Shown here: positions 1-64,000 of the stretch, piece by piece
Numbering within the stretch: the stretch's first letter is position 1
Layout: each line of letters opens with the position of its first letter
Source: a virus
Length of the DNA stretch: 64,000 nucleotides
Direction: 5' to 3' (one strand)
IMG/VR virus record: IMGVR_UViG_3300047552_001147
Location: 1-64,000 of that record
Position numbers and translations under genes: made by a program
Notes under the pieces: model-generated
The model's input: only the letters and a program-made list of their open reading frames with translations
The model's database searches: none
Told to the model about the DNA's origin: nothing

Positions 1-1
1 A

Positions 2-358
2 GTGCCTAAGGACATGATCACGATGGTTCTAGGCACAGCGTGCCCTGAAGGATTTGAAGAGGTCGGAGAAGATGGGAAGTTTGTTAGAAGTGGCGAGAAT
101 CGTGGAAGCTCGACGCACTCTGTAACGACAGAGGTCGGTGTGTTCAGAAATGGTACGCTAGACTTCGAGGGCTATCAAAGCAAGAGCTTCGTCACCACCT
201 TCAAGAACTCGGCGAACTATCCGCTATATGACCCGAACAATACAAACGATCCGGTTGACGTCCCAGATGAGAAGGGCGTAGCTAATCACAAACACACCAT
301 TGGGGACGGCGATTCAGTTCCTGTCGGTGTTTTACTCAGGATGTGCCAGAGAGTATGA
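2..358 (+). CDS. Tail collar/tip domain protein, 5' truncated by the window
   Basis: PKDMITMVLGTACPEGF...HKH...P...MCQRV matches the C-terminal module of the next two ORFs. Confidence 0.6.
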   Translation: MPKDMITMVLGTACPEGFEEVGEDGKFVRSGENRGSSTHSVTTEVGVFRNGTLDFEGYQSKSFVTTFKNSANYPLYDPNNTNDPVDVPDEKGVANHKHTIGDGDSVPVGVLLRMCQRV

Positions 359-3300
359 CGCAAGAATTTCTGAAAACGACGCACGTCCAATCTATAGCTC
401 GTAATGGAAGCTTCAGTAGAGGACTCGCCCACTGGTTCGGGTGCTTCTCTAGACACAAACAAACAACAGGAAACACTACACAAGCGCTTCTAACAACCCC
501 GAGATATTCTGTAGAAATAGCGAGAGAATCAGATGCAATTTATCCCTCTGGAATTGATGCTGGTATACATCAGTTTATTGATCATCCTCATTACTATGTC
601 TTCCCGTCAAAACGACGAGTCGGAGGAGTAATAGCTGTTCCGGTTGCAAATGACCGGATGTACATCTATCTGTCGTCAACCGCTACGGTTGATGGCCAGC
701 GTGTTGTAGCAGCCAGCCAAGCATACGCTGGTCCAGGTGATGCTGTTCCTGGCTCAACATACACAACACCCAGAGACATTCGTCAATACTTCCAGCACCC
801 GTTCCTCTATAGAGACGAATCACACAGAGTCAAGGTTGAGGTCGGAAGCGAGATCAGTTACTCGGATAACAACCTCTCAGAGAGAACAGGGCTGTATCGC
901 GCTGGTCGTGTTATCGAGAACTACCCTGGAGCGCTTTGGGCGGTATCTAACCACATTCTAGAGGTGCTCGACCCGCTGTCTCGTTTAACCGCTAAAGTCG
1001 GGTCCAGCGATGAGCAGATCTCGTCCGTAAGTATTACGCAGATCAATAACAACATAGCTACGGTAGTGTTCGCTGGAAACACGCAGCTGTTTGTTGATAG
1101 AAACGTGGCGCGAGGCGACGTGCTTCGTTGCTATGATGACGGCACGGATATGGCCGGTATCGTGAGTCAGATAACGTACGGAACATCGACGGTTACTGTC
1201 GACGTTCGACCGCTTGAGAACCGAAACGTCAGATACTTCCCGTTCTTTAACACCACGGTTAACCTGACCTTGTGGGACATCTTTGAAACGTCCACAGGCA
1301 CGGCAACGGTCATAAAGAACACCTTTGATTACGACCTAACGCTCGCGTACTCGTGCAGCGTCTTACAGGGGTATGACGCGCCAATCAGCTCAACGCTTCA
1401 GTTTCGTCGGTGGTCCGATGGTCTGATCGATGAAACATTCACTACAGACGGCCCTGGATACCCTGGAGAGGTTATACCTAGGATCGATGGATCGTGCTCC
1501 GCGCTCTCGCTCGTCGATGCGAACGGTGTTACTAACCTAAGCTGGGAGCGAAGAATTGAGCGATTTGCAAGAGAGTCAGCAGAGCCGCTAGACGGTCGGC
1601 TGATGCTATCGATCACTCCCCAAAGACATAACTACGATAACCTTGGGTGGTTCATTGTTACTGACTTCACAGTAGTTAGTAACACGCTGACACTGACGTG
1701 CTCTGGAACAGCGCCGGCTCACTTCACAGTTGGTCAGAGGATTAGAGTTGAGGCTGATAACCCTAGTCTACTACCGAGCGGTTGGACGACGTCTGCGCTT
1801 TACACGCTGCTGTTCGCTGACGACGCTTATCTCGACATTGTAACGATCACGCCGGGGTCCGGAACATTCACAATTACCGCGAGCGTGCCCGGTATCCTAG
1901 ATACTAGCTATACACCTGAGACGAATCACCGTCACTATCTATTTGGTGCAGCTGATACTGGCAAGGCACTTGTTGGCGATGTTCGATTGTTCGTTGGTAA
2001 TCGTTCGCAGAGATTTGGATTCTCAGATGTACCTGTTGCCGCAGAACCGTCGAACTCCGTTAGGGATCAACTGTTAGGCGGTATCGACATTGTGGACAAC
2101 GTGGTACCCGCTGGCTTGATCGTGCTATACACTGGTGGTGGGACATGCCCTGCCGGGTTCAAACCCGTGGACGGTTTCGCAAACAGCGCTTCGGCAGGAC
2201 TATCCTACTACCAAATACCAATCCCTGATGCTGTAACGTACGACGCGACCACAGACAGAACACAGCTCGACTGGTCCACAACTAACTTCCCCATCTACGA
2301 TTCAGATGGAAACGTCATCAAGCTTGACGAGCTTCAACAGGTGTTGCGAGTAACGTTGCCGACAACGAGCGGTGATGTGGTTACTGGCGTGGAGCCTCCG
2401 GCACAGGCAGCGCAGCCAGGAGTGTTCATCAAGGTTCCTAGCATAGCATCTGGAAGTACATCTGGCCTGGGTGCGATTGATAATCTCGGCGGAGATTACA
2501 GCACACAAGACTTTGAAGCAGTTTACGATGACCGCAGTAAGTCCTTTCTGATTACCGACTTAAAATACGACGCGGACGGTGTGGCTCCTAGCTACAACAA
2601 CGCTCAATCATCGCTGCCCTGGTCAGCTGTAGCCGGCACCACATATCCTCAAGCATCTGGTAAGGGCACGTTATCGTATCCCTACGTGATCGACATCTCG
2701 CTTGCCGAGCTACCAACATCGTCGCTAGACCAGACGTACCCGCCAATGGGTCCTGTCGGTGCTGAGCAGGATCAGATCTTCGAGTACAACAACTCATCGG
2801 GTGTTGTAGATGCCCTGATTCTTGAGGGAAACCCAGGCAATCCCGCTGGATCTAAAATTGGGTACTCAACAAGTACCCAGCTTAAGGATGACTTTGAAAG
2901 CCAGCTCCAAGTTGGCGACGTGTACTACTTTAGCTGGGCTGAGCGATATACCGGCTCAAGAACCGGAGCATTCATCGGTCGTGTCGTGTATGTGAAGAAG
3001 AGCGAGAACTACTTCAATGTCGTCAGATATGACGGCTATCCGCTTAACTACGAGGGCGTTCCGACTGCTGGCACCTGGGACATACCCGTGGATATCCGTC
3101 CTGCGAAGCTGTTTGGGGTAGGTAAGCATGCACTCGTGAACAGCACAGTTGTGCCGCAAGGCGTCTCTATCAATAGAACTAGCTTAGTAGACACGAACGG
3201 TATTGAGAAAGACTACTGGGTTGTTACACCTAACTCGGTTGCCATCTCTCTGATTGTTAAGGGCAACCTGACAATACCTGCCAACACACAATACTTGCGG

Positions 3301-3570
3301 CTAGAGTCGTCAGGATTCCTCAAGAGTGGGGAACCTCAAGCTGATCTAGACTATGGTAGCAATGGTCATACGCACTTGATGGAGGCAACAGACTCGTCAA
3401 TCACCGTGACGAACCTCGTTCCTCGTGTTAATGAGTCGACTGCGTCCGGTAACACATACGCGCAGCTACCTTGGTACTCTGTTCCGAGCGGCCACCATCA
3501 CGGTTATCTGCCAGTTTATCGTTGGCCGCTACCAAAATTCCACCTGTTCACGCTCTGTGAGAAGCTGTAA
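343..3570 (+). CDS. Large tail/baseplate protein with collar and HxH tip module (start may be ATG 355)
   Basis: 1075 aa, T/S/V/G-rich; VPAGLIVLYTGGGTCPAGF collar-like motif; C-terminal HTH/HHH tripeptides and CEKL end. Confidence 0.65.
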   Translation: MPESMTQEFLKTTHVQSIARNGSFSRGLAHWFGCFSRHKQTTGNTTQALLTTPRYSVEIARESDAIYPSGIDAGIHQFIDHPHYYVFPSKRRVGGVIAVPVANDRMYIYLSSTATVDGQRVVAASQAYAGPGDAVPGSTYTTPRDIRQYFQHPFLYRDESHRVKVEVGSEISYSDNNLSERTGLYRAGRVIENYPGALWAVSNHILEVLDPLSRLTAKVGSSDEQISSVSITQINNNIATVVFAGNTQLFVDRNVARGDVLRCYDDGTDMAGIVSQITYGTSTVTVDVRPLENRNVRYFPFFNTTVNLTLWDIFETSTGTATVIKNTFDYDLTLAYSCSVLQGYDAPISSTLQFRRWSDGLIDETFTTDGPGYPGEVIPRIDGSCSALSLVDANGVTNLSWERRIERFARESAEPLDGRLMLSITPQRHNYDNLGWFIVTDFTVVSNTLTLTCSGTAPAHFTVGQRIRVEADNPSLLPSGWTTSALYTLLFADDAYLDIVTITPGSGTFTITASVPGILDTSYTPETNHRHYLFGAADTGKALVGDVRLFVGNRSQRFGFSDVPVAAEPSNSVRDQLLGGIDIVDNVVPAGLIVLYTGGGTCPAGFKPVDGFANSASAGLSYYQIPIPDAVTYDATTDRTQLDWSTTNFPIYDSDGNVIKLDELQQVLRVTLPTTSGDVVTGVEPPAQAAQPGVFIKVPSIASGSTSGLGAIDNLGGDYSTQDFEAVYDDRSKSFLITDLKYDADGVAPSYNNAQSSLPWSAVAGTTYPQASGKGTLSYPYVIDISLAELPTSSLDQTYPPMGPVGAEQDQIFEYNNSSGVVDALILEGNPGNPAGSKIGYSTSTQLKDDFESQLQVGDVYYFSWAERYTGSRTGAFIGRVVYVKKSENYFNVVRYDGYPLNYEGVPTAGTWDIPVDIRPAKLFGVGKHALVNSTVVPQGVSINRTSLVDTNGIEKDYWVVTPNSVAISLIVKGNLTIPANTQYLRLESSGFLKSGEPQADLDYGSNGHTHLMEATDSSITVTNLVPRVNESTASGNTYAQLPWYSVPSGHHHGYLPVYRWPLPKFHLFTLCEKL

Positions 3571-4724
3571 TGGTTGTTTTCAATACATACACACCGTACG
3601 ACGGTGTTGCAGATGACAGCAGCGCGATCAACTGGATCAACAACGGTCTGTTCATGTTTTACGATCAGAGCCTCGCTGTTGTCGAGGACACCGGTCTAAC
3701 TCGCTGTGGAGCGGACAAAAACGCGATCACTCCGACTAAAGTGACGCGAGAATTTGATGTTCTTGACCCAACTTTCTACAAAAAGACCACGTTTTCGTTC
3801 AAAATCGCTGAAAATGGTCATCAAGAACTGATCTCTGGATGGAAATTCAGTGGAAATGGCGTCGTAACAGTCAATCCAGTCGAGAATGGAACGATTGTTC
3901 CGAGCTTTGATGGCGGAAACTTGCTCGTCATCAACGGGACACAATCTGGAACGATAACAATGGATCAAGAGATCGAGTACTTCTATCCACTGCTAGGCAG
4001 TGAGATAACACTCGCTCTTGGTGGAAGAAAAGTCGCCGGTCTGGTTAAAGTCGAGCTACAATTACTGGTAGACGACGCTGTTGTGCACCAAATATCGACT
4101 CAATCACAGTTCTTCGGCTCGTACCGCCGGTTTTCTAGCTACGGGAAGTGCCCGAAGACCGGAAAAACAGCGAAAATACGCATAAAACTGACCGGATCAG
4201 GCTTTTGGAGCGTCGGATTGTCTGGTATCACGCTCTTGATGGGCGCGATGACGTCATACACCGCCGTTCCTAGCCTAACTGACCTGCTAATCCCTAAAGG
4301 GACGACGTTCTTGACGCTAGGTGATGCGTGTCCAAGTGGTTATCAAGAGATTGCCACCGACCACATGGCCTTGGTGACGAGCGGACCGGCAAACTTCCTA
4401 CAACAAACAACAGACGCACTTGGAGTTACTAGATTTGAGCTTGAGACAGAAGGCGGCCACGATGTTCACGACCACAACCCGGATGGCCAGATTGATGCTC
4501 TCGATGAGCCCTCTGGAGACCGTCATGTTGGTCCTGTATCTGTCCCTGACGATGGCTATGCTCTCATTCATGGCGTTCCGTACCATTTGACAGGCACTGT
4601 AACGTCGTGGTTTCCTCACGATAGACCAACTGTGACGCTTTCAGTGGATCACTCGCACAGTTTGACGTCAGAAATGGCCGCTGTACCACCAAATTTCCGC
4701 GTCAAGTATTGTAAGAAGCTGTAA
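3570..4724 (+). CDS. Tail protein: beta-rich N-terminal part plus collar/HxH module
   Basis: IPKGTTFLTLGDACPSGY, HDH, HSH, PP...YCKKL; coupled to the upstream stop. Confidence 0.6.
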   Translation: MVVFNTYTPYDGVADDSSAINWINNGLFMFYDQSLAVVEDTGLTRCGADKNAITPTKVTREFDVLDPTFYKKTTFSFKIAENGHQELISGWKFSGNGVVTVNPVENGTIVPSFDGGNLLVINGTQSGTITMDQEIEYFYPLLGSEITLALGGRKVAGLVKVELQLLVDDAVVHQISTQSQFFGSYRRFSSYGKCPKTGKTAKIRIKLTGSGFWSVGLSGITLLMGAMTSYTAVPSLTDLLIPKGTTFLTLGDACPSGYQEIATDHMALVTSGPANFLQQTTDALGVTRFELETEGGHDVHDHNPDGQIDALDEPSGDRHVGPVSVPDDGYALIHGVPYHLTGTVTSWFPHDRPTVTLSVDHSHSLTSEMAAVPPNFRVKYCKKL

Positions 4725-4749
4725 AACGCACCATTTTTGGCCGAAAAAC

Positions 4750-4758
4750 GGCATAAGA
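4750..4758 (+). promoter_or_regulatory. Conserved phage promoter motif GGCATAAGA
   Basis: Intergenic, upstream of the accessory block at 4792; the only + strand copy found. Confidence 0.7.
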
Positions 4759-4759
4759 T

Positions 4760-4788
4760 AGGTGCAGATGACGGTCTGCGCCTTTTTT
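4760..4788 (+). terminator. Intrinsic terminator
   Basis: AGGTGCAGA-tgacgg-TCTGCGCCT followed by a T run, downstream of the tail genes. Confidence 0.65.
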
Positions 4789-4791
4789 CAC

Positions 4792-5328
4792 ATGAAACAA
4801 CAGCGAAACTACACTAAAGAACAGCTTGTCGACCTCATTCTTTTACAGCAGATATTGGAGGAGTATTCGGATGTGAAAACCGGATGGGTAACCAGTGACC
4901 ACTACAGGCACGGCGACAACCCGGTTCTTTACATCAACGTCAATGATCTGTGGTGGTGGGGTTCCGCCGACGCAGAGGATGTTGAACCAGAAGACGCGAA
5001 GATACTGACTCAGCGCTTGAAAGAGCTACGCCATCTTCACTACGAAGCGACGCCAACTGATGTTGTTGGACTCGCTTGTGGTGAGATTGAGCCGCTCATC
5101 CTCGCGCGTACAGAAGTGCAATACCTCTGTACGCAGATGTACTATACCTGCCTAGCGTTCATATCTGTCCGCAGAGGGATGGACCCAGAGAACCTCTTTA
5201 AGTGCTTCAAGCGCGGGGATGATAATAAGTGGAGAAACATCAAAGAGTTCCCTGAATATCTGGAACTGTTCAACAGAGAGAAGACGTGGTGGCTAGAACA
5301 TGGTAATCTTTCGGTTCGACCTTCTTAG
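4792..5328 (+). CDS. Hypothetical protein
   Basis: ORF; ATG 4792 just downstream of the promoter motif. Confidence 0.7.
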   Translation: MKQQRNYTKEQLVDLILLQQILEEYSDVKTGWVTSDHYRHGDNPVLYINVNDLWWWGSADAEDVEPEDAKILTQRLKELRHLHYEATPTDVVGLACGEIEPLILARTEVQYLCTQMYYTCLAFISVRRGMDPENLFKCFKRGDDNKWRNIKEFPEYLELFNREKTWWLEHGNLSVRPS

Positions 5329-5686
5329 CTTGATGGCGCACCACGGTGAAGTAATCCCAGCTGCTGATGGTTGGGAAAGCAGACCACCACACCAGATCAA
5401 CGTCTCTTCAGTAAAGTGCGGACATTGTCGTGGTTGGTGCCTCCCCGGAGGAGCCGAGCGCGGTCACATGCTCGACAGCATCTTTATTAGGGGGCGCACG
5501 CACTACTACTGGTTAAGGGATCGTCAATGGCGGTGCCGCAATCTGCGCGGATGTACCTCACGCTACACCTCCTTTGATTTTCATCGTAGCAGCGGTAGAC
5601 GCCGGCTGCACGGTAGTGGGGATTACGACACTGAGATTGATGGACCGGCTGGCATTTATGAAGCGATTGACTACTACGGAGACTAA
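5300..5686 (+). CDS. Hypothetical Cys/His/Arg-rich protein
   Basis: ORF fills the gap in a + strand block; CGHC; start uncertain. Confidence 0.4.
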   Translation: MVIFRFDLLSLMAHHGEVIPAADGWESRPPHQINVSSVKCGHCRGWCLPGGAERGHMLDSIFIRGRTHYYWLRDRQWRCRNLRGCTSRYTSFDFHRSSGRRRLHGSGDYDTEIDGPAGIYEAIDYYGD

Positions 5687-5688
5687 CA

Positions 5689-5901
5689 ATGGTTGATTGT
5701 CACATCTGCAAAGAGGAACACAATCCTGTGAGCGAAACTAAGAGAACCTGTGTCGGCTGCGCCAATCCCGCAAAAGATCCGACGTCCCGCTGGTATGGCT
5801 GGACCAAAGAAGAATTGGTTGCGAAGATTGAGAAGCTTGAGCAAGAGAACAAGCAGCTGACCATTGAACTGATGGTGTCGAGGGCACCCTACCTTGAGTA
5901 A
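5689..5901 (+). CDS. Small zinc-finger plus coiled-coil protein
   Basis: CHIC, CVGC, heptad C-terminus; GGAGA RBS. Confidence 0.65.
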   Translation: MVDCHICKEEHNPVSETKRTCVGCANPAKDPTSRWYGWTKEELVAKIEKLEQENKQLTIELMVSRAPYLE

Positions 5902-6250
5902 CAAGGGCTACTATTACTGCAGAGTCTGTAATGAGGCGCACAGCAGAGAATACACTTGCAGTGTGCAACCAATATGTGGCCTATGCGGTGAGTTTGTCAA
6001 CGGCTTTCACGCATGCTGGACGGTGAAGCCGTCACAGAGCGTGCCAGATCCCGTCCACATCATTCCTCCGTACACCATGCCGTATCCATCTGATGGTGAT
6101 CCGCGTCCCCACACATGCCCGGTATGCCGAGGTTCGGGTATGGTATCAAGACCGCCGCATGTTGCAGGAGACATTGATACATGGTCAGACAATTCTATCG
6201 GTCCATATGCGTGTCGAGCCTGTAGCGGAAAGGGTGTTCTGTGGCGGTAA
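5894..6250 (+). CDS. Zinc-finger protein with DnaJ-type CxxCxGxG repeats
   Basis: CPVCRGSG and CRACSGKG, plus CRVC and CGLC. Confidence 0.65.
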   Translation: MSNKGYYYCRVCNEAHSREYTCSVQPICGLCGEFVNGFHACWTVKPSQSVPDPVHIIPPYTMPYPSDGDPRPHTCPVCRGSGMVSRPPHVAGDIDTWSDNSIGPYACRACSGKGVLWR

Positions 6251-6666
6251 ACAAAGATCTGATGAGACTCATTGCTAGTGGTCGACCGGTTCCTCCGGAA
6301 AAATATGAGAAGGCGACCTTCGATTTTGATGATTCGGATCTATTTGGTATCATCGAAGAGCTGGTAAAGCTGGAAGAACAGATCAAGAGTCTCGGATTGG
6401 TTGTTCCAAGACGACTCGACACCGACTCATACGACTTCTCTTTCTGGAAAACGACAGACAGCGACTACGGTGATAGAGCGTTTGTCTCAATAACGCTGCA
6501 CCTTGAGAAGACACCAGAAAGATTGGCACAAGACAAGAAGAAGTATGAAGAAGATCTGATCAAGTGGCAGCGATCAATGGAAAACACTAAGGAAGAGCGT
6601 GCTGAGCTCTTCCAAGAAGAGGTTGCTGCGTTGGCCAAGAAATACGGCCTTGAGGAATCAAAGTGA
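6241..6666 (+). CDS. Hypothetical protein
   Basis: Overlapping coupled ORF, charged and helical. Confidence 0.7.
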   Translation: MAVNKDLMRLIASGRPVPPEKYEKATFDFDDSDLFGIIEELVKLEEQIKSLGLVVPRRLDTDSYDFSFWKTTDSDYGDRAFVSITLHLEKTPERLAQDKKKYEEDLIKWQRSMENTKEERAELFQEEVAALAKKYGLEESK

Positions 6667-6893
6667 GTAAGTTCACGGACTCGGAGAAGGTCAAGATCTA
6701 CGAGGATCTCTTCCACCGAATCAATATGGCCGAAATCGCCTGTCGTACCGACATAATTCGTGCATACATCAGCCGAATCATAAATTGGTCATATGCTCAT
6801 CGTCGTGGCAACGGTGCGCCAACCGAGGAAGAGCAGCAGGCAATGATTGACCGAGAAACTGAAAAACTACTAGATCGGGTTGAGATAAAATGA
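6663..6893 (+). CDS. Hypothetical protein
   Basis: GTGA coupling, GAGG RBS. Confidence 0.7.
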   Translation: MSKFTDSEKVKIYEDLFHRINMAEIACRTDIIRAYISRIINWSYAHRRGNGAPTEEEQQAMIDRETEKLLDRVEIK

Positions 6894-7150
6894 ACCCTCC
6901 CATTCTGTACTACAGTCCATTCTGCCCGATCTGTCCGGGTGTTGTGGAGCGGTGCGTTGATTACTTTAATCAAAAACGTATCCTTTTGGTAGTCAGAATG
7001 CCCTCATTAGCTGAGAAAGCCAAACTGTCCGGTCTCCCGGCTCTCTTCGTCCCGAAGGAGCTTGGAGATCTGGACAGCGCCTATCTTTTAGTTGGAGAGG
7101 ACATTCCTGATTGGCTAGAATCGGTAAAAGATCGGATAGCAGCTAAATGA
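6890..7150 (+). CDS. Glutaredoxin/thioredoxin-like small protein
   Basis: ILYYSPFCPIC (CxxC after a beta strand) and GLPALFV cis-Pro-like motif. Confidence 0.5.
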   Translation: MNPPILYYSPFCPICPGVVERCVDYFNQKRILLVVRMPSLAEKAKLSGLPALFVPKELGDLDSAYLLVGEDIPDWLESVKDRIAAK

Positions 7151-8055
7151 GATCACCCGGAATCGTCAATATTCGCTTCAACTACGCGTCCCCGCCCTAC
7201 CTAGGTGTCGCGGTTGATCGTCTTACGGCGACAGTCAGAGATTCTGACGGACGGGTGTACTCAACATTTGTTGCTAGCCCTGCCTCTGCTCTACAAGAGG
7301 TAGTAGGCAGTGGGGACTACCCGGCGTACTACCAGATTAGCGACTTCAGCGCTACAGATACCACTAGATTCCGTGGCTCAAGCCTGTCAGTCGATTGGCA
7401 AGTAACGCAAGGAACAGCTAGCCCTTCTTTTACAACGACCCACTACTTTGTGCCGGTAGCTCCAAGGCGTATCAGGACTAGAGTGCTGAATTGGTCAGTA
7501 TCCACAGCTGAGCGGTTAGCTGGATACTACATCGAATCAAAAACCGAGTCTGACGCTCAGTTCAGTTTCCTCGGATCAACCGAGCTGACAACGTTTATTG
7601 ACGACACACAGTACCCCGCGCCGTATTGGACACACGGGGTACAGTACCAGGTGTACGACCTTGTTTGGGGACTAAGCCCCGGCTCGCCCGGCCCAACACT
7701 CGGAGACATGCGCTCACCGAGCTATGTAACATGGTTCACACCGTGCTGCCTAGTCAAAGGCCAGATTAGTCAGATCGATGGTACGATCGAAGAAGTCGAC
7801 TACATCCGGTTCTATGTTGACCACAGAGCTCAGCTGCCAATGTACGTTAGCGACACAGCTTATCTAGTGGATAGAGAGCTACGCGTTGATATCGACTCCA
7901 GCGGCGCTTTCGGAGTATGCTTACCTAGGGGACTAGTGGTAACAGCTGAGATCCCTCAAATCGGCTTGGTTCGTCGATTTGTTGTACCAGACACCAACGT
8001 TGTCAATCTGAGTGAAATTGACGGGACTACTTTTGAGACATACAGAGCACCCTAA
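7147..8055 (+). CDS. Probable virion structural protein
   Basis: Beta-rich composition; coupled to the 1814-aa tail protein. Confidence 0.5.
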   Translation: MRSPGIVNIRFNYASPPYLGVAVDRLTATVRDSDGRVYSTFVASPASALQEVVGSGDYPAYYQISDFSATDTTRFRGSSLSVDWQVTQGTASPSFTTTHYFVPVAPRRIRTRVLNWSVSTAERLAGYYIESKTESDAQFSFLGSTELTTFIDDTQYPAPYWTHGVQYQVYDLVWGLSPGSPGPTLGDMRSPSYVTWFTPCCLVKGQISQIDGTIEEVDYIRFYVDHRAQLPMYVSDTAYLVDRELRVDIDSSGAFGVCLPRGLVVTAEIPQIGLVRRFVVPDTNVVNLSEIDGTTFETYRAP

Positions 8056-11000
8056 TGACTGACAATTACGACTCAACGCCGAACCTAGACCTCAAGAAGC
8101 CGGAACACGGCTCTTATGAAGGGTACTGGGAAATCCCCGTCAATGAGAACTCGGACAAGGTTGATGCTGCGTTTGATCCCGCAAGTGGGCACAATCACGA
8201 TGGCTCTAGTCTGGGCAGCGGTAGCAAGGTTGATCATAACAACCTTCTCAGCATTGGTACGAACTCCCACGACGATATTGATGCTCACATCGCTGACACC
8301 GCGCTTCACCTCGACGGTGTGAAGGTCGGAACTGTTACTGGCATTGATCCAGCGATTACAGTAACAGACGTGTCAGAGATCGAGTTCGAGAACGCCGTTG
8401 TTACAGATATGGGCGGTGGCGTCGTACGTGTTGTTACCGCTAGTAGCTCTGGTCCTGGTTATACGGCACCGTTCTATGCAAAGCCCGAGAGCTCGGCTAT
8501 TGCGTACACAGACAACTTCAACTGGGCACCTGGTTCGGTATTAGCGGATCATTCTTGGTGCACGATCCTGTCGTATCCCAGCATGCACGATTGGGTTGTT
8601 GGTGGCGCTGTTGTCGGAAGCTACGCCTACATAAGAACAGAAGTGACGAACGGTCTGTTCGCTCAAGACGGTTTCGCCATCGCTCACTGCACTGGGCACA
8701 TTCCTCATGGTACTGCCCAAAGAGTCACTGTCAAGGTTGACAGTTTTCGTCCGTATAAGGATGTAGACGGCCTGATCGCCGATAATGATGGCCTGACATA
8801 TGTTGCTGGTAACGGGCTAGATGACGCAGTAACGCTGTCACTAGACCTGATGTCAGCCACTCAGGGCTTCGTAGCTGGCCGTCCATGCCTGTACGGTATT
8901 TCCCTACTGATCCGTAAGGTACCCGGAACAGCAACACTAAGCTACACGCTGAATGTTCGTAGCGACAGTACGCCGCCCGTCTCTGGTACGACAATGGGCG
9001 CTCTTTGGACAGACTTCTCTAACGGGCCTAACGGGGATCTGCAAGGTGCCCCATACTCAGATATTGAGGGATGGCACGAGCTGGCGCTGCGCCGTCACCC
9101 CACGATCACCGGTGCCTATTCAATTCACTACTACCACAACGAGGGTCTGTCGTGGTACAAGACATTCAATCCCGCAAGTACAGATGTTAATGAGGCGCGG
9201 ATTGCCGCAGAGATTGGGGCGCTGACTCAAACGCTTGCAACGAGCACTAACCCGTCAGAGCCTCCCTACGGACGTATCGGTTTCTCTCTTGGGTTCACGC
9301 TAGATAACCAAACATCTCATCACGTCTACGAGCTGCGTGTTCGTCACGCATCAATCGGTAGCCAAGATGATGAGCAGGCGGTCAAAGCCGTCGATATTCC
9401 GGAATCCACTGTCCCTGTCGTAAGTGTGCCTGTATGCTCATCCGGTCCGTTTACGGGATTTGATACTGGCGAACCTTTCCCTTACCAAGGTCAGTCCACA
9501 AATCCTGGACAATTCTGGATCTCAGCCAAGTTTACAGATCTTGGCATCAATCAGAACCAGTCAGGATTCCTTGTGTCCGGTGGACTCGTTAGCGATCTCG
9601 TATACTGTGCGTCACCGAGTCCTGGATCTCCTCCGGTCAACAACCAATCAGTCTTCTATTCTGATACGTTCATGCCTGGTGGTGAGACAGGTAGAGGCGT
9701 GTTCCTAGACGGTGGTCGTCTAGTAAGGGGCGATAAAGCTGGCGCAGCTGACAACCTCCTAGTAACCGTGACGGCGGTAAACAGCAACGAGATTCCGAGA
9801 GACTGGAATACTGCTGGCGCGTTCACAGCCGGGTATTACACAGCTGGAGAAGAGCTTCCGACATCGTTCATTGACGTATTCACAATCGACGCTCGCTGGG
9901 TGGATCCTGCATCGCAAGCCGAACGTATCCTATGCGGTTACGTATCAGGCCCTAGAATCCCCATCGGAGCAGAAGTCTCTGTCACAGTTACACCGAAATA
10001 CGAGCTCTCGTTCGACGCAACTTGGCAACCACTTCTGATTGCGCAGCCTGTCCCGTCTATTGAGAGCCACACAACACTGGTTTGGGATAGCGTTGGATTC
10101 TATTCTGACACAAACACCGGCGTTAACAGTAGATGGGTCGATGTCACGCCAGACGGTAACGGGGATCCGTACGTTCTGGAAGGAAGCACTGTTTGCTTTG
10201 GTGCATCAATCGATAAGCTACCGCTTGGCCTTGATTTCTGGCAAGGGGACGGATTCCTAGTACCAACCGACTTCGCTGGCACCATCAAGCACGTTGTTGT
10301 GGAGTCGTCCGATCTTGTTGGTACATACAGTGTTGCAATAACGCCGAATAGCACCAGCACATCAATCTTCAGAAATGTGTCTAGACCTTTCTTCATTACA
10401 GATGAGGCACGCATCACGAAGTACTTTGATGCGGTTCTTCCGTATGAACTAGGTGTTGGAACGGATATGCTTATTGCTACCGCCGTCGGCGTGCCTCCTC
10501 CGACAGCAGTAAACACTGATAAGGTGCTTGAGCATGCGAACGTTCAGTTCAACACCATTAGTCAGAATACTGAGAGCGTTGCACAGATCCATAAGCTATC
10601 TGACAGCATCGCTAACCTAGTCGTCAGGAGTGTTTCTATTCCGAACATGTTGAGCCTCAACATGGCGGATACGGTGTATCCAAGCGGCAACTCGCTCACC
10701 TTCCTACCGACCTCTGCTCAGAAATCTATCCCTATCTTGTCAAGTCTGCAGATCTTGCCGAGAAACCCTGAGGTAATCGCTCACGAGATCTCGGACCTGG
10801 CTGCTGGGGCATCTGTAACAATGCAGTTCATTGTTAGATACCATCACGATATCGACATCACCGGAGACCTGACAGCTACTGCTGTTGACGGTCTGACGTC
10901 GCTAACAGTTTCTAGCGCTCCGGTTTACTACGGCGGCATTGACAGCACACAGACTGATCCGACGTTGGTCACGCCTAGCGGCTATAACGCTTACCGCCGA

Positions 11001-13499
11001 CTGATCTGTACCGGCGTTCTAGACACGTCTGGTCCTGTTGTTGTACGTGTTAAAAAGACAGCAACATACAACTGGATCAATACGCAGCCTCAGGCTGTCC
11101 AAGACTTCCTAGATAGTAAGGGCATCGACGGTACAACACTGTCTGTCGGGGATATCACTCTCGGCATCATTGACGAAGTCGCTCATCCCACAGTAGTTAA
11201 CAGAGGCACTCCGCTCATTAAAGAGGGCGAGATCAGCACGCTGCGCTTCTACGTTGGCGGTGTTGACTTGTCAACGAAAACGCAGGATGAGATCATCAGC
11301 AATATCCAGCTGGTTGTTCCTGCTTACCTAGATCTGGTCAACTTACGGCCAGTAATCTACAAAGACGACGATACTGGCGCTCCCGCGTTCCACTACGGTA
11401 TCTATGTTGTAGTAAACTGCGGAGACGCTGGTGGCGACACTACAGCTGACCTTGAGTTCTTGAGTGCCGGCGTCCCAGGACCTGGAACAATCAAGACAAT
11501 CTCAATCGACCCCGCAGTGGCTCCTACTATCGTTGGAGGCGGCCTAAACTCAGCACTAACCCAGCACATCTGGACAGTAGATGGACAGCTCCTGCCAAGT
11601 GACGTGTACTTCACACTACAGGATGTGAAGCTTGGCGCCACTATCTCGATCGCACTAGTTTCTACAAATCCAAGTGCGTCGATTGATTACGATCCGATCG
11701 TTCCAGTTCCGTCTGCCGGCTCTCACACCTATCAGGTTCAGATTAGGTTGATATCTGATCAACCATACACTGGCGACTATCTGATGCTGTATACCAGCAA
11801 CACGTACATCAACAACCTCGTCAAGACGTCTGCTTTAGGTAATGGCGTTGCGACAGATTTTGTTGAGTTTGAGGAAGAGCAGGTCGTTGGTCCTACCAGC
11901 TACACTGTCGACTCTATTGTGTTCAGTCTCCCGCGTCAAGCCCAATACACGCCGTTCAAACTACCAGGGGTGTTCGACTTCACGGGTATTGACCCAACTG
12001 ACATGACAGAGGTCAACGCCAGGTTCTCTATTGATGTTGTTAGAGAAGATGATTTGACAACGATGCTGTGGGACTTCAACATCGCAGCCCTCGGCTCAGA
12101 AATTACTGATGCTTCTGACGGTATAACGAGTGACACGCTATATGGTTGGGTTGTTGTCACTAACAACAACACCAACGTTCTATCTGCCATCAAGGTCACA
12201 AATAACGATACCTCTGAGGTGACATATTACAGACCTAACATGTCGAGTGAGGAAGTAGTAAGCTCCTTCTACTTTGAGCAGGCGACTGTTCCTATCATCA
12301 ACCTTCAAGCGCCTATTCAGATTATTGAAGGAACATCCGGTATGCACTCTATTACCGGTACTGGGTTAATGGCGCCGGCTGCTCCAGCAGGGGAAACTGA
12401 GTTGCCCTTTGCCTACGCATACGAATACAGCGGTCTAACTGATCCGGTTAACACATATATTGCTAGCCCAAAAGACACCGGCAGAGTAGACATTACAATA
12501 GGTGTGGACGCGGCGTCAGCCGGACAGATCATCTCTCTTGTAATCAATGACGCTCTTGGTGGCACTAGAGCGCAGTTGCCCATCTTTGAGATCATTGCCG
12601 CTCCCGCTGGAACGCTCTCCATCGATGATGTTGTGATATATCCGTATACCGCAGCACATCAGTACGCGAATGACGAGACTATCACGGCGAGTACTATCCC
12701 GTACACGACGAACTCGGCGGAAGACATTCGTATTGTCGTTAGAGGCGATTACCTCGCCTACAACATCAAGTCAGCCTACATCACAGTGTGTGGAGACGAT
12801 AGTGTAGATGGACAGATGCCGCCTGCCTACGGCTGGTCAGTTGCTGACATCGCTAGCCGCAACGTTCAGCTAACTGTTGATGTGCCTATCTTCACGCCGA
12901 ACGGTATCGGAGAGACTATTGTCTACGTTGCTCCGAAGACCATTAGATGGTCGAGCCAACGAGTCAAGATCTTCTTCGAAGACGTTAACAACCCTGGAAC
13001 ATACTTCGATCCTAGCACAATAGACAACACCGGTGTAGGTACTGTGGGTACACTGGCGGACGCGGGCATGACAGTTAAGTACGGTCCCGCGTTCACGGAA
13101 ACCTTAAAGGTCAATACTGATCCTGGAGCCGGTCCTACCCCGTATGATTCTGCTAGAAGTGCACAGAACTCTGTAAGCGGCTGGTCAATTCCTCCCGATG
13201 AGCAGACGTTCACAGTGCCGCTACTACTAACAGAAGTTCCAGCCTCGAACCCGACAACATCATCGTTCACCATGGATGCCGATGGTAATGGTGCAATGGT
13301 TCGTTGTACCGGGGTTGCTCCTGATGGCGGAGGCGGTCTCGCGTGGAACGTCAGCTTCACAACAGTTGATGGTCTAGATGGTGTGAAGTGGCAAGCGGGC
13401 GCACACTTCGGTGTTAAGTTCCGCAGCGGTCAGCCTTGGTTCGCTGTTCGCGTTGGCGAGGCTGACTGGGGCAATGACGCAGATGACGTTGCGTTCTGA
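8055..13499 (+). CDS. Very large tail fibre/appendage protein
   Basis: 1814 aa, acidic, T/V/G/P-rich; N-terminal TPNLDLKKP...W...NENSDKVD and GHNHDG resemble phage fibre attachment segments. Confidence 0.65.
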   Translation: MTDNYDSTPNLDLKKPEHGSYEGYWEIPVNENSDKVDAAFDPASGHNHDGSSLGSGSKVDHNNLLSIGTNSHDDIDAHIADTALHLDGVKVGTVTGIDPAITVTDVSEIEFENAVVTDMGGGVVRVVTASSSGPGYTAPFYAKPESSAIAYTDNFNWAPGSVLADHSWCTILSYPSMHDWVVGGAVVGSYAYIRTEVTNGLFAQDGFAIAHCTGHIPHGTAQRVTVKVDSFRPYKDVDGLIADNDGLTYVAGNGLDDAVTLSLDLMSATQGFVAGRPCLYGISLLIRKVPGTATLSYTLNVRSDSTPPVSGTTMGALWTDFSNGPNGDLQGAPYSDIEGWHELALRRHPTITGAYSIHYYHNEGLSWYKTFNPASTDVNEARIAAEIGALTQTLATSTNPSEPPYGRIGFSLGFTLDNQTSHHVYELRVRHASIGSQDDEQAVKAVDIPESTVPVVSVPVCSSGPFTGFDTGEPFPYQGQSTNPGQFWISAKFTDLGINQNQSGFLVSGGLVSDLVYCASPSPGSPPVNNQSVFYSDTFMPGGETGRGVFLDGGRLVRGDKAGAADNLLVTVTAVNSNEIPRDWNTAGAFTAGYYTAGEELPTSFIDVFTIDARWVDPASQAERILCGYVSGPRIPIGAEVSVTVTPKYELSFDATWQPLLIAQPVPSIESHTTLVWDSVGFYSDTNTGVNSRWVDVTPDGNGDPYVLEGSTVCFGASIDKLPLGLDFWQGDGFLVPTDFAGTIKHVVVESSDLVGTYSVAITPNSTSTSIFRNVSRPFFITDEARITKYFDAVLPYELGVGTDMLIATAVGVPPPTAVNTDKVLEHANVQFNTISQNTESVAQIHKLSDSIANLVVRSVSIPNMLSLNMADTVYPSGNSLTFLPTSAQKSIPILSSLQILPRNPEVIAHEISDLAAGASVTMQFIVRYHHDIDITGDLTATAVDGLTSLTVSSAPVYYGGIDSTQTDPTLVTPSGYNAYRRLICTGVLDTSGPVVVRVKKTATYNWINTQPQAVQDFLDSKGIDGTTLSVGDITLGIIDEVAHPTVVNRGTPLIKEGEISTLRFYVGGVDLSTKTQDEIISNIQLVVPAYLDLVNLRPVIYKDDDTGAPAFHYGIYVVVNCGDAGGDTTADLEFLSAGVPGPGTIKTISIDPAVAPTIVGGGLNSALTQHIWTVDGQLLPSDVYFTLQDVKLGATISIALVSTNPSASIDYDPIVPVPSAGSHTYQVQIRLISDQPYTGDYLMLYTSNTYINNLVKTSALGNGVATDFVEFEEEQVVGPTSYTVDSIVFSLPRQAQYTPFKLPGVFDFTGIDPTDMTEVNARFSIDVVREDDLTTMLWDFNIAALGSEITDASDGITSDTLYGWVVVTNNNTNVLSAIKVTNNDTSEVTYYRPNMSSEEVVSSFYFEQATVPIINLQAPIQIIEGTSGMHSITGTGLMAPAAPAGETELPFAYAYEYSGLTDPVNTYIASPKDTGRVDITIGVDAASAGQIISLVINDALGGTRAQLPIFEIIAAPAGTLSIDDVVIYPYTAAHQYANDETITASTIPYTTNSAEDIRIVVRGDYLAYNIKSAYITVCGDDSVDGQMPPAYGWSVADIASRNVQLTVDVPIFTPNGIGETIVYVAPKTIRWSSQRVKIFFEDVNNPGTYFDPSTIDNTGVGTVGTLADAGMTVKYGPAFTETLKVNTDPGAGPTPYDSARSAQNSVSGWSIPPDEQTFTVPLLLTEVPASNPTTSSFTMDADGNGAMVRCTGVAPDGGGGLAWNVSFTTVDGLDGVKWQAGAHFGVKFRSGQPWFAVRVGEADWGNDADDVAF

Positions 13500-13525
13500 T
13501 CCGTAAACACTGGATCAAGTCGAGC

Positions 13526-13556
13526 TAAAAGAAAGGGGCGTAAGCTCCTTTCTTGC
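13526..13556. terminator. Bidirectional terminator
   Basis: AAGAAAGGGGC-gtaa-GCTCCTTTCTT between convergent genes. Confidence 0.8.
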
Positions 13557-13559
13557 TCT

Positions 13560-13955
13560 TTAAGAGCACAGGTCCTTGTATCGCGATCTGAGAGCTTCGC
13601 GATCATACAAGAGGCCGGACAGGTACTGCTTTTTTGGAGCTGCTCGATACATCTCCAACACAGTTACGTGATGTAGCACTGAGCCAGAGAGCGTCAGGTA
13701 ATCCTCACAAGACTTGAATAGTCTTGCATCAATCGGCTCCACCCTCCGCCCAACGATCTTTAGCAGCTTGACCTTGTCGCGAAGGCGCTCAATCACCTGC
13801 TGCTTTTCTGCTAGCTCGATGCGTATGTCGGCTAACTTGCTCAATATTCTGGCGCTCTGAATCTCTAGAACGAGATTGTAGAGTATTGCTCCACAGACGG
13901 CAGCAGCCCCTAGTAATATGGAAAGGATTACCAAGTTCTGTAGTTTATCTTCCAT
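13560..13955 (-). CDS. Membrane-anchored coiled-coil protein
   Basis: N-terminal hydrophobic helix; AAAGG RBS before ATG 13955. Confidence 0.7.
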   Translation of the reverse strand: MEDKLQNLVILSILLGAAAVCGAILYNLVLEIQSARILSKLADIRIELAEKQQVIERLRDKVKLLKIVGRRVEPIDARLFKSCEDYLTLSGSVLHHVTVLEMYRAAPKKQYLSGLLYDREALRSRYKDLCS

Positions 13956-13993
13956 GGCACACCTTTCTGATAAAAAAGAGGTTCCTCTATACG

Positions 13994-14002
13994 TCTTATG
14001 AC
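13994..14002 (-). promoter_or_regulatory. Conserved promoter motif GTCATAAGA
   Basis: AAAA lies 14 nt upstream; intergenic. Confidence 0.75.
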
Positions 14003-14023
14003 ACATAGACGGCCTCTTTTATT

Positions 14024-14392
14024 TCAGCTGTACTGTTTGAGTTCTCGTTCAGCCTCTTCGACCATCCCTCTTGTTTTAGCGAGGTCGGCGATGCCGCGAT
14101 CCTTCATGCGACGGCTGTACTCCACAAGCTCTTTGGCAGTATCAGATTGGTCATTACCAAACTTGCTTACCATTGCTTTGTGGAGCCCACCCGTCTCGTC
14201 GGCGATCGCTATGCTTCTGAGGTGAAGCTTCTCCACGACCAACAGATGATTGGTCCAGAAGACACGCATGCGCTCGCGGTGCTTCGCATTATCACTGCGA
14301 ACGATCTTGATGATTGAGACGATTGCCGTAACCAAGCAGAAAGCGATCACGACAATACCTACCACAGTGCAGGGTGCTCTTAGTATTTCCAT
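14024..14392 (-). CDS. Membrane-anchored hypothetical protein
   Basis: N-terminal TM helix; AAAGGAGG RBS. Confidence 0.75.
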   Translation of the reverse strand: MEILRAPCTVVGIVVIAFCLVTAIVSIIKIVRSDNAKHRERMRVFWTNHLLVVEKLHLRSIAIADETGGLHKAMVSKFGNDQSDTAKELVEYSRRMKDRGIADLAKTRGMVEEAERELKQYS

Positions 14393-14420
14393 GAGTCCTC
14401 CTTTTGTTGTGACTCATGTG

Positions 14421-14429
14421 TCTTATGAC
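14421..14429 (-). promoter_or_regulatory. Conserved promoter motif GTCATAAGA
   Basis: Abuts the upstream terminator; 29 nt before the ATG. Confidence 0.7.
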
Positions 14430-14430
14430 G

Positions 14431-14465
14431 TAAAAGAAGAGCCTGGTTGTCCAGGCTCTTCTTTA
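14431..14465 (-). terminator. Intrinsic terminator
   Basis: AAAGAAGAGCCTGG-ttgt-CCAGGCTCTTCTTT perfect inverted repeat. Confidence 0.85.
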
Positions 14466-14828
14466 CTCTGACACAATGGTCTCACACTCGATCTTCTTCC
14501 ATCCACGTGGAATCAGGACCTTTTCCGCGAACTCCGCGCACGCGTACATGTGTGTACCCGATGTAAGCTTGTCAAAGTGAACATACATCGGCGTGTCAGC
14601 TTTCTCTATCCAAGCATGCCAGGCCTTGCTGTCTTGAATGTCATAAGTTGGTTCTGGACCATAAATAGCTTCGACATGCTTTCTAGCCTCGTCTAGCATT
14701 TTAGACCGGAATTCCTTGTGGTTCTTCTCGAACTTCTCATATTCTTCTCGGATGTTGGCGTATCCGCCATCACCTTCACCATCCCAACCAAGAATAAAGC
14801 CCCACGTGGGGAAACTGATCAGTTTCAT
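14463..14828 (-). CDS. Hypothetical protein
   Basis: Coupled ORF. Confidence 0.7.
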   Translation of the reverse strand: MKLISFPTWGFILGWDGEGDGGYANIREEYEKFEKNHKEFRSKMLDEARKHVEAIYGPEPTYDIQDSKAWHAWIEKADTPMYVHFDKLTSGTHMYACAEFAEKVLIPRGWKKIECETIVSE

Positions 14829-15784
14829 TTGCAGGGTTCCCAGTTGAGTGCAACAGCGGCGTCTGCTCGGATGAAATGATCTTCCAGCTTCAAGGTTAGG
14901 CGGCAGTCGCGGGACGTTCTGTCGATGTGATCGAACCCTCTCCGCTTAGCCTCATCTATCGCCCACTGAAATGATCCATAAGGCCAAACAGTGGTGCCTT
15001 TGGCGAACTCTTCTAGTGTCACGAACTCGCCCTTAGCCAGCTGCTCTCTTGACTTCTCAACTCTCTCTTCTGAGAATACTGACCAGTCAATGGGCGACAC
15101 TTCATCAATCTTCTCGCTCTCAGGCTTTTGACCTGTCCATTCAGACTTCCAAAGAGCTTTCACGGTACGCTGGAGATCATCAAGCCAATCGAATTGGCGG
15201 CGCAGCTGCTCATCAATTTCCTGGAGCTGCTTTTCTCTGCGCTCACTGTCTACATCATGTCGGCTGACCTTATAGGTGAGACGTGTCGCAGCATCTCTAG
15301 ATGTTGACGCAACATCATTCAAACGCTTATCCAGCGAGGATACAGCATCATTAAGAGCACCAGCGGTTGCTTGGAGATGCACCTCTAGTGACTTCACACT
15401 ATCGGCCAGCTTCGCTACCTGCTCACGCAGATCCTCGGCCTTCTGCACTGTGCTAGGCTGGGCCATGCCTGCCTTAAGCTTCTCAGGAGACCATCCAGAA
15501 ACCTCATTGGCGGCCTTTTTGACAACCTCTTGGCGAGCTTTCTTCTCTACGTTCTCTTTGTAGTCAAATTGCTGCACTAGTGGCGCGTCGCCGGGCTTGA
15601 TGATGTGCCAACTGGACGTCATGTACTTGTCATATTGAGTAGCCAGTTGAGGATAATCTGAAAACGGCTCGTCGATGTACATGGTGCCGTTGCTCATGTA
15701 GTAGTGAGTTTTGCTGAGATCAGGATGGTCGCAACCACACAAGGCCCCAGCTTCCATTTCCTTTAGCGCTTCCCAGAATCGCAT
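14825..15784 (-). CDS. Coiled-coil protein; both ends weakly resemble DUF2829/Tad2-type domains
   Basis: MRFWEALKEMEAG...SSWHII and GSFQWAIDEAKRRG...LNWE flank heptad repeats. Confidence 0.45.
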   Translation of the reverse strand: MRFWEALKEMEAGALCGCDHPDLSKTHYYMSNGTMYIDEPFSDYPQLATQYDKYMTSSWHIIKPGDAPLVQQFDYKENVEKKARQEVVKKAANEVSGWSPEKLKAGMAQPSTVQKAEDLREQVAKLADSVKSLEVHLQATAGALNDAVSSLDKRLNDVASTSRDAATRLTYKVSRHDVDSERREKQLQEIDEQLRRQFDWLDDLQRTVKALWKSEWTGQKPESEKIDEVSPIDWSVFSEERVEKSREQLAKGEFVTLEEFAKGTTVWPYGSFQWAIDEAKRRGFDHIDRTSRDCRLTLKLEDHFIRADAAVALNWEPCK

Positions 15785-16068
15785 TCTCGGATCTCCTCTT
15801 CTGTCATTTGGATGAACTGGTCTCTGAAGCTCTCATCGGTATATGCGTCATAATTAACCTCACCATCTTGCTCTTCAAATTTGACGACCCAATCACCATC
15901 ATCTAGCCCTATGTGGTAGGTGTCGTCGCCTGGTGTGGGGTATAGCCTGTATAGGCCATCGCGATTCTTGCACGGGCTCTCGCCGCGACGGGTAAAAGGC
16001 AGGCGGTATCCTTCACCTAGAAACTGCTCTGCCTCGATAGTTGACTTGAATTTGTACCGTACTCTCAT
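15763..16068 (-). CDS. Small phage protein (AEQFLG...GDW family), paralog 1
   Basis: EAEQFLG..LPF...GDWVV...F; coupled start at 16068. Confidence 0.65.
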   Translation of the reverse strand: MRVRYKFKSTIEAEQFLGEGYRLPFTRRGESPCKNRDGLYRLYPTPGDDTYHIGLDDGDWVVKFEEQDGEVNYDAYTDESFRDQFIQMTEEEIRECDSGKR

Positions 16069-16358
16069 GCGTTGATCCACTTGCAGGTTGAGGGTTCAAA
16101 TTTGATGAAATTGCGCTCAACCTCAATAAATGTCCCCTTGAAGAGCTTCATCGGCACTACCATGTATCCGGCATCTGGGTTCTCAAGAATCCAATCACCA
16201 ATACTGATTGGAATACGCTTGGATGTGTATGGAAAGCCCATACTCCACTCACTATCAATAACGGCTAAGTGACCCCTGCAGCCACCGAAAGGCAGTGGAT
16301 GATCTGGACCTAAAAACTGTTCAGCGTTCAAAATCTCAGGTGTTCTAATTACTTTCAT
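16065..16358 (-). CDS. Small phage protein (AEQFLG...GDW family), paralog 2
   Basis: NAEQFLG..LPF...GDWIL...F; AAGGAAG RBS. Confidence 0.65.
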   Translation of the reverse strand: MKVIRTPEILNAEQFLGPDHPLPFGGCRGHLAVIDSEWSMGFPYTSKRIPISIGDWILENPDAGYMVVPMKLFKGTFIEVERNFIKFEPSTCKWINA

Positions 16359-16379
16359 GTCTTCCTTCTGTTGGTTAGT

Positions 16380-16401
16380 AAAAGGAAGGCTTGCGCCTTC
16401 C
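16380..16401 (-). terminator. Terminator of candidate RNA B
   Basis: 7-bp stem, GCAA loop, TTTT. Confidence 0.75.
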
Positions 16402-16753
16402 GAGGATCTGGACCCTTGCGGGCGTTTCGCTTACACCAGTTGTGCGAGCTTAGTACCTATCCCGGTACCAAGTGCCTATTGTTGGGAGGCTCCCCACCGT
16501 ACTTCGTAGCCATCCTCATGGCCTCTGGCTTGAGTCCGCCAGGTTGCTATTTTCCGTGACTTTCCTTCGCGGCGGAGGTAGCCGTAGACTTCAACCAACA
16601 CGCCCGTAGACTCAATCGGGAACGTGCGAGTATCCATCATTTCGCAGAACGCTGCATACCCACAAGGCTGCGGCCCCTTGTGGCAGTCAACTCTCGCTGC
16701 CAAGACTGGTACTATTGGTTTCGCAGTCAAGCCAGGCATTCATCCTCTGGCTC
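16380..16753 (-). ncRNA. Candidate structured RNA B (about 375 nt)
   Basis: Starts 6 nt after a promoter motif; many hairpins including GCAA loops; ends in GGAAGGC-gcaa-GCCTTCC-TTTT; no credible CDS. Confidence 0.65.
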
Positions 16754-16758
16754 ATATA

Positions 16759-16767
16759 TCTTATGCC
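16759..16767 (-). promoter_or_regulatory. Conserved promoter motif GGCATAAGA
   Basis: AAAAA lies 13 nt upstream. Confidence 0.75.
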
Positions 16768-16800
16768 CTAAAATAGCCCATTTTTGACCACTTTGGAGGT

Positions 16801-16845
16801 AAAAAACAGGCCGCTCCCCCGAAGTAAGGGGAGTGGTGGCCTGTT
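16801..16845 (-). terminator. Terminator of candidate RNA A
   Basis: AACAGGCC..CTCCCC-ttacttcg-GGGGAG.GGCCTGTT-TTTT. Confidence 0.75.
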
Positions 16846-17313
16846 CCAAAGATGACCATAACAACCCAATGGCCTTTCCACTGACCATCAGGTTGCAAGG
16901 GTTACTACTTGGCGTTTACAGGTTCGGAGGGCATAGCAGGAGCTTTTTCCAACCACAGGTTGGGTTGCGCTACCGCGAGTGCTGTAACCTGGTCAACGTA
17001 GGCATCGATACCGGCTTTTAGACCGGTGGCTGCCGCCTTCGCAAACGCCAAACCCTCTAGGTAAGACCGTAAGTCATTATCCTTCAAGAGTCACTCCAAA
17101 AGAGTTAAGCAGTCTCTTTGTTCAGTTTTACATCCCGCTCTCGCAACGGAAGTTGCTTGGAGAGAAAGCTAGGATGGCGACTCTACTTCATTTGACGGAT
17201 CGCGCCGTAGGAGACTATGCGTTGCTTTTTGAGGCAATCACAGTACCCTTCTTATAGCTGTCGCGAGTCACTAGCTGCAGCTACGTGAGCAGAGAAAGGA
17301 GATTACTCTGCTC
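16801..17313 (-). ncRNA. Candidate structured RNA A (about 515 nt)
   Basis: Starts 6 nt after a promoter motif; nested long-range helices with G-U pairs valid only on the - strand; terminal hairpin plus T6. Confidence 0.65.
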
Positions 17314-17318
17314 ATTGA

Positions 17319-17327
17319 TCTTATGAC
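17319..17327 (-). promoter_or_regulatory. Conserved promoter motif GTCATAAGA
   Basis: A6 lies 13 nt upstream. Confidence 0.75.
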
Positions 17328-17360
17328 TTGTTTTCATCACTTTTTTGAGGCCAGCTGCCC

Positions 17361-18386
17361 ATGTTTAAACTAGCCGGTGCCGTGGTCGATTGCTATGACG
17401 ACCCCTCCTTTGTGTCATCAATCGCCGCCCAATCACTATTCGGTCATGAGCTTCTTGACCCCTCCCAGTTAGATAAGCTGGCTGACAAAGATTTCGCTGT
17501 CAAGATTGTTGATGGGAACGTAGTGGCAAGAAAGTACCCCATTTACAATGCAGCCATTACTAAGATTTCTTGCGCTTATCTATACGACATGGCTGATAAA
17601 CTTCCTCAGGAAGTCGTCAAAACCGCCGCCGCAAGACTAGCCGCTGCCTGTGAGAAATTTGACATCGGGATTCCTTCAGAATTTGAGCCTATTGCAAGAA
17701 CTGGACAATACACAGTAGTGGTAAAACAAGAAGAAACCCCAGCAGCTATCAGAGAAGAAGACGAGCTAGGAAAGTTCGCTGCCTGGGAAGCTGCCAAACA
17801 GTTCCCCCGAATGACTCCTGAAGATAAAGTGGTGCTAGCAGATGAGCTGCATAAGATCGGCGCCGCTCAGCACAGACCAGAAGTGATGGAATACGTTCCC
17901 ACTGACACATACGGATCACTTCTGAAACAAGCGATTAACGACCGCAAGTACATCCTACGAGGCGATGAATCTGATAATTCAATCATGATCGCTGCCCTAG
18001 ATGATATGTACAGCAGACGTGATCAAAAGTCGCCGCTAGAGTTCGCTGTAGAGCTAGCCAATTTTGATAAGATCGCTGGACTTCGCCCCAGATACAAGAA
18101 CGGACTAACAGATCCGTACAAGGCTAGTTTCGGTGGCAAGAAAGAAAAGTCCAGTGGACCAGTAGAACACGGGCATGCAAAGAACGATGTGTCTAACCAA
18201 GCGCCTGTACCCGTCGATGTGGAAGTCGGATCAAATCTGGCTAAAGAGGGCGCCGAGAAAATGACAGTCGCTGAACATCTTGAAGCGATTGCTAAACACT
18301 ATGGCCATGTTAAGTCCGCTGCCAAAGCTGATGAGACATACGGCAAGTCTTTCATGACCGCATGGAACCTTTACTTCAGGAAGTAG
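17361..18386 (+). CDS. Probable head-associated protein with many KxA sites; DUF6582-like segment
   Basis: LADKDFAV...RKYPI motif; KLA, KTA, KFA, KIA, KSA sites; ADELHKIG. Confidence 0.55.
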   Translation: MFKLAGAVVDCYDDPSFVSSIAAQSLFGHELLDPSQLDKLADKDFAVKIVDGNVVARKYPIYNAAITKISCAYLYDMADKLPQEVVKTAAARLAAACEKFDIGIPSEFEPIARTGQYTVVVKQEETPAAIREEDELGKFAAWEAAKQFPRMTPEDKVVLADELHKIGAAQHRPEVMEYVPTDTYGSLLKQAINDRKYILRGDESDNSIMIAALDDMYSRRDQKSPLEFAVELANFDKIAGLRPRYKNGLTDPYKASFGGKKEKSSGPVEHGHAKNDVSNQAPVPVDVEVGSNLAKEGAEKMTVAEHLEAIAKHYGHVKSAAKADETYGKSFMTAWNLYFRK

Positions 18387-18387
18387 C

Positions 18388-18735
18388 ATGTTCACTGAAT
18401 CACTTTTTGATGAGTTAGAGAAGATCGCCGAGAGCCGAAGTGATCACAACGATCGCCGGATGTTCTCATCTCTAGGCAACGTCATTCTCCCTCCTTTTGG
18501 TTCAATCATGGCGGCCAAAGGTAAGAAGACGCGCAGCCTATTAGGTAGCTTAGGCGGCGGCGTTGTTGGCGCTGGCCTAGGTGGAGCAGCTGGCGCTGGA
18601 CTAGGCGCACTAACTGGCGGCCCTGCTGGGGCAGTTCTTGGCGGCATGTCAGGACTAAGTGTTGGCGGCCCAGTTGGCAGCGGCGTTGGATCATATCTAG
18701 CACACGGTAAGTACAAAGGTAAGAAGGAAGACTGA
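18388..18735 (+). CDS. DELEK-tag protein with glycine zipper
   Basis: MFTESLFDELEKIA; long GxxxG tract. Confidence 0.8.
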   Translation: MFTESLFDELEKIAESRSDHNDRRMFSSLGNVILPPFGSIMAAKGKKTRSLLGSLGGGVVGAGLGGAAGAGLGALTGGPAGAVLGGMSGLSVGGPVGSGVGSYLAHGKYKGKKED

Positions 18736-19004
18736 TGTTCACCGAAGCCCTATTTGATGAGTTACAAAAGCTGGCTGTCCGTATTGTCTATACGAAGCCA
18801 CAGACTAATGTACTCAATCCAATAGAGCACGGCGGCTCACTTCTGAGAGCAAACAAGAACGGCCTCTATCATCCTAAGAGTAATCCAAAGGGTGAGCCGG
18901 GTGTTTCGGCTGGTGCATTGAAGAACTACAAGGATGCTAGGGCGGCGAATAATCCACGCATGGAGGGTGAAATCGCCCGCATGCGTTATGGGATCAAACT
19001 CTAA
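18735..19004 (+). CDS. DELEK-tag basic protein
   Basis: MFTEALFDELQKLA. Confidence 0.8.
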   Translation: MFTEALFDELQKLAVRIVYTKPQTNVLNPIEHGGSLLRANKNGLYHPKSNPKGEPGVSAGALKNYKDARAANNPRMEGEIARMRYGIKL

Positions 19005-19006
19005 CT

Positions 19007-19039
19007 AAAAGAACAGTCCATTGCTGGATTGTTCTTTTT
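19007..19039. terminator. Bidirectional terminator
   Basis: AAAAGAACAGTCCA-ttgc-TGGATTGTTCTTTT. Confidence 0.8.
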
Positions 19040-19041
19040 GA

Positions 19042-19461
19042 TTACTGTGTATTCCGGTGGCTGCGCGTCAGCACGTCCACAAGCATACACAGGAACATTT
19101 CCCCATGTTTACGCGTCTCAGGCGTATCGAAGATGATAGCTGAGAGCGCCATTTGCTTGGCCACACCCAGCGTTTTGGCATCCCATGAGGCAATCGTATC
19201 GTAGTGCCTCTGAAGGATATCCTTCGGCTCCTTGGCTGTGAAAAACAAGGATGCGAAGCTCTCACGAGACTGAGGCTTATCACTGCCTTCCAGTACGTGA
19301 TTGATATCCAGCACAACCCTGTCCGTGTTATCGAACAGTTCACTAAGCTGCTGCTCCTTCACCTCATCGCTCAATTCATTATTGAATACGATGTGATTGA
19401 CAGCATACGTTGCTTCGGTCAGCAGGATTGCCTGGATGACACTGCTGTCTCTGATTGTCAT
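19042..19461 (-). CDS. Helical hypothetical protein, paralog of 19647-20066
   Basis: Colinear similarity by eye; AAGGA RBS. Confidence 0.7.
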   Translation of the reverse strand: MTIRDSSVIQAILLTEATYAVNHIVFNNELSDEVKEQQLSELFDNTDRVVLDINHVLEGSDKPQSRESFASLFFTAKEPKDILQRHYDTIASWDAKTLGVAKQMALSAIIFDTPETRKHGEMFLCMLVDVLTRSHRNTQ

Positions 19462-19494
19462 GTGGGATCCTTTTAGTGGACTAGCTCGAAGCCG

Positions 19495-19629
19495 TCAGTG
19501 GATACTGATCCCGAACATCTTGAATGTGAGTATGGCTGTCACGAGTATAGTGAAAAACAGCGTGGCCATGAAGACGATAAGTCCAATCGCTTCGATGATG
19601 CGACGCTGGTACGATTTCAGAAGATCCAT
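19495..19629 (-). CDS. 44-aa membrane peptide (below the ORF-track cutoff)
   Basis: MDLLKSYQRRIIEAIGLIVFMATLFFTILVTAILTFKMFGISIH; AAGGA RBS. Confidence 0.6.
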   Translation of the reverse strand: MDLLKSYQRRIIEAIGLIVFMATLFFTILVTAILTFKMFGISIH

Positions 19630-19646
19630 AGCGGTTCCTTTGCTCC

Positions 19647-20066
19647 TTAGTTGAGGGCGGCGGCCTGTTCGGTGATCTTGCCGATCTCCGCATGGATGGT
19701 GGCGGCCAACAGCATGTTGGCGGTTGAGTCGTCATTCACCTCGGCGATGATGGCGAGACGCTTCATCAGTCGGAGACGGTTCGGGTCGAATTTGTTGATC
19801 AATTCGAACATCTGTCTCGCGACATCAGCGGGACCGAGATCCGTGTCGGGGAAGGTTTGGCGGAATGACTTGATCGACTCCTCGGATGTACATTGATCCG
19901 CTATGAACGAATCAAGATCGAGGACGATGTCGTCCGGGTTCTGTGCCAGCCGCTTGAGTTCCACGACAACCTCGTCGTCGGTGTGCGTCTTGGTGTAGTT
20001 GAGGAGGTGGGTCGTGACGATGGCGCCGAGGAATACGTGGACCAGGTGGGTGTTTGTGGGCTTCAT
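19647..20066 (-). CDS. Helical hypothetical protein
   Basis: AAGGAG RBS; first gene after a promoter motif. Confidence 0.75.
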   Translation of the reverse strand: MKPTNTHLVHVFLGAIVTTHLLNYTKTHTDDEVVVELKRLAQNPDDIVLDLDSFIADQCTSEESIKSFRQTFPDTDLGPADVARQMFELINKFDPNRLRLMKRLAIIAEVNDDSTANMLLAATIHAEIGKITEQAAALN

Positions 20067-20099
20067 GTTTTGCTCCTTGGTTAGTTGGACCTGTCATAG

Positions 20100-20108
20100 T
20101 CTTATGAC
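20100..20108 (-). promoter_or_regulatory. Conserved promoter motif GTCATAAGA
   Basis: AAAAA lies 14 nt upstream. Confidence 0.75.
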
Positions 20109-20174
20109 GCGCCCGCTGTTGCTTTTTGAAGAAATCACGCTACTCTTTTAGTAGTCCTTCACTGAGAATAGTAC

Positions 20175-20675
20175 ATGTTCACAGAATCGTTTTTTGATGA
20201 GTTGGAGAAGATCGCGCTAACACTAAGAGGCGCGGTAGCTAGTGGCACAGCAAGATCAGCTGCCGGACACTCTCTGTTTAGACCAACTGGCCAATCCTCA
20301 GGATACGCTACACGTGCGAACCTGGCGAATGTTGGTAGACAGGACGTAGCCAAACGTAACATCCCTCCGATTGAGGAGCGGGCTAAGGTGCCTAGCCATC
20401 AGCTATCTCGCAACCAGATTGGGCAAGCTTTCCACGCTAAGAAGAGCTTTGAGAGCCCTAACACATTCAAAGGTTTCACTCCTGCTACTACCTCAGGTGC
20501 TAAGCCGTTAAATTCTGGAGCAAAGGCTGACTTGAAATCACGGCTTGTCGGCTCATACAGAGATAGACATGGAATTGGTCCGCACGTATCGGACCAAAAC
20601 GTTACAGGCAGGATGCTGAATAACAACGAGCTCGCTCGCCGCCGCACTGCCAGAGCAATGTTCAAAGGAAAGTAG
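20175..20675 (+). CDS. DELEK-tag basic protein
   Basis: MFTESFFDELEKIA; R/K-rich. Confidence 0.8.
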   Translation: MFTESFFDELEKIALTLRGAVASGTARSAAGHSLFRPTGQSSGYATRANLANVGRQDVAKRNIPPIEERAKVPSHQLSRNQIGQAFHAKKSFESPNTFKGFTPATTSGAKPLNSGAKADLKSRLVGSYRDRHGIGPHVSDQNVTGRMLNNNELARRRTARAMFKGK

Positions 20676-20678
20676 CAC

Positions 20679-21071
20679 ATGTTCACTCAAGCCCTTTTTG
20701 ATGAGCTAGACAAGCTCGCTGCTGTCGGTGTCCCTAAGCTTCTAAAGACTACAGCGTCACCATTCGGCAAGCGCTCTCGCGGCACTATCTCAAATCTTGT
20801 CCGCAAAGGTAAGAAGGGGTTCAAGCTACCGCTGCTGAAGACAGCCGAAGAGACTGTTGAATCACTTTTCGGCGGCAAGGGCGATGGTAAAGATGACGAC
20901 GACTTCGACCGAAAAGAGCTATCTAAGGGTAAGAAGGTCGAGCGTGAGCATACCAAGAGCAAGAAGAAGGCTGGGGAAATCGCCCGCGATCACCTGACTG
21001 AAGATAAGAAGTACTACTCAAAGCTCCACAAAGCTGGGCTAGCAGATGAGCTAAAAGCAAAGCCTATATGA
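20679..21071 (+). CDS. DELEK-tag protein with DUF5661-like domain
   Basis: MFTQALFDELDKLA; ELSKGKKVEREHT...IARDHLTEDKKYYSKL. Confidence 0.75.
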   Translation: MFTQALFDELDKLAAVGVPKLLKTTASPFGKRSRGTISNLVRKGKKGFKLPLLKTAEETVESLFGGKGDGKDDDDFDRKELSKGKKVEREHTKSKKKAGEIARDHLTEDKKYYSKLHKAGLADELKAKPI

Positions 21072-21084
21072 CTTTGCTGTAACG

Positions 21085-21636
21085 TTAGACTGGCGGAAGC
21101 TCAACAGCCAGTTCAGGGTAGCGGATGCGGATCTGCTCCAGCAACCACTTCTCTTGCTCCATCTTTGCTTGTCGGAATAGAATGGATTTCGCGTCAAGCG
21201 GTTGAGAACGGGTGGCGCTGTGTGAAGCGCACAGATCAGACGATCTCCTCACGTAAAGTAGGAATTCGTCACAATACGCATTTTTGTAATGATATGCAGC
21301 ACGCGTATGTTCGTTATCAGGACCGAATTCGTCGGTAAAGTCCAGTAGTAGCCGCCCTATGTCGGCTGTTCCAAGAACCTGTCGTTCGGTACAAACGAAC
21401 TTGTCGTCATCGCGACTGATGCTGCCTGCGCAGCGTACACGCCGCAGAATTACTCCTGGGGCGTGCATAATAGCATCAATTAGGCGCTCACTTGCGTGAA
21501 GCCCTGAGCGACACAACAGTATCGCTCCGTGGTGTGTTTCGGTCTCAAAAGCTTCTTTCGCTTGACGAGGTTCGGACCAGTTGTAACTGGCCATCTTGCC
21601 ACGTTCAGCGATGAAGTGCCAACCTAGTACGGCCAT
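21085..21636 (-). CDS. WH...GLHAS...DKxVC domain protein (DUF7666-like), paralog 3
   Basis: GWHF, LCRSGLHAS, DDKFVCTER. Confidence 0.65.
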   Translation of the reverse strand: MAVLGWHFIAERGKMASYNWSEPRQAKEAFETETHHGAILLCRSGLHASERLIDAIMHAPGVILRRVRCAGSISRDDDKFVCTERQVLGTADIGRLLLDFTDEFGPDNEHTRAAYHYKNAYCDEFLLYVRRSSDLCASHSATRSQPLDAKSILFRQAKMEQEKWLLEQIRIRYPELAVELPPV

Positions 21637-22229
21637 TCGATCCCTTCTCCTTTCCGAACAAAGAGGTGTTGGTAGGTTTTGCTGAGTAGCCATTCGTTGG
21701 CGTAGCGACTCATTTGATCACGAACTGCTCTGTTGCCACCCGCATAAGCGTCCAGGCAATTTACGGCGTAACGTGCTATGAGCAAGAGAGACTTGTTGTA
21801 CCATAGCTCACTTCCCAGCGGTTCTTTTTGAAATTCTGGTCTATTGTTGAACCACTGCTTCAACTCAATAACCCGATTTTTCGGGCTATTCCAGAAGAAC
21901 GACGGTGTTCTTTCCTCGTATCTCACCTTATCAGTGACATACGAGGCGAACTCCTCCAAGATCTTGGTGAAGTCCAGCGTGTGTACGATCTCTCGACGAG
22001 AGCACACAAGCTTGTCGCGTTCGGTAATGGCGTTGAACACCTTGACCAGCCGCAGAGTTGTGCCGGGGGCGTAAGCGACGGCATCAATCAGACGAACACT
22101 TGCGTGTAGACCTTTCTCACATATGATGAGTTCACCATCGTATGTTTCAGCTTCACCGTCTGCGGCGGCTTTTGATCCATCCCTCAGTAAGCCGGTGCTG
22201 GTGATGAAGTGCCAGGCGTAATCAGACAT
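21624..22229 (-). CDS. WH...GLHAS...DKxVC domain protein, paralog 2
   Basis: AWHF, ICEKGLHAS, RDKLVCSRR. Confidence 0.65.
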   Translation of the reverse strand: MSDYAWHFITSTGLLRDGSKAAADGEAETYDGELIICEKGLHASVRLIDAVAYAPGTTLRLVKVFNAITERDKLVCSRREIVHTLDFTKILEEFASYVTDKVRYEERTPSFFWNSPKNRVIELKQWFNNRPEFQKEPLGSELWYNKSLLLIARYAVNCLDAYAGGNRAVRDQMSRYANEWLLSKTYQHLFVRKGEGIEWPY

Positions 22230-22836
22230 ACACACCTTCCTTCTTGGCCTTGGCGATGACCGCCTTTTTGATGTAGTTGATGTGCCACCGGATGGTGGAG
22301 GTCGTGCAGACGTCATTGCCAGCACATGCCTGTATGGCCTCGACTGTTTCCGTCCAGTCGGGATACCACATCTCGTTGTTGGTACGGTCTGCTTTATTGT
22401 AAGCAGCCATAACCTGACGTTTGGTAGCCTTGCCCTTACGCCAGCGTTTTGCGACTCGGTACAGGTCGCCGAAAGGCTTGCTCAGCTTGCAGCCATCCTT
22501 TCTCTGCAATTTGATGAGACGATCCACTTCCATGAACAGGACATTGTTGAGGATGTCCTCGATGTTGATGGTGTAGAGGATCTTCCGCTCGGTGCAGACG
22601 AGCTTGTCATCACTTTCGACGACGTATCCGCTGCACTGTACGCGGCGAAGATACGGTCCTTTGTGGTACCTCGAGGCGTCCTCCAGTTTCCTGGACGCAT
22701 GTAGCCCGTAGTTGCACAAAGACACGTGAAGCCCGAGGTGCTTCTCGACGCCGGGGGCCTGCTTGGCTGGCCCGCCATTGTGGCTGAGCTTACGGCGGTT
22801 GCCGATCAAGTGCCAGGCAAGAATTGATTTGGTCAT
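22222..22836 (-). CDS. WH...GLHAS...DKxVC domain protein, paralog 1
   Basis: AWHL, LCNYGLHAS, DDKLVCTER; AAAGGAGG RBS. Confidence 0.65.
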   Translation of the reverse strand: MTKSILAWHLIGNRRKLSHNGGPAKQAPGVEKHLGLHVSLCNYGLHASRKLEDASRYHKGPYLRRVQCSGYVVESDDKLVCTERKILYTINIEDILNNVLFMEVDRLIKLQRKDGCKLSKPFGDLYRVAKRWRKGKATKRQVMAAYNKADRTNNEMWYPDWTETVEAIQACAGNDVCTTSTIRWHINYIKKAVIAKAKKEGVYV

Positions 22837-22866
22837 TGGTCCTCCTTTGTGACCTTGGTTCAATCA

Positions 22867-22875
22867 TCTTATGCC
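22867..22875 (-). promoter_or_regulatory. Conserved promoter motif GGCATAAGA
   Basis: AAAA lies 14 nt upstream. Confidence 0.75.
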
Positions 22876-22939
22876 ACACTCGGGGCGCATTTTCATCACT
22901 TTGCGTTAGAATTAGAAGGTGAGTACACTCGGAGAACAC

Positions 22940-23176
22940 ATGAGCTTTCAGAACGCCTTTTTTGATGAATTGACGAAGATCGCCGGCGATGACAAGTACA
23001 TCAAGCGGAAGCCTATGCAAGGCCCATCAGGGTTCACGCCCGGCTCAGTACTGGAACAAGAGCGTTCATTCAGAAGAATGAGCCGCCCAGTATCCTCAGG
23101 AAGAGCTGTTGGCAGTCTGAGCCAGCCGACTAGCGCTAGTGCGCGTAGGCCAGCTCCTAAATTGGTGCCTAGATAA
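22940..23176 (+). CDS. DELEK-tag basic protein
   Basis: MSFQNAFFDELTKIA; GGAG RBS. Confidence 0.8.
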   Translation: MSFQNAFFDELTKIAGDDKYIKRKPMQGPSGFTPGSVLEQERSFRRMSRPVSSGRAVGSLSQPTSASARRPAPKLVPR

Positions 23177-23184
23177 CACAGCCG

Positions 23185-24207
23185 ATGTCGTTCCAATCTA
23201 CGTTTTTTGATGAGTTGGAGAAGCAAGCTGTAATAGGTACCGCTATTACGGGGGCAGCGGCCCATCTAGGGATGAACGCCGCTGTTAAAGCCATTGGAAC
23301 TAAAAGAACAGGGCTGGCTGGTAAGCTGCTGAACCCGGCGCATAATTGGGTGCACAAGAAGAAAACTGAGGGGATGGCTGAAGGCATCCGCCGAGGATTG
23401 AAAGGTGAGAGCCCGCTGACCACTAAGGGGAAGATCACGCGATCTTGGGGCGTTCCTGAGCTAACGGCGGGGGCCGAACCTGGCCACAAGATTGGTGATG
23501 AGTTAGCCACTATACGGCCATCCCACAGATACCGCAGACTTCGTAAAATGCGCCAGGCGATGCTCAAGAGTGATCATGCCAAGCATGCGCCTATTGGTGA
23601 GAACGCCGTTGGCGCCATCACAAAGACTTTAGCGGATAAGGACGCTATGCGCTCACCCCGCAGGAGTCGGCCCGGACACACTAAGAAAGATGTCGCCGGT
23701 CATATTGGTGCTGTCGCAGCAGGACTACCCACCATACCGCTTACAGCAGGTAAGTCAGCTATCCACGGTGCGCTGAATGTCGCGAGAGTTGGTACAGCGA
23801 AATCAAAGGTTGGGCGCGACTTCGCGGCTAAGGGATTCAAGGAAGGCTTGAAGGGTAAACTACCGAGCAAAGGTAAGCAGCGCTTCTATGACTACGCTGT
23901 CTCGCCTTCAGCTCTAGATAGCCACCGGCTTGGCCACGCTGTTAGTAAAGAGACGCCGGCTAACCAGCTAAGATTGGCTCACTCATACGGTCGTGTTACA
24001 CCACACAGCACTAAAGTGCAATCTAGATCAATCGCCTCTAAGGTTCACTCGTTAGCGCACAAGACGCCGATTGAGCAAGCACGTCTAAAGAGCAAGGCTG
24101 AGAAAGCGCTCTCTGAAGTTCCGTCAAAAGTGAAGAACAAGTTCAAGGAATACGGCGGCAAGATGCTTGAGAAGAAGCTAAGCCACTTCCAGAACAAGAA
24201 AGACTAA
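23185..24207 (+). CDS. DELEK-tag very basic protein
   Basis: MSFQSTFFDELEKQA; K/R/H/A/G-rich. Confidence 0.8.
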   Translation: MSFQSTFFDELEKQAVIGTAITGAAAHLGMNAAVKAIGTKRTGLAGKLLNPAHNWVHKKKTEGMAEGIRRGLKGESPLTTKGKITRSWGVPELTAGAEPGHKIGDELATIRPSHRYRRLRKMRQAMLKSDHAKHAPIGENAVGAITKTLADKDAMRSPRRSRPGHTKKDVAGHIGAVAAGLPTIPLTAGKSAIHGALNVARVGTAKSKVGRDFAAKGFKEGLKGKLPSKGKQRFYDYAVSPSALDSHRLGHAVSKETPANQLRLAHSYGRVTPHSTKVQSRSIASKVHSLAHKTPIEQARLKSKAEKALSEVPSKVKNKFKEYGGKMLEKKLSHFQNKKD

Positions 24208-24230
24208 AATACTGGTTGAACCAGTATTCT
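24206..24230. terminator. Probable terminator between convergent genes
   Basis: AATACTGG-ttgaa-CCAGTATT. Confidence 0.65.
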
Positions 24231-24233
24231 ACG

Positions 24234-24356
24234 TCATTGCACCATATCGTACAAATGAGTCAGAACAAAATACACGATGAACCACATGGCGGCGATTGCT
24301 ACAACAGGTGCCACAATCTCCCGCCAAATGTGCTTCAGCTTTTCTAGAGTGTTCAT
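24234..24356 (-). CDS. 40-aa membrane peptide (below the ORF-track cutoff)
   Basis: MNTLEKLKHIWREIVAPVVAIAAMWFIVYFVLTHLYDMVQ; AAGGAG RBS; own promoter motif and terminator. Confidence 0.7.
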   Translation of the reverse strand: MNTLEKLKHIWREIVAPVVAIAAMWFIVYFVLTHLYDMVQ

Positions 24357-24373
24357 GTTATCTCCTTCTAGTA

Positions 24374-24382
24374 TCTTATGAC
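24374..24382 (-). promoter_or_regulatory. Conserved promoter motif GTCATAAGA
   Basis: 18 nt upstream of the peptide ATG. Confidence 0.7.
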
Positions 24383-24410
24383 TGATTATACCCTGAAAAT
24401 GGAAGCACAC

Positions 24411-24671
24411 GTGACATTCGAGAGAGCACTGATCTCAGAGCTAACTAAGCTCGCTATGGCAGCGAGCAATGCGGCGGATTACTGGGCCAATAAGGACGCC
24501 GCCGGCTTATCCAACAAACAACTACAGCCGGCTCACCGCAATCTGGATTATCTAGGTAAGCGGCCTAAGCCCAGGCAGTTAGACTTACCGTTCCCCAAGA
24601 AGCGGCCTATCCCACCAGCTGGGCCGGCGAAACAAGAGTTCGATTACATCAAGCGGAGACAGGGCCGCTAA
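24411..24671 (+). CDS. DELEK-tag variant basic protein
   Basis: (GTG)TFERALISELTKLA. Confidence 0.7.
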   Translation: MTFERALISELTKLAMAASNAADYWANKDAAGLSNKQLQPAHRNLDYLGKRPKPRQLDLPFPKKRPIPPAGPAKQEFDYIKRRQGR

Positions 24672-25237
24672 TGCCTTTCAAATCAAAAGCACAGCAGCGG
24701 TTTATGTTCGCGGCGGAATCCCAGGGTAAGCTAAAACCTGGGACCGCGCGGAAGTGGGCACACGAGACCAAAGATATGAAGAAACTACCTGAGCACGTTA
24801 AGAAGGCAGCGTTCGCGGACGCTGTTTTTGATGAGCTTGAGAAGTTGGCTGACCTACGGTTCGGCGATCCGAAGCATCCGGTAACAAGCTTGGGTATCTT
24901 CCTCCACGCTGACGAGGGGAAAGAGCGAAAGGTGCACAAGGAGTGGATGGACCTATTCTCGAAACATAGGTCACCAATCAAAGCACTCTCGGCGTACACA
25001 AAGCGTCACCCGAATACGTTTACTACCGCACTAATCAAGCACGAGGCGCCTCCGGGACTACTGTCCTTCAAGCAGAAGGCGCTGTACGCGGATAAGGTCA
25101 AAAATCCGCGCCTGTTCGTGAGAATTGGTCCAGCCGGATCACACTCGCAACACGCTATGTACCAAGAGGCCATGCGCGGTCTCTACGACGATGAGTTGCA
25201 CCACGCACCTAAGGATCAGCGACATGTTTACGGCTAA
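24671..25237 (+). CDS. MPFKSKAQ-type small phage domain fused to an internal DELEK tag
   Basis: MPFKSKAQQRFMFA...KKLPEHVKKAAFADAVFDELEKLA. Confidence 0.75.
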   Translation: MPFKSKAQQRFMFAAESQGKLKPGTARKWAHETKDMKKLPEHVKKAAFADAVFDELEKLADLRFGDPKHPVTSLGIFLHADEGKERKVHKEWMDLFSKHRSPIKALSAYTKRHPNTFTTALIKHEAPPGLLSFKQKALYADKVKNPRLFVRIGPAGSHSQHAMYQEAMRGLYDDELHHAPKDQRHVYG

Positions 25238-25499
25238 CTTCCAACAGGCATTCTTTGACGAGCTTGAGAAGCTCGCGTTCGTAGATCCGGCCACAATCAC
25301 CGCCGCGTCTACAGGCACACTCGCGGTACTAGGTCTTGGTAGTAAGTCTATCAAGACTGGTAAGTCGCTGTACAAGAAGTACAAGAGCTGGCGTAAGAAA
25401 GAGAAGAAGATGAAGCGCGGCAAGCTCAAGGAGTTCAGTAAGGCAATGCTGAGAGCGCCGGTTACCGTAGCTAATGAGGCGTCGGAGCATTTCGGATGA
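25224..25499 (+). CDS. DELEK-tag basic protein
   Basis: MFTANFQQAFFDELEKLA. Confidence 0.75.
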   Translation: MFTANFQQAFFDELEKLAFVDPATITAASTGTLAVLGLGSKSIKTGKSLYKKYKSWRKKEKKMKRGKLKEFSKAMLRAPVTVANEASEHFG

Positions 25500-25762
25500 G
25501 ATTCCAACAAGCACTATTTGACGAACTTGAGAAACTGGCCATTATGGCTGGTGGTAGCACACCTTCCGGACCATCTCCACGCACACCGTCACCTAGAGAG
25601 GTTAAGCTGATTAATAGCAACGCGGTTAACTTGCTGAAAGAGAAATTATCAACAGGTGACCACGGCACAGTTCATGGAATGTTCCCGAAATCTAAAGCAC
25701 GGCAGGACGGTATGCGTTGGCACCCACAAAACAGACTTAAAGGTCTGTTAGGTGATAAATGA
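25496..25762 (+). CDS. DELEK-tag protein
   Basis: MRFQQALFDELEKLA. Confidence 0.8.
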   Translation: MRFQQALFDELEKLAIMAGGSTPSGPSPRTPSPREVKLINSNAVNLLKEKLSTGDHGTVHGMFPKSKARQDGMRWHPQNRLKGLLGDK

Positions 25763-26022
25763 CTTTCCGCCAGGCCTTTTTTGATGAATTAGATAAGCAA
25801 GCTGCCTCGTGGACGGAACACGTGGGTGTGGCTGCTGAGGCAGCTGATGCTATTCGGCACTCTGGCGCTATCGGTGCAGCGAAACAGTACATCAAATCGT
25901 CTGGTGGCGTAATACCGGCGGCGAGGATTGCAGGCTCAATAGCATTGCAGGGAGCAGGTAAGGCTGCTAGAAGAGTTGGTCTGCTACCGCCCCAGCGTAG
26001 ACCTAAGATGGTGAAAGTCTGA
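25759..26022 (+). CDS. DELEK-tag protein
   Basis: MTFRQAFFDELDKQA. Confidence 0.8.
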   Translation: MTFRQAFFDELDKQAASWTEHVGVAAEAADAIRHSGAIGAAKQYIKSSGGVIPAARIAGSIALQGAGKAARRVGLLPPQRRPKMVKV

Positions 26023-26026
26023 GTAA

Positions 26027-26635
26027 ATGATCGAGCAAATCTTCAAATCTAAACACATCCTGCCCCAAGCCTATAAGCTTGTGCTGGATCAGACCATGCC
26101 TGAGGGGTGGGCGACTTGGGAGCCGGAAGCCCTGTGGGATGAGATCCAGCGTGTCCACGGAGTGCGACCTATCGAGGAAGTAGCGAACAAGATCAACGCG
26201 ATCAAGACGCTGCTGACTACCGAGCTCTATTACATGGACGCGACCGTATTTGAGAACATGATACTGGCCGCGAACGATTTGATGGTTCAGCCATCATCTT
26301 TCCAGATGTGCTCACCAGAGGAACTGGTGTACGGTATTAGGGCCTTCCGCCCCATTGAAAACCGCCCCCAGTCTTGGGGTAAAGAGATCCGGGCGTATGT
26401 TGACGCCTGCTGCCAGTTCTACGGGCTTTTGAAATATCCAGCTGAGCTAGAATTTGCACAGCCGCAATATGATGGTGAGCTGGCGAACCTGGCCAAACAG
26501 ATCACAATTAGGTATACTGATCCGAAAACACTGGATCAGAAGGACGTGGTGGCTGTTCAAGGTAACAAGCTCTACCATATCGCTGAGTATTGCGCAGTTA
26601 AGCTAGGTATGATGAGTGAGGAGAGCTTGAAATGA
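26027..26635 (+). CDS. Hypothetical protein (untagged, globular)
   Basis: 202-aa ORF inside the tag array. Confidence 0.7.
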   Translation: MIEQIFKSKHILPQAYKLVLDQTMPEGWATWEPEALWDEIQRVHGVRPIEEVANKINAIKTLLTTELYYMDATVFENMILAANDLMVQPSSFQMCSPEELVYGIRAFRPIENRPQSWGKEIRAYVDACCQFYGLLKYPAELEFAQPQYDGELANLAKQITIRYTDPKTLDQKDVVAVQGNKLYHIAEYCAVKLGMMSEESLK

Positions 26636-27030
26636 CGTTTTCTGATAGCTTGCTAGACGAGCTAAACAAACTGGCATATGACTACGGCTACGAGGCCCGC
26701 CGGTCAGAAGACCGTCATCGTTACAACCAACACACCAAGCCGCCCAAGTGGAAACACGCCCTATTGACGGGCGTAGTTATTGGTGCGGGACTGGGTGGTA
26801 TCCTAGCTAGCAAAGGTAAGCGGATGAGGGGTGCTGGTATCGGTGCAGCCGGTGGTGCTGTTGCTGGTGCTGTGTACAAAGGTCTACGCCACGTGTCTAT
26901 TGCTGATAGCAAGCATGTGATGTCTATGCCGAAGAACCGCCGCCGCGATCTACTAAAGCATCGCTCAAGAGCACACGAACGCGCATACGACGACATCAAC
27001 CAGGAACTCCTAAACAGGATGGGTCGTTAA
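26632..27030 (+). CDS. DELEK-tag protein with glycine zipper
   Basis: MTFSDSLLDELNKLA; GxxxG helices. Confidence 0.8.
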   Translation: MTFSDSLLDELNKLAYDYGYEARRSEDRHRYNQHTKPPKWKHALLTGVVIGAGLGGILASKGKRMRGAGIGAAGGAVAGAVYKGLRHVSIADSKHVMSMPKNRRRDLLKHRSRAHERAYDDINQELLNRMGR

Positions 27031-27031
27031 C

Positions 27032-27307
27032 ATGTTTCTAGAATCTTTCTTCGACGAGCTTGAGAAGCTCGGAGCCAAGTTTAACCCTAAACCGACGGTC
27101 GCCCACAAAGCACCTATTGGGCCAGCGGAGCCAACGGCAAATGCATACAAAAGAGGCTTCCAAGAGGCAGGGCGTCGTGTGCATAGCAACATGCAAAAAG
27201 GTCGCGGCACTCCCAAACAACCGTGGTATAAGAGCCCCGCTGCAATGATCGGTGGCGGTCTAGCTGGCGGATACGCGCTGTCTAGACTGACAAATAGGGA
27301 CGAGTGA
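27032..27307 (+). CDS. DELEK-tag protein
   Basis: MFLESFFDELEKLG; C-terminal Gly-rich helix. Confidence 0.8.
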   Translation: MFLESFFDELEKLGAKFNPKPTVAHKAPIGPAEPTANAYKRGFQEAGRRVHSNMQKGRGTPKQPWYKSPAAMIGGGLAGGYALSRLTNRDE

Positions 27308-27588
27308 TGTTCGCGGCAGCATTCTTCGACGAGCTAGAAAAGCTAGCCACCAACATCCTCACTAACAGTGTTGATGTGGTTAAGAAGCGCTGGAAAGAGG
27401 ATGTGGAAAAGCCGCGTCCTCCTGTTGTCAAGACAGCGATGCTTAATCCTGTCACATCTGCGTTGATGAAGAACAGCACTCCTGCCCAAGCATATCGCGG
27501 TATCCGTTCCGGCGTTAAAGCACTCGGTGGTGGAACATCCCGCATCGGCGGCGTCAGCGCACCTAAGCCCGCTACATTCAAGCTATGA
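27307..27588 (+). CDS. DELEK-tag protein
   Basis: MFAAAFFDELEKLA; internal VKTA. Confidence 0.8.
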   Translation: MFAAAFFDELEKLATNILTNSVDVVKKRWKEDVEKPRPPVVKTAMLNPVTSALMKNSTPAQAYRGIRSGVKALGGGTSRIGGVSAPKPATFKL

Positions 27589-29714
27589 GCAAACAAGTTA
27601 ATCGCCGCCGTGGTTCATCTGATCAGCACGCCGAATTTGTCGGCTCGGCTGGCGAATTAACTGTTGATACCACAAAGAACACTGTGGTTGTGCACGATGG
27701 CCAGACTCCTGGCGGCCATCCACTAGCTAAAGAATCAGAAGCTATTGTTCCTGCGCAGCAATTCATCCTACACGCTGGTGACTTATCTGAGTACATGAAG
27801 CGTGTGCCGATGATTGGTGCACGTCAGCCGAGAGAACTCGTAACAGCTACAGGTCTGTGGTATGGTGGACATACGACACACGGCGACTGGTCTGGTACGC
27901 TGCAAGAACGCAAAGACGGGACATTTGGCAGTGGCGGACCAGCAGAGCTAGACTACGCGCCTAGCGGGCAGTACACGCTGTTTAACTGTGGTAGAATGCC
28001 AGCAGATGGCTCGCCTCGCGGCTTCTTCACAGAAGGCGGACTGCCTTCACCTGACGTTGGCGCCACATACGGCGTCGCTGTTCGTAGAGCATTCGCTAGA
28101 CGCGCTAACTTCACTGGCGCAACCTGGTCACCCGCTAGCTTAACGCTCACGCTCGTGTCTTCACCAGCATACACGTTCACAGGAAATGACTGGATCGCGC
28201 TGCACTGCCTAACCAACCTAACTGATCAGCAGGTAATCGACAACGATGTCTGCACCGGTTGGTATCGCCCTGCGTCCTACAACAGTGCAACGAAGAAGGT
28301 AGTGCTGACAGCGGATGAAGAACTGAACGGCCCTACCTTCTGCCCTAACACACTAGCGGCAAAAGTTGACGGCACGTTGTTCCAGGCTAATGACTGCACG
28401 TACTACACTGGCGTAGCTTACAGCCCCGCTGGCTCACTGCGTAAGGCTGGCGCGAACTTCCCGTCTCCCGGTCCTGACGATACCGTTGAGATGGCCTTCG
28501 ATGATGGCACGTACAACTACGCCAAAATCCTAGGTAGAGTGTCGCCGGCCGAGCTGACAGTAAGTGATGAGATTGACGGCACCTTCACCGGCAATATGAG
28601 GCTGTTCACGCGCGGCTCATTCGAGAAGGTCGGTGTAATCAGTTGGACTGGCGCCAATGCCACCAACCACTGGGCCGATGCTGGTAGTCCTAGATACCAG
28701 GTGATGCACATCACGACATCGCCGCTCTCGTCCAGCCCTAAGTGGGGAGATCAGTACTTCGTCTACTACACTGGTGGCGTATCACCGCACCCCGACTCGC
28801 ACCCCGAGGATATCCCCACTAGAACAGCTGATTACACGCTCGCTAGCTGGTGGCCGTACTTCTCAGCGGTCAAATCGTCGCACACTAGTGGTAAGTCTGT
28901 CAGCGGCAACGGTAACAACCCCGCTGCTGAAGTCGGAAGTGATATGAGCCACTACTGGTGGGGTACTTTCTGCGTACCGCGCAGCACCTTCCTCAACGGA
29001 TCAATCATCGACGTAACTACAGTGATGGATGTGACGTACTTCGGTACGCCGTTCTTCATTGAAGTCCTTGTGATCCCGAACTTCGATCCCGAGGCGGATT
29101 GGATCAAGGACCACACCAGCGTCGGCAACAAGCTGCGCCTTAGCAACGATATGATCTACATGTTCCAGTCCTCGATTTTACGTGGAGTGGAGCAGCAGCA
29201 GACTATCGCGCCGATGTGGATCCGCCTAACAGGACAGGCCGGATACATCCAGACTATCGGCGTGCAGCAAGGGCTTAACCCAGGACCAGGTGATAACTCC
29301 TCACAACAGTGGCGCTGTGAGTTCCTTCTTGGTCCTCCGGGAAGTGATGGTGCTGAAGAATCACACTTCGACCGCTTCCCGAGTACTAAAGGTCCGCTGT
29401 CTCATATTCAGGAACTAGATGAAACAGCGGCGACAGACTTCACCAATGATGATGTAATGTACACCGTCCTCATCAAGTCTGAGCACGCATCTCTTTATGG
29501 ATACCCCGGCTACCACGGCCATTACAGCGGCGAACCGTACTCATGCACAACCGGAAACGGTGGCGTGTTGTTGCATCACCCAGGTAACCTGACTACTGCT
29601 GTTTACTCAGCAGGATCTCCGGCACCATTTAGTAGAGCGCTTCTATCACTGCCGTGGGGAGCCCGATTCCGTGTAGGAACCTTTAGAGCCGAGTGGCGTC
29701 CAGGCGGAGAATAA
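27585..29714 (+). CDS. Tail fibre/receptor-binding protein with Mtd_N-like N-terminal domain
   Basis: RRGSS...GELTVDTTKNTVVVHDGQTPGGHPLA. Confidence 0.75.
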   Translation: MSKQVNRRRGSSDQHAEFVGSAGELTVDTTKNTVVVHDGQTPGGHPLAKESEAIVPAQQFILHAGDLSEYMKRVPMIGARQPRELVTATGLWYGGHTTHGDWSGTLQERKDGTFGSGGPAELDYAPSGQYTLFNCGRMPADGSPRGFFTEGGLPSPDVGATYGVAVRRAFARRANFTGATWSPASLTLTLVSSPAYTFTGNDWIALHCLTNLTDQQVIDNDVCTGWYRPASYNSATKKVVLTADEELNGPTFCPNTLAAKVDGTLFQANDCTYYTGVAYSPAGSLRKAGANFPSPGPDDTVEMAFDDGTYNYAKILGRVSPAELTVSDEIDGTFTGNMRLFTRGSFEKVGVISWTGANATNHWADAGSPRYQVMHITTSPLSSSPKWGDQYFVYYTGGVSPHPDSHPEDIPTRTADYTLASWWPYFSAVKSSHTSGKSVSGNGNNPAAEVGSDMSHYWWGTFCVPRSTFLNGSIIDVTTVMDVTYFGTPFFIEVLVIPNFDPEADWIKDHTSVGNKLRLSNDMIYMFQSSILRGVEQQQTIAPMWIRLTGQAGYIQTIGVQQGLNPGPGDNSSQQWRCEFLLGPPGSDGAEESHFDRFPSTKGPLSHIQELDETAATDFTNDDVMYTVLIKSEHASLYGYPGYHGHYSGEPYSCTTGNGGVLLHHPGNLTTAVYSAGSPAPFSRALLSLPWGARFRVGTFRAEWRPGGE

Positions 29715-29715
29715 C

Positions 29716-30903
29716 ATGGCAGGCATTGTAGCTGAGTTCACCAGAGAGACATGTGATTTCCCTGGAACACGGGTGCAGCGGCTTTACTGGCCGCACAGTT
29801 CAGGACTGTGCCACATGGCAGCGTGGCTGCCCAGCACCGATTTCCAGAATGGTAAGGTAGCTGTGTTCGTTCATGGTGGTAACCTCGGCAACAACCCAGG
29901 TTGGGGCGCGATGCTCGGGCAGCTATCTGAAGCAAAGAACTTCGCTTTGGCCCAGAAGCTCAACCAAGAGGGTTGGGTCATTGTCACCATCGACTACCCA
30001 GTGTGCGGGATGTTCAAACACCAGATCGAGGGTGGAACAAACGGACTAGCACGTATCCTTGGATCGTGGGCCGAGATTCACCCGCTAGCAATGTGGCCAG
30101 AACAGGCAGCGTACGTTGCACTGGCTGTTCAGTATCTGAAGACCAACGCTTCAGCTGTTGAGGGAGAGATTGTTGGTCCGTTCGCTGAAGAACTGTGGGG
30201 CGCTGGTAACTCCATCGATCCTGAGCACATCTGGTTGATCGCGAATGACTGGGGAGCGACTCTCTCGTTGTTCGCTGCATTACAACCGTCGGGTGTGTAC
30301 AAGTACGACCAGATTGGTGCCTTTGCCATGGACTACTACATGCCCAGAGCGAGTCATCGCGTTAAGGGAGTTGTAGCGCGTAATCCGGGTCCGCTGGACT
30401 TCACACAGTTCCATGTACGCAAGAGCGGGTATATTGCGCCGACCCCGTCCTACTTACAGAACGACCGCTTCCATCCGATCACTAGATCAGAGTCTAACAC
30501 GAGATGGTCGACGACGCCGATGGCTGTCAAGCGCATCAGCCCGTGGTGGGCACTGAAAGCTAATCACGCTGAGAACAGCAATCTCAAGATCTTCACGGAG
30601 TTTGAGAACAACGGCTCTAGCGCCAGTGCTGGAACATATGACGCTCACCTTACAGCCGATCAGTGGACGCCTGGAGTTGTGTGCGATGGTAGTGGAACAC
30701 TACTAGGTGATGGCTACCAGTGGATCATGCCGGATGACGGTAGAATCCAGGCCGCCCCGTGGCGCACTGCGCTGCTAGAGTGGCCATATACTGGCACACC
30801 GATCACATCAAGCATCGTACGAGACAACACCACCAACTCTTCTGATCCGCTGATAACGGATCAAGAAGCTTGGGTCGAGGACGTGTACAACTTCATAGTG
30901 TGA
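29716..30903 (+). CDS. Alpha/beta-hydrolase fold protein
   Basis: VAVFVHGG, GWVIVTIDY, IDPEHIWLIANDWGA, RVKGVVA. Confidence 0.7.
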   Translation: MAGIVAEFTRETCDFPGTRVQRLYWPHSSGLCHMAAWLPSTDFQNGKVAVFVHGGNLGNNPGWGAMLGQLSEAKNFALAQKLNQEGWVIVTIDYPVCGMFKHQIEGGTNGLARILGSWAEIHPLAMWPEQAAYVALAVQYLKTNASAVEGEIVGPFAEELWGAGNSIDPEHIWLIANDWGATLSLFAALQPSGVYKYDQIGAFAMDYYMPRASHRVKGVVARNPGPLDFTQFHVRKSGYIAPTPSYLQNDRFHPITRSESNTRWSTTPMAVKRISPWWALKANHAENSNLKIFTEFENNGSSASAGTYDAHLTADQWTPGVVCDGSGTLLGDGYQWIMPDDGRIQAAPWRTALLEWPYTGTPITSSIVRDNTTNSSDPLITDQEAWVEDVYNFIV

Positions 30904-32282
30904 TGTGGCTCTTACTGCTACTACAAACAATGCTAACACCCTGGGCACCTAACTACGAGTTCCACATACCGGCCAACTCAACGACGACTGGCCTGTCGTG
31001 GACACGCGTGACGCCGACGCTGTACGATGATGTCGGTGGGTGGGCATTCACGTTTAAGACGGGTCAGCGTATTCGCGCCCGCCTATTTGACGACGTACTT
31101 GTTGGCACAGAGCCTAATGCGAAGCCGACAGCGTACACTGGTGATCTGACGATTGACACAACAGACGTTGGTAAGGATCACTACGAGCCGGACATCTGCT
31201 GGAACCCAACCACCAGAAACATCGCGCTCGCGTGGAACAACCGCCTGGCGCTTCCTGGTGATGCAATGGACGTTCGCTTCAGAGTCATCAATGAGGCGGG
31301 CGTTGCACAAATGTCGCAAGACGCTCTCGCCACTAGAAAGAAGCTAACGTCCCAGTGGCGTCCTATCCTAGAACCGTACGAAGACTCGTGGATCATGAGC
31401 TTCACTGGCAATGATAAGGACTCGGCGTTCTTCACAATGATCGACGCCTCAGCACCGTTTGCACTGACGTCTGATTACCCAGCGCAAGCAGTCGATATCA
31501 AGATGGCGCCGGTGATTGGTTCTCACCGACAAATCGATCAGCACGCTATCGCGCTACCTGATGGACGCATCCTGTGTGCGTGGAATCACTTTGAAGGTAA
31601 AGGCCGCGTCCGCTATCGGTTGTTCAACGCCGACTGCACGCCTACCGGTAACTATGTCGAGCTTCCTGCGCAGCTGACATACGGTAAAGATGAGCCGAGA
31701 CTCGCCTACAGCAACGGCTTCATCTGGTTGGTGTATCACCACGAGGTTAAGGGTGGAGAGTATTACGGTCTAGACGTTTACGCTACTGTGCTTAGCTACA
31801 ACAGCACGAGCGGCGCGATTTCTGTAGTAAAAGATGAATTTGCTATTCACCCAATCGACCGTCCTGGGTTACAATTAAAACCAGAGATCACCATCGTAGG
31901 CAATAAGGTGATCATCGTATTTGAAGACTATCCAAGCGCTTACGTACCAACAGGATATGGCGCAACACCTTATCCCGTAATGGTTGTGTCAGGCGGGTAC
32001 TCGCAGATTTGCTACAGAATATTCTCGATTGGTGGTGGCGCAAGAACACGCGTACTCCGCCTAGACAATCAGAGCGTATCCAATCCTAGCGGCAGTGTTC
32101 CGTATGCCTTGCGTCCGGACATTGCAGCCAGCGAAGACGGTGCACAGGCTGTAGTGTGTTGGACGCAGACAAATCTAATTCAGACAGCAATCGGTTCTAG
32201 ACCGAATGACATTTACAGCATACAATCAGGCACGCCGACGCGGCTGTATGCTAGAGTACTCGACCTGACAGCCTTACCTTAA
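30903..32282 (+). CDS. Beta-rich (propeller-like) protein with hydrophobic N-terminus
   Basis: Repeated P-x-I...W/F units (YEPDICW, WRPIL, EPRLA, KPEIT, RPDIA); coupled ATG 30903. Confidence 0.55.
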   Translation: MWLLLLLQTMLTPWAPNYEFHIPANSTTTGLSWTRVTPTLYDDVGGWAFTFKTGQRIRARLFDDVLVGTEPNAKPTAYTGDLTIDTTDVGKDHYEPDICWNPTTRNIALAWNNRLALPGDAMDVRFRVINEAGVAQMSQDALATRKKLTSQWRPILEPYEDSWIMSFTGNDKDSAFFTMIDASAPFALTSDYPAQAVDIKMAPVIGSHRQIDQHAIALPDGRILCAWNHFEGKGRVRYRLFNADCTPTGNYVELPAQLTYGKDEPRLAYSNGFIWLVYHHEVKGGEYYGLDVYATVLSYNSTSGAISVVKDEFAIHPIDRPGLQLKPEITIVGNKVIIVFEDYPSAYVPTGYGATPYPVMVVSGGYSQICYRIFSIGGGARTRVLRLDNQSVSNPSGSVPYALRPDIAASEDGAQAVVCWTQTNLIQTAIGSRPNDIYSIQSGTPTRLYARVLDLTALP

Positions 32283-32292
32283 GGAACACAAA

Positions 32293-32538
32293 ATGGCAAA
32301 TGCAGTTCTGACAAGACACAGCAGCGGAGATCCCGCACTCGTCATCACACTCCCCGCCGGAGTTAACTTCGCAGAGCATACGCAGCACGCTGTAGAAGCT
32401 CTCCGCATTCTGAACAATACACCGACTGCCCCGGCATCTTCGTTCTCGACACTAGAGATTGCAGAACAGATGCAGGAAGCTGTTCGCGAAGTAACGTGGC
32501 GCGCAGTTAACGATCATATCGACCTCAATGTTTTTTGA
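32293..32538 (+). CDS. Hypothetical protein
   Basis: AAGGA RBS. Confidence 0.7.
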   Translation: MANAVLTRHSSGDPALVITLPAGVNFAEHTQHAVEALRILNNTPTAPASSFSTLEIAEQMQEAVREVTWRAVNDHIDLNVF

Positions 32539-32707
32539 TGGTTTTATCAAAGAGCTAGTGAAGCTAGCGAAGAACGACAAGGCTCAGCGCATGCAAGCTG
32601 CGTTGAGCCGAGTTGATCGTATGTACAGTAATCGCTCAGCAGCCGACAAAGTAAAAATGAAGAAGCAACGTATCGCCAACATGTCTGGCTTCTTCCGCTT
32701 GCGCTAA
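32528..32707 (+). CDS. 59-aa DELEK-tag variant basic protein (below the ORF-track cutoff)
   Basis: MFFDGFIKELVKLAKNDKAQRM...FFRLR. Confidence 0.7.
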   Translation: MFFDGFIKELVKLAKNDKAQRMQAALSRVDRMYSNRSAADKVKMKKQRIANMSGFFRLR

Positions 32708-32717
32708 AGGAACGTAG

Positions 32718-34682
32718 ATGGTACTGACCTCAGAGATGAATCGTCGAACCTCTGGTTCGATGAAGTCATTAAACACCTACCCGAGTCAATTCTTTGACAT
32801 CAGCTCGCAGTACATGCCGCCGAGCGTCAAGGAAATGTTCCGGTGGTGTCTTTATCTGTACATGACGCACTCCGAGATCGCTCCGGTGATCAACAAGAAG
32901 TGCGCGTATGTCATTACTGACCTGATTTATGAGTCCGGCGATCCTGAGAAGGACAAGCCGAGTGATAAGGTTGTAGATACTTGGCGAGAGCTGCTGGAAC
33001 GTATCCTCAAGATCAGTGAAGAAGAGTACAAGCTTCTCCTGGACTTTGAAGTCTACGGCAACGCCTTCTGCTCATTCTTCTTCCCATTCGAGCGTTACCT
33101 CAAGTGCCCGTCTTGTCAGAACGAGCATCTAGGCCGCGACGTTAAGTGGAAGTATGAGGCCCATGAGTTCCGTGGCGTGTGCGCAGACTGCAACGCGCAG
33201 ACAGCCTTCATTCCGCGTGATAAGATTGTCAAGAACCGCCGCCGCATTCGGCTGATTCGCTGGTTCCCTCAGTACATTGACATTCAACATAACCCATTCA
33301 CGGGCCAGGCTACGTACATCTACCGCATCCCAACATGGCTCAAGAAGCGTGTAGCGGATGTCACTCAGAATAAAGCACTGGTAGAAGAAACGCCGCTGAC
33401 GTTCCTCACTGCTATCAAGCAGAAGAAGAACATTCAGTTCGATCCAGACAACTTCTATCACATGAAGAACCCCTCTGTATCTACAGAGGACGATTCGTTT
33501 GGTATTCCCCCGCTGCTATGCGTGTTCAAAGACGCTTGGCTGTTCCAGACATATCGTAGAGCGCAGGAGGCGATCGCAATTGATCACATCCTCCCGATGA
33601 CTCTACTAATCCCCACACCACCGTCTGGTAACGTCAGCCCCCACATGAGCACTAACCTTGCTGAGTGGGCGAGCCGCATGCAGGTTATGATCAGTAAGTG
33701 GCGCCGCGACCCGAACGCCATCTTCACTGTTCCATTCGCAGCCACAGTTGAGAACATTCGTGGCGATGCTAAGGCTCTCGGTGTGCAAGCTGAGATGGAG
33801 CAGATTCGACAGCAGATTTGTGGTGGTCTAGACGTGCCGCAGGAGTTCATCTACGGTGGACTTAACTGGAGCGGAAGCTCTATCTCGCTGCGCGTACTTG
33901 AGAACCTATTCCTCGCCCGCATTTCTCAGCTCGATAACTTCTTGCGCGACTTCGTTGTCCCGTCGATGCAGCGCTTCTGCAGCCTACCGAAGATCGTTGT
34001 TCGCCACACCGACTTCAAGATGGCTGATGACGTGCAGCAGAAACAGCTGGCGATGAACCTGCGTCAAACGAACACGATCTCTGATCGTACTACTATTGAA
34101 GAACTCGGCTTCGACTACGAGCGCGAAATGAAGCGCCGTAAGGACGAAGAAGATGGTCGCGTTAACCAAATGAAGAAGCAGGCCCAGGCTCAAGCAGAGT
34201 CTCAAGGCCAGCAGATGATTATTCAGGCTAAGTACCAGGCTTTGGCCCAGATTGCTGGACAGAAGGCGGCGCAGGAAGCTGCGATGGCCGCTGCCAACAA
34301 TAACCCAATGACTGAACAGATGCCACCCAATATGACAATGCCGGGACAAGGAGCTGAACAAGGTGGTAAGCCAGGTGGCGCAAAGCCGGCTGGTGGAAGC
34401 GCTCCCGCTAAGCAAAGTGGGTCCGGTAGTAGCGGATCAAAAGGCGCACCGCAATCACAACCTCAGGAGATCTCTCCTGTGATGATGGACTCGGTCGTCA
34501 ATAATTTCTTGAAGGGTATCCCTGACGATCAGAAAGAGTCTGAGTTGATGGCCATGCGCAAGACTAACCCCTCGCTCGCGGTTCAGATTCAGAAGCGTAT
34601 GAAGCTTATCGATAAGCAGTCGAAGGATACTAAGCCATTACCCGAACAAAAACCGCCCAGAAGAAAGAACAGCCCAGTATGA
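32718..34682 (+). CDS. Probable portal protein with zinc-ribbon insertion
   Basis: DFEVYGNAF, FGIPPL, ICGGLDVPQEF, ISDRTTIEELG; CPSC/CADC insert; Q/P/G-rich C-terminal tail. Confidence 0.7.
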   Translation: MVLTSEMNRRTSGSMKSLNTYPSQFFDISSQYMPPSVKEMFRWCLYLYMTHSEIAPVINKKCAYVITDLIYESGDPEKDKPSDKVVDTWRELLERILKISEEEYKLLLDFEVYGNAFCSFFFPFERYLKCPSCQNEHLGRDVKWKYEAHEFRGVCADCNAQTAFIPRDKIVKNRRRIRLIRWFPQYIDIQHNPFTGQATYIYRIPTWLKKRVADVTQNKALVEETPLTFLTAIKQKKNIQFDPDNFYHMKNPSVSTEDDSFGIPPLLCVFKDAWLFQTYRRAQEAIAIDHILPMTLLIPTPPSGNVSPHMSTNLAEWASRMQVMISKWRRDPNAIFTVPFAATVENIRGDAKALGVQAEMEQIRQQICGGLDVPQEFIYGGLNWSGSSISLRVLENLFLARISQLDNFLRDFVVPSMQRFCSLPKIVVRHTDFKMADDVQQKQLAMNLRQTNTISDRTTIEELGFDYEREMKRRKDEEDGRVNQMKKQAQAQAESQGQQMIIQAKYQALAQIAGQKAAQEAAMAAANNNPMTEQMPPNMTMPGQGAEQGGKPGGAKPAGGSAPAKQSGSGSSGSKGAPQSQPQEISPVMMDSVVNNFLKGIPDDQKESELMAMRKTNPSLAVQIQKRMKLIDKQSKDTKPLPEQKPPRRKNSPV

Positions 34683-34846
34683 GTCGCGACCCTGATGTAT
34701 ATGATGTGAAGCGCGAACTGGCGGTATTGAAGAATACGCTGGCAAACGTTAGATCCGATCTGATCGATATTGGCGACAGCATTAAGAAGAACAAAACAGA
34801 ACCGCCTAAAGTTGCAGCTAAAAAGTCTGCGGTGAAGCGGAACTAA
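34679..34846 (+). CDS. 55-aa coiled-coil/basic protein
   Basis: ATGA coupling to the portal stop; MSRDPDVYDVKRELAVLKN. Confidence 0.55.
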   Translation: MSRDPDVYDVKRELAVLKNTLANVRSDLIDIGDSIKKNKTEPPKVAAKKSAVKRN

Positions 34847-34880
34847 AAAACAAGGGGGAGCGAAAGCTCCCCCGAGTTGT
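34845..34880. terminator. Terminator between convergent genes
   Basis: GGGGGAGC-gaaa-GCTCCCCC with a flanking A run. Confidence 0.85.
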
Positions 34881-35344
34881 TAGTTGAGGACGGGCTCACT
34901 GCTGTGGGCCGGCCTGCTGATGCCGTTGTAGTATCCGGCGATCATTCCCGCGAACTTGTCACGCCGGCTTGACGTCTTCTCGTCCGCGATGCCGCCCGTG
35001 ATGTACTCAAGCGATATGCTGATCGCCAGCATCTTCTTGAGTTCCGAGAACAGCTCGACGAGATTGGCTTCAGCGAACAGTGCGATCTCCCTGCCGACCT
35101 CGATAGAGATCTCGTCCTTGAAGACCTTGGTGACGTCATCGGACATGCTGGGAAGCTCCGCCACGAGATCATTCACGGTCGCCAGCGGGCAGCCGATGTA
35201 GTCTTCCGGCTTCACCATCATGATCAGGAAGTGCGTGTGGCCGGGATTTTCGTCGCACTTCTTGTTGAAGTGAGCCATCACGGCTCCGGCCGTGTACACG
35301 ATGAGAGCCGTCGCGTCGTTACGAATCTTCTGAGAAATGTTCAT
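34880..35344 (-). CDS. Helical hypothetical protein
   Basis: AAGGAG RBS; own promoter motif. Confidence 0.75.
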   Translation of the reverse strand: MNISQKIRNDATALIVYTAGAVMAHFNKKCDENPGHTHFLIMMVKPEDYIGCPLATVNDLVAELPSMSDDVTKVFKDEISIEVGREIALFAEANLVELFSELKKMLAISISLEYITGGIADEKTSSRRDKFAGMIAGYYNGISRPAHSSEPVLN

Positions 35345-35400
35345 CTATGTCTCCTTGTAGATGTGAGAAAACTCATGGAGCAGTATTCCTACTCCATGAG

Positions 35401-35409
35401 TCTTATGCC
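35401..35409 (-). promoter_or_regulatory. Conserved promoter motif GGCATAAGA
   Basis: AAAA lies 15 nt upstream. Confidence 0.75.
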
Positions 35410-35421
35410 ACTTCAAGGGAG

Positions 35422-35940
35422 CTATTTTGCCTTCTTAGCTACGATCTTCTGGTAGTTTTCCCAGCCGACTTCCTTGGCTGTGAAGCAGTGCTTGATGACA
35501 GCCTCGAACATGGTCGCCGACGCGCGCTTGCCAGAAGCACGATCGATCCACTCAAGGAACTCTTCCGCAGCCACATTCTCGGCGCGGATCTTACCTTTCT
35601 TCTCTTCATCAGCCGTGAAGATCGGATCAGCATCCGGGTGACCTTCTAGCCACTCCAAACCCTTTGCGAACATGTTGCGGCAGGTCTGCTCATATGCTCC
35701 GCCGTATCCTGAGATCTCGTCCATCTCTGGTGTGAAGACGTATTTGGTTCTGACCTGCTGGACATCAGGAATATCCACACTCAAGTCAGGACCATATACG
35801 TCATCAGCATCCATGACAATCTTCTTGACGCATGTCAAGCATGTCGGGATAGACTCTCCCTTCACTACAGCTGTGACACCATCAATACCTTCCACGAAAG
35901 ACTTACCGCAATCACAGACTTGGTTTCTTACTCCTGACAC
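35422..35940 (-). CDS. Hypothetical protein with N-terminal Cys cluster
   Basis: CDCG, CLTC. Confidence 0.65.
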   Translation of the reverse strand: MSGVRNQVCDCGKSFVEGIDGVTAVVKGESIPTCLTCVKKIVMDADDVYGPDLSVDIPDVQQVRTKYVFTPEMDEISGYGGAYEQTCRNMFAKGLEWLEGHPDADPIFTADEEKKGKIRAENVAAEEFLEWIDRASGKRASATMFEAVIKHCFTAKEVGWENYQKIVAKKAK

Positions 35941-36404
35941 TGTCTTCTTATCTCCTCGATTAGTTCTGCTAGTGAGTTAACCTGTCGGGCGCCGAAGAAT
36001 TCAGCAGTGATGTCCACGTTGCCCTTCTTCCAGAATCCTTCTGGGCAACATAGTATAACACTGCTAGACTTGCGAGCGAGTGTAATGCCGAGCTCCATCA
36101 TCGAGATTGGCGATGTTGTGGCAGGATCGAAGTAGAACGCGACGATATCTGCTTGCTCTGCCAGGTGGGTAAGCTCCCAAGTGACCTGCTCTACGAATCG
36201 CTTATCTGTCCTATCCTGCCGCCAAGATGAGTCCCAATCCGGTCTTCTAGGATTGAAGATCATCAGGCCAGCAACATCAGCAAGAGCAGCAACTACTTTA
36301 GATTGCCACGGCTCTGCGTTGCCCATAGCAATGCTGCCAGCGAGGAATAGTGTCTTTTTGGCCTTCCACCACTCTGCGTAGTGCGGGGCAGTAACTTCTT
36401 TCAT
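35928..36404 (-). CDS. Nucleoside 2-deoxyribosyltransferase-like protein
   Basis: LFLAGSI, WQ, NPRR, EQVTWE, SPISMMELG. Confidence 0.85.
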   Translation of the reverse strand: MKEVTAPHYAEWWKAKKTLFLAGSIAMGNAEPWQSKVVAALADVAGLMIFNPRRPDWDSSWRQDRTDKRFVEQVTWELTHLAEQADIVAFYFDPATTSPISMMELGITLARKSSSVILCCPEGFWKKGNVDITAEFFGARQVNSLAELIEEIRRQCQE

Positions 36405-36709
36405 TTTACTCCTAAGAGGTTCTCAACATCTACCAACGCATATCGAAGATTCTGGTAATCTGCTTCACTTTGATTGAAGTCCTGATAGCGGAATTTATCA
36501 CACATTTTCACTAGGATCTTGGTGCGGGCACGTAGTTCCCGCTCCTTGTCAAACTCTTCCCAACTGAGTGATGGACCGTATGATCCTGCGCGGCAAGAAC
36601 ATGGTCGTGTTTTAGGCGGGCCATATAACCCGACACCAATGACCTCTCCGTCCTCTCTAGGTAGTGTGACGATACCGGTGTTATCACACACTAGGCATTT
36701 GTGCCCCAT
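36401..36709 (-). CDS. Small Cys-containing protein
   Basis: CLVCDNTG, RPCSC. Confidence 0.65.
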   Translation of the reverse strand: MGHKCLVCDNTGIVTLPREDGEVIGVGLYGPPKTRPCSCRAGSYGPSLSWEEFDKERELRARTKILVKMCDKFRYQDFNQSEADYQNLRYALVDVENLLGVK

Positions 36710-36710
36710 A

Positions 36711-37055
36711 TTATTCCTTGGTTAGTAGCCCGTTTAGTAGTTCATGTGCGCGAGCGGGATCACGCTCTTGAATCTCCCGCGCCCCTCGCTGCACAAACAA
36801 GTTCATAGTATCAGTTCGTGCTGACTTGTCTACTAGCTTGATGATCGATATCGCTGCCAATATGGAAGCTGTATCTAGTTTTGGCAGCTCAAGCTTTTGA
36901 AGGATCTGATCTCCTAGGCTGAAGTTGCACTCAGCCCATGTAGAGTCTAGGGCGCCAAGCAGCTGATCCATCGCTGCGAATGGTCGGCCATCCGCGAACT
37001 TGCGGTAGATGTCCGCAACAATGTCCTCAGCTAACAGATCACTGTATTCGTTCAT
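36711..37055 (-). CDS. Hypothetical protein
   Basis: Coupled ORF. Confidence 0.65.
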   Translation of the reverse strand: MNEYSDLLAEDIVADIYRKFADGRPFAAMDQLLGALDSTWAECNFSLGDQILQKLELPKLDTASILAAISIIKLVDKSARTDTMNLFVQRGAREIQERDPARAHELLNGLLTKE

Positions 37056-37342
37056 AGTTGGAAGTCTTTCATTGCGTTCGCTATCCATGTTTCTTTATTT
37101 GGGTGGGTCTGTTTGAATAAGATGTGGTTGCCAATTGTGTGGGCAGCGGCTGCGTCCCAGCACTCCCGCAACATCCTGTTGACGGCCACCTGAACGGCGG
37201 CGCTTATTTTACGCTCTTCCGGTGTCCGAGGATCGTGCTCTGCACAGTACAGTCTTCCATTGTACCGTATAGTGCCGGGATTCCTGCACTGGATGGAGGT
37301 GGCGCTGTAATCAAGCTTACAACAGAAATCGATTTTGTTCAT
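37052..37342 (-). CDS. Hypothetical zinc-binding protein
   Basis: CC...C...YCAEH. Confidence 0.6.
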   Translation of the reverse strand: MNKIDFCCKLDYSATSIQCRNPGTIRYNGRLYCAEHDPRTPEERKISAAVQVAVNRMLRECWDAAAAHTIGNHILFKQTHPNKETWIANAMKDFQL

Positions 37343-37608
37343 TATACATCCTTTCCTTGTTCAAGGGCGCGGAGCTTGTCCTCCGCTGTATGCCACGCCC
37401 TGCTGAGGTAGTAAATATCTTGTCCCGTGTGGTCGACAGTCTCTATTGCTGCCTGCATAGCGCGTCTGGCCTTATGCGTCCTGATTGCTGCGTTGATGAC
37501 CAGATCGGCCCTATCCAGATCCTCTGCCTCCTGCACGCTCAGGCTGGACAAGCGGCGATAGTAGGTGCGGGTCAATGCCACGGCTTCCTCAAACGTCATC
37601 GGCTTCAT
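37342..37608 (-). CDS. Hypothetical protein
   Basis: GGAGG RBS; coupled. Confidence 0.6.
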   Translation of the reverse strand: MKPMTFEEAVALTRTYYRRLSSLSVQEAEDLDRADLVINAAIRTHKARRAMQAAIETVDHTGQDIYYLSRAWHTAEDKLRALEQGKDV

Positions 37609-37937
37609 GCGTCCTCCCCGCGTTCGAGGGCGCGAAGCTTCGCCAGCGACTCGAAGCACGCCTCAACACGCAGCAACCGCTCAGGTCTGTCCCCGCCCTC
37701 GTAATCGTCGAGGTAGCACCGCGCCTCATGCGCCTCTACCGCCGCGTCAACGATGGCGCGGGCGCGTTCCTTTGCTCTGTATTTGCCCTCTCGTTTCTTC
37801 TTCATCAAGGCCTCAGCCTGCTCGCGCGATATACCAGCTGGCGTAACAATGAAAACGTGCATACAGTACTTAGGATTTCGGTCAATTTCCACAGCCGTGC
37901 GTAAGTCCATCGGCGGGTGCTTCGGTTTGTCAGCCAC
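37605..37937 (-). CDS. Hypothetical protein
   Basis: Coupled ORF; start uncertain. Confidence 0.55.
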   Translation of the reverse strand: MADKPKHPPMDLRTAVEIDRNPKYCMHVFIVTPAGISREQAEALMKKKREGKYRAKERARAIVDAAVEAHEARCYLDDYEGGDRPERLLRVEACFESLAKLRALERGEDA

Positions 37938-38238
37938 TGGAAGACTTCTTTCTAGCTGCCTGTGCCGCCAAGTGAAGCTCCTTGAGGTTCGCTCCGTGAT
38001 TCGCGTCATCGCCAGTTCCCCAGCAACGGTCGCACTCTGCATCGGTCATTGCTGATCCACCAACGCCTCCGAAGTATGTTGCCGTGCTAGAGTACGCGCG
38101 CCTTCCTGTTCCGGTGCAGACGCGGCACGGGTATTCACCAATTCCGCGCAAGTCCCAGAAGCGGTTCCAGAACTCGGCCTCGGGGTGGCCCTTTCCGAGT
38201 AGTTCGTCGCGGGTCAACATTGCTTTGCTGTTTGTCAT
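37930..38238 (-). CDS. Zinc-finger protein with CxxCxGxG repeats
   Basis: CRVCTGTG, CDRCWGTG. Confidence 0.65.
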   Translation of the reverse strand: MTNSKAMLTRDELLGKGHPEAEFWNRFWDLRGIGEYPCRVCTGTGRRAYSSTATYFGGVGGSAMTDAECDRCWGTGDDANHGANLKELHLAAQAARKKSSSG

Positions 38239-38304
38239 ACGATCACCGTCCCAGTAAACAGTCCTAAGACTACGGCTAAAAGCATAATCGTCCACCAATC
38301 CAAT

Positions 38305-39388
38305 TCAGGGTCCTGTCGTTCCTTCATCGTCTTCCTCCTCTTCTCTACCGTATAGCGACCATTGCGCTATCTTCCGCAGAGCGCCGGTTAGTTCTACACA
38401 ACCCATTCCGCACACCGGGCAATTATCAGCCGCTCTAAATCGCTCACAATCGAAGCACCACTTGTAGTGCTGGTACTTAGGACCAGTGCTTGTCATCGAC
38501 GGCCTTCGTCAGTTTCTTGAGTAGGGTCTCCGCATGTTCCATTTCATTGGACGCGCGGTTACCCCACTCTATTTGACCTATTCTGACCTTAATTGTGCGA
38601 AGAAGCCACGAGGCCTGTTCGTCAGTCAATGATAGTGTAATCGGCTGGTCTTTGCTCATTATCAGTCGTCCTCCTGTAAGTCGCACACGCCAGAGTCATC
38701 CACCCGTGTTTTATCCAACCAGGTGAAGTACTCATTTGTGTACTTCGTTGGCCGGTCCTTCAAAAGATTGCAGTGTCTCGTATCGCTCCACTGATCAGAA
38801 TCGGTTACGCTGTGCTTACAGGATGCGCATGTCTTCAAAACACGGTAGTTGTTCTTCCCAATCATTGTTTTACCTTCTGGATTGTTTCAAGAAGATCCTG
38901 TGCTGTACAACCTATGCACCAATGAGATTGTTCATTAGGGTAGCTTTCACGACAATCAGGGAGAGTATTGTGTAGCCCGATGTCACACTTAAACTGGCTG
39001 ACGCGAATCACCAATTGCTGGAGGTTTTGCTTTTGCTTCCGCAACTGCGCTACTTCTTTACCAGTCTCCGCCAACATATCTAGGGCCTCATGATATCGCC
39101 GCTCTTGCCATACGGGATTACATCGCCGCAGGAAAGAGCCGATTCTCCACCATAGCTTCTTCATGTACCCTCCTTAGCTTGCTGAGCCAGTGCAAACTGC
39201 CAACTGCTTGTAGCGGTTAGCAGCTTATTGCGGGCGCTCAGGTATTCCGGTACATCACCACGCATAAAGGCACGTTGATACTCGTCCGCCGCCTTCACCA
39301 CGCCCTCGGCGGCGAGGCGGACGGCGTCGTCTAGCTTGCGAAGTTCAGAGCGGTCGTACTCCTCGCGATCGTAATCGTAGTAGCTCAC
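38305..39388 (-). CDS. Run of five small hypothetical genes (38305-38496, 38477-38659, 38662-38865, 38862-39164, 39161-39388)
   Basis: Tightly packed overlapping ORFs; several with Cys clusters. Confidence 0.6.
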
Positions 39389-39663
39389 GTTCCGATCTCC
39401 TTCTCGACCGCCGCGAGGGCGTCCCTAAGTCTGAAGCAGTACACGCAATCACAGTTCTCGGAAGCCCGCTTACTTGCCTCCACCAGCCGCGCGACGGCAT
39501 CGCTGCGCGCAGAGACGCGGCGGTTCCAGTTGTCCGCGCAGATCCACGTAATGTGGCCCTCGCACCCAGTGCTTGAGCAGCACGCCATCAGCCCGAATAC
39601 GCGGTGTTCTTTGGAATCCGCTTTTGCGCCGCAGAACGGGCACGCCTTGAGTTCGCTCGTCAC
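39385..39663 (-). CDS. Lar-family (restriction alleviation) zinc-ribbon protein
   Basis: ELKACPFCG...C...C...WNRR. Confidence 0.65.
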   Translation of the reverse strand: MTSELKACPFCGAKADSKEHRVFGLMACCSSTGCEGHITWICADNWNRRVSARSDAVARLVEASKRASENCDCVYCFRLRDALAAVEKEIGT

Positions 39664-40175
39664 GACTGCACCTCCTTATCAACGCGTAACTTCCTGATCC
39701 GATGAAGTAGGATCACAACAGCATCAACCGGATGGCTTTTGAAGCCTTCCCATCCGTTTGCTTGCATGTCCTTCTGAATTGTCTGGCTTTGGCCATACCA
39801 CAGCTGCTCAGTCATTTTCAACTTCTTGATTTCCTCGGCATCAGCAGCAGCTTTATGCTTCAGCTCTGCAATCTCGTCATAGAGTGTCTCAATCCTGTGG
39901 TCAACCTCCGAAACATGCTGAGACGCGGTATCGTACCAAGATCTGAGCTTCTCAAGCTCCGCCCTATGCTCATCCCGCTCTCGCCGAGCAGATCTGACAT
40001 CTTCCTTTGCTGCTTTTGTTTTAGCCTGTTCAGCTGACAGCAAATCCTGAATAGCGACAAAGACGTCCTTCACCAGGTAATCGCCGTAGTTATTGCGCAT
40101 ATGCCACGAGCGTGACATATCGCAGGGAATATCCTTGAGAATCATCTCCAGGATCTCTTTGTGTGTTTTTTTCAT
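39660..40175 (-). CDS. Coiled-coil protein
   Basis: Heptad repeats. Confidence 0.65.
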   Translation of the reverse strand: MKKTHKEILEMILKDIPCDMSRSWHMRNNYGDYLVKDVFVAIQDLLSAEQAKTKAAKEDVRSARRERDEHRAELEKLRSWYDTASQHVSEVDHRIETLYDEIAELKHKAAADAEEIKKLKMTEQLWYGQSQTIQKDMQANGWEGFKSHPVDAVVILLHRIRKLRVDKEVQS

Positions 40176-40176
40176 C

Positions 40177-40590
40177 TTAGTCCCATCCGTGGCAGCCGCA
40201 ATAGAAGCGGTCATAGCCACGATCGCCTCTTGGTTTGTAGTTCGTACATACGCCTTGACATTGCTTGGTGTGAGCTACTTCAGCGTAACCACACCACTTG
40301 CACAGGTTTGCTTCCCACGTACCGTCTACACAAGATTCGAAGAACGGCAACGAGGAATCCGACGGTCGCTCACAGGTGCATATCGCGTGGTTGGACTGGC
40401 CATAGTTGCACTCATTACCACCGCCGTATGCACCATGTCTCGCGGTTTTGCCTCCATAATGGGAGCAGCGAGCCATTCTAACCGGTAGCGGCGCACCAGC
40501 CGAAACTGATTCACACTTGTCTTCTAGATCAGCCATGTTTCTTACCCACTCCTCGCTGGGCCATTTAGGTTTCATTTTCAGGTACTCCAA
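40177..40590 (-). CDS. Cys-rich hypothetical protein
   Basis: Many Cys; C-terminal DRFYCGCHGWD. Confidence 0.6.
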   Translation of the reverse strand: MEYLKMKPKWPSEEWVRNMADLEDKCESVSAGAPLPVRMARCSHYGGKTARHGAYGGGNECNYGQSNHAICTCERPSDSSLPFFESCVDGTWEANLCKWCGYAEVAHTKQCQGVCTNYKPRGDRGYDRFYCGCHGWD

Positions 40591-40624
40591 TTTGGTTGCT
40601 AAAACAATAGGACAGGTTCGCTTG

Positions 40625-40633
40625 TCTTATGCC
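40625..40633 (-). promoter_or_regulatory. Conserved promoter motif GGCATAAGA
   Basis: Heads the 35.4-40.6 kb - strand block; divergent from the RNAP operon. Confidence 0.7.
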
Positions 40634-40657
40634 TCAATTCGGATCATAATTTGATGC

Positions 40658-40993
40658 ATGTCTAGTCCCACAAACCAGTTATCGCAGCGCGTTAAGGACG
40701 GTCTGGCGCAACGCCTGGCCGAGTATCCCGCTGTCCTGCGTACCCGGACCTTGGGGGATATTGCTTCAACCAAGATGCGTAGAATTGAGCTCTTGGATTT
40801 GAACAAAGAAGCCGACAGATGCCGATGGCAGCTTCTCCACAATGACCCAGAGCGATTTGAGGTTATTAGCGAGAAGGAATCTCATCAAAAGCAAGAGTAT
40901 TTTGTTCGAATCATTTACAACGAGCTGGGCGACGACCAGTCAGTCGTAAAAACTAAGGAAGAGCTGCGATCCGAAGAAACCGGATCAGTTTAG
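40658..40993 (+). CDS. Hypothetical protein directly upstream of RNAP
   Basis: 111-aa ORF ending 2 nt before the RNAP start. Confidence 0.65.
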   Translation: MSSPTNQLSQRVKDGLAQRLAEYPAVLRTRTLGDIASTKMRRIELLDLNKEADRCRWQLLHNDPERFEVISEKESHQKQEYFVRIIYNELGDDQSVVKTKEELRSEETGSV

Positions 40994-40995
40994 CA

Positions 40996-43900
40996 ATGCT
41001 AGATCATCAAAAATCCTTCGAGTCTGCGATTGTTCTTGCCGAGAAGATCGTCAAAGAAGCCTTCCCGATTGTCGGCAAACACCACACGGTTCAGGCCAGC
41101 AACTTCCGCTGGCAGGGTGTTGGGTCATCTGTATCATACGACATTGCCGCCCAAAAGAAAGCCAAGCTAGAAGACAAGTCGCTTCTCGCTACCCTCCTGG
41201 CCGATGTCCAGGTAGTTGACAAGACCGGCAAAGTGCTGGATCAGCGAGACGGCCACATCGTCCTCCAGATCCCACACATCACCTCTAGAGCTTCGTACAT
41301 CCTGCAAGGGACGGAGCGCCAGGTCATCAACCAGCTTAGATTGCGCCCAGGTATTTACGCCGACTTCACGCCGGACAACAACATCAAGGTGCGCATCAAC
41401 ACGTCAGCCGCAGGCACCTACGCTGTCCTTCTGGACAGAGAGAGCCTGATAATGACGTTTAGGGTTGGCACCTCGACCAACTTCCCAATCATCTCAGTTT
41501 TGAAGGTATTGGGCCTGAACGAGGTTGAGATCCGCCAGCTGCTGGGAGACAAGATCTTCGCGGTAAACCAGAAGAAGTCTAAGCCTGATATGGATGCGCT
41601 GAAGCTGATCAAGAAGCTCCGCCCATACCACGCCACAGCCAACGTAGACGACGCTAAGAAGATGGTCGTTGACTTCCTGGCATCAAAGCCGCTGGACCCG
41701 GAAGTTAACAAGGTAACGATTGGCAAGCCGATTGATAAGGTGGACCAGTCAGCAGTTGTTGAGTGTGTGCGCAAGGCAATTTCTCTTGCCACTGGTGCCT
41801 CTGAGCCGGATGACGTCGAATCGTTAGCGTTCAAGTCGATCCTATCATTTGACGACTTCGTGGCCGAGAGACTGCTAAAGGCCATCCCCGATATCAAGCG
41901 TAAGGTTGCGTCACTGGTTGATAGAAAGCCGCAGGTGCTGTTTGCCTTGCCGCCGTCAATGTTCACAGACACTATTGACAACTTCTTCAACAAGTCTGAG
42001 TTCACGCGACACGCTGACCAGAACAACCCGATTGACATTGCCGCCGTCAACTCCCTTGTCACTACGATGGGTGAGGGCGGTATCAAGAGCACGTACGCGG
42101 TGACTGACGAGGTCCGCACGATTCACCCGTCGCACTTAGGTATCCTCGACGTGGCGCACACCTCAGAAGGTGGCAACATCGGTATTACCAACCACCTGTC
42201 GCTGGGAGCGAAGAAGATTGGCAGTGCTTTGGGCATGTCTGTCTATGACGCCCGCACAGGTAAAAGAGAAGACCACACAATCCAGGCGCTCGTTAACAAG
42301 ACCATCGCATACCCGGACCAGTATGATAACCTTGGCAAGGGGATCCCGAAGCCCAGGGGTAAGGAGATCAAGGTAAGGGCTGGCAGCTCTTTCAAGGTCG
42401 TGTCTCCTAAAGAGGTAGACTACGTTTTTACGACGCCCGACTCCTTCTTCTCGTCAACAACCTCCGCTATCCCCTTCCTGCCGAACAACCACGTTAACCG
42501 CGTGTTGATGGGTGATAAGCACATTGAGCAGGCAGTTAATCTGACGAACCCCGATAAGCCGTTGGTCATGCACGAGATGACCAGTGGCCCGGATGCCCCT
42601 AAGAAGATCTCGGCGGGCTACGAAGAGCTGTTCGGTCAGATGTTCAACATCAAGTCACCGGTCAAGGGCAAGGTCACGAAGGTGACTGCCGACGCTATCT
42701 ACATCAAGCCTACAACAGGCAAGGCGGTTCCGGTAGCTATCCACAATAACTACCCGCTGAACTCGCACACGTTCTTCCACGACACGCCCAGCGTTAAGGT
42801 CGGCGATCGCGTCAAAGAGGGTCAACCGCTGGCTGAGAGTAACTTCACCAAGGACAATGTCCTGGCTCTCGGTAAGAACCTGAGAGTAGCGTATACCGCA
42901 TACAAGGGGTATAACTTCGAGGACGGTGTTGTTATCTCCGAAGCGGCTGCTCAAAAGCTCACATCTACCCACAAGCACGAGTACCGTGTTGACGTAGATA
43001 AGAACACTAAGACTGGCGCAGACATCTTCTTTGCCGCCTTCCCGCAAGACCTTAAGTACCTGCGCGAGCTGAAAGAGCGCTACGACTCTGACGGTATCAT
43101 CAAGAAGGGCATCAAGGTAGAGCCCGGCGATATCCTTATCCCGGCGTTCCAACAGATCCCGCTGCACGCGGAGTTCGACTACAAGAGACTCGGTAAGAAG
43201 CTCGGTGATAGAGCTATCGACATCTCTCAGCGGTGGGACGGCCTAGGTCCCGCTGAAGTTATTGACGTTGTCAAGTCCAGATCGTTCATCAAGGTCTTCC
43301 TAAAGTCGGAAGAGCCTATGAAGATCGGCGACAAGATCAGTATGCGTCACGGCGGTAAGGGTATCATTACCCACATCGTCCCAGACGATCAGATGTACAA
43401 GGACGAGTCGGGCAACATCGTTGACGTGCTTTTGAACCCTCTCGGTGTGCCTAGCCGTGTCAACACTGGCCAGCTGTTTGAGACAGCGGCAGGTAAGCTA
43501 GCACAGAAGACCGGTAAGCCGTACTATACGAAGAACTTCAACGAGACGCACGGCAATACCCTAGGGAAGCTGAAGAGCGACCTCGCTGCTGCCGGTGTTA
43601 AGGATGCTGAGACCCTAACTGATCCTGTGACTGGTCGCAAGCTGCCCGAGACCCTCGTAGGCATCACGCATATCTACAAGCTTAAGCATCAGGTTGACAC
43701 GAAGTTCAAGGCTCGTGGCGCAACTGATGAGAGCTTCACTCTTGATGAGCAGCCGGCAAAAACTGACGAATCGTCCGCACAACGTATCGGTATGCTCGAC
43801 ACGTTCTCGCTGCTCTCCGGCGATGCAACGCACTTCCTGAACGACGCCTACGGTATCAAGTCACAGAAGAACGACGAGTATTGGGTTGCCCTGCAACGCG

Positions 43901-46900
43901 GGGTCATGCCTCCGCCTCCAAAGGTACCGTTCATTACAGAACGCTTCGTGACGATGTTGCTTGGTGCGGGAATCAACCTTCGCCAGGAAGGTAGCAAGCT
44001 AACCGCTGCCCCGCTCACCGACAGTCAGATCAAGAACATGTCGCACGGTGAGATCGATAAGCCGCTAGTGGTTAAGTCTACCAACCTGATGCCTGAGAAG
44101 GGCGGGCTCTTTGACCCCGTCAAGACTGGCGGTATCGGCGGTAACCGGTTCAATCACATTGAACTTGTGACACCTATCCCTAACCCGTTGATGCTGGACG
44201 CGATCACGTCCGTCGCACGTCTTCCAAAGACTGATATCCTTACACAGATCATTGATGGTAACCTCGCTGTCAATGATCAAGGTGAGGTTGTTAAGGACTT
44301 GAACGACGGAGCCAGCTTCGGTAACGGCGTGATCAATCTACTCAAGAACATTGACGTTGAGAAGGAGATCACACGCACACAGGCGGAGATCAAGACGTCT
44401 AAGGCGGATAAGCTCAACGCAGCATATCGCCGACTCAAGTATCTGCGTGCTTTGAAAGAGCTTAAGCTAAAGCCGGTAGATGCCTACACAAACAAGTTCG
44501 TTCCGATCATTCCGGCGAAGTTCAGAAATGTTCAGCCAAGAACTGACGGGTCGCTAAACGTGGCTGATGCAAACTTCGGCTATCGCGAAGTGATCATGAT
44601 CAACAACCAGCTGAAGAAGCTGTCGACTGCCGGAATCTCGCAAGATAACCTCAAGACGCTGAACCGTGACCTGTTCCGGGCCGTGTCTGGTATTACTGGT
44701 GTGACTGCCCCTCTAACGAGAGCGGCGGACGTTTCCGGCTTCATTGAGAAAATCAAAGGACCTAGCCCGAAGATGGGCTTCTTCCAGTCTAGAGTACTAA
44801 CCAGAGCGCAAGATCTGTCAGCGCGTTCTACAGTTATCCCTAACCCCAAGCTTGGGCTGGACGAGATCGGTCTACCGTCTGAGATGGCGCTAACGATCTA
44901 CAAGCCCTTTGTTGTGAAGCGTCTAGTTGGTCTTGGATATGATCCGCTACGCGCCAGAGATATGGTTGAGAAGCGAGACGAGCTCGCAATCCGCGCGCTG
45001 CAGTCGGAGATCGAAGATCGTCCGGCGATCATGAACAGAGCGCCGTCTCTGCATAAGTTCAACCTACAAGCATTTAAGCCGCGTCTAATTGAAGGTAGAG
45101 CGGTAGAAGTCAACCCGCTGATCGTTGCGGGATACAACATGGACTTCGACGGCGATACAGCTGGTATCCACGTCCCCGTGTCTGAGGATGCGCGCAAAGA
45201 GGCCTGGGATAAGTTGATGCCTAGCCGCAACCTGTTTGCTACTAGAGAGGACTCGGTTATTCACGCCCCCTCAAGAGAAACGGTTCACGGCCTGTATCTG
45301 ATGACAACGCCCAAGGGCACGCCCGTACCTGTGAAGTCGGTCAAAGAACTGATGGACATGTACAAGGACGGGAAGATCGAGGTAAACGCAGCGGTCACTG
45401 TTGGCGGTCAAGTGCAATGTGCTGGGCAGTACTTAGTTGATGCGCTAATACCGGATCAAATCAAGCTCGGCCCTGTACAGATCACATCGAAGAACCTCAA
45501 GGATCTTCTGATCAGTGTTGCTAAGACACAAGAGTCTAACAAGGCTGGCGAGATCATCTCCAAACTGAAAGACCTTGGTAACCACTACGTCACGCACGTC
45601 GGCTTCTCGATTTCACTCAACGACCTGGAGATTGATAGAGGTCTACGCGACGACATCATGACCAAGGCTAAGCAGCGCATCAAGGAAGTCGGCTTCAATA
45701 CCGCTGCCAACGAGGCGTCTAAAGGTGTCAAGGATCTGGTCAGTAAGACCAAAGACAACCGGTTCGTAGAGGTTTCGGTAACATCCGGCGCCCTAGGAAA
45801 GCTCGACTCTCTCGCACAGATGGTCGGGTCGCCAGTCGCTGTTGAGGACCACAAAGGCCGCGTCGTTCCCATGCTGATCGAGAAGTCGTATGCAGAAGGA
45901 CACGACCTAGGATCGTATTTGGCAACAGCCCCCGGTGCTCGTAAAGGCCTGGTAGATAAGGGCTTATCGGTAGGTGAGACAGGTTACTTCAACAAGAAGC
46001 TTGTGAACACCACGATCGAGTATAAGATTGTCTCGCCTGATTGTAAGACAACGATCGGCATCGATATGCCGCTTTCATCGAGTGATATCTACGATAGGTT
46101 TGTGGCCGCCGGTCCTTACCGCAATAAGCAGTTGACTCCCGAGTTCGTAAGACAGCTAACAGCGAAGGGGAAGACGAAGATTCTTGTTCGTTCCCCAATG
46201 ACATGTGCCGCAATCGGTGGCCTGTGTCAGAAGTGCTTCGGCCTCGACTCCAGCGGAAAGCTTCCGCCGATTGGATCACATATCGGAGCTCTCGCTGGCC
46301 AGACGCTAGGAGAACGTGCAACGCAAACAACGCTGAAAGCCTTCCACACCGGCGGTACTATCGGCGGACCTAAGCTAGGATTTGATCGCATCTCCGAGAT
46401 CGTGGAGATGCCTGAAACGATTAAGAACAAAGCCACGCTGGCATCTGTTTCTGGAGCAGTCAGTAAAATAGAAGAAACGCCAACAGGCGGTTGGTTCGTT
46501 TATGTGAAGGACACCAAGCACTTCGTTCCGAAAGAACTCGGATTAGGGGTTAAGCTGCGACAAGTAGTTAAGGCTGGCGATAAGCTTAGCCAAGGAGGCA
46601 CAATCAAGCCTCAAGAGCTACTTGAATACACAGGCAGCATTAACACTGTCCGCAATTATCTAGTGAACGAGCTGGCGCAAAGCTACAGCAAAGAGCAAGG
46701 TGCTTACATCAAACGAAAGCTACTAGAAACTGTTGTTCGTCCATTAACTGACAAGGCCCAGGTAACAGATGCTGGCGGGGCACTCAACAAGTTCAACGTG
46801 TATCCTGGAGATGTTCTCTCTGTCAACCTGATTAAGGACTACAATAAGCAGCTGAGAGTTTCCAAGCAACCAGAGATCAAGTTCGAGCCGATGCTGCTTG

Positions 46901-47085
46901 GAATCAATAACGCACCTTATCACAGCCAGGACTTCATTGGTCCGCTATCTCACGAGCGGTTGAAGCAGACGATCGTGCGGGCACCGCAGTTCGGCATGTC
47001 AACCGACATCGAGAAGGGTCACCCGATGGCCCAGCTGGCCCTGAAGAACCTAAGAGACATCGAAAGTACCAGAGCTAGAACGTGA
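40996..47085 (+). CDS. rpoBC: DNA-directed RNA polymerase, fused beta-beta' single polypeptide
   Basis: Beta motifs GYNFEDG, GDKISMRHGGKG, LNPLGVPSR, YKLKHQVDTKFKAR, followed by beta' motifs GGLFD, NRAPSLH, catalytic NMDFDGD, GARKGLVD, RSPMTC..CQKCFG, GERATQTTLKAFHTGG. Confidence 0.95.
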   Translation: MLDHQKSFESAIVLAEKIVKEAFPIVGKHHTVQASNFRWQGVGSSVSYDIAAQKKAKLEDKSLLATLLADVQVVDKTGKVLDQRDGHIVLQIPHITSRASYILQGTERQVINQLRLRPGIYADFTPDNNIKVRINTSAAGTYAVLLDRESLIMTFRVGTSTNFPIISVLKVLGLNEVEIRQLLGDKIFAVNQKKSKPDMDALKLIKKLRPYHATANVDDAKKMVVDFLASKPLDPEVNKVTIGKPIDKVDQSAVVECVRKAISLATGASEPDDVESLAFKSILSFDDFVAERLLKAIPDIKRKVASLVDRKPQVLFALPPSMFTDTIDNFFNKSEFTRHADQNNPIDIAAVNSLVTTMGEGGIKSTYAVTDEVRTIHPSHLGILDVAHTSEGGNIGITNHLSLGAKKIGSALGMSVYDARTGKREDHTIQALVNKTIAYPDQYDNLGKGIPKPRGKEIKVRAGSSFKVVSPKEVDYVFTTPDSFFSSTTSAIPFLPNNHVNRVLMGDKHIEQAVNLTNPDKPLVMHEMTSGPDAPKKISAGYEELFGQMFNIKSPVKGKVTKVTADAIYIKPTTGKAVPVAIHNNYPLNSHTFFHDTPSVKVGDRVKEGQPLAESNFTKDNVLALGKNLRVAYTAYKGYNFEDGVVISEAAAQKLTSTHKHEYRVDVDKNTKTGADIFFAAFPQDLKYLRELKERYDSDGIIKKGIKVEPGDILIPAFQQIPLHAEFDYKRLGKKLGDRAIDISQRWDGLGPAEVIDVVKSRSFIKVFLKSEEPMKIGDKISMRHGGKGIITHIVPDDQMYKDESGNIVDVLLNPLGVPSRVNTGQLFETAAGKLAQKTGKPYYTKNFNETHGNTLGKLKSDLAAAGVKDAETLTDPVTGRKLPETLVGITHIYKLKHQVDTKFKARGATDESFTLDEQPAKTDESSAQRIGMLDTFSLLSGDATHFLNDAYGIKSQKNDEYWVALQRGVMPPPPKVPFITERFVTMLLGAGINLRQEGSKLTAAPLTDSQIKNMSHGEIDKPLVVKSTNLMPEKGGLFDPVKTGGIGGNRFNHIELVTPIPNPLMLDAITSVARLPKTDILTQIIDGNLAVNDQGEVVKDLNDGASFGNGVINLLKNIDVEKEITRTQAEIKTSKADKLNAAYRRLKYLRALKELKLKPVDAYTNKFVPIIPAKFRNVQPRTDGSLNVADANFGYREVIMINNQLKKLSTAGISQDNLKTLNRDLFRAVSGITGVTAPLTRAADVSGFIEKIKGPSPKMGFFQSRVLTRAQDLSARSTVIPNPKLGLDEIGLPSEMALTIYKPFVVKRLVGLGYDPLRARDMVEKRDELAIRALQSEIEDRPAIMNRAPSLHKFNLQAFKPRLIEGRAVEVNPLIVAGYNMDFDGDTAGIHVPVSEDARKEAWDKLMPSRNLFATREDSVIHAPSRETVHGLYLMTTPKGTPVPVKSVKELMDMYKDGKIEVNAAVTVGGQVQCAGQYLVDALIPDQIKLGPVQITSKNLKDLLISVAKTQESNKAGEIISKLKDLGNHYVTHVGFSISLNDLEIDRGLRDDIMTKAKQRIKEVGFNTAANEASKGVKDLVSKTKDNRFVEVSVTSGALGKLDSLAQMVGSPVAVEDHKGRVVPMLIEKSYAEGHDLGSYLATAPGARKGLVDKGLSVGETGYFNKKLVNTTIEYKIVSPDCKTTIGIDMPLSSSDIYDRFVAAGPYRNKQLTPEFVRQLTAKGKTKILVRSPMTCAAIGGLCQKCFGLDSSGKLPPIGSHIGALAGQTLGERATQTTLKAFHTGGTIGGPKLGFDRISEIVEMPETIKNKATLASVSGAVSKIEETPTGGWFVYVKDTKHFVPKELGLGVKLRQVVKAGDKLSQGGTIKPQELLEYTGSINTVRNYLVNELAQSYSKEQGAYIKRKLLETVVRPLTDKAQVTDAGGALNKFNVYPGDVLSVNLIKDYNKQLRVSKQPEIKFEPMLLGINNAPYHSQDFIGPLSHERLKQTIVRAPQFGMSTDIEKGHPMAQLALKNLRDIESTRART

Positions 47086-48260
47086 GAAGTGTTCACGACA
47101 CCGCCAAAGGACGCTCTCCGGAGACGTCACTAACAACTGGAACAGTAGAGCAGTGTCTTCCGAGTAAGAAGGTCTACAAGGTTCTAGTAGACAACGATAC
47201 GATCCGCTACTGCCGGTTGGTCTATACCGGAGTACAGACGGCGCTCAAGCAGGGAGACCGCGTTGTCATAATCAAGTGCGGATCAGCGGATTGGCTGATC
47301 TTGGGAATGATTGACCCTGTTCCCGGACCGTCCGAGCCGTTCATTAACATCGACCTTGACGAGCAGTTCGCGGCAGATAGGGAAGAGTTCCTGTCAGGAA
47401 ATCAGGTTGGGAACGACCCTGACTTCCGCCCAGTAGATAAGTTGGGACAGAAGGAGCCGCCGATCATGCCGGGTGACGCGCAGCTAGAGAACAGGTCCAA
47501 GACCTTCATTGGCCGTTCGCTCGTCCGCGTCTACTCCTTCGGCGACATCTTTGTGAAGGCCAGCGACATCTGCTTCACATACTACAACAAGAACAAGAAC
47601 TGGATCTTGCAACGCGGTATGGGTCTTCTTCGAAGAACGTACGGCTACTCGGAAACGATCATAACGTCGATAGCCGGTCCGCTCAAAGGCAAGACGACTG
47701 TTACCGAGACGATCACCTTTGATCCAAAAACACTGGCACCGGATATATCGGTATCCGCCGGCGTCTCGTTACCTGAAACACCCGGCACCCTGCTAGAGGC
47801 CAGCCAGACAACTGCAGGATATCGTGCCGTCCACAAGGACGTGCTAGCTGTTGAGGTGGATCACAGTACCAAGACGCTTCGAGCATCAATGGCTGTTGGC
47901 GCCTCCAATATTGATCTCCAGGCTGGTACGTTCTTGAAAGAGAATGCTGGCACGTTCACAGACCCTGTGGTGATCGATACCGCTGTCGTCGCAAACGGCC
48001 TGCATCTTCGCCTTGGCGGCGGGTATGACATCGTCTATGACGAGCAAACGAACACGCTCGCTATCACAGGCATAAGCTCCAGAAACCAGGTTAAGCTGTC
48101 AGATCAGGCTTTATCCTTGGTGCGTGGAGAGCAGTCCTTAGTACTCTCGGACGATGGCCTGTCAGGAACTGTCCGGAATTTCCGGATGGTTGTCGAGGGC
48201 GAAAGTATCGAGACCGCTGGCACGAAGTCCATCCAGGCCACAACGATCAGGCTGAACTAA
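47082..48260 (+). CDS. Baseplate central spike (gp5/GpV-like)
   Basis: N-terminal OB-fold-like segment (GTVEQ...GDRVVI...WLILG); beta-strand-rich C-terminus; adjacent to PAAR. Confidence 0.6.
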   Translation: MRSVHDTAKGRSPETSLTTGTVEQCLPSKKVYKVLVDNDTIRYCRLVYTGVQTALKQGDRVVIIKCGSADWLILGMIDPVPGPSEPFINIDLDEQFAADREEFLSGNQVGNDPDFRPVDKLGQKEPPIMPGDAQLENRSKTFIGRSLVRVYSFGDIFVKASDICFTYYNKNKNWILQRGMGLLRRTYGYSETIITSIAGPLKGKTTVTETITFDPKTLAPDISVSAGVSLPETPGTLLEASQTTAGYRAVHKDVLAVEVDHSTKTLRASMAVGASNIDLQAGTFLKENAGTFTDPVVIDTAVVANGLHLRLGGGYDIVYDEQTNTLAITGISSRNQVKLSDQALSLVRGEQSLVLSDDGLSGTVRNFRMVVEGESIETAGTKSIQATTIRLN

Positions 48261-48553
48261 TGAATCTATCAAAAGTAGGCGATATCGGCGAGGGTGTCTG
48301 CCCTAACCACAAATCCGCCCAGGCGTATACCACTGTTTTTCAGACAGGCGCCCCGTCAGTGCTGATTAACGGCCAACCCGCTGCTACCGTCGAAACAGTG
48401 GGTATTGCGACCTGCGGACACCCAACAGTGGCCCTAACAGGCAGCGCAACCGTGTTTATTGAGGGGAAACCGGCCCACCGAGTGGGGGACACTGGGGCGA
48501 ACTACGGACCATATACGGCGGTATCTGGCTCTGGGAACGTTATACTTGGTTGA
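48260..48553 (+). CDS. PAAR-repeat spike tip protein
   Basis: VLINGQPAAT, CGH, TGSATVFIEGKPAHRVGD, SGSGNV. Confidence 0.9.
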   Translation: MNLSKVGDIGEGVCPNHKSAQAYTTVFQTGAPSVLINGQPAATVETVGIATCGHPTVALTGSATVFIEGKPAHRVGDTGANYGPYTAVSGSGNVILG

Positions 48554-48575
48554 ATCAACTTTTTAGCTCACTGAC

Positions 48576-48929
48576 ATGACACAAGCAAACACCGGCCGAA
48601 TCTTCTTCAATTCTGATAAGTCACCCTCAGCACCGTTGCAGGTAGCTCTAGGTAACTTCCCCACTAGTGGTGTTAAGAACGTCCTCTTCAGAAACGTGGG
48701 GGATTCTCTTATCTACGCCAGAGGGCGTGCAAACACTACAGCCACCTCACCAGACGTGTCATTGATGCCTAAGCATGGCGGAGTCATCTCCCTCATCGGC
48801 ACAGCCGGGCAGCCGGCGTACATCGAGTTCTGGAAGAGATTTGATCCGAGATTTGTCAACATTCACGACAGCTCGGCAGTTGTGAATGAGAAACCCGGTA
48901 TTGTAGAAATTGAAGGTATTCAAGGGTGA
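48576..48929 (+). CDS. Small beta-rich protein, probably virion-associated
   Basis: Context and composition. Confidence 0.5.
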   Translation: MTQANTGRIFFNSDKSPSAPLQVALGNFPTSGVKNVLFRNVGDSLIYARGRANTTATSPDVSLMPKHGGVISLIGTAGQPAYIEFWKRFDPRFVNIHDSSAVVNEKPGIVEIEGIQG

Positions 48930-48933
48930 TTAG

Positions 48934-50622
48934 ATGAGTACTCACTTTAATGGCGAGCCGCTGTTCTTTGAGAAGGCCCCGATTGTTAAGCTGGCCCGCA
49001 CTAAGCTAGGGGATGATCCGAAGCAGTGGGAGTCCGACATCCTGGAAGTCCTTCACCAGCAGCACCCATACATGCTGGACACCAACATCAGCATCAACAT
49101 GAAGAAAGTTGATGCGGAGAGCGGTACAGGTATCGGCGCTATCGTGCTCGACGGTAAGATCAACGTTCCCATCGTCATTCATAACTACAGAATGGCGCCG
49201 CTGGACGTCTTCCTTAACGACACAGAAGTGGTCCCGCTAACTCGTGAGAGAATCGAGCGGGCCATGAAGACGCTGGCCATTGGTAAGCCGGTAACCCCGT
49301 CCAAGGGCGAGGCGACCGATAGTTCTATCACGCACATGACTACCCCGCCTTATGACGGGAAGTACACGTTCGCTAGCAACCTATCGTACACCAAAGCCGA
49401 GTTCGCTTCGGCAATCAACCACACATTCAATGAGACCGGCTTCGTCCTCGATATCGCCAACAACGATCTCTGGAAAGAGGCCCTGAACTCTTACCTGACA
49501 AGTGCTCTAGAACAAGAAAAGACCGCACAGACCGGTCCAAAGTACTTCCTTGAAGAAAAAGCTCCGTTCCAGCACCAGCTTACAAAAGAGGCTGGCATTT
49601 ATTCCGTACCGACTAGTAAGGGCGACAAAGTTGGCGTTCTCGTTCCTATCACAGAAAAGCTGGCAAGCTCTACAGATCGCTGGCTGTTTGTTTCCCTAGA
49701 CGGTGGATACATTCCGCTGGCTGATCCAACGATCCCGTTCAAACCGGTAGAACACGTAAAAGTTGCTAGAAAAGAACCCGTCAGCGGCTCCGGAATCTTC
49801 GTAGCCAATAACGGTAAGCTGCAAGCAACTGAGATATTCGATGTCATCTGCAAGCTCGGCTCTGGCGACGTTCTTCTCAAGGACATCCATGGGCGGGAAT
49901 GCCGGATGGTCAAGTCCGCTAATGTGGACCGCATTCAGATGGGCGGAGGCCTCCTAGTCGTGCCGGAGAACTATATGTTCCTGCCGACGACGGAGCGCCT
50001 GAGCCTGACGCACGTTAAGGTAGCAAACCTGCTTGAGGATGGTTCTGACCGCATCACGGTTAGAAACCAAAACTCTCGTTTGCTATTCAGCAGTGGCAAG
50101 CTTTGGGAGTTCGGTGATCTGCTGTCTAAAGAGGGCAGCTATCCTGATGAAGTTCTGAACGCGCTGTCACCTTATTTTGATGACCAATCTTTGCAACTGT
50201 TGCTGACGATTCCAACCGGCCAGCAACGTACGTTTACAGTTAAGACCGCCGGCATTGATAAGACAGCTTCAGCTGATGTAGCCGTTCCGGTTATCAGTCG
50301 CGAATCGATCGCGGCTATTAACCAGGCAGCCGCTGTTATCGATCGCAAGGCCGCTGGCTTCCTTAAGATCGCCGCCAATGAGGCGAGCGAAACTGTAGAC
50401 ACACTGCTAGGCCTCAACTTCCTCAACAAGTCCAATCTTCACAAATTCGTGGAGAACATGGACAAGGTTGGCGAAGCACGCCAAATCGTGGGACAGCTTC
50501 TCATAGCCTCCCGCCTTGGCCTGGATGTGGATGACGCTCCGCTACGGACGGCGTTCTTCGCTCTAGATGAAGTTGAACAGGACCTTCAGCAGCTGTATAA
50601 CGTTACTACCGTTAACAACTAG
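48934..50622 (+). CDS. Probable head core/scaffold-type protein with many KxA sites
   Basis: VKLA, EKTA, TKEA, EKLA, VKVA x2, VKSA, VKTA, DKTA, LKIA. Confidence 0.55.
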   Translation: MSTHFNGEPLFFEKAPIVKLARTKLGDDPKQWESDILEVLHQQHPYMLDTNISINMKKVDAESGTGIGAIVLDGKINVPIVIHNYRMAPLDVFLNDTEVVPLTRERIERAMKTLAIGKPVTPSKGEATDSSITHMTTPPYDGKYTFASNLSYTKAEFASAINHTFNETGFVLDIANNDLWKEALNSYLTSALEQEKTAQTGPKYFLEEKAPFQHQLTKEAGIYSVPTSKGDKVGVLVPITEKLASSTDRWLFVSLDGGYIPLADPTIPFKPVEHVKVARKEPVSGSGIFVANNGKLQATEIFDVICKLGSGDVLLKDIHGRECRMVKSANVDRIQMGGGLLVVPENYMFLPTTERLSLTHVKVANLLEDGSDRITVRNQNSRLLFSSGKLWEFGDLLSKEGSYPDEVLNALSPYFDDQSLQLLLTIPTGQQRTFTVKTAGIDKTASADVAVPVISRESIAAINQAAAVIDRKAAGFLKIAANEASETVDTLLGLNFLNKSNLHKFVENMDKVGEARQIVGQLLIASRLGLDVDDAPLRTAFFALDEVEQDLQQLYNVTTVNN

Positions 50623-50642
50623 CGTCTGCTTGTGAGGTTTCA

Positions 50643-51689
50643 ATGGGCCACTCTAGGCCCCAAATTGCTAAAGAGTTCCGCATCAATGAGCGGACACTCT
50701 GTTGGCTAGAACAGACTGGTCGGCTCCATCTTGAGTGGAAGCCGTTAAACGGCCTGCTAACTTGTGAGCTAGACGACGACGCTCGTCGAGTGCTCGCTTG
50801 TGCTGCCGTGTCTGTTACAGCGCTGGATAACGTCCTGCCTTTCCAGCGGTTCCTCATTCTCAGAACGCTCCAGCTTCCTGCCGACGAGCAGTACCAGGAG
50901 CTGCTAGACCGCAACATCTTTGCGCCAGCTGGCTTTAGCTTAGAAGCTATCACCGCTATCAGAGAGCAGATAATTGATCGGCTTCCGCTGGTTGTGCGCC
51001 GATTTGTGAAGACTAATCGCCCGCCAGAGACAGACGAAGAGCGGCAATGGCTAGACGGTGTGCTGGATGCGTGTGAGGTTCACCTCGCGTACCACCACCC
51101 AGACCTAGAGCAATCGTTCCAGTTCATGCCGAATCCGGAGTACAAGGAAGCGGTGGATTGCGCGGTTAGCACCAAATCGAGCTACGCAGACATTCAGAAA
51201 TTCTTGATTGATGTGCTAGGATTGCGGGTATCTGTGGAGGGAATCGCCTTCTATCAGCAGCTCTTCCACGACATCAACATCGTGTCGACAGACAATCTGC
51301 GGATGTACCTAAAGAAGGTCAAGCCTTCTCTCAGATCGCGCATGGCTCTTGCTGTTAGCAGCTCGATTGATACCTTCAGAGTCAAGAGCGGCATCGACGA
51401 CAAGTTTGAAGTCGACAAGGTCATGTCCGTCTTCAAGGACGACCTGATCAACGATCTGCTCAAGATGCTGAACAATAAAGCGCCAGAATCTGAGAAGGCA
51501 TTCAACAACACGCTGCGAAGTCTGGTTATTGTTTTGGACCGCATGGACCGGATCAAAAGCGCAAACACCAAGTCTGGCAACGGCGTCCCTCAGTTCTTCA
51601 AGACAATCAAAGTCTCAGCCCAACCATCTAACGAGATGAAGATCTTCCAGCTACCATCTCCTGTTAAGGACAGCGCACAGTCACAATGA
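50643..51689 (+). CDS. Hypothetical protein, possible terminase small subunit
   Basis: Helical; coupled to the TerL start; called on position only. Confidence 0.35.
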   Translation: MGHSRPQIAKEFRINERTLCWLEQTGRLHLEWKPLNGLLTCELDDDARRVLACAAVSVTALDNVLPFQRFLILRTLQLPADEQYQELLDRNIFAPAGFSLEAITAIREQIIDRLPLVVRRFVKTNRPPETDEERQWLDGVLDACEVHLAYHHPDLEQSFQFMPNPEYKEAVDCAVSTKSSYADIQKFLIDVLGLRVSVEGIAFYQQLFHDINIVSTDNLRMYLKKVKPSLRSRMALAVSSSIDTFRVKSGIDDKFEVDKVMSVFKDDLINDLLKMLNNKAPESEKAFNNTLRSLVIVLDRMDRIKSANTKSGNGVPQFFKTIKVSAQPSNEMKIFQLPSPVKDSAQSQ

Positions 51690-53506
51690 CTAGCTTTGGT
51701 GTGTCGCAAGTAATGCCGGTTGTTGATCTAATTGAACAACTGGCCGCAGCCGAAAACAGCGGAGAGATTGATGCAGACCGCTTCAACTGGGCAAAGTACA
51801 ATGAGGCTGCCGAGAGGCTAGCCGAAGAGCTGTCTGAAGAGGCGCAGAAGAACCAACAGGACGCGCTAGACAACCTGACACCAGAGTCGGTAGCGCTTAC
51901 GACATTGTCCGGTATTGTTGCCGGACTACTTACGGTAGATCAGCTGGCGTTCTCTTTCGAGGGCCGCGACTATATTCGTGGGCTATATGACCTTGTTGAG
52001 GAGTACCCGGTCGGATGCCGTAATCAGATATGGCAGGCTGGACGTCAGGTAGAGAAGTCAACGACCCAATCGGCCAAGTCTATCGCGCTGGGGATAGCGT
52101 ACCCGACATACAAGACGCTCTACATCGCGCCTAGATTCGACCAGGTCACTGTGTTCTCACAGCAGCGCTTCAAGCCCATGTGCGAGGATTCAAAAGACAT
52201 TGTCGGTCGCTGGATAGATCAGCACAGAATGCTGTGGCAGGTTGGTGCTAAGCAGTTTATGAACGGATCGTTCTTTAACTTCCGCTCCTGCTACTTGAAT
52301 GCCGACGGCGCTCGTGGTATTTCAGCTCACCATCTAATGATCGACGAGATCCAAGACGTTGTCTCAGATGCCGTACCTATTCTTGAACAAACCCAGTCGC
52401 ACGCCTCCAAGGAACTGAAGTTCAACACGTACGCCGGCACTCCAAAGACCAACAGTAACGTCATCACACGACGATTCAAGAACAGTTGTCAGTTCGAGTG
52501 GCTGATTAAGTGCGACCACTGCAACCACTGGAACTTCCCGGATGACAATATTGTCGGGGAGACGTTCTTCATGTGCGTCAGATGCTCTCGGGACATTCGT
52601 CCAGCTAACGGACAATGGGTTCCTGCGAGACCAGAGCTTCTAGACAAGTGCTGGGGATTCCGGCTACCACAGCTGATCGTACCATTCAAGACGCACGCGG
52701 ATATCCTTGCAACCAAGCACGACCCGCAGGTATCACGTCGCCAATACTTCAACGAGTGTCTTGGGCTGTCATATGACGAGGGCGAGCTCGTTCTGGTTGA
52801 GCGCGACCTTATCGAGGCTTGCGCCGCCGGTGATGGTCAACCTATGTGGGCGCCGTCTAGGGCGCACTCCATGACCATCCCCAAGTTTATGGGCGTGGAC
52901 TACGGAACTGCGGAAGGCGAGAAGCCGTCGTGGAGCGTGATAACCGTTGGCTTCATGAATGCTATGGGCCAATTCCAGGTCATCTTCATGGAGAAACTGG
53001 TAGGCGAGAAAGCCAACCTATCTAAGCAGCCGGAATACATCAACAAGGTTGCCCGATCGTTCGGTGTGACCTGGATGGGTACAGACTGGGGATTCGGCGC
53101 ACCGCTGAACCAGAGACTGGTCGATGAATTTGACTGGCCGCGATATGAGGGTCGACGTATCTTGATGGAAATGCAGTACGTCAAGCAGAAGCTTAAGGCC
53201 CAGTGGAACCCACAGGCCCAGCGGTACATGATCGACCGTAACCAGTCGATGACCGACTTCATTGACCGCATCCGAACTAAAAAAGTGGTCTTCTTCCACT
53301 ATGACCAGTTCAAACACTTCACAAGCGATTTCACGTCGATCTTCATTGAATTTGACCCTGACCATGGGACGATGAAGTACGATCACGATCTGCCGGACGA
53401 CGCCTTCCACTCTGCCAACTACGCGTACATGACAGCGCTGCAGTATTACGGCCAGCTGGTCAACACATCACTGCCAGATACGAACGGGTTCGAAGAGCCG
53501 TTGTAA
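51686..53506 (+). CDS. terL: Terminase large subunit (GpA-like)
   Basis: Walker A GRQVEKST, Walker B LMIDEIQD, GTPK, CDHC/CVRC zinc finger, nuclease MGVDYG and PDDAFHS. Confidence 0.9.
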   Translation: MTSFGVSQVMPVVDLIEQLAAAENSGEIDADRFNWAKYNEAAERLAEELSEEAQKNQQDALDNLTPESVALTTLSGIVAGLLTVDQLAFSFEGRDYIRGLYDLVEEYPVGCRNQIWQAGRQVEKSTTQSAKSIALGIAYPTYKTLYIAPRFDQVTVFSQQRFKPMCEDSKDIVGRWIDQHRMLWQVGAKQFMNGSFFNFRSCYLNADGARGISAHHLMIDEIQDVVSDAVPILEQTQSHASKELKFNTYAGTPKTNSNVITRRFKNSCQFEWLIKCDHCNHWNFPDDNIVGETFFMCVRCSRDIRPANGQWVPARPELLDKCWGFRLPQLIVPFKTHADILATKHDPQVSRRQYFNECLGLSYDEGELVLVERDLIEACAAGDGQPMWAPSRAHSMTIPKFMGVDYGTAEGEKPSWSVITVGFMNAMGQFQVIFMEKLVGEKANLSKQPEYINKVARSFGVTWMGTDWGFGAPLNQRLVDEFDWPRYEGRRILMEMQYVKQKLKAQWNPQAQRYMIDRNQSMTDFIDRIRTKKVVFFHYDQFKHFTSDFTSIFIEFDPDHGTMKYDHDLPDDAFHSANYAYMTALQYYGQLVNTSLPDTNGFEEPL

Positions 53507-53542
53507 AATAGATGGCAGGGTGTTACCCCCGCCATCTGTATT
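53505..53542. terminator. Terminator between convergent genes
   Basis: ATAGATGGCAGGG-tgtta-CCCCCGCCATCTGT. Confidence 0.7.
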
Positions 53543-54276
53543 ACTTGCTTGTCTCTTGGCTGCTGGTGTGGCAACTCACAGAGCAGCGCACACCAGTCAA
53601 AGACAGGAAGATGAGCGCGATGAGCAGTAGAACAATGCTCTCCACGAGAGACATGTTGTTTCTCCACATCTTACGCTCTTCTTGCCACCAGTCGCGCAGC
53701 TTCTTCATCTGCTCTTGGCCTCGCAGTCGCAGCACACGGTTTGTTTGCCGATGTATCCCTGGTACAGGGCTTTAACCTCTACCGCATACTGTAGAGGTCT
53801 CCTTGTCCTGCAAACAGGGCAAACAAACGAGACACAACGAACAACCTCTTGTAGGAAGTTGTTAGCAATTCTGTCCGCCGACTTCTCATCACGAGAGACC
53901 ATCAAAGTCAGTACATCAATCAACTGCTGCGCTGAACCCGTCGGGTTGGCGAAATCACTGTCCCAAGGTAGAGAAGCAATTTCTCCAGCGCTTAGGCCAA
54001 TAACGTAGACGTCGCTACTCATTTCTTCCTCCGCTTTCTAGGGCGAATCAAGCGCACCTCGCTTTGCTTGGTGCAGCACTCCACGGTCTCCACAACGTTC
54101 CCGCTCCTCATCTCGATGTACAGTGGGATATGTCCGCACTCGCTGCGGAGCGCGTCCAGCACCCACATCTCAATCTGTCGCTTCGCCGCGTCGTTGTCCG
54201 CCTTCTTGTGGAAGGCCTCAAACGACACGTCGATGACAGCGGTCAATATCAGTCGGGACAGCTTGGCTTTAGCCAT
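53541..54276 (-). CDS. Three small hypothetical genes (53541-53735 membrane, 53705-54022 zinc ribbon, 54019-54276)
   Basis: Coupled ORFs; TM helix; CPVC/CCDC. Confidence 0.6.
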
Positions 54277-54284
54277 TGGAGCGA

Positions 54285-55730
54285 CTACAATCCGCTCCGC
54301 ACGCGGTCACGGATCTCCGCGTACGTCTGCTCGTTGTGGAGCTGGCCGTTCGAGAACACCTTGCGGAACGCGCAGCTTGTCACGTCAGTCTTCTTCGCGT
54401 TCTGCTTCAACGTGAAACGACCGTTCTGATCGTGATAGACGGCCAAGAGGCCCTTGGCGGACTTCTTGGTACCGTTATCAGTCACAGGATTCTTGAAGAT
54501 CTCACGCGCCTCATTGCCGACTTCGACGTAGGTGGCCTTCATCGCCCAACCGAGAGTGTCTCTCGTGTTGTACTGGTAGGTGTAGCTACCGATTCCGGCC
54601 ACCCAGTTGGTCGACGCGAACCCCTGCTGCATCAGTCGCTCGCAGATAGCCGCCGCCAGCTCTCTGGTGATAGAGTCACCGTAGATCAGGCCGATGTGGG
54701 GATCGAGGACCTTGAATCCCTTGCTGTTCGTAGTGCCTCCGAAGAGTTCCCACAGCAGCTGGATTGAGCCCTTCTTCTCCACTTCGGTTTCCCCGTCAGG
54801 ATCGCCACAGATGATCTCCAGAGGAGTCTTCTTGGAGCTGTCTGGACGGATGACGACCTTGCCCGCACGGGCCATGATCTCCGACTTGAGCGTCGGAAGG
54901 ATCTCGGTCAAAACCTTCCAGTAGTCCCAGGTGTCCGAGACGATGGACACGATCCCCTTGGGGTACAGATCGAGGATGCGGCGGAACGTGTCCACCTCAG
55001 ACTCTCTCGTACCTGCACACATGACACTGTGTTCCGTCGCCGGAACAGAGAATCCTGTGATCCCTCTCGGAGCATGGTAGTACTTCGAGAGGAATGAGGT
55101 GGCCGGAACAGTGTCAGAGCCGTCGAAGGACAGGAGATGTCCCGCCCCGCTGGTCTTGGCCGTTTCGAGCGAGCTCATTCCACGGAAACTGAAGTCGTGC
55201 CCCTGGAAGTTGACGGACGCAGCTTCATCAGAGGTCATGTCAGCGTATCTGGTGAAGATCTGCCGATAGTGTCTTGCGATGGTTGCTGATGTGCACGGCT
55301 GCCAGATCGTAGCCGACATGATGGTTTCCAGGTAGTTGACCAACCAGAAAGCATCAGGTACCGTGTTCATCATGACAAGCGAGGGAACGCCGGCAGGAAC
55401 CACCGAACCTTCCGGCAACGCCCAGATCTCGATCGGCAGGCCTGAGTGTCTTCCCAGCAGCCGGAGGTGATAGTCGTTCGGTCTTACCCCGAGAGCTGCC
55501 TCCATCATATCCGCAAAATCGCCGATGTTCATTCGCTCCAAGAACGGGACCAGGTACTCCTTCAGGAAGTACTGCAGTCCGAAGAACACCACCGCTTCCT
55601 CGCCGGTAGGGTCCTTGATGCGACACTTCCGGGGAGTAAAGTTGGAGAACACCAACTTGGTGCCATCCGGGTATTGCCGACGGTGGTCGGCCTTGTACCA
55701 GTCAATCAGATTCAGTGAGTTGTCAGTCAC
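54285..55730 (-). CDS. Nicotinamide phosphoribosyltransferase-like protein (probable NARP1 Namat)
   Basis: DWYKADHRRQYP, HDFSFRG, SVPATEHSVMC, SIVSDTWD, VIRPDS, IYGDSIT, KKSAKG; GTG start at 55730. Confidence 0.9.
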   Translation of the reverse strand: MTDNSLNLIDWYKADHRRQYPDGTKLVFSNFTPRKCRIKDPTGEEAVVFFGLQYFLKEYLVPFLERMNIGDFADMMEAALGVRPNDYHLRLLGRHSGLPIEIWALPEGSVVPAGVPSLVMMNTVPDAFWLVNYLETIMSATIWQPCTSATIARHYRQIFTRYADMTSDEAASVNFQGHDFSFRGMSSLETAKTSGAGHLLSFDGSDTVPATSFLSKYYHAPRGITGFSVPATEHSVMCAGTRESEVDTFRRILDLYPKGIVSIVSDTWDYWKVLTEILPTLKSEIMARAGKVVIRPDSSKKTPLEIICGDPDGETEVEKKGSIQLLWELFGGTTNSKGFKVLDPHIGLIYGDSITRELAAAICERLMQQGFASTNWVAGIGSYTYQYNTRDTLGWAMKATYVEVGNEAREIFKNPVTDNGTKKSAKGLLAVYHDQNGRFTLKQNAKKTDVTSCAFRKVFSNGQLHNEQTYAEIRDRVRSGL

Positions 55731-55731
55731 G

Positions 55732-56592
55732 CTAGCGTACCTTGCAGACGATGAGGTTGTTGGGAGGAGTTGTGTTCCAATATGCCGGAATGCTGTTGGT
55801 AACAGCAATCTTGGAGAAGTTGGCCATGAGTTCGTCAAAGCCCTTGGAGAAAATGCCGTGTGTGACGCACAAGGCGATATTGCTCACCGGGACTTTTGCG
55901 TCTTGTAGCGCCTTCGAGATCGCGATGAAGGTTGCGCCCCCATCACAGATGTCGTCGACGATGATGTAGTTGTGATCCGGAAATACCGGATCACATAGTT
56001 TGGCTGAAAGGCTGCGGACTCCGTCTTTTTCCGTGCGCTTCTTCAGCGCTTGGATCATCGGGTAGTCTCTGCCTTCGAGTACCTTGGGTACCCAAGAAGA
56101 TGCGCCAGCGTCAGGGATGACAATGGTGCAATCCTTTTTGCCCGCAGTAACCTCGCGCACGAGCCACGGGGTTACGTCATTTTCCTTAGCATTGTCCAGC
56201 AATGCCAGCATCGCCGGAGAGTGTGGACGCAGCACCCTCACCCGCTCGAATTTCATCGAGTTGATGATCCGGCAGTTGATGCGAAGGTCGTTCGCCTCCC
56301 CTGGCCTGAATGCTCTGTCAGATCTGCTGGCAGACATGTACGTGATTTCCAGGTCTGTCAGCGCCGGGTACGCTTCTTTGAGCTGAGCAAGCAACAAGAG
56401 ATAGTCCCCGGTCTGGATACCGGCAATTACGCGCGTAGCCCTGTGATTGAATTCGTTCAGGGACACGCGATCGCTTGGCTTTTCGAAGTGCACATGCCCG
56501 TCCGGGAATCGCGAAAAAGGGACCCTTTCCAGCTGTATAGGATTGTATACGGGATCAATGTCGTGATCATCCAGATCGTCGTAGTGACTCAT
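55732..56592 (-). CDS. Ribose-phosphate pyrophosphokinase-like protein (probable NARP1 Adps)
   Basis: FPDG, RSDR, PHS, PDAGA, IVDDICDGGATF, VTHGIFSKG. Confidence 0.9.
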   Translation of the reverse strand: MSHYDDLDDHDIDPVYNPIQLERVPFSRFPDGHVHFEKPSDRVSLNEFNHRATRVIAGIQTGDYLLLLAQLKEAYPALTDLEITYMSASRSDRAFRPGEANDLRINCRIINSMKFERVRVLRPHSPAMLALLDNAKENDVTPWLVREVTAGKKDCTIVIPDAGASSWVPKVLEGRDYPMIQALKKRTEKDGVRSLSAKLCDPVFPDHNYIIVDDICDGGATFIAISKALQDAKVPVSNIALCVTHGIFSKGFDELMANFSKIAVTNSIPAYWNTTPPNNLIVCKVR

Positions 56593-57346
56593 GCGCGTCT
56601 CCCTTTAGGGTATTTTTGGTGACGGCGCCTCTTGTTGATGAGGGCCTGGTTTGGGTTTCGTATGTTGTACTCTTTGCGGTACGCTTTGCTTTCTCTGTTT
56701 TCACAGCATCCGCTGCAATTGTGGATGCCTTTGATGTAGCCAGCGGCTATGGACCAGCATCCCCACTCCGGTGTGATGGCTTGTGGATAGTTACACCAGG
56801 TTGGCTGGCGGTACATTTTGATAAACTGCCCGACAGTTACGCCAGGCTGTTTATACGCAGCTTCCCGCTCTTCATCAGAGAGCTTGTGAAAGAAGGGTTT
56901 CATCAGTAGTAGCCCACGATTTCTTTGCAGTCTCGACAGATCAGTGCCCAGTAGCCGGGCTTAGGTCTGCCGAATAGTCGCGCCCAGAAAGCTTTCCATC
57001 CCCACCAGTCACGGCACACCTGATTAGGGAGGAACTCTTCAAACGGGGCGTTGCACAGAGGACAAAAGTCCGGATCTTGCACAAGCACCGCAATCCGCGT
57101 GCTGCAGTGCAGCGTCAAAAACTCGGCCTCGTAGCGCTTGCTTTTAGACAGGACACAGATGTACACCTTACCGTTATCGGCGGTAAATCCCTGAACCTCG
57201 AAAATCTGTGTCGCTGACATCACCGGATCGTAGATGAGATCCCCGACATCTACGTCAGACGCATCAATAAGCTGAATATGATAGAGGCGGTCGCCGCTAG
57301 CATCTGCCTTCATCGTGCCGTCGAAGTATTCGCTGACACGAATCAT
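56589..57346 (-). CDS. Two hypothetical Cys-containing genes (56589-56903, 56903-57346)
   Basis: Coupled ORFs. Confidence 0.6.
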
Positions 57347-57537
57347 TTCTTCACCTTTTCCAGGTGCCGCTTGTTCCAGGCGGAGAGCTTCCAATCCCGC
57401 TGCGACCGTTTCGTGCACGTCTTGTTTCCACACTTGACGTACGCGATCTCGCCGTTGCCGAAGTAAGCGACAATCAGCGGGTGGTACCCGCAGTCGTGGC
57501 AATCCTCGACGTAGTTTGTGTGTTGTGTTCTAGTCAT
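57343..57537 (-). CDS. Lar-like small zinc-ribbon protein
   Basis: CHDCG...VKC...C...AWNKR. Confidence 0.5.
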   Translation of the reverse strand: MTRTQHTNYVEDCHDCGYHPLIVAYFGNGEIAYVKCGNKTCTKRSQRDWKLSAWNKRHLEKVKK

Positions 57538-57949
57538 TTCTGACTCCTTTCTGAATAATCACAATACCACTCGAAATCGTTAGTCCACATTCTCTGTCTT
57601 CTAATGGCATAGTGGCGGGTGACCCACTCTAGCCACACAAGCGACCCGTCTTTCAGGAAGACAGGCAGCAGCGCGAATTGCTTCTTGACTATTTTGGTCT
57701 CTTTCGAGATCTTGTCTATTTGTGGGAATCCTTGGTACAGTTTCATGGCTTTACCTAGCCCTTAATGCGCTCGCGGCGCACACAGACCCACGAGGATTGG
57801 TCAAAGATACCGCGATCGAGCGTCCAGCGGACGGTCTCGAGCCAGACGATGTCGCCGTTCGACATCTTCGTTGGGAGCAGAGCAAATCGATTGATGATGA
57901 TCCTCTCGGGGCTGTGCTCAGCAATGGGGAGTCCTCGCCAGAGCTTCAC
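57534..57949 (-). CDS. Two tandem paralogous small genes (57534-57746, 57755-57949)
   Basis: MKL..G.P...FALLP...G..VWLE.V in both. Confidence 0.7.
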
Positions 57950-60681
57950 GACTGCACCTCGCCTTCCTTGCGGACAGCAGCGGATTTCAGGCTAACGATC
58001 AGGTCGAACGTTTTTCTGGTGACTACCGTGAACACCTCGCCCCGGTAGCTTCGCATACCGACCGTGCAGAGTCCCGGATCGTCTCCGGGGATCAAAAAGG
58101 TCGCGATCTCCCTCAGCGCGTTCCGCATCAGATCACGCTCAGACATGGTGCTGGAAAGTTCGCTCCGCAGCCGCTCCATCTCCAACCAATCTTTGTGCGC
58201 AGCTCCTTGCTGATCTCGATAGCTTGTATAGGTGACTTTCTGTAGCCGCTCGACCTCGGCCTTGAGGGCGTCGCGCTCGGCGTACAGCTCGCTCTGCGAC
58301 ATGAACCGCAGGCGTGTGTCGATGTCCTTCTTGAGTTCCGCAACCTCGGCGCGCAGCTTCTCGTTCTCCTCCGCCGCGTCGAGCAGCGCGGGGGCGGCGT
58401 TGAGGATCGTGAACGTCAGATCTTCGCGCAGCGTGACGTTCACCGGGCCTTTGAGGCGATCAAGCGCAGCCCGCAGCGCCTGCGTGTCGAGATTCGCGGT
58501 CATGATTGCTCCTTGGCGGCGAGGGCACGAATGAGTTGCGCCGCGTCGTATCCGCCCATTGGCCTCGACCATCCCATTCCCTCTAAGTGTGAGGCTATCT
58601 CCTCGAACGCCTGCCTGCGCGCCTCCCGCAGCGCGTCGAGCACGATGCGGAGGTCGGCGCACTCGATATGGCAATGCTGCGAGAGGCGACCGGGGCGCAG
58701 TCGCTTCTCTAGTCTCTCCCTCGCCTGCGCGAGCTCATCGTCCGGCTTACAGTGGTTTTCCATTGTGTCTCCCTTGTGGTTGGTTGTAGCCCAGAGCGAA
58801 CGCCGCCGACAGCAACGACATCGTTGCCGGACTGATCGGTTTACGCTCCTTGATTGCTTCGCTGAACTGTTCGCGCTCCAGCCGCGCCTGTTCTTTGGCT
58901 AGCTGGCGGGCGATCTTGCGCTTTTCCTTGTCGCCACCGTGCTTGTAATCAATAGTCATTGTAGTCCTTCTGCTCAAGTTTTACGGATAGCTGCTCAATC
59001 GACGATTTGATCAGCGCGTCGTACTCGTGAAAAAACGCTTGGTGAAGGGCCAGTGCCAGCGCCGCTTGTGACGGCACTGGCTGACCAGCCTTCTTCAATC
59101 TTCTTATGACCTTTTTCGCGCAATCTATTGCGTTGTGGCCAGGCCGCTGGTTCTTGCGTTTTACCATTTGTTCTTTGGTAGGATCACCATATCACCGGTG
59201 TCAAAGTCAAGTTCAAGCACTACGCACTCACCGAAATCTGTCCAGGGTTCCAGCTTGTCCAGGATTCTATTCCGCCGACGCTCGATGATGTCCGCTCTCT
59301 CGTTATCGTCTAACAGCTCTGAATTACCTCCGCCGATGTCTCTCGCCAGTTTTTCTGCGGCCTGCACCGCCCCATCGTGGAACCCGTCGGGGTCCTTTAT
59401 GTAGAAACGTACCTTCATCTCTTCCTCAACTTCTCCAGCTTTTTCAGGTATTCTTGTTCCATCTCCTTGTATTCCACCACGAGGGCTTTCAGGGCCAGAT
59501 CGTAAGCATCTGTGTCTACATCTGGGTTACCGCTGTAGCGGTGTAGAACAGCGGCAGCGATCCGCTCATTTAAGCGGTTTCTATCTATGCGCAGAACTGA
59601 GCGTGTCATGCAGAGCTGCCTGTCGTGATACTCGCAGTAGTCATCCGAGTACTCGCAAACATCCCGCTCGCACTCCTTCCACTCCCTGAATATCCCAGCA
59701 GGTCCGTCATGTTTGCATTTACGTGACATTGGGTGGTAATCTCCATTTAAGGTGCCATTTCTCTAGGAAGGCCTTTGCAGGAGCAGGGTCGGCCCCTTCC
59801 TCTATGCTGCAATAGATCCCTTCCCAGAATTCGGTATCGTAGATGTACCACAGATCAAAGAAATCCATGGTAGCGTCAACTGATGGGAGAGAGTCCCACA
59901 GCGACTCAATCTCGTAGTTTGAGACACCCGCTAGTCTGCGGATGTAGTCAATACCTGACTCGTCTTCGTGTTGCGATAGTCGTCTAACGTTTAGTACCAT
60001 TTTTCCGTTGCCCGCTGATCCTCACATCACCCGCCTGAATTAGCTTCCATCCTTTCTTTGATAGGTCCTTACGAATTCGCCGACTGACGACAGCCGGAGT
60101 ACCAGACAGGTATTTGACGTAACCGTATTCCGTGGGGTCAGTGAAACCAGCAACGAACTTCGCGGCAACACGAAAGCTCATGTATTCAGTTCCATGGTCT
60201 TTGTGAAACCAGTCAACGTTGGCGAGAGCTGACCAAATCTCTTTGTCCAGCTCAGGCTCGTCGTAGATCTTCTCCCCGTAGAGGGCATCAAGATCGTTGA
60301 GTATTTGCAGTTTGTGCTTCATTCCAACGCCTTTATCAGTGCTTCTAGCTGATCTACTTTGACTTCTATTCTGGACTTACACGCCGACCTGGCATGTAGA
60401 ACCATGTTCTTTATGTATGTCAGGTCGGCTTTTGGTTTCCCGTTGTTGAAGATGATGGCGGTGAGTTTTGCAACTTCTTCACACATCTCTGTGTGCATTC
60501 GGCGAGAGTCCACAAGATCTCTCTCCAACTCCCTAACCAAGGTCATATGCTCATCGTACAGGACATAAGCACCGGCGCGGTTCTCTGTCATGTACGGCCA
60601 AGCGTGGAAGTTATCGTCGTGAGCAATTTCAGGATCGTATCGATCAATCCCGGCAGGGATACGGTCTTGATTACCACTCAC
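57946..60681 (-). CDS. Run of small hypothetical genes (57946-58503, 58500-58763, 58747-58959, 58949-59167, 59161-59418, 59415-59729, 59719-60000, 59984-60322, 60319-60681)
   Basis: Tightly overlapping ORFs typical of a phage early region. Confidence 0.6.
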
Positions 60682-60995
60682 GATACTTTACCTTCAGCCT
60701 TGGCGAGGGCGGCATTGATGACTGAGTAGAGTTCTGAATGTTCGTCAGAGTCGTCCCCAGCGAACATCTCAGCCACTTGTCGCAACGCCTCATACATCTC
60801 TGGTGCAGCGGCGATCAGGTCGAGGTTTGCGTTCTCTTCATCCGGACTACGCAGGTGCCGTGAATATTTTGAAGATGCCGGGCACGCAACTATCCCACGA
60901 TCCGCACCGCATATGAAAAACCGCGTTTCAGCCACTCCAACAGAGTTAAGCCAGCCGCGACGCCACGGCCCCTTTGTGAAGCCAGGTCTACTCAT
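60678..60995 (-). CDS. Common phage protein (TxGPW...LIAAAP family)
   Basis: FTKGPW, ANLDLIAAAPEMYEAL, AALAKAEG. Confidence 0.75.
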   Translation of the reverse strand: MSRPGFTKGPWRRGWLNSVGVAETRFFICGADRGIVACPASSKYSRHLRSPDEENANLDLIAAAPEMYEALRQVAEMFAGDDSDEHSELYSVINAALAKAEGKVS

Positions 60996-61604
60996 TTCAC
61001 CGGTTCCTTGATTTTGAACTGAGTCTCTCCTGTTTTCGGATCAACAACCCATTCGGCATATCCCTTCTCAATGAGCTCGTCCCTAATCTGCTTAACCTTG
61101 CCACAAGTGCCGGCTACGTGGAATAAGGCAAACAACGCAGATCCAGCTGCGAGTCCGACACAGATTCCGTTGATAAAGCGGGAGTCACTCACTTGAGGCA
61201 CTCCTTGATTTTGAGTTCCGTTCTGCCTGTCACCGAATCGACAACTACCCACTCGGCGTAGCCGCGCTCGATCAGGCGACGTTCCATCTGCTCGGCAGTC
61301 CAGTCACGGGCGCTCGACTTGCCTTGGTAGAAGCCAATCACGAACATCGCGACCAGCGCAACCGCAAACAGCGCAATGACCGACCAAGTAGTTTCGTACT
61401 TCATTTGACACACTCCTTGATTTTGAATTCTGTTTTTCCAGTGCGCGGATCTACGATGACCCACTCAGCATAGCCCCGATCCACTAGAACCTTGTTAAGT
61501 TCCCGACTCTTGCCGTCGAAGTGCGAGGTAGCGCAGATCATTGTGATGAAGAAGGTAAGCACGGCGCCTGTGACAAGCCCCGGAATGAACCCGTCGCTGC
61601 TCAT
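60992..61604 (-). CDS. Three tandem paralogous membrane proteins (60992-61192, 61189-61404, 61401-61604)
   Basis: N-terminal TM helix plus shared GYAEWV...D..TG...KIKE C-terminus. Confidence 0.75.
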
Positions 61605-61810
61605 TTCGCACCGTCCTTCGCCAGTTCCGCGAGTAGGGCGTCGGCGGCTTCCACCGCAAGACGCGCGTTGTTCTTTGCGAACCCATCGAAGTCCGCAGGA
61701 ACTCCAACATCAGCCAGCATGGCCTTCGCCATCTCCAGCGCAAACACTTCACGCTTTGTCATATCGCTTGCATAGCGATAGCCGTTGAATCCGTCTACTT
61801 CTTTGCTCAT
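61601..61810 (-). CDS. Common small phage protein
   Basis: MTKREVFA...AVEAADALLAEL motif. Confidence 0.7.
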   Translation of the reverse strand: MSKEVDGFNGYRYASDMTKREVFALEMAKAMLADVGVPADFDGFAKNNARLAVEAADALLAELAKDGAK

Positions 61811-62325
61811 GATTTTTTACCTTCCTTGTTGCGTTGGTTTTCTTTACTCTTTTCGATGACCACTGTCAGGCAGTCACCACAGATATCCAATACCTGCCAT
61901 GTCTTAAAGAAGAACTCGTTCTCCCTTTTCTCCTGGAGGCGGAATTGGCCAGCGAGGTCCCACTCGTCGTCGACATCCTTACAGCAAAAATCACAAGAGA
62001 TGATCTTTGTTCGCATTTTACAGGTTCCTACAGAATTTGATTAGGGCAGCGAAAGCTACCAGGACAGTGGTGAACAGGAAAAGTTCCGCAGCAATTGGTA
62101 GGATCAATTTTACGTAGTGCTTGATGACCGTCATTTGGACTCTTGGTAGAACCAGCCACGGTCAAAGTCTTTGCCAGCCGCTTCCCGGTAGCCGGCAACA
62201 CGCTTCTCAGCGTAGTCCTCCATAGCACGGGCGACCTCTACATCGAGATCGGTGTACTTGTCCGCCAAGGTCCCAAGAGCCTTACGAGCGGCTGCAAGAG
62301 CCTTCAAACTTACTGTCTCTTTCAT
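61807..62325 (-). CDS. Small hypothetical genes (61807-62016 zinc-binding, 62131-62325)
   Basis: CDFC/DICGDC; AAGGAG RBS before 62325. Confidence 0.65.
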
Positions 62326-62366
62326 GTGATGTGCTCCTTAAAAGCAGAAAGTGTTCGGGATCTAAG

Positions 62367-62375
62367 TCTTATGCC
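62367..62375 (-). promoter_or_regulatory. Conserved promoter motif GGCATAAGA
   Basis: Heads the 53.5-62.3 kb - strand block. Confidence 0.75.
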
Positions 62376-62481
62376 ATATTTGATCAGTTTATTAGTTGTG
62401 CAGTCGCTTTTTGACGGTATCCTGAATTAGATCAGGATCTTTTTTTGTGATCCGCTCATTACGGATCAAAAAGCGCTTTCT

Positions 62482-63654
62482 ATGAATTCAATCAGTTTTT
62501 ACCTGTTCGCTAAGCAAGCGGCGGGCGACTACATTGGGGCGAATAAAGACCTCAACGATTCGATCGCCAAGATTGCCGGGGATAACGGACTTTCGCAAGT
62601 CCAAATCCAGCGGATTGTCGAGCTTGCCAATCATGAGGTCAACGACCACCTACGTAAGCTGGCGTCAGAGAAGACGTTTACGTTTAACGTGGCAAGTGTC
62701 GACGGTGTCTTGTCAAAAATGCAAGGCATCCCTAAGGTCGCCGGCATCACCCACTCGCGGGTCGTTGATGCGATCCACGCGTACAACAGAGGAATCGGGG
62801 AAGAGTCGATTGACGCCAGAGTCCAGGAAATCATGGACGGCTCCAACAAGAAGGAGTTGCTGGAAAAGCAGGCGTCGCTGCACCAAAAACTGATTCTAGA
62901 GAAGCTGGCCGCCGTCCGCCGCAGAACTGAATCTGAAAAAATCGGCTCCCTCAACAAGGTCGCAGAAGAGCTGAGAGAGTTCTTACAGACGGCAAAACAG
63001 TTCGTGTACGGTGAGCAAGGCACGCTTGACGACCTGAAGAAATACGCGGAAGCCGTGGTACCTAACTGGAGCGGCTGGGACGTTGTGTTCGAGGTAGTGC
63101 AGGCAGAGCTTCGTAAAGTCGCCGGTAAGTACAACGCCAAGAACGCAGCAAAACTGAAGTTGTGCCACGTCGCTCCGCTAGCTGCTCGGTCAAATACCGA
63201 GGGAGAGACGCCTAAGGTTCGCGTGGTCAACGGTGCCCACAAACTTGGGTACCAGGTTAAGAAGGTTCATGAGCGGGTTACGGATGCGCAGATCCTCTCC
63301 AGCCGCCTAACAGAACTTGATAACTTCAAGGACGTTCTCACTAAGAACGTGACCAACTTCAACACCAGCGCCGACGTTGAAAAGTACCTTGGAACCTTAT
63401 ACAAGGTAGACAAGGCCGTATCTTCTGATCAGTTCTCCAATGATCTGTTGAAGAAACTGGGAGAAGACGAAGTAAAAAAACTGACAGCCGAAGAGACTCG
63501 TAAGGCCGCTCTTGGCCTCCTCTTCGGCGAAGCTGCAACAAGAGCATCTAAGGCGACTCTTGGATCTGCTGCAAAGCATTTGATCCACAACAAGACGCCC
63601 GCTGCCCACCAAGGGCCGATTAAGAACCTCCCACAATATGAAACTGGTCAGTGA
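62482..63654 (+). CDS. Helical KxA-rich probable head/core protein
   Basis: KQA x2, KIA, KLA x2, KVA x3, KYA, KAA. Confidence 0.6.
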   Translation: MNSISFYLFAKQAAGDYIGANKDLNDSIAKIAGDNGLSQVQIQRIVELANHEVNDHLRKLASEKTFTFNVASVDGVLSKMQGIPKVAGITHSRVVDAIHAYNRGIGEESIDARVQEIMDGSNKKELLEKQASLHQKLILEKLAAVRRRTESEKIGSLNKVAEELREFLQTAKQFVYGEQGTLDDLKKYAEAVVPNWSGWDVVFEVVQAELRKVAGKYNAKNAAKLKLCHVAPLAARSNTEGETPKVRVVNGAHKLGYQVKKVHERVTDAQILSSRLTELDNFKDVLTKNVTNFNTSADVEKYLGTLYKVDKAVSSDQFSNDLLKKLGEDEVKKLTAEETRKAALGLLFGEAATRASKATLGSAAKHLIHNKTPAAHQGPIKNLPQYETGQ

Positions 63655-63656
63655 AC

Positions 63657-64000
63657 ATGAGCAAGATTTTTGACGAGTACGCTTTTGTCTATGGTGGCTT
63701 CCTTACTGAGCAGGAAAAGATTGAGCTAGGAAAGTTCGCGTCTCAGCTCCTCAATGCCAAGACTGCTAGCAATCGAACACAGGTCAACGAGATTATCAAG
63801 AACGCGGCTGCGGAAATTGATAACTACGAAGACTTCGAGGCCGTAGTTGGGTTGTTTGATTGGCTGGAAAAGGAAGCAGCAGTCAATCCTGGATACAAGA
63901 AAATGTCACCTGTGCTGGGAAACGTACTGGCGGCAGCGACAGCGGCATTTGCACTAGCCCCTGCAGTTGCCTCGATGTCAAGACACTCGAAGCGCCAGAA
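63657..64000 (+). CDS. KxA-rich protein, 3' truncated by the window
   Basis: MSKIFDEY...GKFA...KTA...GLFDWLEKEA; open to the window end. Confidence 0.65.
   Translation, partial: MSKIFDEYAFVYGGFLTEQEKIELGKFASQLLNAKTASNRTQVNEIIKNAAAEIDNYEDFEAVVGLFDWLEKEAAVNPGYKKMSPVLGNVLAAATAAFALAPAVASMSRHSKRQ

Follow-up and report, generated by a model that had tools for sequence, protein, structure and literature searches.

The DNA analysed here (64 kb; the window) is the first part of a 94.5-kb IMG/VR virus contig whose completeness was estimated at about half. Its minus strand carries a promoter-to-terminator unit of about 390 bases, referred to below as unit B, in which the predicted RNA measures 376 nt. 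Unit B is preceded by a second unit, unit A (16801-17327), and followed by four genes ending at 14463. An earlier note on this DNA had described the two units as tandem structured RNAs. The features on which the analysis turned are listed below, from upstream to downstream, with their positions in the window.

16905-17087, minus strand: 60-aa ORF (ORF60) with a TTG start, in unit A (codon score 0.37, period-3 power 2.8)
16781-16787, minus strand: A-tract TCAAAAA, a -35-region element common to several promoter copies (context alignment of the copies in G000, G002 and G005)
16758-16767, minus strand: promoter core GGCATAAGAT (11 minus-strand copies in the contig, kept in relatives)
16745-16753, minus strand: GAGCCAGAG, predicted transcript start region and part of the extended consensus NNWTGAG (from the sequence)
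16744-16747, minus strand: GAGG, Shine-Dalgarno-like, 4 nt before an ATG (from the sequence)
16729-16753, minus strand: 5'-terminal hairpin with GAGG and ATG in its stem and loop, competing with the closing helix (pair probability 0.30-0.35)
16742-16747 with 16402-16407, minus strand: helix GAGGAT/ATCCTC closing the 5' and 3' ends (pair probability 0.59-0.65)
16476-16739, minus strand: 87-codon ORF (P0001; ORF87), a candidate gene with mixed evidence
16604-16612 and 16582-16590, minus strand: two copies of AGTCTACGG, 22 nt apart and in different codon phases (from the sequence)
16450-16471, 16429-16449 and 16412-16423, minus strand: three short hairpins of the 3' tail, the last GCAA-capped (3' tail fold z -2.8 to -3.1)
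16380-16401, minus strand: intrinsic terminator GGAAGGC-GCAA-GCCTTCC followed by TTTT, then AC (pair probability 1.0; -12.1 kcal/mol)
14463-16358, minus strand: four genes (97, 105, 319 and 121 aa) without a copy of the promoter motif (ORFs, motif scan)
14436-14461, minus strand: strong terminator that would close the putative operon, just ahead of the next promoter (11-bp stem, -19.6 kcal/mol)

Source phage and promoter class

A freshwater metagenome was the only origin among the sequencing runs that contain the contig, namely two DNA runs of one sample. No RNA sequencing run was listed as containing the sequence of unit B, and the contigs of two DNA runs from the probable source sample contain no variant in the interior of the unit. 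Among the proteins encoded on the contig are a GpA-type large terminase, an Mtd-like tail protein, NAMPT, and a 2029-aa protein whose single chain unites the RNA-polymerase domains beta and beta'. This fused polymerase is 46-69% identical across related contigs. Among the relatives, G001 is complete at 193 kb with terminal repeats present, while the closest cultured phages are Vibrio phages of ~187 kb (28% identity). Unit B belongs to an uncultured phage from freshwater whose genome, at about 190 kb, encodes its own fused beta-beta' RNA polymerase. As a separate observation, matches to the polymerase gene (window 40996-47085) extend over 7.1-8.8 kb in the relatives L002, L003, L005 and L009 as against 6.1 kb here, and a homing endonuclease is annotated beneath the polymerase match in Vibrio phages D181 and D148; the polymerase gene of some relatives may contain insertions, either inteins or introns.

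The promoter motif ahead of unit B is real and recurs beyond chance. Its 10-nt core, G[GT]CATAAGAY, has 11 minus-strand copies across the whole contig, nine of which are followed by a Shine-Dalgarno sequence and a start codon 16-55 nt past the motif, and the 16-nt pattern CATAAGATNNATGAGC matches four times in the window against 0.43 expected. The core, the trailing NNWTGAG and an upstream CAAAA/TAAATA element are also found in the relatives G002 and G005. The copy at unit B is an intergenic 10-nt core on the strand of the downstream unit with an NNWTGAG-like start region, and it belongs to this clade-specific early promoter class. For comparison, the minus strand holds no sigma-70 promoter (TTGACA, 16-18 nt, TATAAT, at least 9 of 12 matches) within 14000-18000. 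As the earlier note had pointed out, GAGCCAGAG follows the promoter core at a spacing that unit A mirrors: it starts 4 nt past CATAAGAT, and GAGCAGAG in unit A is equally spaced. ATGAG stands downstream of the motif at 17325, 16765 and 14427, and also in G002. Because the core and NNWTGAG recur in G002 and G005, the likeness of A and B at their starts reflects a promoter and start consensus and not a common RNA feature.

In G002, the nearest relative, every promoter-gene-terminator array that shares these terminator/promoter junctions carries protein genes. The junction itself, conserved in G002 and G005, consists of a terminator with a CAAAA element and the next GKCATAAGAY no more than ~30 nt downstream. 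Minus-strand terminators of the clade (16380-16401, 14436-14461 and 16800-16845 in the window, and others in L011 and G005) end in a stereotyped TTTTAC or TTTTAG, and the AC after the T run of the unit B terminator matches these other terminators. In some units a hairpin with a T run comes straight after the promoter motif (14002-13960 and 35409-35372, minus strand), and promoter-proximal terminator-like hairpins were also noted in G002 (42253) and G005 (42315). One further locus (L011, G002:59632-61290) holds two tandem paralogous cassettes, each with a GGCATAAGAT promoter and a gene; the C-terminal part of these genes consists of short, GC-rich repeated codons, and the locus forms a duplicated early cassette array at a contig end.

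Folding of unit B, RNA searches and unit A

The earlier note had described unit B as packed with stems. Every stem that it listed is present in the sequence, but the global stability of the unit is no better than that of shuffled sequences. Against dinucleotide shuffles, the minimum free energy of unit B corresponds to z = -1.26, with 10 of 100 shuffles folding equally well, and the opposite (plus) strand reaches z = -1.59. The fold z is -0.5 without the terminator and +0.12 for the part covered by the ORF. With the pair span limited to 45 nt, z falls to between -2.2 and -2.7, a signal traced to the 5' hairpin and the 99-nt 3' tail. The partition function assigns a probability of 1.0 to the terminator, 0.98 to GCCAT/ATGGC, ~0.6-0.7 to three other listed stems and the closing helix, and 0.08-0.35 to the rest of the listed stems; in the ensemble, five listed stems and the closing helix lie above about 0.6 and no others do. 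The ends can close as the earlier note had proposed, by pairing of GAGGAT (16747-16742) with ATCCTC (16407-16402). A fold more stable than shuffles on the transcribed strand, as would mark a structured ncRNA, was not found globally and is significant only for the locally folded ends. The excess structure is confined to these ends, mainly to the ~100-nt 3' tail.

The repeat AGTCTACGG, which had also been remarked upon, occurs twice in unit B (16612-16604 and 16590-16582); by our own estimate, a 9-mer occurring twice in 376 nt is about a 1-in-4 event. A third exact copy lies at 33050-33058 on the plus strand, inside the gene for a 654-aa protein, for a window total of 3 against 0.34 expected, and a near copy, AGTCTCCTACGG, is found in unit A at 17204-17215 (minus strand). 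The recurrence of AGTCTACGG in the window may be due to chance.

The searches for an RNA family or a homolog of unit B were uniformly negative. At gathering thresholds the window matched none of the 4227 Rfam models; with the cutoff relaxed to E 10, the covariance-model scan of 16200-17500, a check suggested by the earlier note, returned only two chance snoRNA-like matches, both in unit A and none in unit B. A tRNA/tmRNA scan found none, and a DNA search with unit B gave no match in GenBank phages. An nhmmer search with units A and B came back empty for the five related genomes (G001-G005), for the remainder of the contig and for 36 loci surrounding homologs of the adjacent 341-aa gene. Scanning IMG/VR with promoter words retrieved the known relative and two unrelated chance matches, with no unit B homolog among them; neighbour proteins led to no relative above 41% identity, and g97-based scans of genome and viral contigs, which used the first gene past the terminator, found no relative. 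With regard to a riboswitch or attenuator, no aptamer family was found in Rfam, and the terminator forms in essentially all structures of the ensemble. Complementarity of unit B to phage transcripts is at chance level, the longest words being 12-14 nt. An independent structured ncRNA, as had been suggested, is not supported by these results, with no Rfam family, no fold excess in the body of the unit and no homolog in the five related genomes or 36 loci.

That unit B is a non-coding RNA of some kind, its frame open by chance, is possible though rather doubtful. It would then act either in cis, as a leader that tunes termination at 16401-16380 through its folding or a bound factor, or in trans, as an abundant early RNA. 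The restricted-span fold signal and the well-defined series of 3' hairpins are consistent with such a role, and the closing helix abuts a terminator that itself lies 22 nt ahead of a promoterless gene, the same arrangement as in the G002 unit beside the 341-aa gene. These local features have to be set against a global stability equal to that of shuffles, an opposite strand that is equally stable, a lack of Rfam matches even at E 10, complementarity to phage transcripts at chance level, and the fact that no homolog was found and hence no covariation.

The idea of a tandem RNA pair is further weakened because unit A carries a conserved 60-aa protein gene. Homologs of ORF60 were found on other contigs at 98% and 88% identity. 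Its positional counterpart in G002 (L048:3671-3811) encodes 46 aa and is 39% identical in a MAFFT alignment, a similarity to which pairwise BLASTP gives no significance (E 1.7). The 5' leader of unit A is ~230 nt long and very stable (z -4.7). Unit A appears to be an mRNA whose 5' leader is long and stable, and not a free-standing RNA. The suggestion that unit B acts with RNA A did not hold up in the duplex calculation, where the best A-B duplex scored z = +1.7 against shuffled B and 294 of 300 shuffles were as good. A bipartite regulatory RNA or ribonucleoprotein, formed by A and B through RNA-RNA pairing, would fit the tandem order of the units, their common promoter type and the 5' hairpins in both; given the chance-level duplex, the lack of A-B similarity by nhmmer and the protein gene in unit A, we consider it very improbable.

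The 87-codon frame as gene or chance ORF

Layout provides the main argument for a gene. In unit B, GAGG, 4 nt and an ATG open the frame 18 nt past the motif, compared with 16, 17, 27 and 29 nt in other cassettes, and the 4-nt Shine-Dalgarno spacing is identical in the cassettes at 14427 and 22873. The 87 open codons are followed by a ~95-nt hairpin-rich tail and then by the terminator. The ORF at 16476-16739 has an open frame, a start codon and a ribosome-binding site at working distance. Also in favour of a gene, the stretch covered by the ORF folds no better than shuffles, and the surplus of structure lies in the 3' tail. An ORF of at least 87 codons arises in 3.5% of dinucleotide shuffles of unit B, and one of such length with its ATG no more than 40 nt from the 5' end in 0.9%; the latter figure, together with the Shine-Dalgarno sequence at the usual spacing of the phage, weighs against a frame that is open by chance in a non-coding RNA. 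On the other side, GAGG and ATG fall inside the possible 5' hairpin, which counts against translation.

The composition of the frame points the other way and is among the observations that would favour a non-coding unit. Its codon-usage log-odds is 0.03, compared with 0.35 (SD 0.14) for in-frame windows of long genes and -0.07 for spurious ORFs; such a score falls at about the 1st-2nd percentile of true coding windows and is reached by 33% of spurious ORFs. The 3-periodic Markov score (-0.07) agrees with the codon score. Period-3 spectral power, a measure that needs no training set, is 0.605, about the shuffle median; among real 261-nt coding windows just 0.3% fall to this level, and none of the contig's 27 well-supported small genes has a value of 1.09 or less. 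Exceptions do exist, since the probably real small gene at 22940-23176 is equally aperiodic. In both codon usage and periodicity, the 87-codon ORF does not resemble the genes of this genome.

Database searches gave the predicted protein no relatives, a result that counts against a gene and in favour of a non-coding unit. Among 1.84 billion cluster representatives there was no relative of the 87-aa sequence apart from one artefact match. This sole phmmer match, P0003, was rejected: it covers 22 residues and recurs six times along a tandem-repeat protein. No relatives were found in IMG/VR, GenBank phages, PDB sequences or family libraries, and the exact sequence is absent from a collection of 15 billion proteins. 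Language-model features of ORF87 gave low recognition and no usable match (recognition 1931); the neighbouring orphan g97 reached 0.92 to viral clusters. Folded by AlphaFold2 as a single sequence, ORF87 was modelled as a beta-sheet protein with pLDDT 64 and pTM 0.50, whereas one control of similar length, a spurious ORF on the antisense strand, reached pLDDT 62 and pTM 0.11 and showed no secondary structure; as a contrast with one control, this is weak evidence for a gene. Foldseek with the predicted structure retrieved nothing below E 0.6 from the PDB.

Taken at face value, a chance ORF of this kind is a ~1-3% event and a real gene without coding signal a ~0.3-3% event, and the two improbabilities roughly cancel. 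The balance tips toward a gene because the other promoter copies drive protein genes, with a Shine-Dalgarno sequence and start codon after 9 of the 11. The earlier note had named this ORF as the alternative to its RNA; its position is exactly that of the gene in other cassettes, but its coding statistics are poor. Unit B is a genuine early transcription unit; nothing here shows it to be a structured RNA, and its layout is that of a gene cassette.

Terminator, downstream genes and comparison with known systems

The GCAA-capped terminator that the earlier note had placed at the end of unit B was found at 16401-16380 and has the properties of an intrinsic terminator, with a 7-bp stem, 5 G-C pairs, a GCAA loop and TTTT. 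It is modest (-12 kcal/mol, four U) in comparison with its minus-strand neighbours at 14461-14436 and 35400-35372 (~-20 kcal/mol). The ATG of g97, the first downstream gene, lies 22 nt past its T run. The interval 16358-14429 gave no match in the motif scan, and the genes at 14463-16358 do lack a promoter motif of their own, as had been stated. A terminator directly precedes a promoterless gene in the G002 unit beside the 341-aa gene, too. The earlier proposal of leader-terminator control stands as far as the terminator ahead of motif-less genes (16358-14463) is concerned; read-through is a reasonable supposition. In the simplest reading, g97 to g121 would be expressed by read-through from the promoter of B, perhaps also that of A, with the terminators setting the level.

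The first of these downstream genes, g97, is a real gene. A homolog with 78% identity (P0005) is encoded on an ENA contig, and the three variants of g97 in the source sample (16248, 16278 and 16302) all fall at third codon positions. The 2,930-nt ENA contig encodes close homologs of both genes flanking unit B, g97 (78%) and ORF60 (98%, P0006 cluster), and because both are on it, this contig should span the position of unit B. A 14,052-nt Logan contig (P0007) is likewise among the contigs with close homologs of ORF60 and g97. Separately, g97 (16065-16358) and g105 (15763-16080), both on the minus strand, have a common N-terminal AEQFLG...LPF segment; judged by this sequence similarity, they look like paralogs.

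We favour, with about even confidence, the reading that unit B is a short mRNA for an orphan 87-aa protein and at the same time forms the promoter-proximal segment of an early operon. Transcription would start a few bases past GGCATAAGAT and end, at least in part, at the modest terminator at 16401-16380; GAGG, 4 nt and ATG would open the orphan ORF for translation. Polymerases that pass the weak terminator would enter the four promoterless genes at 16358-14463. Unit B would then be the first cistron or leader of the operon, and its terminator would set the output of the distal genes.

The genomic setting of the unit also bears on whether its insert is under selection at all. The minus-strand block 13560-17330 is a variable insert in comparison with G001-G004; its flanks are conserved plus-strand genes encoding 1814 and 341 aa, both of them structural genes. 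The gap between these two genes is ~600 bp in G001, where the block is absent, and 12 kb with other content in G002. Because the block is a variable insert by synteny, nhmmer finds no homolog of unit B. This absence in G001 and replacement in G002, the lack of a counterpart of unit B in any relative examined, a GC content of 55% as against 49% in the downstream genes and 52% in the contig, and the mixed signals of an open frame without coding statistics are what would be seen if unit B were a decaying or recently acquired moron-like cassette, with promoter and terminator intact and an insert not selected as protein or RNA. An 87-codon frame is unlikely to stay open for long without selection, though, and promoter, Shine-Dalgarno spacing and terminator are all intact; this explanation appears unlikely.

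If unit B is a small orphan early gene with a leaky terminator, as we prefer, it represents ordinary phage genome architecture, and its main use would lie in helping to work out the early promoter/terminator grammar in an unstudied clade of freshwater phages (~190 kb) with a fused RNA polymerase. Were it non-coding, it would open a way to study RNA-based early transcription control in the clade. Tentatively, it could in that case be a new lineage-restricted early ncRNA of ~375 nt, with a promoter read by the fused polymerase of the phage, serving as a leader that gates g97-g121 or as an abundant early RNA that targets the host. In either case the tandem structured RNAs are not an RNA pair: a small, conserved gene for a protein lies in A, and the layout of B is that of a gene cassette.

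Several known systems offer comparisons. Phage morons, a concept from lambdoid phage genomics, are autonomous promoter-gene-terminator cassettes inserted between conserved phage genes. Like them, unit B combines a promoter of its own with a single short ORF and a factor-independent terminator, and lies in a block that varies among relatives, is flanked by conserved structural genes and departs slightly from its surroundings in base composition. Unlike in morons, its promoter is a motif of the phage clade and not a sigma-70 consensus, the phage encodes its own RNA polymerase, and the ORF is only putative. Terminator-gated early operons are represented by lambda pL/pR, with tL1/tR1 and N/nut, and by the HK022 put RNA. 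Unit B resembles these in the position of its terminator between a promoter and distal early genes; it differs in having no identified nut- or put-like element and no Rfam match, and read-through and an antitermination factor can here only be presumed. GOLLD and ROOL, large phage-associated structured RNAs in Rfam, are comparable insofar as unit B likewise runs from promoter to terminator over several hundred bases of a phage and lacks an accepted gene. In contrast to them, unit B has no match to 4227 Rfam models at E 10, is not unusually stable and has no relatives among the sequences searched.

The promoter class finds its closest parallel in the early promoters of phiKZ and AR9, phages with multisubunit RNA polymerases (PMC7598289, PMC5312081). 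The fusion of beta and beta' in one 2029-aa chain and the sequence of the motif set the present phage apart, while in both cases the phage encodes beta/beta' homologs and many of its small early units have at their head a short, stereotyped motif specific to the phage.

Follow-up and report, generated by a model that had tools for sequence, protein, structure and literature searches.

Sixteen genes within 94 kb of a contig from this large, uncultured phage encode proteins that share a short leader peptide, here called the tag, on sequences that are otherwise unrelated to one another. The tag is real, it is N-terminal, and it is under selection as a peptide. We consider it reasonably probable that this leader is a prohead-targeting propeptide, functionally like the capsid-targeting sequence (CTS) of phage T4, that has a new sequence and follows a Lys-x-Ala rule.

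The window, meaning the whole 64-kb stretch of DNA analysed, was searched in six frames with the regular expression [FLIVM][FLIVMST][DEKS]EL.K.[AG]. This core motif matched 15 times, at positions 18403-32543 and on the + strand in every case, and the same expression gave no match in 30 shuffled windows. The initial annotation had reported a leader common to these ORFs, all in the same orientation and with an internal copy in the ORF at 24671, and these counts uphold it on each point. Scanning for the leader beyond the window, which had been proposed as a check, revealed a sixteenth copy at contig position 70880 and further copies in IMG/VR phages.

The leader follows the pattern M-x(1-4)-F-x3-[FL]-F-D-E-L-x-K-x-A and spans 14-18 residues, and 14 of the window matches begin 4-9 residues past the start codon. 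The exception is the ORF at 24671, in which the tag is internal (residues 46-60, nt 24806-24850); the same layout is found in a relative, L008. The ORF at 24411 starts with GTG, another possible start being the ATG at 24378, and the starts at 22940 and 25224 are ATGs within longer predicted ORFs. Alignment of the tags gives the consensus F-F-D-E-L-E-K-I-A with D, E, L and K invariant; the off-consensus tags of the ORFs at 24411 and 32528 carry I-S-E-L and I-K-E-L, respectively, in place of F-D-E-L. The invariant E, L and K are specified by 2, 5 and 2 different codons, and identical tag residues share a codon in just 49% of pairs. This synonymous variation, noted in the initial annotation and borne out here, indicates that the constraint acts on the peptide. 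The tag is acidic (net charge -3), and its amphipathic moment of 0.55 falls in the top 1% of shuffles.

Features of the tag system in the window and just beyond it
Feature	Coordinates	Strand	Remarks
Untagged 341-aa protein heading first tag operon	17361..18386	+	L.K.[AG] 5 vs 0.38 expected
Tagged ORF 1	18388..18735	+	115 aa; cargo glycine-rich, basic, pI 10.1
Tagged ORF 2	18735..19004	+	89 aa; pI 10.2
Tagged ORF 3	20175..20675	+	166 aa; pI 11.7
Tagged ORF 4	20679..21071	+	130 aa; DUF5661 in cargo (Pfam PF18905, E 1.6e-7)
Tagged ORF 5	22940..23176	+	78 aa; pI 11.7
Tagged ORF 6	23185..24207	+	340 aa; largest cargo
Tagged ORF 7	24411..24671	+	86 aa from GTG; off-consensus tag
ORF 8, internal tag	24671..25237	+	188 aa; tag at residues 46-60
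Tagged ORF 9	25224..25499	+	91 aa
Tagged ORF 10	25496..25762	+	88 aa
Tagged ORF 11	25759..26022	+	87 aa
Tagged ORF 12	26632..27030	+	132 aa; weak Gly-zipper segment (E 0.009, below cut-off)
Tagged ORF 13	27032..27307	+	91 aa; tag ends in K-L-G
Tagged ORF 14	27307..27588	+	93 aa; stop overlaps start of tail-fibre-like gene
Tail-fibre-like gene	27585-29714	+	709 aa; phrog_9648
Tagged ORF 15	32528..32707	+	59 aa; variant tag; 11 nt upstream of portal gene
Portal protein	32718..34682	+	27% identity to Arash gp204 portal; operon shared with tagged ORFs 7-15
K-x-A-rich 562-aa protein	48934..50622	+	Between PAAR/spike genes and terminase; K.A[SAG] 6 vs 0.6 expected
Scaffold- or core-like 390-aa protein	62482..63654	+	Head module gene 1; about 10 [LI]-x-K-x-A-[SGAE] sites; L.K.[AG] 7 vs 0.69 expected
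Protease	contig 64568-65941		Just beyond window
Capsid protein	contig 68004-69251		Just beyond window

The tagged genes are translationally coupled to the tail-fibre-like and portal genes, and a leftward non-structural promoter motif is absent from them. Homologues of the untagged protein that heads the first tag operon adjoin tagged genes in two relatives (G010 and L008), and homologues of ORF 4 are themselves tagged in G010 and other contigs. The body of ORF 6 is homologous to a segment downstream of the InPase domain in a tagged protein of another contig (L018:8519-9646), and the leader of ORF 15 most closely resembles that of copy 16.

Downstream of the tag, the 16 cargo sequences are without significant pairwise similarity (best E 0.013), which agrees with the claim that the bodies are mutually unrelated. 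They are 45 to 325 aa in length and contain up to 64 K+R per cargo. Their basicity, called strong in the initial annotation, is indeed general: all 16 cargos have a pI of 9.7-11.7, a level reached by 14 of 119 other predicted ORFs (12%). The longest shared nucleotide run is 23 nt, and no homologues of the 16 cargos were found in the cultured relative Arash.

To place the tag among phages, we searched IMG/VR with a strict DNA pattern, which gave 41 stretches. Among 84 unique tag occurrences, 76 lie no more than 20 aa from the start codon. Uncultured phage contigs of 130-210 kb carry 3-16 copies each, consistent in strand, and controls are near 0. A complete 178-kb genome (G028) encodes nine tagged proteins with cargo pI 9.7-11.8. 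The protease encoded just beyond the window is present in 22 of 36 tag contigs and in 13 of the 14 contigs longer than 100 kb that could be searched in full; a fused RNA polymerase is found in all 14 relatives. One relative has a tagged protein with an InPase domain (PF18823, E 1e-45) right behind the tag, and this domain was earlier predicted to be packaged in virions (PMC5512222). Across the clade, the Pfam domains of the cargos include DUF5661, InPase, DUF6321, DnaJ and Zn-peptidase. These distinct domains in relatives, together with the unrelated bodies in the window, bear out the modularity first attributed to the tag. Tandem gene arrangement and the 23-nt shared run might suggest instead a diverged paralogue family in which only the N-terminus has been conserved by descent, with no common address function. 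That explanation is scarcely credible, however, given cargos of such unequal length with no detectable similarity, the different Pfam domains among them across the clade, and the persistence of the tag, despite cargo turnover, in phages with a protease identity of just 34-63%.

Several results delimit how the motif should be read. In GTDB genomes the bare motif gave at least 120 single matches; the majority lie deep within long ORFs, and only a handful are near an ORF start. Because the bare word occurs as a common cellular helix, we rejected it as evidence in its own right and relied on the N-terminal, multi-copy and strand-consistent pattern in phages. Single matches in small complete viral genomes and in a tape-measure protein (G007, G023, L007) were treated as chance, and a full-text literature search with the motif strings returned no relevant paper. 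Arash and Vibrio phage D181, which are the closest relatives in culture and the only ones, lack the tag, although the K-x-A code is present in them, and their virion proteomics therefore cannot be transferred to tagged phages; no cultured tag-bearing phage was found. In the 14 relatives the tag is absent from the virion RNA polymerase, the one protein for which packaging is known in this clade, in Arash, and the tag is therefore not the general route into the head.

The end of the tag recurs in proteins of the head. The contig proteome contains 63 instances of L.K.[AG], where 23 would be expected, and the excess sits in the scaffold- or core-like protein at 62482, the protein at 17361, small acidic head-module proteins and the protease. 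In the capsid protein, L-x-K-x-[AG] lies at the N-terminus directly before the conserved body, both in this phage and in G010, G033 and Arash. In the protease, K28/A30 and K244/A246 flank the catalytic domain and are invariant in 11 homologues, as are H124 and S175. The protease has a weak profile match to phrog_18299. Its structural model is only moderate (pLDDT 62.7), and in a full-library alignment (VIA-align 2) the best match to it was T4 gp21 (5jbl_A; Z 7.7, rmsd 3.6 Å over 137 residues), followed by the herpesvirus proteases of VZV and HCMV. A Foldseek search of the model against the PDB gave nothing significant, with gp21 at E about 0.4. By its model, the phage protease is of the gp21/assemblin fold, and the tag ends in the motif that this T4-type head protease probably cuts. 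Head-module sites continue after K-x-A with S, G or A, a position that is free in the tags, so the two sets of sites are not identical.

The leader could act as no more than a pro-piece that shields or neutralises basic, DNA-binding cargo of a toxic kind until the head protease, or some other protease, takes it off, with no part in directing the proteins into the prohead. Its charge of -3, the strong basicity of all the cargos and the presence in the tag of the K-x-A motif common to head proteins would allow this. We think this unlikely, as three net negative charges cannot offset cargos that hold up to 64 K+R. Moreover, distant phages have kept F-x3-F-F-D-E-L ahead of the cut motif, which exceeds the requirements of a cleavage site, and the T4 precedent joins targeting and cleavage in one peptide. 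It is quite unlikely that the leader stays in place as a permanent docking helix to the inner capsid surface, portal or scaffold-like proteins of the mature virion. An N-terminal amphipathic helix would serve that purpose, cleavage being something that we infer, but the invariant K and A match a motif that is repeated about ten times in scaffold-like proteins and that flanks the protease domain, as is typical of processing sites.

The E-L-x-x-[IL] within this amphipathic leader bears a loose resemblance to leaders of the double-glycine type, and some cargos have glycine-zipper, membrane-like segments. Both features could point to a role outside the virion, whether in double-glycine-type export and processing, in binding of a host factor or in sorting to an intracellular phage compartment. 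Such a role is very unlikely, because the genes reside in structural operons and the tag co-occurs with a head protease family. Nor does the leader belong to the double-glycine (bacteriocin/ComC-type) class, which has G-G (or G-A/G-S) at positions -2/-1 relative to the cut and is served by a C39 peptidase/ABC exporter: none of 46 aligned tags (16 from this phage and 30 others) has G-G after the motif, and no C39 peptidase or ABC exporter was among the Pfam or PHROGs families of the ORFs scanned near the tagged genes.

We return to the favoured reading of a prohead-targeting propeptide, for which T4 is the nearest precedent. The CTS of T4 internal proteins was reportedly described by Mullaney and Black in 1996. 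In T4 it is present on IPI, IPII, IPIII and Alt and is removed by the prohead protease gp21 (PMC3012670, PMC5694885). In T4 as here, otherwise unrelated basic proteins begin with a common amphipathic leader of small size (10-20 aa), and the present one occurs in 16 copies of 14-18 aa. At the level of sequence, the resemblance extends to a leader that ends in the phage's own head-protease motif (here predicted) and to the occurrence of that motif in scaffold- or core-like proteins and at the N-terminus of the capsid protein. Both systems vary their cargo set between relatives, and both have a protease of the gp21/assemblin fold (here by model alignment, Z 7.7). On comparison of the motifs, the leader is not a sequence relative of the T4 CTS: there is no sequence similarity, the consensus lacks an I-A-E-type end, and the motif is L-x-K-x-A where that of T4 is L/I-x-E. 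The present system is known from sequence alone. T4 has four tagged genes, compared with the 16 found here in 94 kb, and this clade is not T4-like, with its fused beta-beta' RNA polymerase and its distant Arash-type portal and capsid proteins.

Other systems are less similar. Encapsulin cargo-loading peptides are short, portable peptides that load diverse cargo into an HK97-fold shell; they are comparable in portable loading and differ in being C-terminal, uncleaved and unrelated in sequence. In phiKZ and SPN3US, inner-head and ejection proteins carry propeptides of more than 100 aa, which gp175/gp245 cut at S/A/G-x-E and which are believed to direct their proteins to the prohead (PMC5694885, PMC7411985). 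Both phages are likewise large and have a virion RNA polymerase and a gp21-related protease; many of their inner-head proteins are processed, as would be the case here. However, their propeptides form paralogue families that are cut after Glu and do not constitute one short portable tag, and leaders of 14-18 aa with a Lys motif do not belong to that class. Polyvalent proteins (Iyer et al. 2017, PMC5512222) share the theme of delivery with the DNA, and an InPase domain occurs in the tagged cargo of a relative, but they are large multidomain fusions (PMC5512222), whereas the cargos here are single and small with one tag each.

For the tagged proteins we infer docking, cleavage, presence in the virion and ejection, as follows. 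The tagged genes would be expressed late, alongside the structural genes, and the acidic amphipathic helix would dock each small basic cargo onto the interior of the assembling prohead, where its partner would be the protease or the proteins of the scaffold or core. The gp21-fold prohead protease would then cut at or beside the invariant K-x-A. Our preference is for cleavage after Lys, the counterpart of the T4 L/I-x-E with its hydrophobic P3. The tag would depart, leaving the basic mature proteins with the packaged DNA, perhaps as charge neutralisers, and a subset might pass into the host by ejection. We regard as evenly balanced the broader proposal that fused-RNA-polymerase phages of 130-210 kb, a large clade with almost no cultured members, use F-F-D-E-L-E-K-I-A as a portable address for capsid loading, and that the gp21-fold protease reading it has changed its rule from Glu to Lys-x-Ala.

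To our knowledge, among short portable tags that load the heads of tailed phages, the T4 CTS alone has been studied well, and it has been treated as a feature of the T4 group. If the cut falls after Lys, it would be invisible to standard tryptic proteomics. If the broader proposal is true, the internal, possibly injected, proteome of this clade could be read directly from sequence. That proteome would consist of basic DNA-associated proteins together with enzymes, among them a pyrophosphatase, a Zn-peptidase and a J-domain protein, and the tag could be adopted as a second, orthogonal CTS to bring foreign proteins into phage heads. A second system would also supply a simple sequence rule by which proteins of metagenomic phages could be listed as candidates for packaging or injection, and its rapidly changing basic cargos would be candidates for DNA condensation or counter-defence. 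This different clade, widespread and uncultured, would then possess a system of unrelated sequence and with another protease rule, and tag-directed head loading would be a recurrent solution rather than a peculiarity of T4.

Between 17 and 34 kb, the ORF listing gives a series of small + strand ORFs, named here by their start nucleotides, that begin with 14-18 residues of the form M-(x)-F-x3-[FL]-F-D-E-L-x-K-x-A. In a six-frame search with a 9-residue regular expression for the core of this tag, 15 matches were found in the window, all on the + strand (18403-32543), and none in 30 shuffles of the window. A 16th copy is located at position 70880 of the full 94.5-kb contig, within the head/tail module, and its leader is closest to that of the 59-aa ORF 32528. 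The + strand leader array described in the initial annotation is thus borne out and extended by one copy. Fourteen of the window tags start 4-9 residues past the start codon. The tag of ORF 24671 is internal (residues 46-60), a layout that is retained in a relative (locus L008). It is preceded by a 45-residue basic N-terminal extension (24671-24805) with no Pfam match, which would come off with the tag if the tag is cut.

Codon use agrees with the earlier proposal that the constraint acts on the peptide. Synonymous sites vary freely over the 12 codons around the tag core, the invariant E, L and K being specified by 2, 5 and 2 codons respectively, and the longest nucleotide run common to two tags is 23 nt. 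Because synonymous codons vary and only 49% of identical-residue pairs among the tags share a codon, we conclude that the peptide, and not a DNA site, is conserved. The tag carries a net charge of -3, and its helical hydrophobic moment (0.55) ranks within the top 1% when compared with shuffles of the tag itself.

The sequences that follow K-x-A, termed cargos, range from 45 to 325 residues. They had been described as mutually unrelated and mostly basic, and both descriptions hold: all-against-all BLASTP of the 16 cargos gave nothing better than E 0.013, and all 16 have a pI of 9.7-11.7, a value of at least 9.7 being reached by 14 of the 119 other predicted ORFs of the contig. Pfam recognized only DUF5661 (ORF 20679) among the 16, plus a sub-threshold glycine zipper (ORF 26632). 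When the Pfam scan was applied to 50 tagged proteins of relatives, one was found to carry an InPase domain (PF18823, E 1e-45) that begins two residues past the tag, and others carry DUF6321, DUF5661, a J domain, a Zn-peptidase, a 3D domain or DUF6582. InPase of this type, known from phage 'polyvalent proteins', has been predicted to enter virions (PMC5512222).

The genes that define the type of genome are listed in the table together with neighbouring features. Only about 11 contig proteins have homologues in Arash, an 'orphan' 181-kb myovirus (PMC10585845), and none of the 16 cargos does; a tag array was found neither in Arash nor in Vibrio phage D181. Mass spectrometry of Arash virions ranks RNA polymerase first in abundance among their proteins (PMC10585845). 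Each of the 14 large tag-bearing contigs tested (L194-L207), like the window, encodes the fused β-β′ enzyme, whose N-terminus lacks both the tag and a conserved K-x-A. A packaged RNA polymerase that lacks the tag implies that other routes into the head exist. Arash virion proteomics is not transferable to the tag-bearing phages, which are known from uncultured genomes only. Arash likewise encodes nicotinamide phosphoribosyltransferase, which has been reported in its virions.

Genomic features of the tag-bearing contig (window positions unless stated otherwise)
Feature	Position	Strand	Remarks
GCTTTTTGA inside TTGCTTTTTGA-N5-ATC	17224-17232; 20121-20129; 62406-62414	+	Exact copies
139-aa paralogue pair	19042-19461; 19647-20066	-	28% identity, E 3e-6; headed by GTCATAAGAC at 20099-20108
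DUF7666 paralogues	21085-21693; 21624-22325; 22222-22863	-	E 5e-6 to 4e-5; headed by GGCATAAGAT at 22866-22875
395-aa protein	29716-30903		Weak alpha/beta-hydrolase matches, E 0.01-0.02, below cut-off
Portal	32718-34682	+	27% identity to portals of Salmonella phage Arash and Vibrio phages D181, D148 and D69
Fused β-β′ RNA polymerase	40996-47085		2029 aa
Large terminase	51686-53506
Nicotinamide phosphoribosyltransferase	54285-55838	-	NAPRTase, E 2.5e-39
Protease-like protein	contig 64568-65941		457 aa
Four small proteins	contig 65938-67406		Positions 5938-7406 of L002, a stretch of the same contig
Capsid protein	contig 68004-69251		phrog_2522

ORFs 7-15 of the array (24411, 24671, 25224, 25496, 25759, 26632, 27032, 27307 and 32528) are tightly coupled and share a single + strand block with the tail-fibre-like gene 27585, the portal gene and two large genes; the 395-aa protein belongs to this same operon. 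The array is broken by three leftward cassettes, each headed by G[GT]CATAAGA[CT], an element that is not used by the tagged units. One cassette comprises two distant paralogues that match no Pfam family. Three tandem DUF7666 paralogues also lie inside the array, two of them scoring just under and one just over the Pfam cut-off. The three exact copies of GCTTTTTGA are positioned 54-137 nt upstream of 17361 and 20175, where the first two tag units begin, and of 62482, where the head module begins. This element may be a shared late promoter, although with five copies in the contig it is a candidate and a lead only.

To assess the putative head protease, we examined a model of its N-domain built from an alignment of 11 homologues (pLDDT 62.7, core well predicted). 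The top structural match is T4 gp21 (5jbl_A; Z 7.7, rmsd 3.6 Å, 137 residues), followed by two herpesvirus proteases, and unrelated folds score below Z 3.3; Foldseek alone returned nothing significant with this model. The model behind the gp21 fold assignment is of moderate quality. In two relatives (loci L059 and L068 of contigs G033 and G013), the protease gene carries a large in-frame insert whose first residue is Cys, immediately after conserved protease sequence, and which resembles an intein that includes a homing-endonuclease portion.

A motif defined from the tags only, L.K.[AG], was then counted across the contig proteome, where it occurs 63 times versus 23 expected. The excess is concentrated in 62482, the 390-aa first protein of the head module (7 versus 0.7 expected, with about 10 sites under a looser pattern), and in 17361, the 341-aa first protein of the first tag operon (5 versus 0.4). 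It extends to the protease, the small acidic proteins between protease and capsid protein, and the 562-aa 48934 protein. The motif lies directly ahead of the conserved body of the capsid protein in the window phage, two relatives and Arash (gp226), and clusters of the same E-L-x-K-x-A sites occur in the head modules of Arash and D181. In the protease, K28/A30 and K244/A246 are invariant in all 11 homologues and flank the catalytic domain within otherwise variable, low-confidence segments. T4 gp21 fragments scaffold and core proteins and strips N-terminal propeptides off capsid proteins, Alt and internal proteins (PMC5694885); by analogy, the placement of the motif on either side of the protease domain and ahead of the capsid body is the pattern expected for maturation sites of a gp21-type enzyme. 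The four small proteins between protease and capsid protein, at least one of which is markedly acidic, are dense in E-K-x-A-S sites, and one of them (66823) has a tag-like start, M-L-F-S-D-I-E-E-L-I-K-R-A.

The tag is also present in related phages, where the initial annotation had proposed that it be sought. A degenerate DNA pattern for [LF]-F-D-E-L-E-K-x-A matched 41 stretches in IMG/VR, with about 3 estimated by chance. Of 84 unique tag occurrences in these loci and the closest relative, 76 follow a start codon by no more than 20 residues, most commonly by 6-10. By pattern search, each 130-210 kb contig has 3-16 copies of the looser D-E-L-x-K-x-[AG], almost all of them on the same strand, versus 6 in total over 36 records for reversed-pattern controls. 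The same protease family is encoded by 22 of 36 contigs, including 13 of the 14 above 100 kb that were fully searchable; the one without it is 48% complete and has a single tag. The remaining protease-less contigs are fragments, two partly searched records, or small genomes whose single tag match is probably due to chance. In GTDB, used as a control, the strict pattern matches at least 120 places, almost all of them single and most deep within long ORFs for cellular proteins, which indicates that the bare word, taken alone, is just a common helix. It is the N-terminal, multi-copy use of the word, not the word itself, that sets this phage clade apart.

G010, the closest relative, carries 16 tag copies and shares 63% capsid-protein identity with the window phage, and in its fetched tag regions only the 20679 cargo of our 16 has a homologue; the 23185 cargo has homologues in other relatives. 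As few of the 16 cargos recur in relatives, it is the cargo that turns over, behind a tag that stays stable. A complete 178-kb genome (G028) encodes nine dispersed tagged proteins, all with cargo pI values of 9.7-11.8.

The simplest account of leader, protease and basic cargo together, and the one towards which we lean, is a system like the capsid-targeting sequence (CTS) of T4 internal proteins. Small basic proteins would enter the prohead by way of the acidic amphipathic leader, which the gp21-fold protease would then take off at K-x-A, and the mature basic proteins would stay with the DNA. T4 cuts at L/I-x-E and herpesvirus proteases at V/L-x-A, P3 being hydrophobic in both, and for this reason a predicted scissile bond after the Lys of L-x-K is favoured. 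A herpes-like cut between Ala and Ser would also fit the preference for S, G or A after the Ala at head-module sites. The tag is filed as working like the T4 CTS and not as a member of it, because it has no sequence kinship with the CTS and the phage itself is not T4-like. Ejection of the cargo into the host and a counter-defence role, by analogy with T4 IPI (PMC3012670), are speculation. Full-text searches for the motif retrieved no relevant paper. Judged from sequence, this is probably a CTS-like leader system in a new clade with a new protease rule, for which cleavage at K-x-A is predicted.

What the first reader, a model, noticed from the sequence alone, without database searches (positions are those of the whole stretch)
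40658..48553. Single-chain beta-beta' RNA polymerase embedded in the spike/PAAR structural operon
Seen: one uninterrupted 2029-aa ORF with beta motifs followed by beta' motifs. It has the catalytic variant NMDFDGD, no Cys zinc-binding domain after GGLFD, and is much shorter than bacterial RpoB plus RpoC. Its stop overlaps the start of the gp5-like gene (GTGA). No alpha or sigma gene is recognisable in the window. Known: phiKZ-like phages split these subunits into several genes, and deep-branching multi-subunit-type RNAPs have been described in uncultured tailed phages. Inference: late-expressed and virion-packaged; the 111-aa upstream protein is a candidate accessory factor.
Basis: partly seen in the sequence, partly recalled or inferred. 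Interest (0 to 1): 0.7.

Follow-up and report, generated by a model that had tools for sequence, protein, structure and literature searches.

The report
Single-chain phage RNA polymerase (β–β′ fused)
An uncultured freshwater phage of about 190 kb encodes both large subunits of a bacterial-type RNA polymerase as one intact 2029-residue protein inside its particle-building gene block; hundreds of related phages share this design, I found no paper describing it, and the enzyme is probably carried in the virus particle to start the phage's own transcription.

Summary
ORF 40996-47085 (+) encodes 2029 aa with RpoB-type domains followed by RpoC-type domains in one chain. The catalytic residues are intact (NMDFDGD, GDK…KG). 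The β′ N-terminal zinc ribbon and the lineage-specific inserts are missing.

It is not an assembly artefact. More than 100 database clusters and about 95 IMG/VR loci carry the same fusion at 32-82% identity. A unitig from a different study covers the β/β′ junction exactly.

The closest cultured relatives are Salmonella phage Arash and Vibrio phage D69. They fuse β to the N-terminal part of β′ and keep the C-terminal part of β′ separate. In Arash virion proteomics the homologue was the most-detected protein, which supports virion packaging indirectly.

Five complete relatives each have one RNAP locus. Four of the five have a σ70-family gene. None of the four complete relatives searched has a detectable α or ω gene. 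This contig has a σ gene 31 kb outside the window.

Gene order (portal … RNAP → spike-like → … → TerL) is conserved across the clade.

The 111-aa upstream protein is confined to close relatives and has no fold match, so calling it an accessory factor is unsupported.

This scan has already found the same family on other DNA several times. I found no published description of the single-chain form.

The parts
32718..34682 (+). Portal protein gene (654 aa). In many relatives it lies directly upstream of the small gene and the RNAP gene.
   Evidence: 27% identity, E 1e-72, to Arash gp204 'portal protein' and E 4e-76 to the D69 homologue. The family is found in 83 related loci. No Pfam or PHROG hit.
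34880..40590 (-). Block of about 17 small leftward genes inserted between the portal gene and the RNAP operon. It is absent at this position in relatives L007, L011 and L013.
   Evidence: ORF maps and comparison of loci.
40624..40633 (-). Copy of the promoter-like motif GKCATAAGAY heading the leftward block, in the 67-bp divergent spacer before the RNAP operon.
   Evidence: 11 exact copies in the window against 0.45 expected, 10 of them on the minus strand. The motif is also enriched in close relatives L009 (4 copies) and L014 (3 copies).
40658..40993 (+). 111-aa protein of unknown function (P0002). Its stop is 2 nt before the RNAP start.
   Evidence: Homologues only in close relatives. AF2 model pLDDT 72.7 with an alpha/beta fold and no significant fold match. 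hhalign to same-position proteins of other subclades gives under 1% probability in most cases.
40996..47085 (+). Single-chain RNA polymerase, 2029 aa. The beta module is about aa 1-990 and the beta' module about aa 1000-2029.
   Evidence: Pfam domains. Best PDB matches are bacterial beta' chains (6wvj_D, 9.6e-96). BLASTP blocks to Salmonella RpoB and RpoC. More than 100 full-length fused homologues.
43327..43362 (+). Beta active-site segment GDKISMRHGGKG (aa 778-789), carrying the two catalytic lysines (E. coli K1065/K1073 equivalents).
   Evidence: Alignment to Salmonella RpoB. G778, D779, K780, K788 and G789 are invariant in the 24-sequence alignment A3.
43966..44116 (+). Beta/beta' junction: the end of beta (…GAGINLRQEG) runs without a real linker into the beta' N-terminus (…SHGEIDKP…GGLFD).
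   Evidence: Alignment. A 151-nt unitig from a run of a different study (X3) covers 43967-44117 with 0 differences, and a 14.6-kb Logan contig of X2 spans the whole gene.
44104..44175 (+). Site where the beta' N-terminal zinc ribbon is deleted (GGLFDPVKTGGIGGNRFNHIELV).
   Evidence: Alignment with Salmonella RpoC and 80 clade members.
45136..45156 (+). Catalytic Mg-binding loop NMDFDGD (aa 1381-1387).
   Evidence: D1383, D1385, G1386 and D1387 are invariant.
46042..46236 (+). Retained second zinc site of beta' (C1683, C1737, C1744, C1747).
   Evidence: Aligned to E. coli C814/C888/C895/C898. All four Cys are invariant in A3.
47082..48260 (+). 392-aa central-spike-like protein (P0003). Its GTG start overlaps the RNAP stop (GTGA).
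   Evidence: AF2 model with an N-terminal OB fold (aa 11-85) and a beta-rich C-terminus. VIA-align Z 8.5 to P2 gpV, 8.1 to the R2 pyocin spike and 9.2 to the phiKZ spike. Foldseek top full-length rows are VgrS, an eCIS spike and the phiKZ spike, at E 3-4e-3. hhalign E 5.4e-5 to the 52-member family found downstream of the RNAP across the clade.
48260..48553 (+). PAAR-domain spike-tip protein (97 aa).
   Evidence: PF05488 at 1.4e-10, above cut-off, and phrog_281 at 1e-12. Present only in the window and in relatives L006/L009.
48576..48929 (+). 117-aa conserved protein of the operon; function unknown.
   Evidence: Homologues in L007, L009 and L014. No Pfam hit.
48934..50622 (+). 562-aa protein, conserved across the clade downstream of the RNAP and rich in K-x-A (21 per 1000 aa). 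Function unknown.
   Evidence: Family found in 68 related loci. K-x-A count. No Pfam or PHROG hit.
50643..51689 (+). 348-aa protein conserved across the clade; function unknown.
   Evidence: Family found in 63 related loci.
51686..53506 (+). Terminase large subunit.
   Evidence: phrog_675 at 1.8e-69 and PF05876 GpA_ATPase at 9.6e-9.

Best explanation
The gene encodes a complete, catalytically competent, bacterial-type RNA polymerase core in a single polypeptide, with beta fused head-to-tail to beta'. The enzyme has lost the beta' N-terminal zinc ribbon and the lineage-specific inserts. It works without alpha or omega subunits; the covalent fusion presumably replaces the alpha-dimer assembly platform. 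It is the only RNAP of a roughly 190-kb uncultured freshwater contractile-tail-type phage of the Arash/D69-related clade. The gene is co-transcribed, and probably translationally coupled, with morphogenesis genes (spike, PAAR, TerL), so it is made late. Copies are packaged into the virion and delivered with the DNA to start host-independent transcription of early units, and newly made enzyme probably continues transcription later. The early units are probably the leftward blocks headed by GKCATAAGAY, and transcription is probably rifampicin-insensitive. Promoter choice probably uses the phage's own sigma70-family factor(s). Shown here: the identity of the protein, its intactness, the conservation of the fusion, the gene order, the single RNAP copy, the absence of alpha and omega, and the presence of sigma. 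Inferred: late timing, virion packaging, use of sigma, promoter assignment and rifampicin resistance.
For: Identity and intactness: Pfam Rpb2 then Rpb1 domains. The closest solved structures are bacterial beta' chains. The DxDGD triad, the GDK…KG lysines, the H1237 equivalent, the bridge helix, the trigger loop and the second zinc site are conserved. The fusion is real: at least 119 listed database clusters carry both Rpb2 and Rpb1 domains at 32-82% identity on contigs up to about 200 kb. About 95 IMG/VR loci carry it. An independent assembly and a run from another study cover the junction. Phage clade: in the beta' tree the single-chain forms plus Arash/D69 group at 99% SH-aLRT, separate from the four bacteria. 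One RNAP per genome: five complete relatives of 178-196 kb each have a single locus. Sigma70_r2 genes occur in 4 of those 5 and in this contig (r2 5.5e-14, r4 6.9e-9). No alpha (PF01000, PF01193) or omega (PF01192) was found at E<=1 in this contig or in four complete relatives, while the controls matched in 14 of 14 genomes. Structural context: portal upstream, then RNAP → spike-like → … → p562 → p348 → TerL in most of about 85 loci, with a 4-nt stop/start overlap. Packaging: in purified Arash virions Gp206 (beta + N-terminal beta') gave the most spectra of any protein (3516 spectra, 128 unique peptides), Gp216 gave 1210 and sigma Gp10 gave 467 (PMC10585845). Rifampicin pocket: the equivalents of Q513, H526, R529 and S531 are R, V, L and T. 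The promoter-like motif has 11 copies against 0.45 expected, and none precedes the RNAP operon on its own strand.
Against: There is no expression or proteome data for this phage, and no RNA run holds the sequence. The Arash preparation 'detected' 116 of its roughly 272 proteins, including ribonucleotide reductases and primase, so carry-over of abundant intracellular proteins is possible. Arash is only 30% identical to this protein. The sigma on this contig resembles Arash gp196 (E 8e-12), which does not appear in the parts of the virion table I read, more than the virion-detected Gp10 (E 7e-5). The E. coli beta' clamp-helix residues that contact sigma70 (R275, E295) are not conserved here (I, L), so sigma could instead serve the host polymerase. 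The contig is only about 49% of the genome. The bacterial sampling in the tree is thin (4 taxa, quick search).
Confidence: 0.6

Rival explanations
1. The protein is a functional single-chain RNAP but is not a virion component. It is made inside the infected cell and transcribes middle or late genes only. Early genes are read by host RNAP, possibly redirected by the phage sigma factor(s). Its position among structural genes would reflect co-regulation only.
For: The Arash virion list includes many non-structural enzymes, which suggests contamination. RNAP-lacking jumbo phages use phage sigma factors with host RNAP (PMC7598289; PMC13282480). The beta' clamp-helix sigma-contact residues are not conserved. 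The window's sigma is closest to Arash gp196, which does not appear in the parts of the virion table I read.
Against: If the gene is late, as its neighbours suggest, a late-made non-packaged enzyme could not transcribe earlier classes, and no second RNAP exists. Gp206 ranked first among all Arash virion proteins, above the major capsid protein. The RNAP gene stays between portal and spike/TerL across RNAP divergence down to about 33% identity.
Confidence: 0.27
2. The gene is a recently captured or contaminating cellular rpoB-rpoC (for example from a bacterium with a natural rpoBC fusion), or a chimeric mis-assembly that joins two genes.
For: Natural rpoB-rpoC fusions exist in Helicobacter and Wolbachia (my own knowledge, not tested here). 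The best PDB matches are bacterial.
Against: Identity to bacterial RpoB/RpoC is only 26-28%. The protein is in a phage-only clade. It is flanked by portal, spike, PAAR and TerL genes on a 94.5-kb viral contig. Hundreds of fused homologues exist in viral contigs. No relative was found in 185,579 species genomes with this query's patterns. The junction is covered by an independent assembly and by a run of another study.
Confidence: 0.02
3. The protein is an inactivated polymerase relic kept as a structural or ejection protein.
For: The A-to-M change in the NADFDGD loop, loss of the zinc ribbon, and the protein's position among structural genes.
Against: All three catalytic Asp, both beta lysines, the bridge helix, the trigger loop and the second zinc site are invariant or nearly so across 24 to 80 homologues. 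That is the pattern of purifying selection on catalysis.
Confidence: 0.03

Closest known systems
RNAP of Salmonella phage Arash (Gp206 + Gp216; OQ632216.1; PMC10585845) and of Vibrio phages D69/D181/D148
   Same: They share a clade in the beta' tree (99% SH-aLRT). Beta is fused directly to the beta' N-terminus. The zinc ribbon is absent (GGLFD…TGG…W.H). The gene is linked to the portal gene. Genome size is about 180-190 kb, and sigma70-family genes are present. The Arash proteins were abundant in virion MS.
   Different: In Arash and D69 beta' is cut after about window residue 1470 into a separate gene of about 606 aa, which lies 4.7 kb away in Arash. Here the whole core is one chain. Their catalytic loop is AADYDGD, against NMDFDGD here. 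Identity is only 28-31%. The Arash paper annotates Gp206 simply as 'subunit beta' and does not mention the fusion in the passages I read.
mReC, the multisubunit-RNAP-encoding Caudovirales (Weinheimer & Aylward 2020, PMC7481178)
   Same: Tailed phages from metagenomes with bacterial-like beta and beta' that branch apart from cellular RNAPs.
   Different: mReC were selected as two separate genes with an NADxDGD motif. Every metagenomic-phage entry in the supplementary table part I read has separate beta and beta' genes of about 890-1490 aa. mReC have T4-like MCP (PF07068) and TerL (PF03237); the TerL here is of the GpA_ATPase/phrog_675 type. The paper mentions fusion only for crAss-like phages.
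phiKZ/AR9-type jumbo-phage virion and non-virion RNAPs
   Same: Phage-encoded relatives of cellular multisubunit RNAP, with no alpha or omega. One set is packaged and injected for early, rifampicin-resistant transcription (PMC7598289).
   Different: Those enzymes are split into 4-5 polypeptides, occur as two paralogous sets, and have no sigma homologue. Here there is one chain, one set and a sigma70-family gene.
Single-chain two-barrel virion RNAPs: crAss-like phage gp66-type RNAP, YonO, Thermus phage P23-45 tape-measure-fused RNAP (PMC10770324)
   Same: [quoted passage not shown]
   Different: Those are so diverged that ordinary beta/beta' profiles do not recognise them (PMC7481178). The present protein hits six Pfam RpoB/RpoC domains and aligns along nearly the full length of bacterial beta and beta'.
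Cellular rpoB-rpoC fusions (Helicobacter, Wolbachia)
   Same: The same beta-then-beta' order in one chain (my own knowledge).
   Different: Those are full-size cellular enzymes that work with alpha2 and omega. This one is about 26% shorter than the Salmonella pair (which matches E. coli in length), is encoded by a phage, and has no detectable alpha or omega. No direct comparison was made because no such sequence was fetched.

Membership tests
Bacterial-type multisubunit RNAP catalytic core (beta + beta') | Beta' double-psi beta-barrel with the three-Asp Mg loop (NADFDGD) | tested here: met
   NMDFDGD at aa 1381-1387. D1383, D1385 and D1387 are invariant. Rpb1_2 at 6.7e-25.
Bacterial-type multisubunit RNAP catalytic core (beta + beta') | Beta barrel with two catalytic lysines, plus the Rpb2_6 domain | tested here: met
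   GDK…R.G.KG is aligned to E. coli K1065/K1073. K780 and K788 are invariant. Rpb2_6 at 2e-58.
Bacterial-type multisubunit RNAP catalytic core (beta + beta') | Bridge helix, trigger loop and C-terminal zinc site of beta' | tested here: met
   These align with Salmonella RpoC 765-945, and the four Cys are invariant.
Bacterial-type multisubunit RNAP catalytic core (beta + beta') | Beta' N-terminal zinc ribbon (C70/C72/C85/C88) | tested here: not met
   Deleted in the window protein and in all 80 aligned clade members.
Bacterial RNAP holoenzyme (alpha2-beta-beta'-omega-sigma) | Alpha and omega subunits encoded or used | tested here: not met
   PF01000, PF01193 and PF01192 gave no match at E<=1 in this contig and four complete relatives; the controls matched in 14 of 14 genomes. 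Use of host alpha or omega cannot be excluded.
Bacterial RNAP holoenzyme (alpha2-beta-beta'-omega-sigma) | A sigma70-family initiation factor that binds this core | tested here: inconclusive
   The gene is present (r2 5.5e-14, r4 6.9e-9), and in 4 of 5 complete relatives. Binding to the phage core was not established.
mReC (PMC7481178) | Separate beta and beta' genes, each at least 800 aa | tested here: not met
   A single 2029-aa ORF. The mReC table part I read lists two genes per metagenomic-phage contig.
mReC (PMC7481178) | NADxDGD motif in beta' | tested here: not met
   NMDFDGD here. About half of the wider single-chain clade does have NADFDGD.
mReC (PMC7481178) | T4-like MCP (PF07068) and TerL (PF03237/VOG01069) | tested here: not met
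   The TerL hits PF05876 and phrog_675, not PF03237. The MCP was not examined.
phiKZ-type phage RNAPs | Beta and beta' each split into several polypeptides, with two paralogous sets (virion and non-virion) | tested here: not met
   One chain. One Rpb1_2 locus in each of five complete relatives.
Arash/D69-type phage RNAP | Beta fused to the beta' N-terminal part, with common ancestry | tested here: met
   The Arash gp206 and D69 homologues align to aa 48-1470 and 32-1469 across the junction. Clade support 99%.
Arash/D69-type phage RNAP | A separate beta' C-terminal gene (about 606 aa) | tested here: not met
   The chain is continuous here and in more than 100 homologues.
Virion-packaged RNAP (functional class) | The protein is present in purified virions | not testable with these tools
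   The only evidence is Arash virion MS on a 30%-identical homologue.
Central spike (gp5 / gpV / VgrG type), for the 392-aa neighbour | N-terminal OB fold | tested here: met
   Model aa 11-85: Z 8.5 (rmsd 3.5, 75 aligned) to P2 gpV 3qr8, and Z 8.1 to the R2 pyocin spike 4s37. Z is equally high to IF1-type OB folds.
Central spike (gp5 / gpV / VgrG type), for the 392-aa neighbour | C-terminal trimeric beta-helix that carries a PAAR tip | tested here: inconclusive
   The model is a monomer with overall pLDDT 58.6. Its C-terminus is a run of short strands. Full-length spike matches have E 3-4e-3 and high rmsd. A PAAR gene follows directly.
PAAR (PF05488), for the 97-aa neighbour | Pfam PAAR_motif above the gathering score | tested here: met
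   41.7 bits against a cut-off of 27; E 1.4e-10.

The most novel reading that the evidence does not exclude
The clade-wide, translationally coupled pairing of the RNAP gene with the central-spike gene may reflect a physical delivery route. The single-chain polymerase, pre-loaded with a phage sigma factor, would ride in the tail or baseplate lumen behind the spike/PAAR tip, or be the first protein through the portal. It would enter the cell ahead of the DNA as a self-sufficient two-component holoenzyme (beta-beta' plus sigma). That would make it the smallest known sigma-dependent cellular-type transcription machine, and one that assembles without alpha or omega.
Probability: 0.12. Interest if true: 0.85.

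Novelty: new variant of a known kind. Interest (0 to 1): 0.62.

Why it matters
Phage relatives of cellular RNA polymerase are known as many-piece enzymes without sigma (phiKZ, AR9), as two-gene enzymes (mReC), or as unrecognisably diverged single chains (crAss-like phages, P23-45). This family is a fourth design. It is a readily alignable bacterial-type core made as one chain, about a quarter shorter than the Salmonella pair (which matches E. coli in length), with no alpha or omega but with the phage's own sigma70-type factor, and probably carried in the virion. If it is active it would be a minimal, genetically portable sigma-dependent RNAP. That bears on how a core assembles without alpha, on RNAP evolution, on phage independence from host transcription and from rifampicin, and on synthetic biology. 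Cultured relatives (Arash, D69) make the ideas directly testable. The family is large and widespread in freshwater, marine and other metagenomes, yet I found no paper describing the single-chain form.

Tried and rejected
(1) Complex prediction of the contig's sigma with beta' residues 1000-1480 gave no verdict (score 0.00). This is neither support for nor evidence against binding.

I used IMG/VR loci from the search for related loci instead.

(3) The genome-contig scan with P0001 patterns found no relative, so there is no host hint.

(4) No RNA holder was listed for the stretch, so expression is untested.

(5) Rfam (gathering threshold) and a tRNA scan of the window found nothing.

(6) I tested whether the D69 split is a group I intron. 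There is no intron family in L002 at E<=0.1.

(7) For the 111-aa protein: no Pfam or PHROG hit. The AF2 model's best Foldseek row is the NikR C-terminal domain at E 0.06, which I reject as chance. hhalign to same-position proteins of other subclades, Arash gp205 and D69_0260 gave probabilities of at most 23%. I therefore dropped the idea that it is a conserved RNAP subunit or an omega analogue.

(8) K-x-A motif: the RNAP has 6 against 13.9 expected from composition, while two neighbouring proteins have 21-28 per 1000 aa. This fits a protein that must survive a prohead protease, but the cleavage code is itself only a hypothesis, so I did not use it as evidence.

(9) megablast of the region against phage genomes found no match.

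(10) Literature searches for a described single-chain beta-beta' phage RNAP (and reads 20-22, 35, 38, 104, 105) found none. The library lacks most subscription journals.

Full report
OBSERVATION

The window is the first 64 kb of a 94,506-bp IMG/VR viral contig that CheckV rates as about 49% complete. An uninterrupted ORF runs from 40996 to 47085 on the + strand and encodes 2029 aa.

Pfam finds RpoB-type domains first: Rpb2_3 at aa 340-405 and Rpb2_6 at aa 557-921 (E 2e-58). RpoC-type domains follow: Rpb1_1, Rpb1_2 (6.7e-25), Rpb1_3 and Rpb1_5 between aa 1007 and 1927. The best PHROGs are two 'unknown function' families of about 1200 positions, ahead of the families annotated as phage RNAP subunits.

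The finding's coordinates (40658-48553) cover four genes:
- a 111-aa ORF;
- the RNAP;
- a 392-aa ORF whose GTG start overlaps the RNAP's TGA stop (GTGA at 47082-47085);
- a 97-aa PAAR protein (PF05488, 1.4e-10).

ANATOMY OF THE PROTEIN

BLASTP against Salmonella RpoB and RpoC, fetched from a mislabelled record in the phage collection, gives these aligned blocks:
- aa 78-123, 254-715 and 764-956 align to RpoB 112-158, 425-884 and 1049-1295;
- aa 1012-1787 and 1795-2000 align to RpoC 30-939 and 1137-1339.

Identity is 26-32%. The gaps fall where E. coli carries the lineage-specific inserts (SI1 and SI2 in beta, SI3 in beta').

An 81-row alignment (80 clade members plus the Salmonella sequences) shows the following:
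- The beta' N-terminal four-Cys zinc ribbon is deleted in every member (GGLFD…TG-G..G..W.HI.L).
- The second zinc site is retained (DCxT … C..G.C..C.G).
- The bridge helix and trigger loop are retained.
- The beta segment GDK…R.G.KG and the H1237 equivalent are retained.
- Beta ends at …GAGINLRQEG and continues with almost no linker into the beta' N-terminus.

In a 24-sequence alignment the three catalytic Asp, both beta lysines and the four Cys are invariant.

The A-to-M change (NMDFDGD) marks the window's subclade, about 24 of 80 sequences. About half of the family has the canonical NADFDGD, and Arash and D69 have AADYDGD.

In the rifampicin pocket the equivalents of Q513, F514, H526, R529 and S531 are R, H, V, L and T. 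By analogy with known resistance positions, this predicts intrinsic rifampicin resistance. That is an inference.

THE FUSION IS REAL AND COMMON

A search of the 5.8-billion-protein collection returned 482 hits. Of the 120 listed, all but one carry both Rpb2 and Rpb1 domains. They are 32-82% identical and mostly 1990-2150 aa long, on contigs up to about 200 kb. Many longer ones (2350-3100 aa) carry intein or LAGLIDADG Pfam domains.

Three scans of IMG/VR gave about 95 loci.

Logan contigs from the probable source sample (a freshwater metagenome) span the whole gene with no differences. A 151-nt unitig from a run of a different study (freshwater sediment) covers 43967-44117, exactly the junction, with no differences.

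RELATIVES AND PLACEMENT

No phage genome matches at the DNA level. By tblastn the best isolates are Vibrio phages D69, D181 and D148 (about 187 kb, 28% identity) and Salmonella phage Arash (180.8 kb, 30.6%).

In both, a gene of about 1525 aa fuses beta to the N-terminal two-fifths of beta'. A separate gene of about 606 aa encodes the rest. Both lie just after the portal gene and a small ORF. No group I intron explains the D69 split.

I built a beta' tree with 38 rows, IQ-TREE PMSF and a quick search. The four bacteria form one side (100). The single-chain proteins plus Arash/D69 form a clade (99), with Arash/D69 as its sister branch. Rhizobium phage TM30, Vibrio phage 1.031.O and E. coli phage IME392 form another clade. 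YerA41 and Carin-5 sit on very long branches. The bacterial sampling is thin, so this excludes a recent capture from the sampled groups and nothing more.

The published mReC lineage was defined from two separate genes with an NADxDGD motif, with a T4-like MCP and TerL. All metagenomic-phage entries in the supplementary table part I read have two genes. The window's TerL is of the GpA_ATPase/phrog_675 type. The window's phage is therefore not an mReC member as that lineage was defined.

GENOME CONTEXT

I called ORFs in about 85 related loci and built iterated HMMs from the window's proteins. The results:
- The portal family (window 32718-34682; E 1e-72 to Arash gp204) is found in 83 loci.
- The order RNAP → protein of 375-490 aa → protein of about 95-230 aa → 'p562' (68 loci) → 'p348' (63 loci) → TerL (51 loci) holds across the clade.
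- In many loci (L007, L011, L013, the L034-L052 group, L103, Arash, D69) the portal gene and a gene of about 100 aa come directly before the RNAP.
- In the window and its nearest relatives (L006, L009) a block of small leftward genes (34.9-40.6 kb) has been inserted between them.

The 52-member family of proteins downstream of the RNAP matches the window's 392-aa family by hhalign (E 5.4e-5 over 326 columns, probability 67%).

An AF2 model of the 392-aa protein is mediocre (pLDDT 58.6). It shows an N-terminal OB fold and a beta-rich C-terminus. The best full-length Foldseek rows are central spikes: VgrS, an eCIS spike and the phiKZ spike, at E 3-4e-3. The OB domain scores Z 8-9 to P2 gpV and the R2 pyocin spike, but equally well to IF1-like OB folds. 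Together with the PAAR gene that follows, a central spike is the best reading, though it is not proven. PAAR itself occurs only in the window's subclade.

THE REST OF THE TRANSCRIPTION APPARATUS

Five complete relatives (178-196 kb, CheckV 100%, three with terminal repeats) each have exactly one RNAP locus. Four of the five have a Sigma70_r2 gene.

This contig has a 277-aa sigma with regions 2 and 4 at 77897-78730 (-). It has a clear homologue in the 193-kb relative (4e-61).

No alpha (PF01000, PF01193) or omega (PF01192) was found at E<=1 in this contig or in four complete relatives. The same searches matched in all 14 control genomes.

Reviews up to 2026 state that jumbo-phage multisubunit RNAPs lack sigma homologues, and that phage sigma factors occur in RNAP-less phages. 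The combination seen here is therefore unusual.

Whether this sigma serves the phage core or the host core is open:
- The beta' clamp helices are present, but the E. coli sigma-contact residues R275 and E295 are I and L here.
- The complex prediction gave no verdict.
- The window's sigma is closer to Arash gp196 than to the virion-detected Gp10.

VIRION PACKAGING

The Arash paper (PMC10585845) reports LC-MS of purified particles. Gp206 gave the most spectra of any protein (3516 spectra, 128 unique peptides). Gp216 gave 1210 and sigma Gp10 gave 467. [quoted passage not shown] The list of 116 proteins includes ribonucleotide reductases and primase, so the preparation was not clean.

Three lines together point to a late-made, packaged and injected RNAP, which I rate at about 60%:
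- the conserved position between portal and spike/TerL;
- the 4-nt stop/start overlap;
- the absence of any second RNAP.

A promoter-like motif, GKCATAAGAY, has 11 copies against 0.45 expected, 10 of them leftward. One lies in the divergent spacer at 40624-40633. The motif heads the accessory blocks but not the RNAP operon, and it recurs in the closest relatives. These blocks are candidate early units for the delivered enzyme. That is an inference.

THE 111-aa PROTEIN

Homologues occur only in close relatives. Small genes at the same position in other subclades, and Arash gp205 and D69_0260, show no convincing profile similarity. The AF2 model (pLDDT 72.7) has a helix-strand-helix-strand-strand-helix arrangement, no significant structural match, and does not resemble the all-helical omega subunit. 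I found no support for calling it an accessory factor.

PRIOR WORK

I found no paper that describes a single-chain, alignable beta-beta' RNAP in phages (searches and reads). The library omits most subscription journals.

Earlier entries of this scan report the same family on other genomes and reach the same reading: a single chain, Arash as the closest relative, sigma present, alpha and omega absent. I read those entries after making my own tests.

VERDICT

This is a new variant of a known kind, phage-encoded multisubunit-type RNAP. The window holds an intein-free member with an NMDFDGD loop. The variant has likely biological and practical interest, and it can be tested in cultured relatives.

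Noticed in passing
window 4750-62375 (11 sites, e.g. 40624-40633 -): The promoter-like motif GKCATAAGAY occurs 11 times against 0.45 expected. Ten copies are on the minus strand, ahead of leftward accessory gene blocks. It is also enriched in close relatives L009 (4 copies) and L014 (3 copies), all on the minus strand.
   Followed up: partly
homologues P0008-P0122; loci L013, L076, L085-L087, L093, L096, L109: Many single-chain RNAP homologues are 2350-3100 aa long and carry LAGLIDADG or intein Pfam domains (PF14528, PF14890, PF05204). The window's copy is intein-free.
   Followed up: no
window 48934-50622 and 62482-63654; RNAP 40996-47085: The K-x-A tripeptide is very frequent in the 562-aa protein (21 per 1000 aa) and the 390-aa protein (28 per 1000 aa). 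It is absent from the MCP candidate, the spike and sigma, and is about 2.3-fold under-represented in the RNAP (6 against 13.9 expected).
   Followed up: partly
window 54285-55838 (-): A nicotinamide/nicotinate phosphoribosyltransferase gene (PF04095 at 2.5e-39, plus NAMPT_N), which looks like an NAD-salvage auxiliary gene.
   Followed up: no
window 27585-29714 (+): A 709-aa protein with an N-terminal Mtd_N domain (major tropism determinant N-terminus, 1e-11) and phrog_9648 'tail protein', so probably a tail fibre.
   Followed up: no
window 343-3570 and 8055-13499 (+): Two very large ORFs (1075 and 1814 aa) have no Pfam or PHROG hit. The 1814-aa protein has weak homologues upstream of the portal gene in relatives L007, L011 and L013.
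   Followed up: no
L019 (Cobetia phage Carin-5) 2150-8975: In this 155-kb phage a sigma-factor gene lies directly upstream of separate beta and beta' genes. This is another phage that pairs its own sigma with its own multisubunit RNAP. Its beta' sits on a very long branch.
   Followed up: no
L001 (Arash) 13448-18187; L002 (D69) 11479-12118: The two halves of the Arash RNAP are separated by 4.7 kb holding nine genes on both strands. In D69 the gap is only about 640 bp, and D181/D148 have a homing endonuclease in the region. Mobile elements may have caused the split.
   Followed up: partly
contig 77897-78730 (-), outside the window: A sigma70-family gene (277 aa, regions 2 and 4) lies 31 kb downstream of the RNAP gene. 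It is more similar to Arash gp196 (8e-12) than to the virion-detected Arash Gp10 (7e-5).
   Followed up: partly
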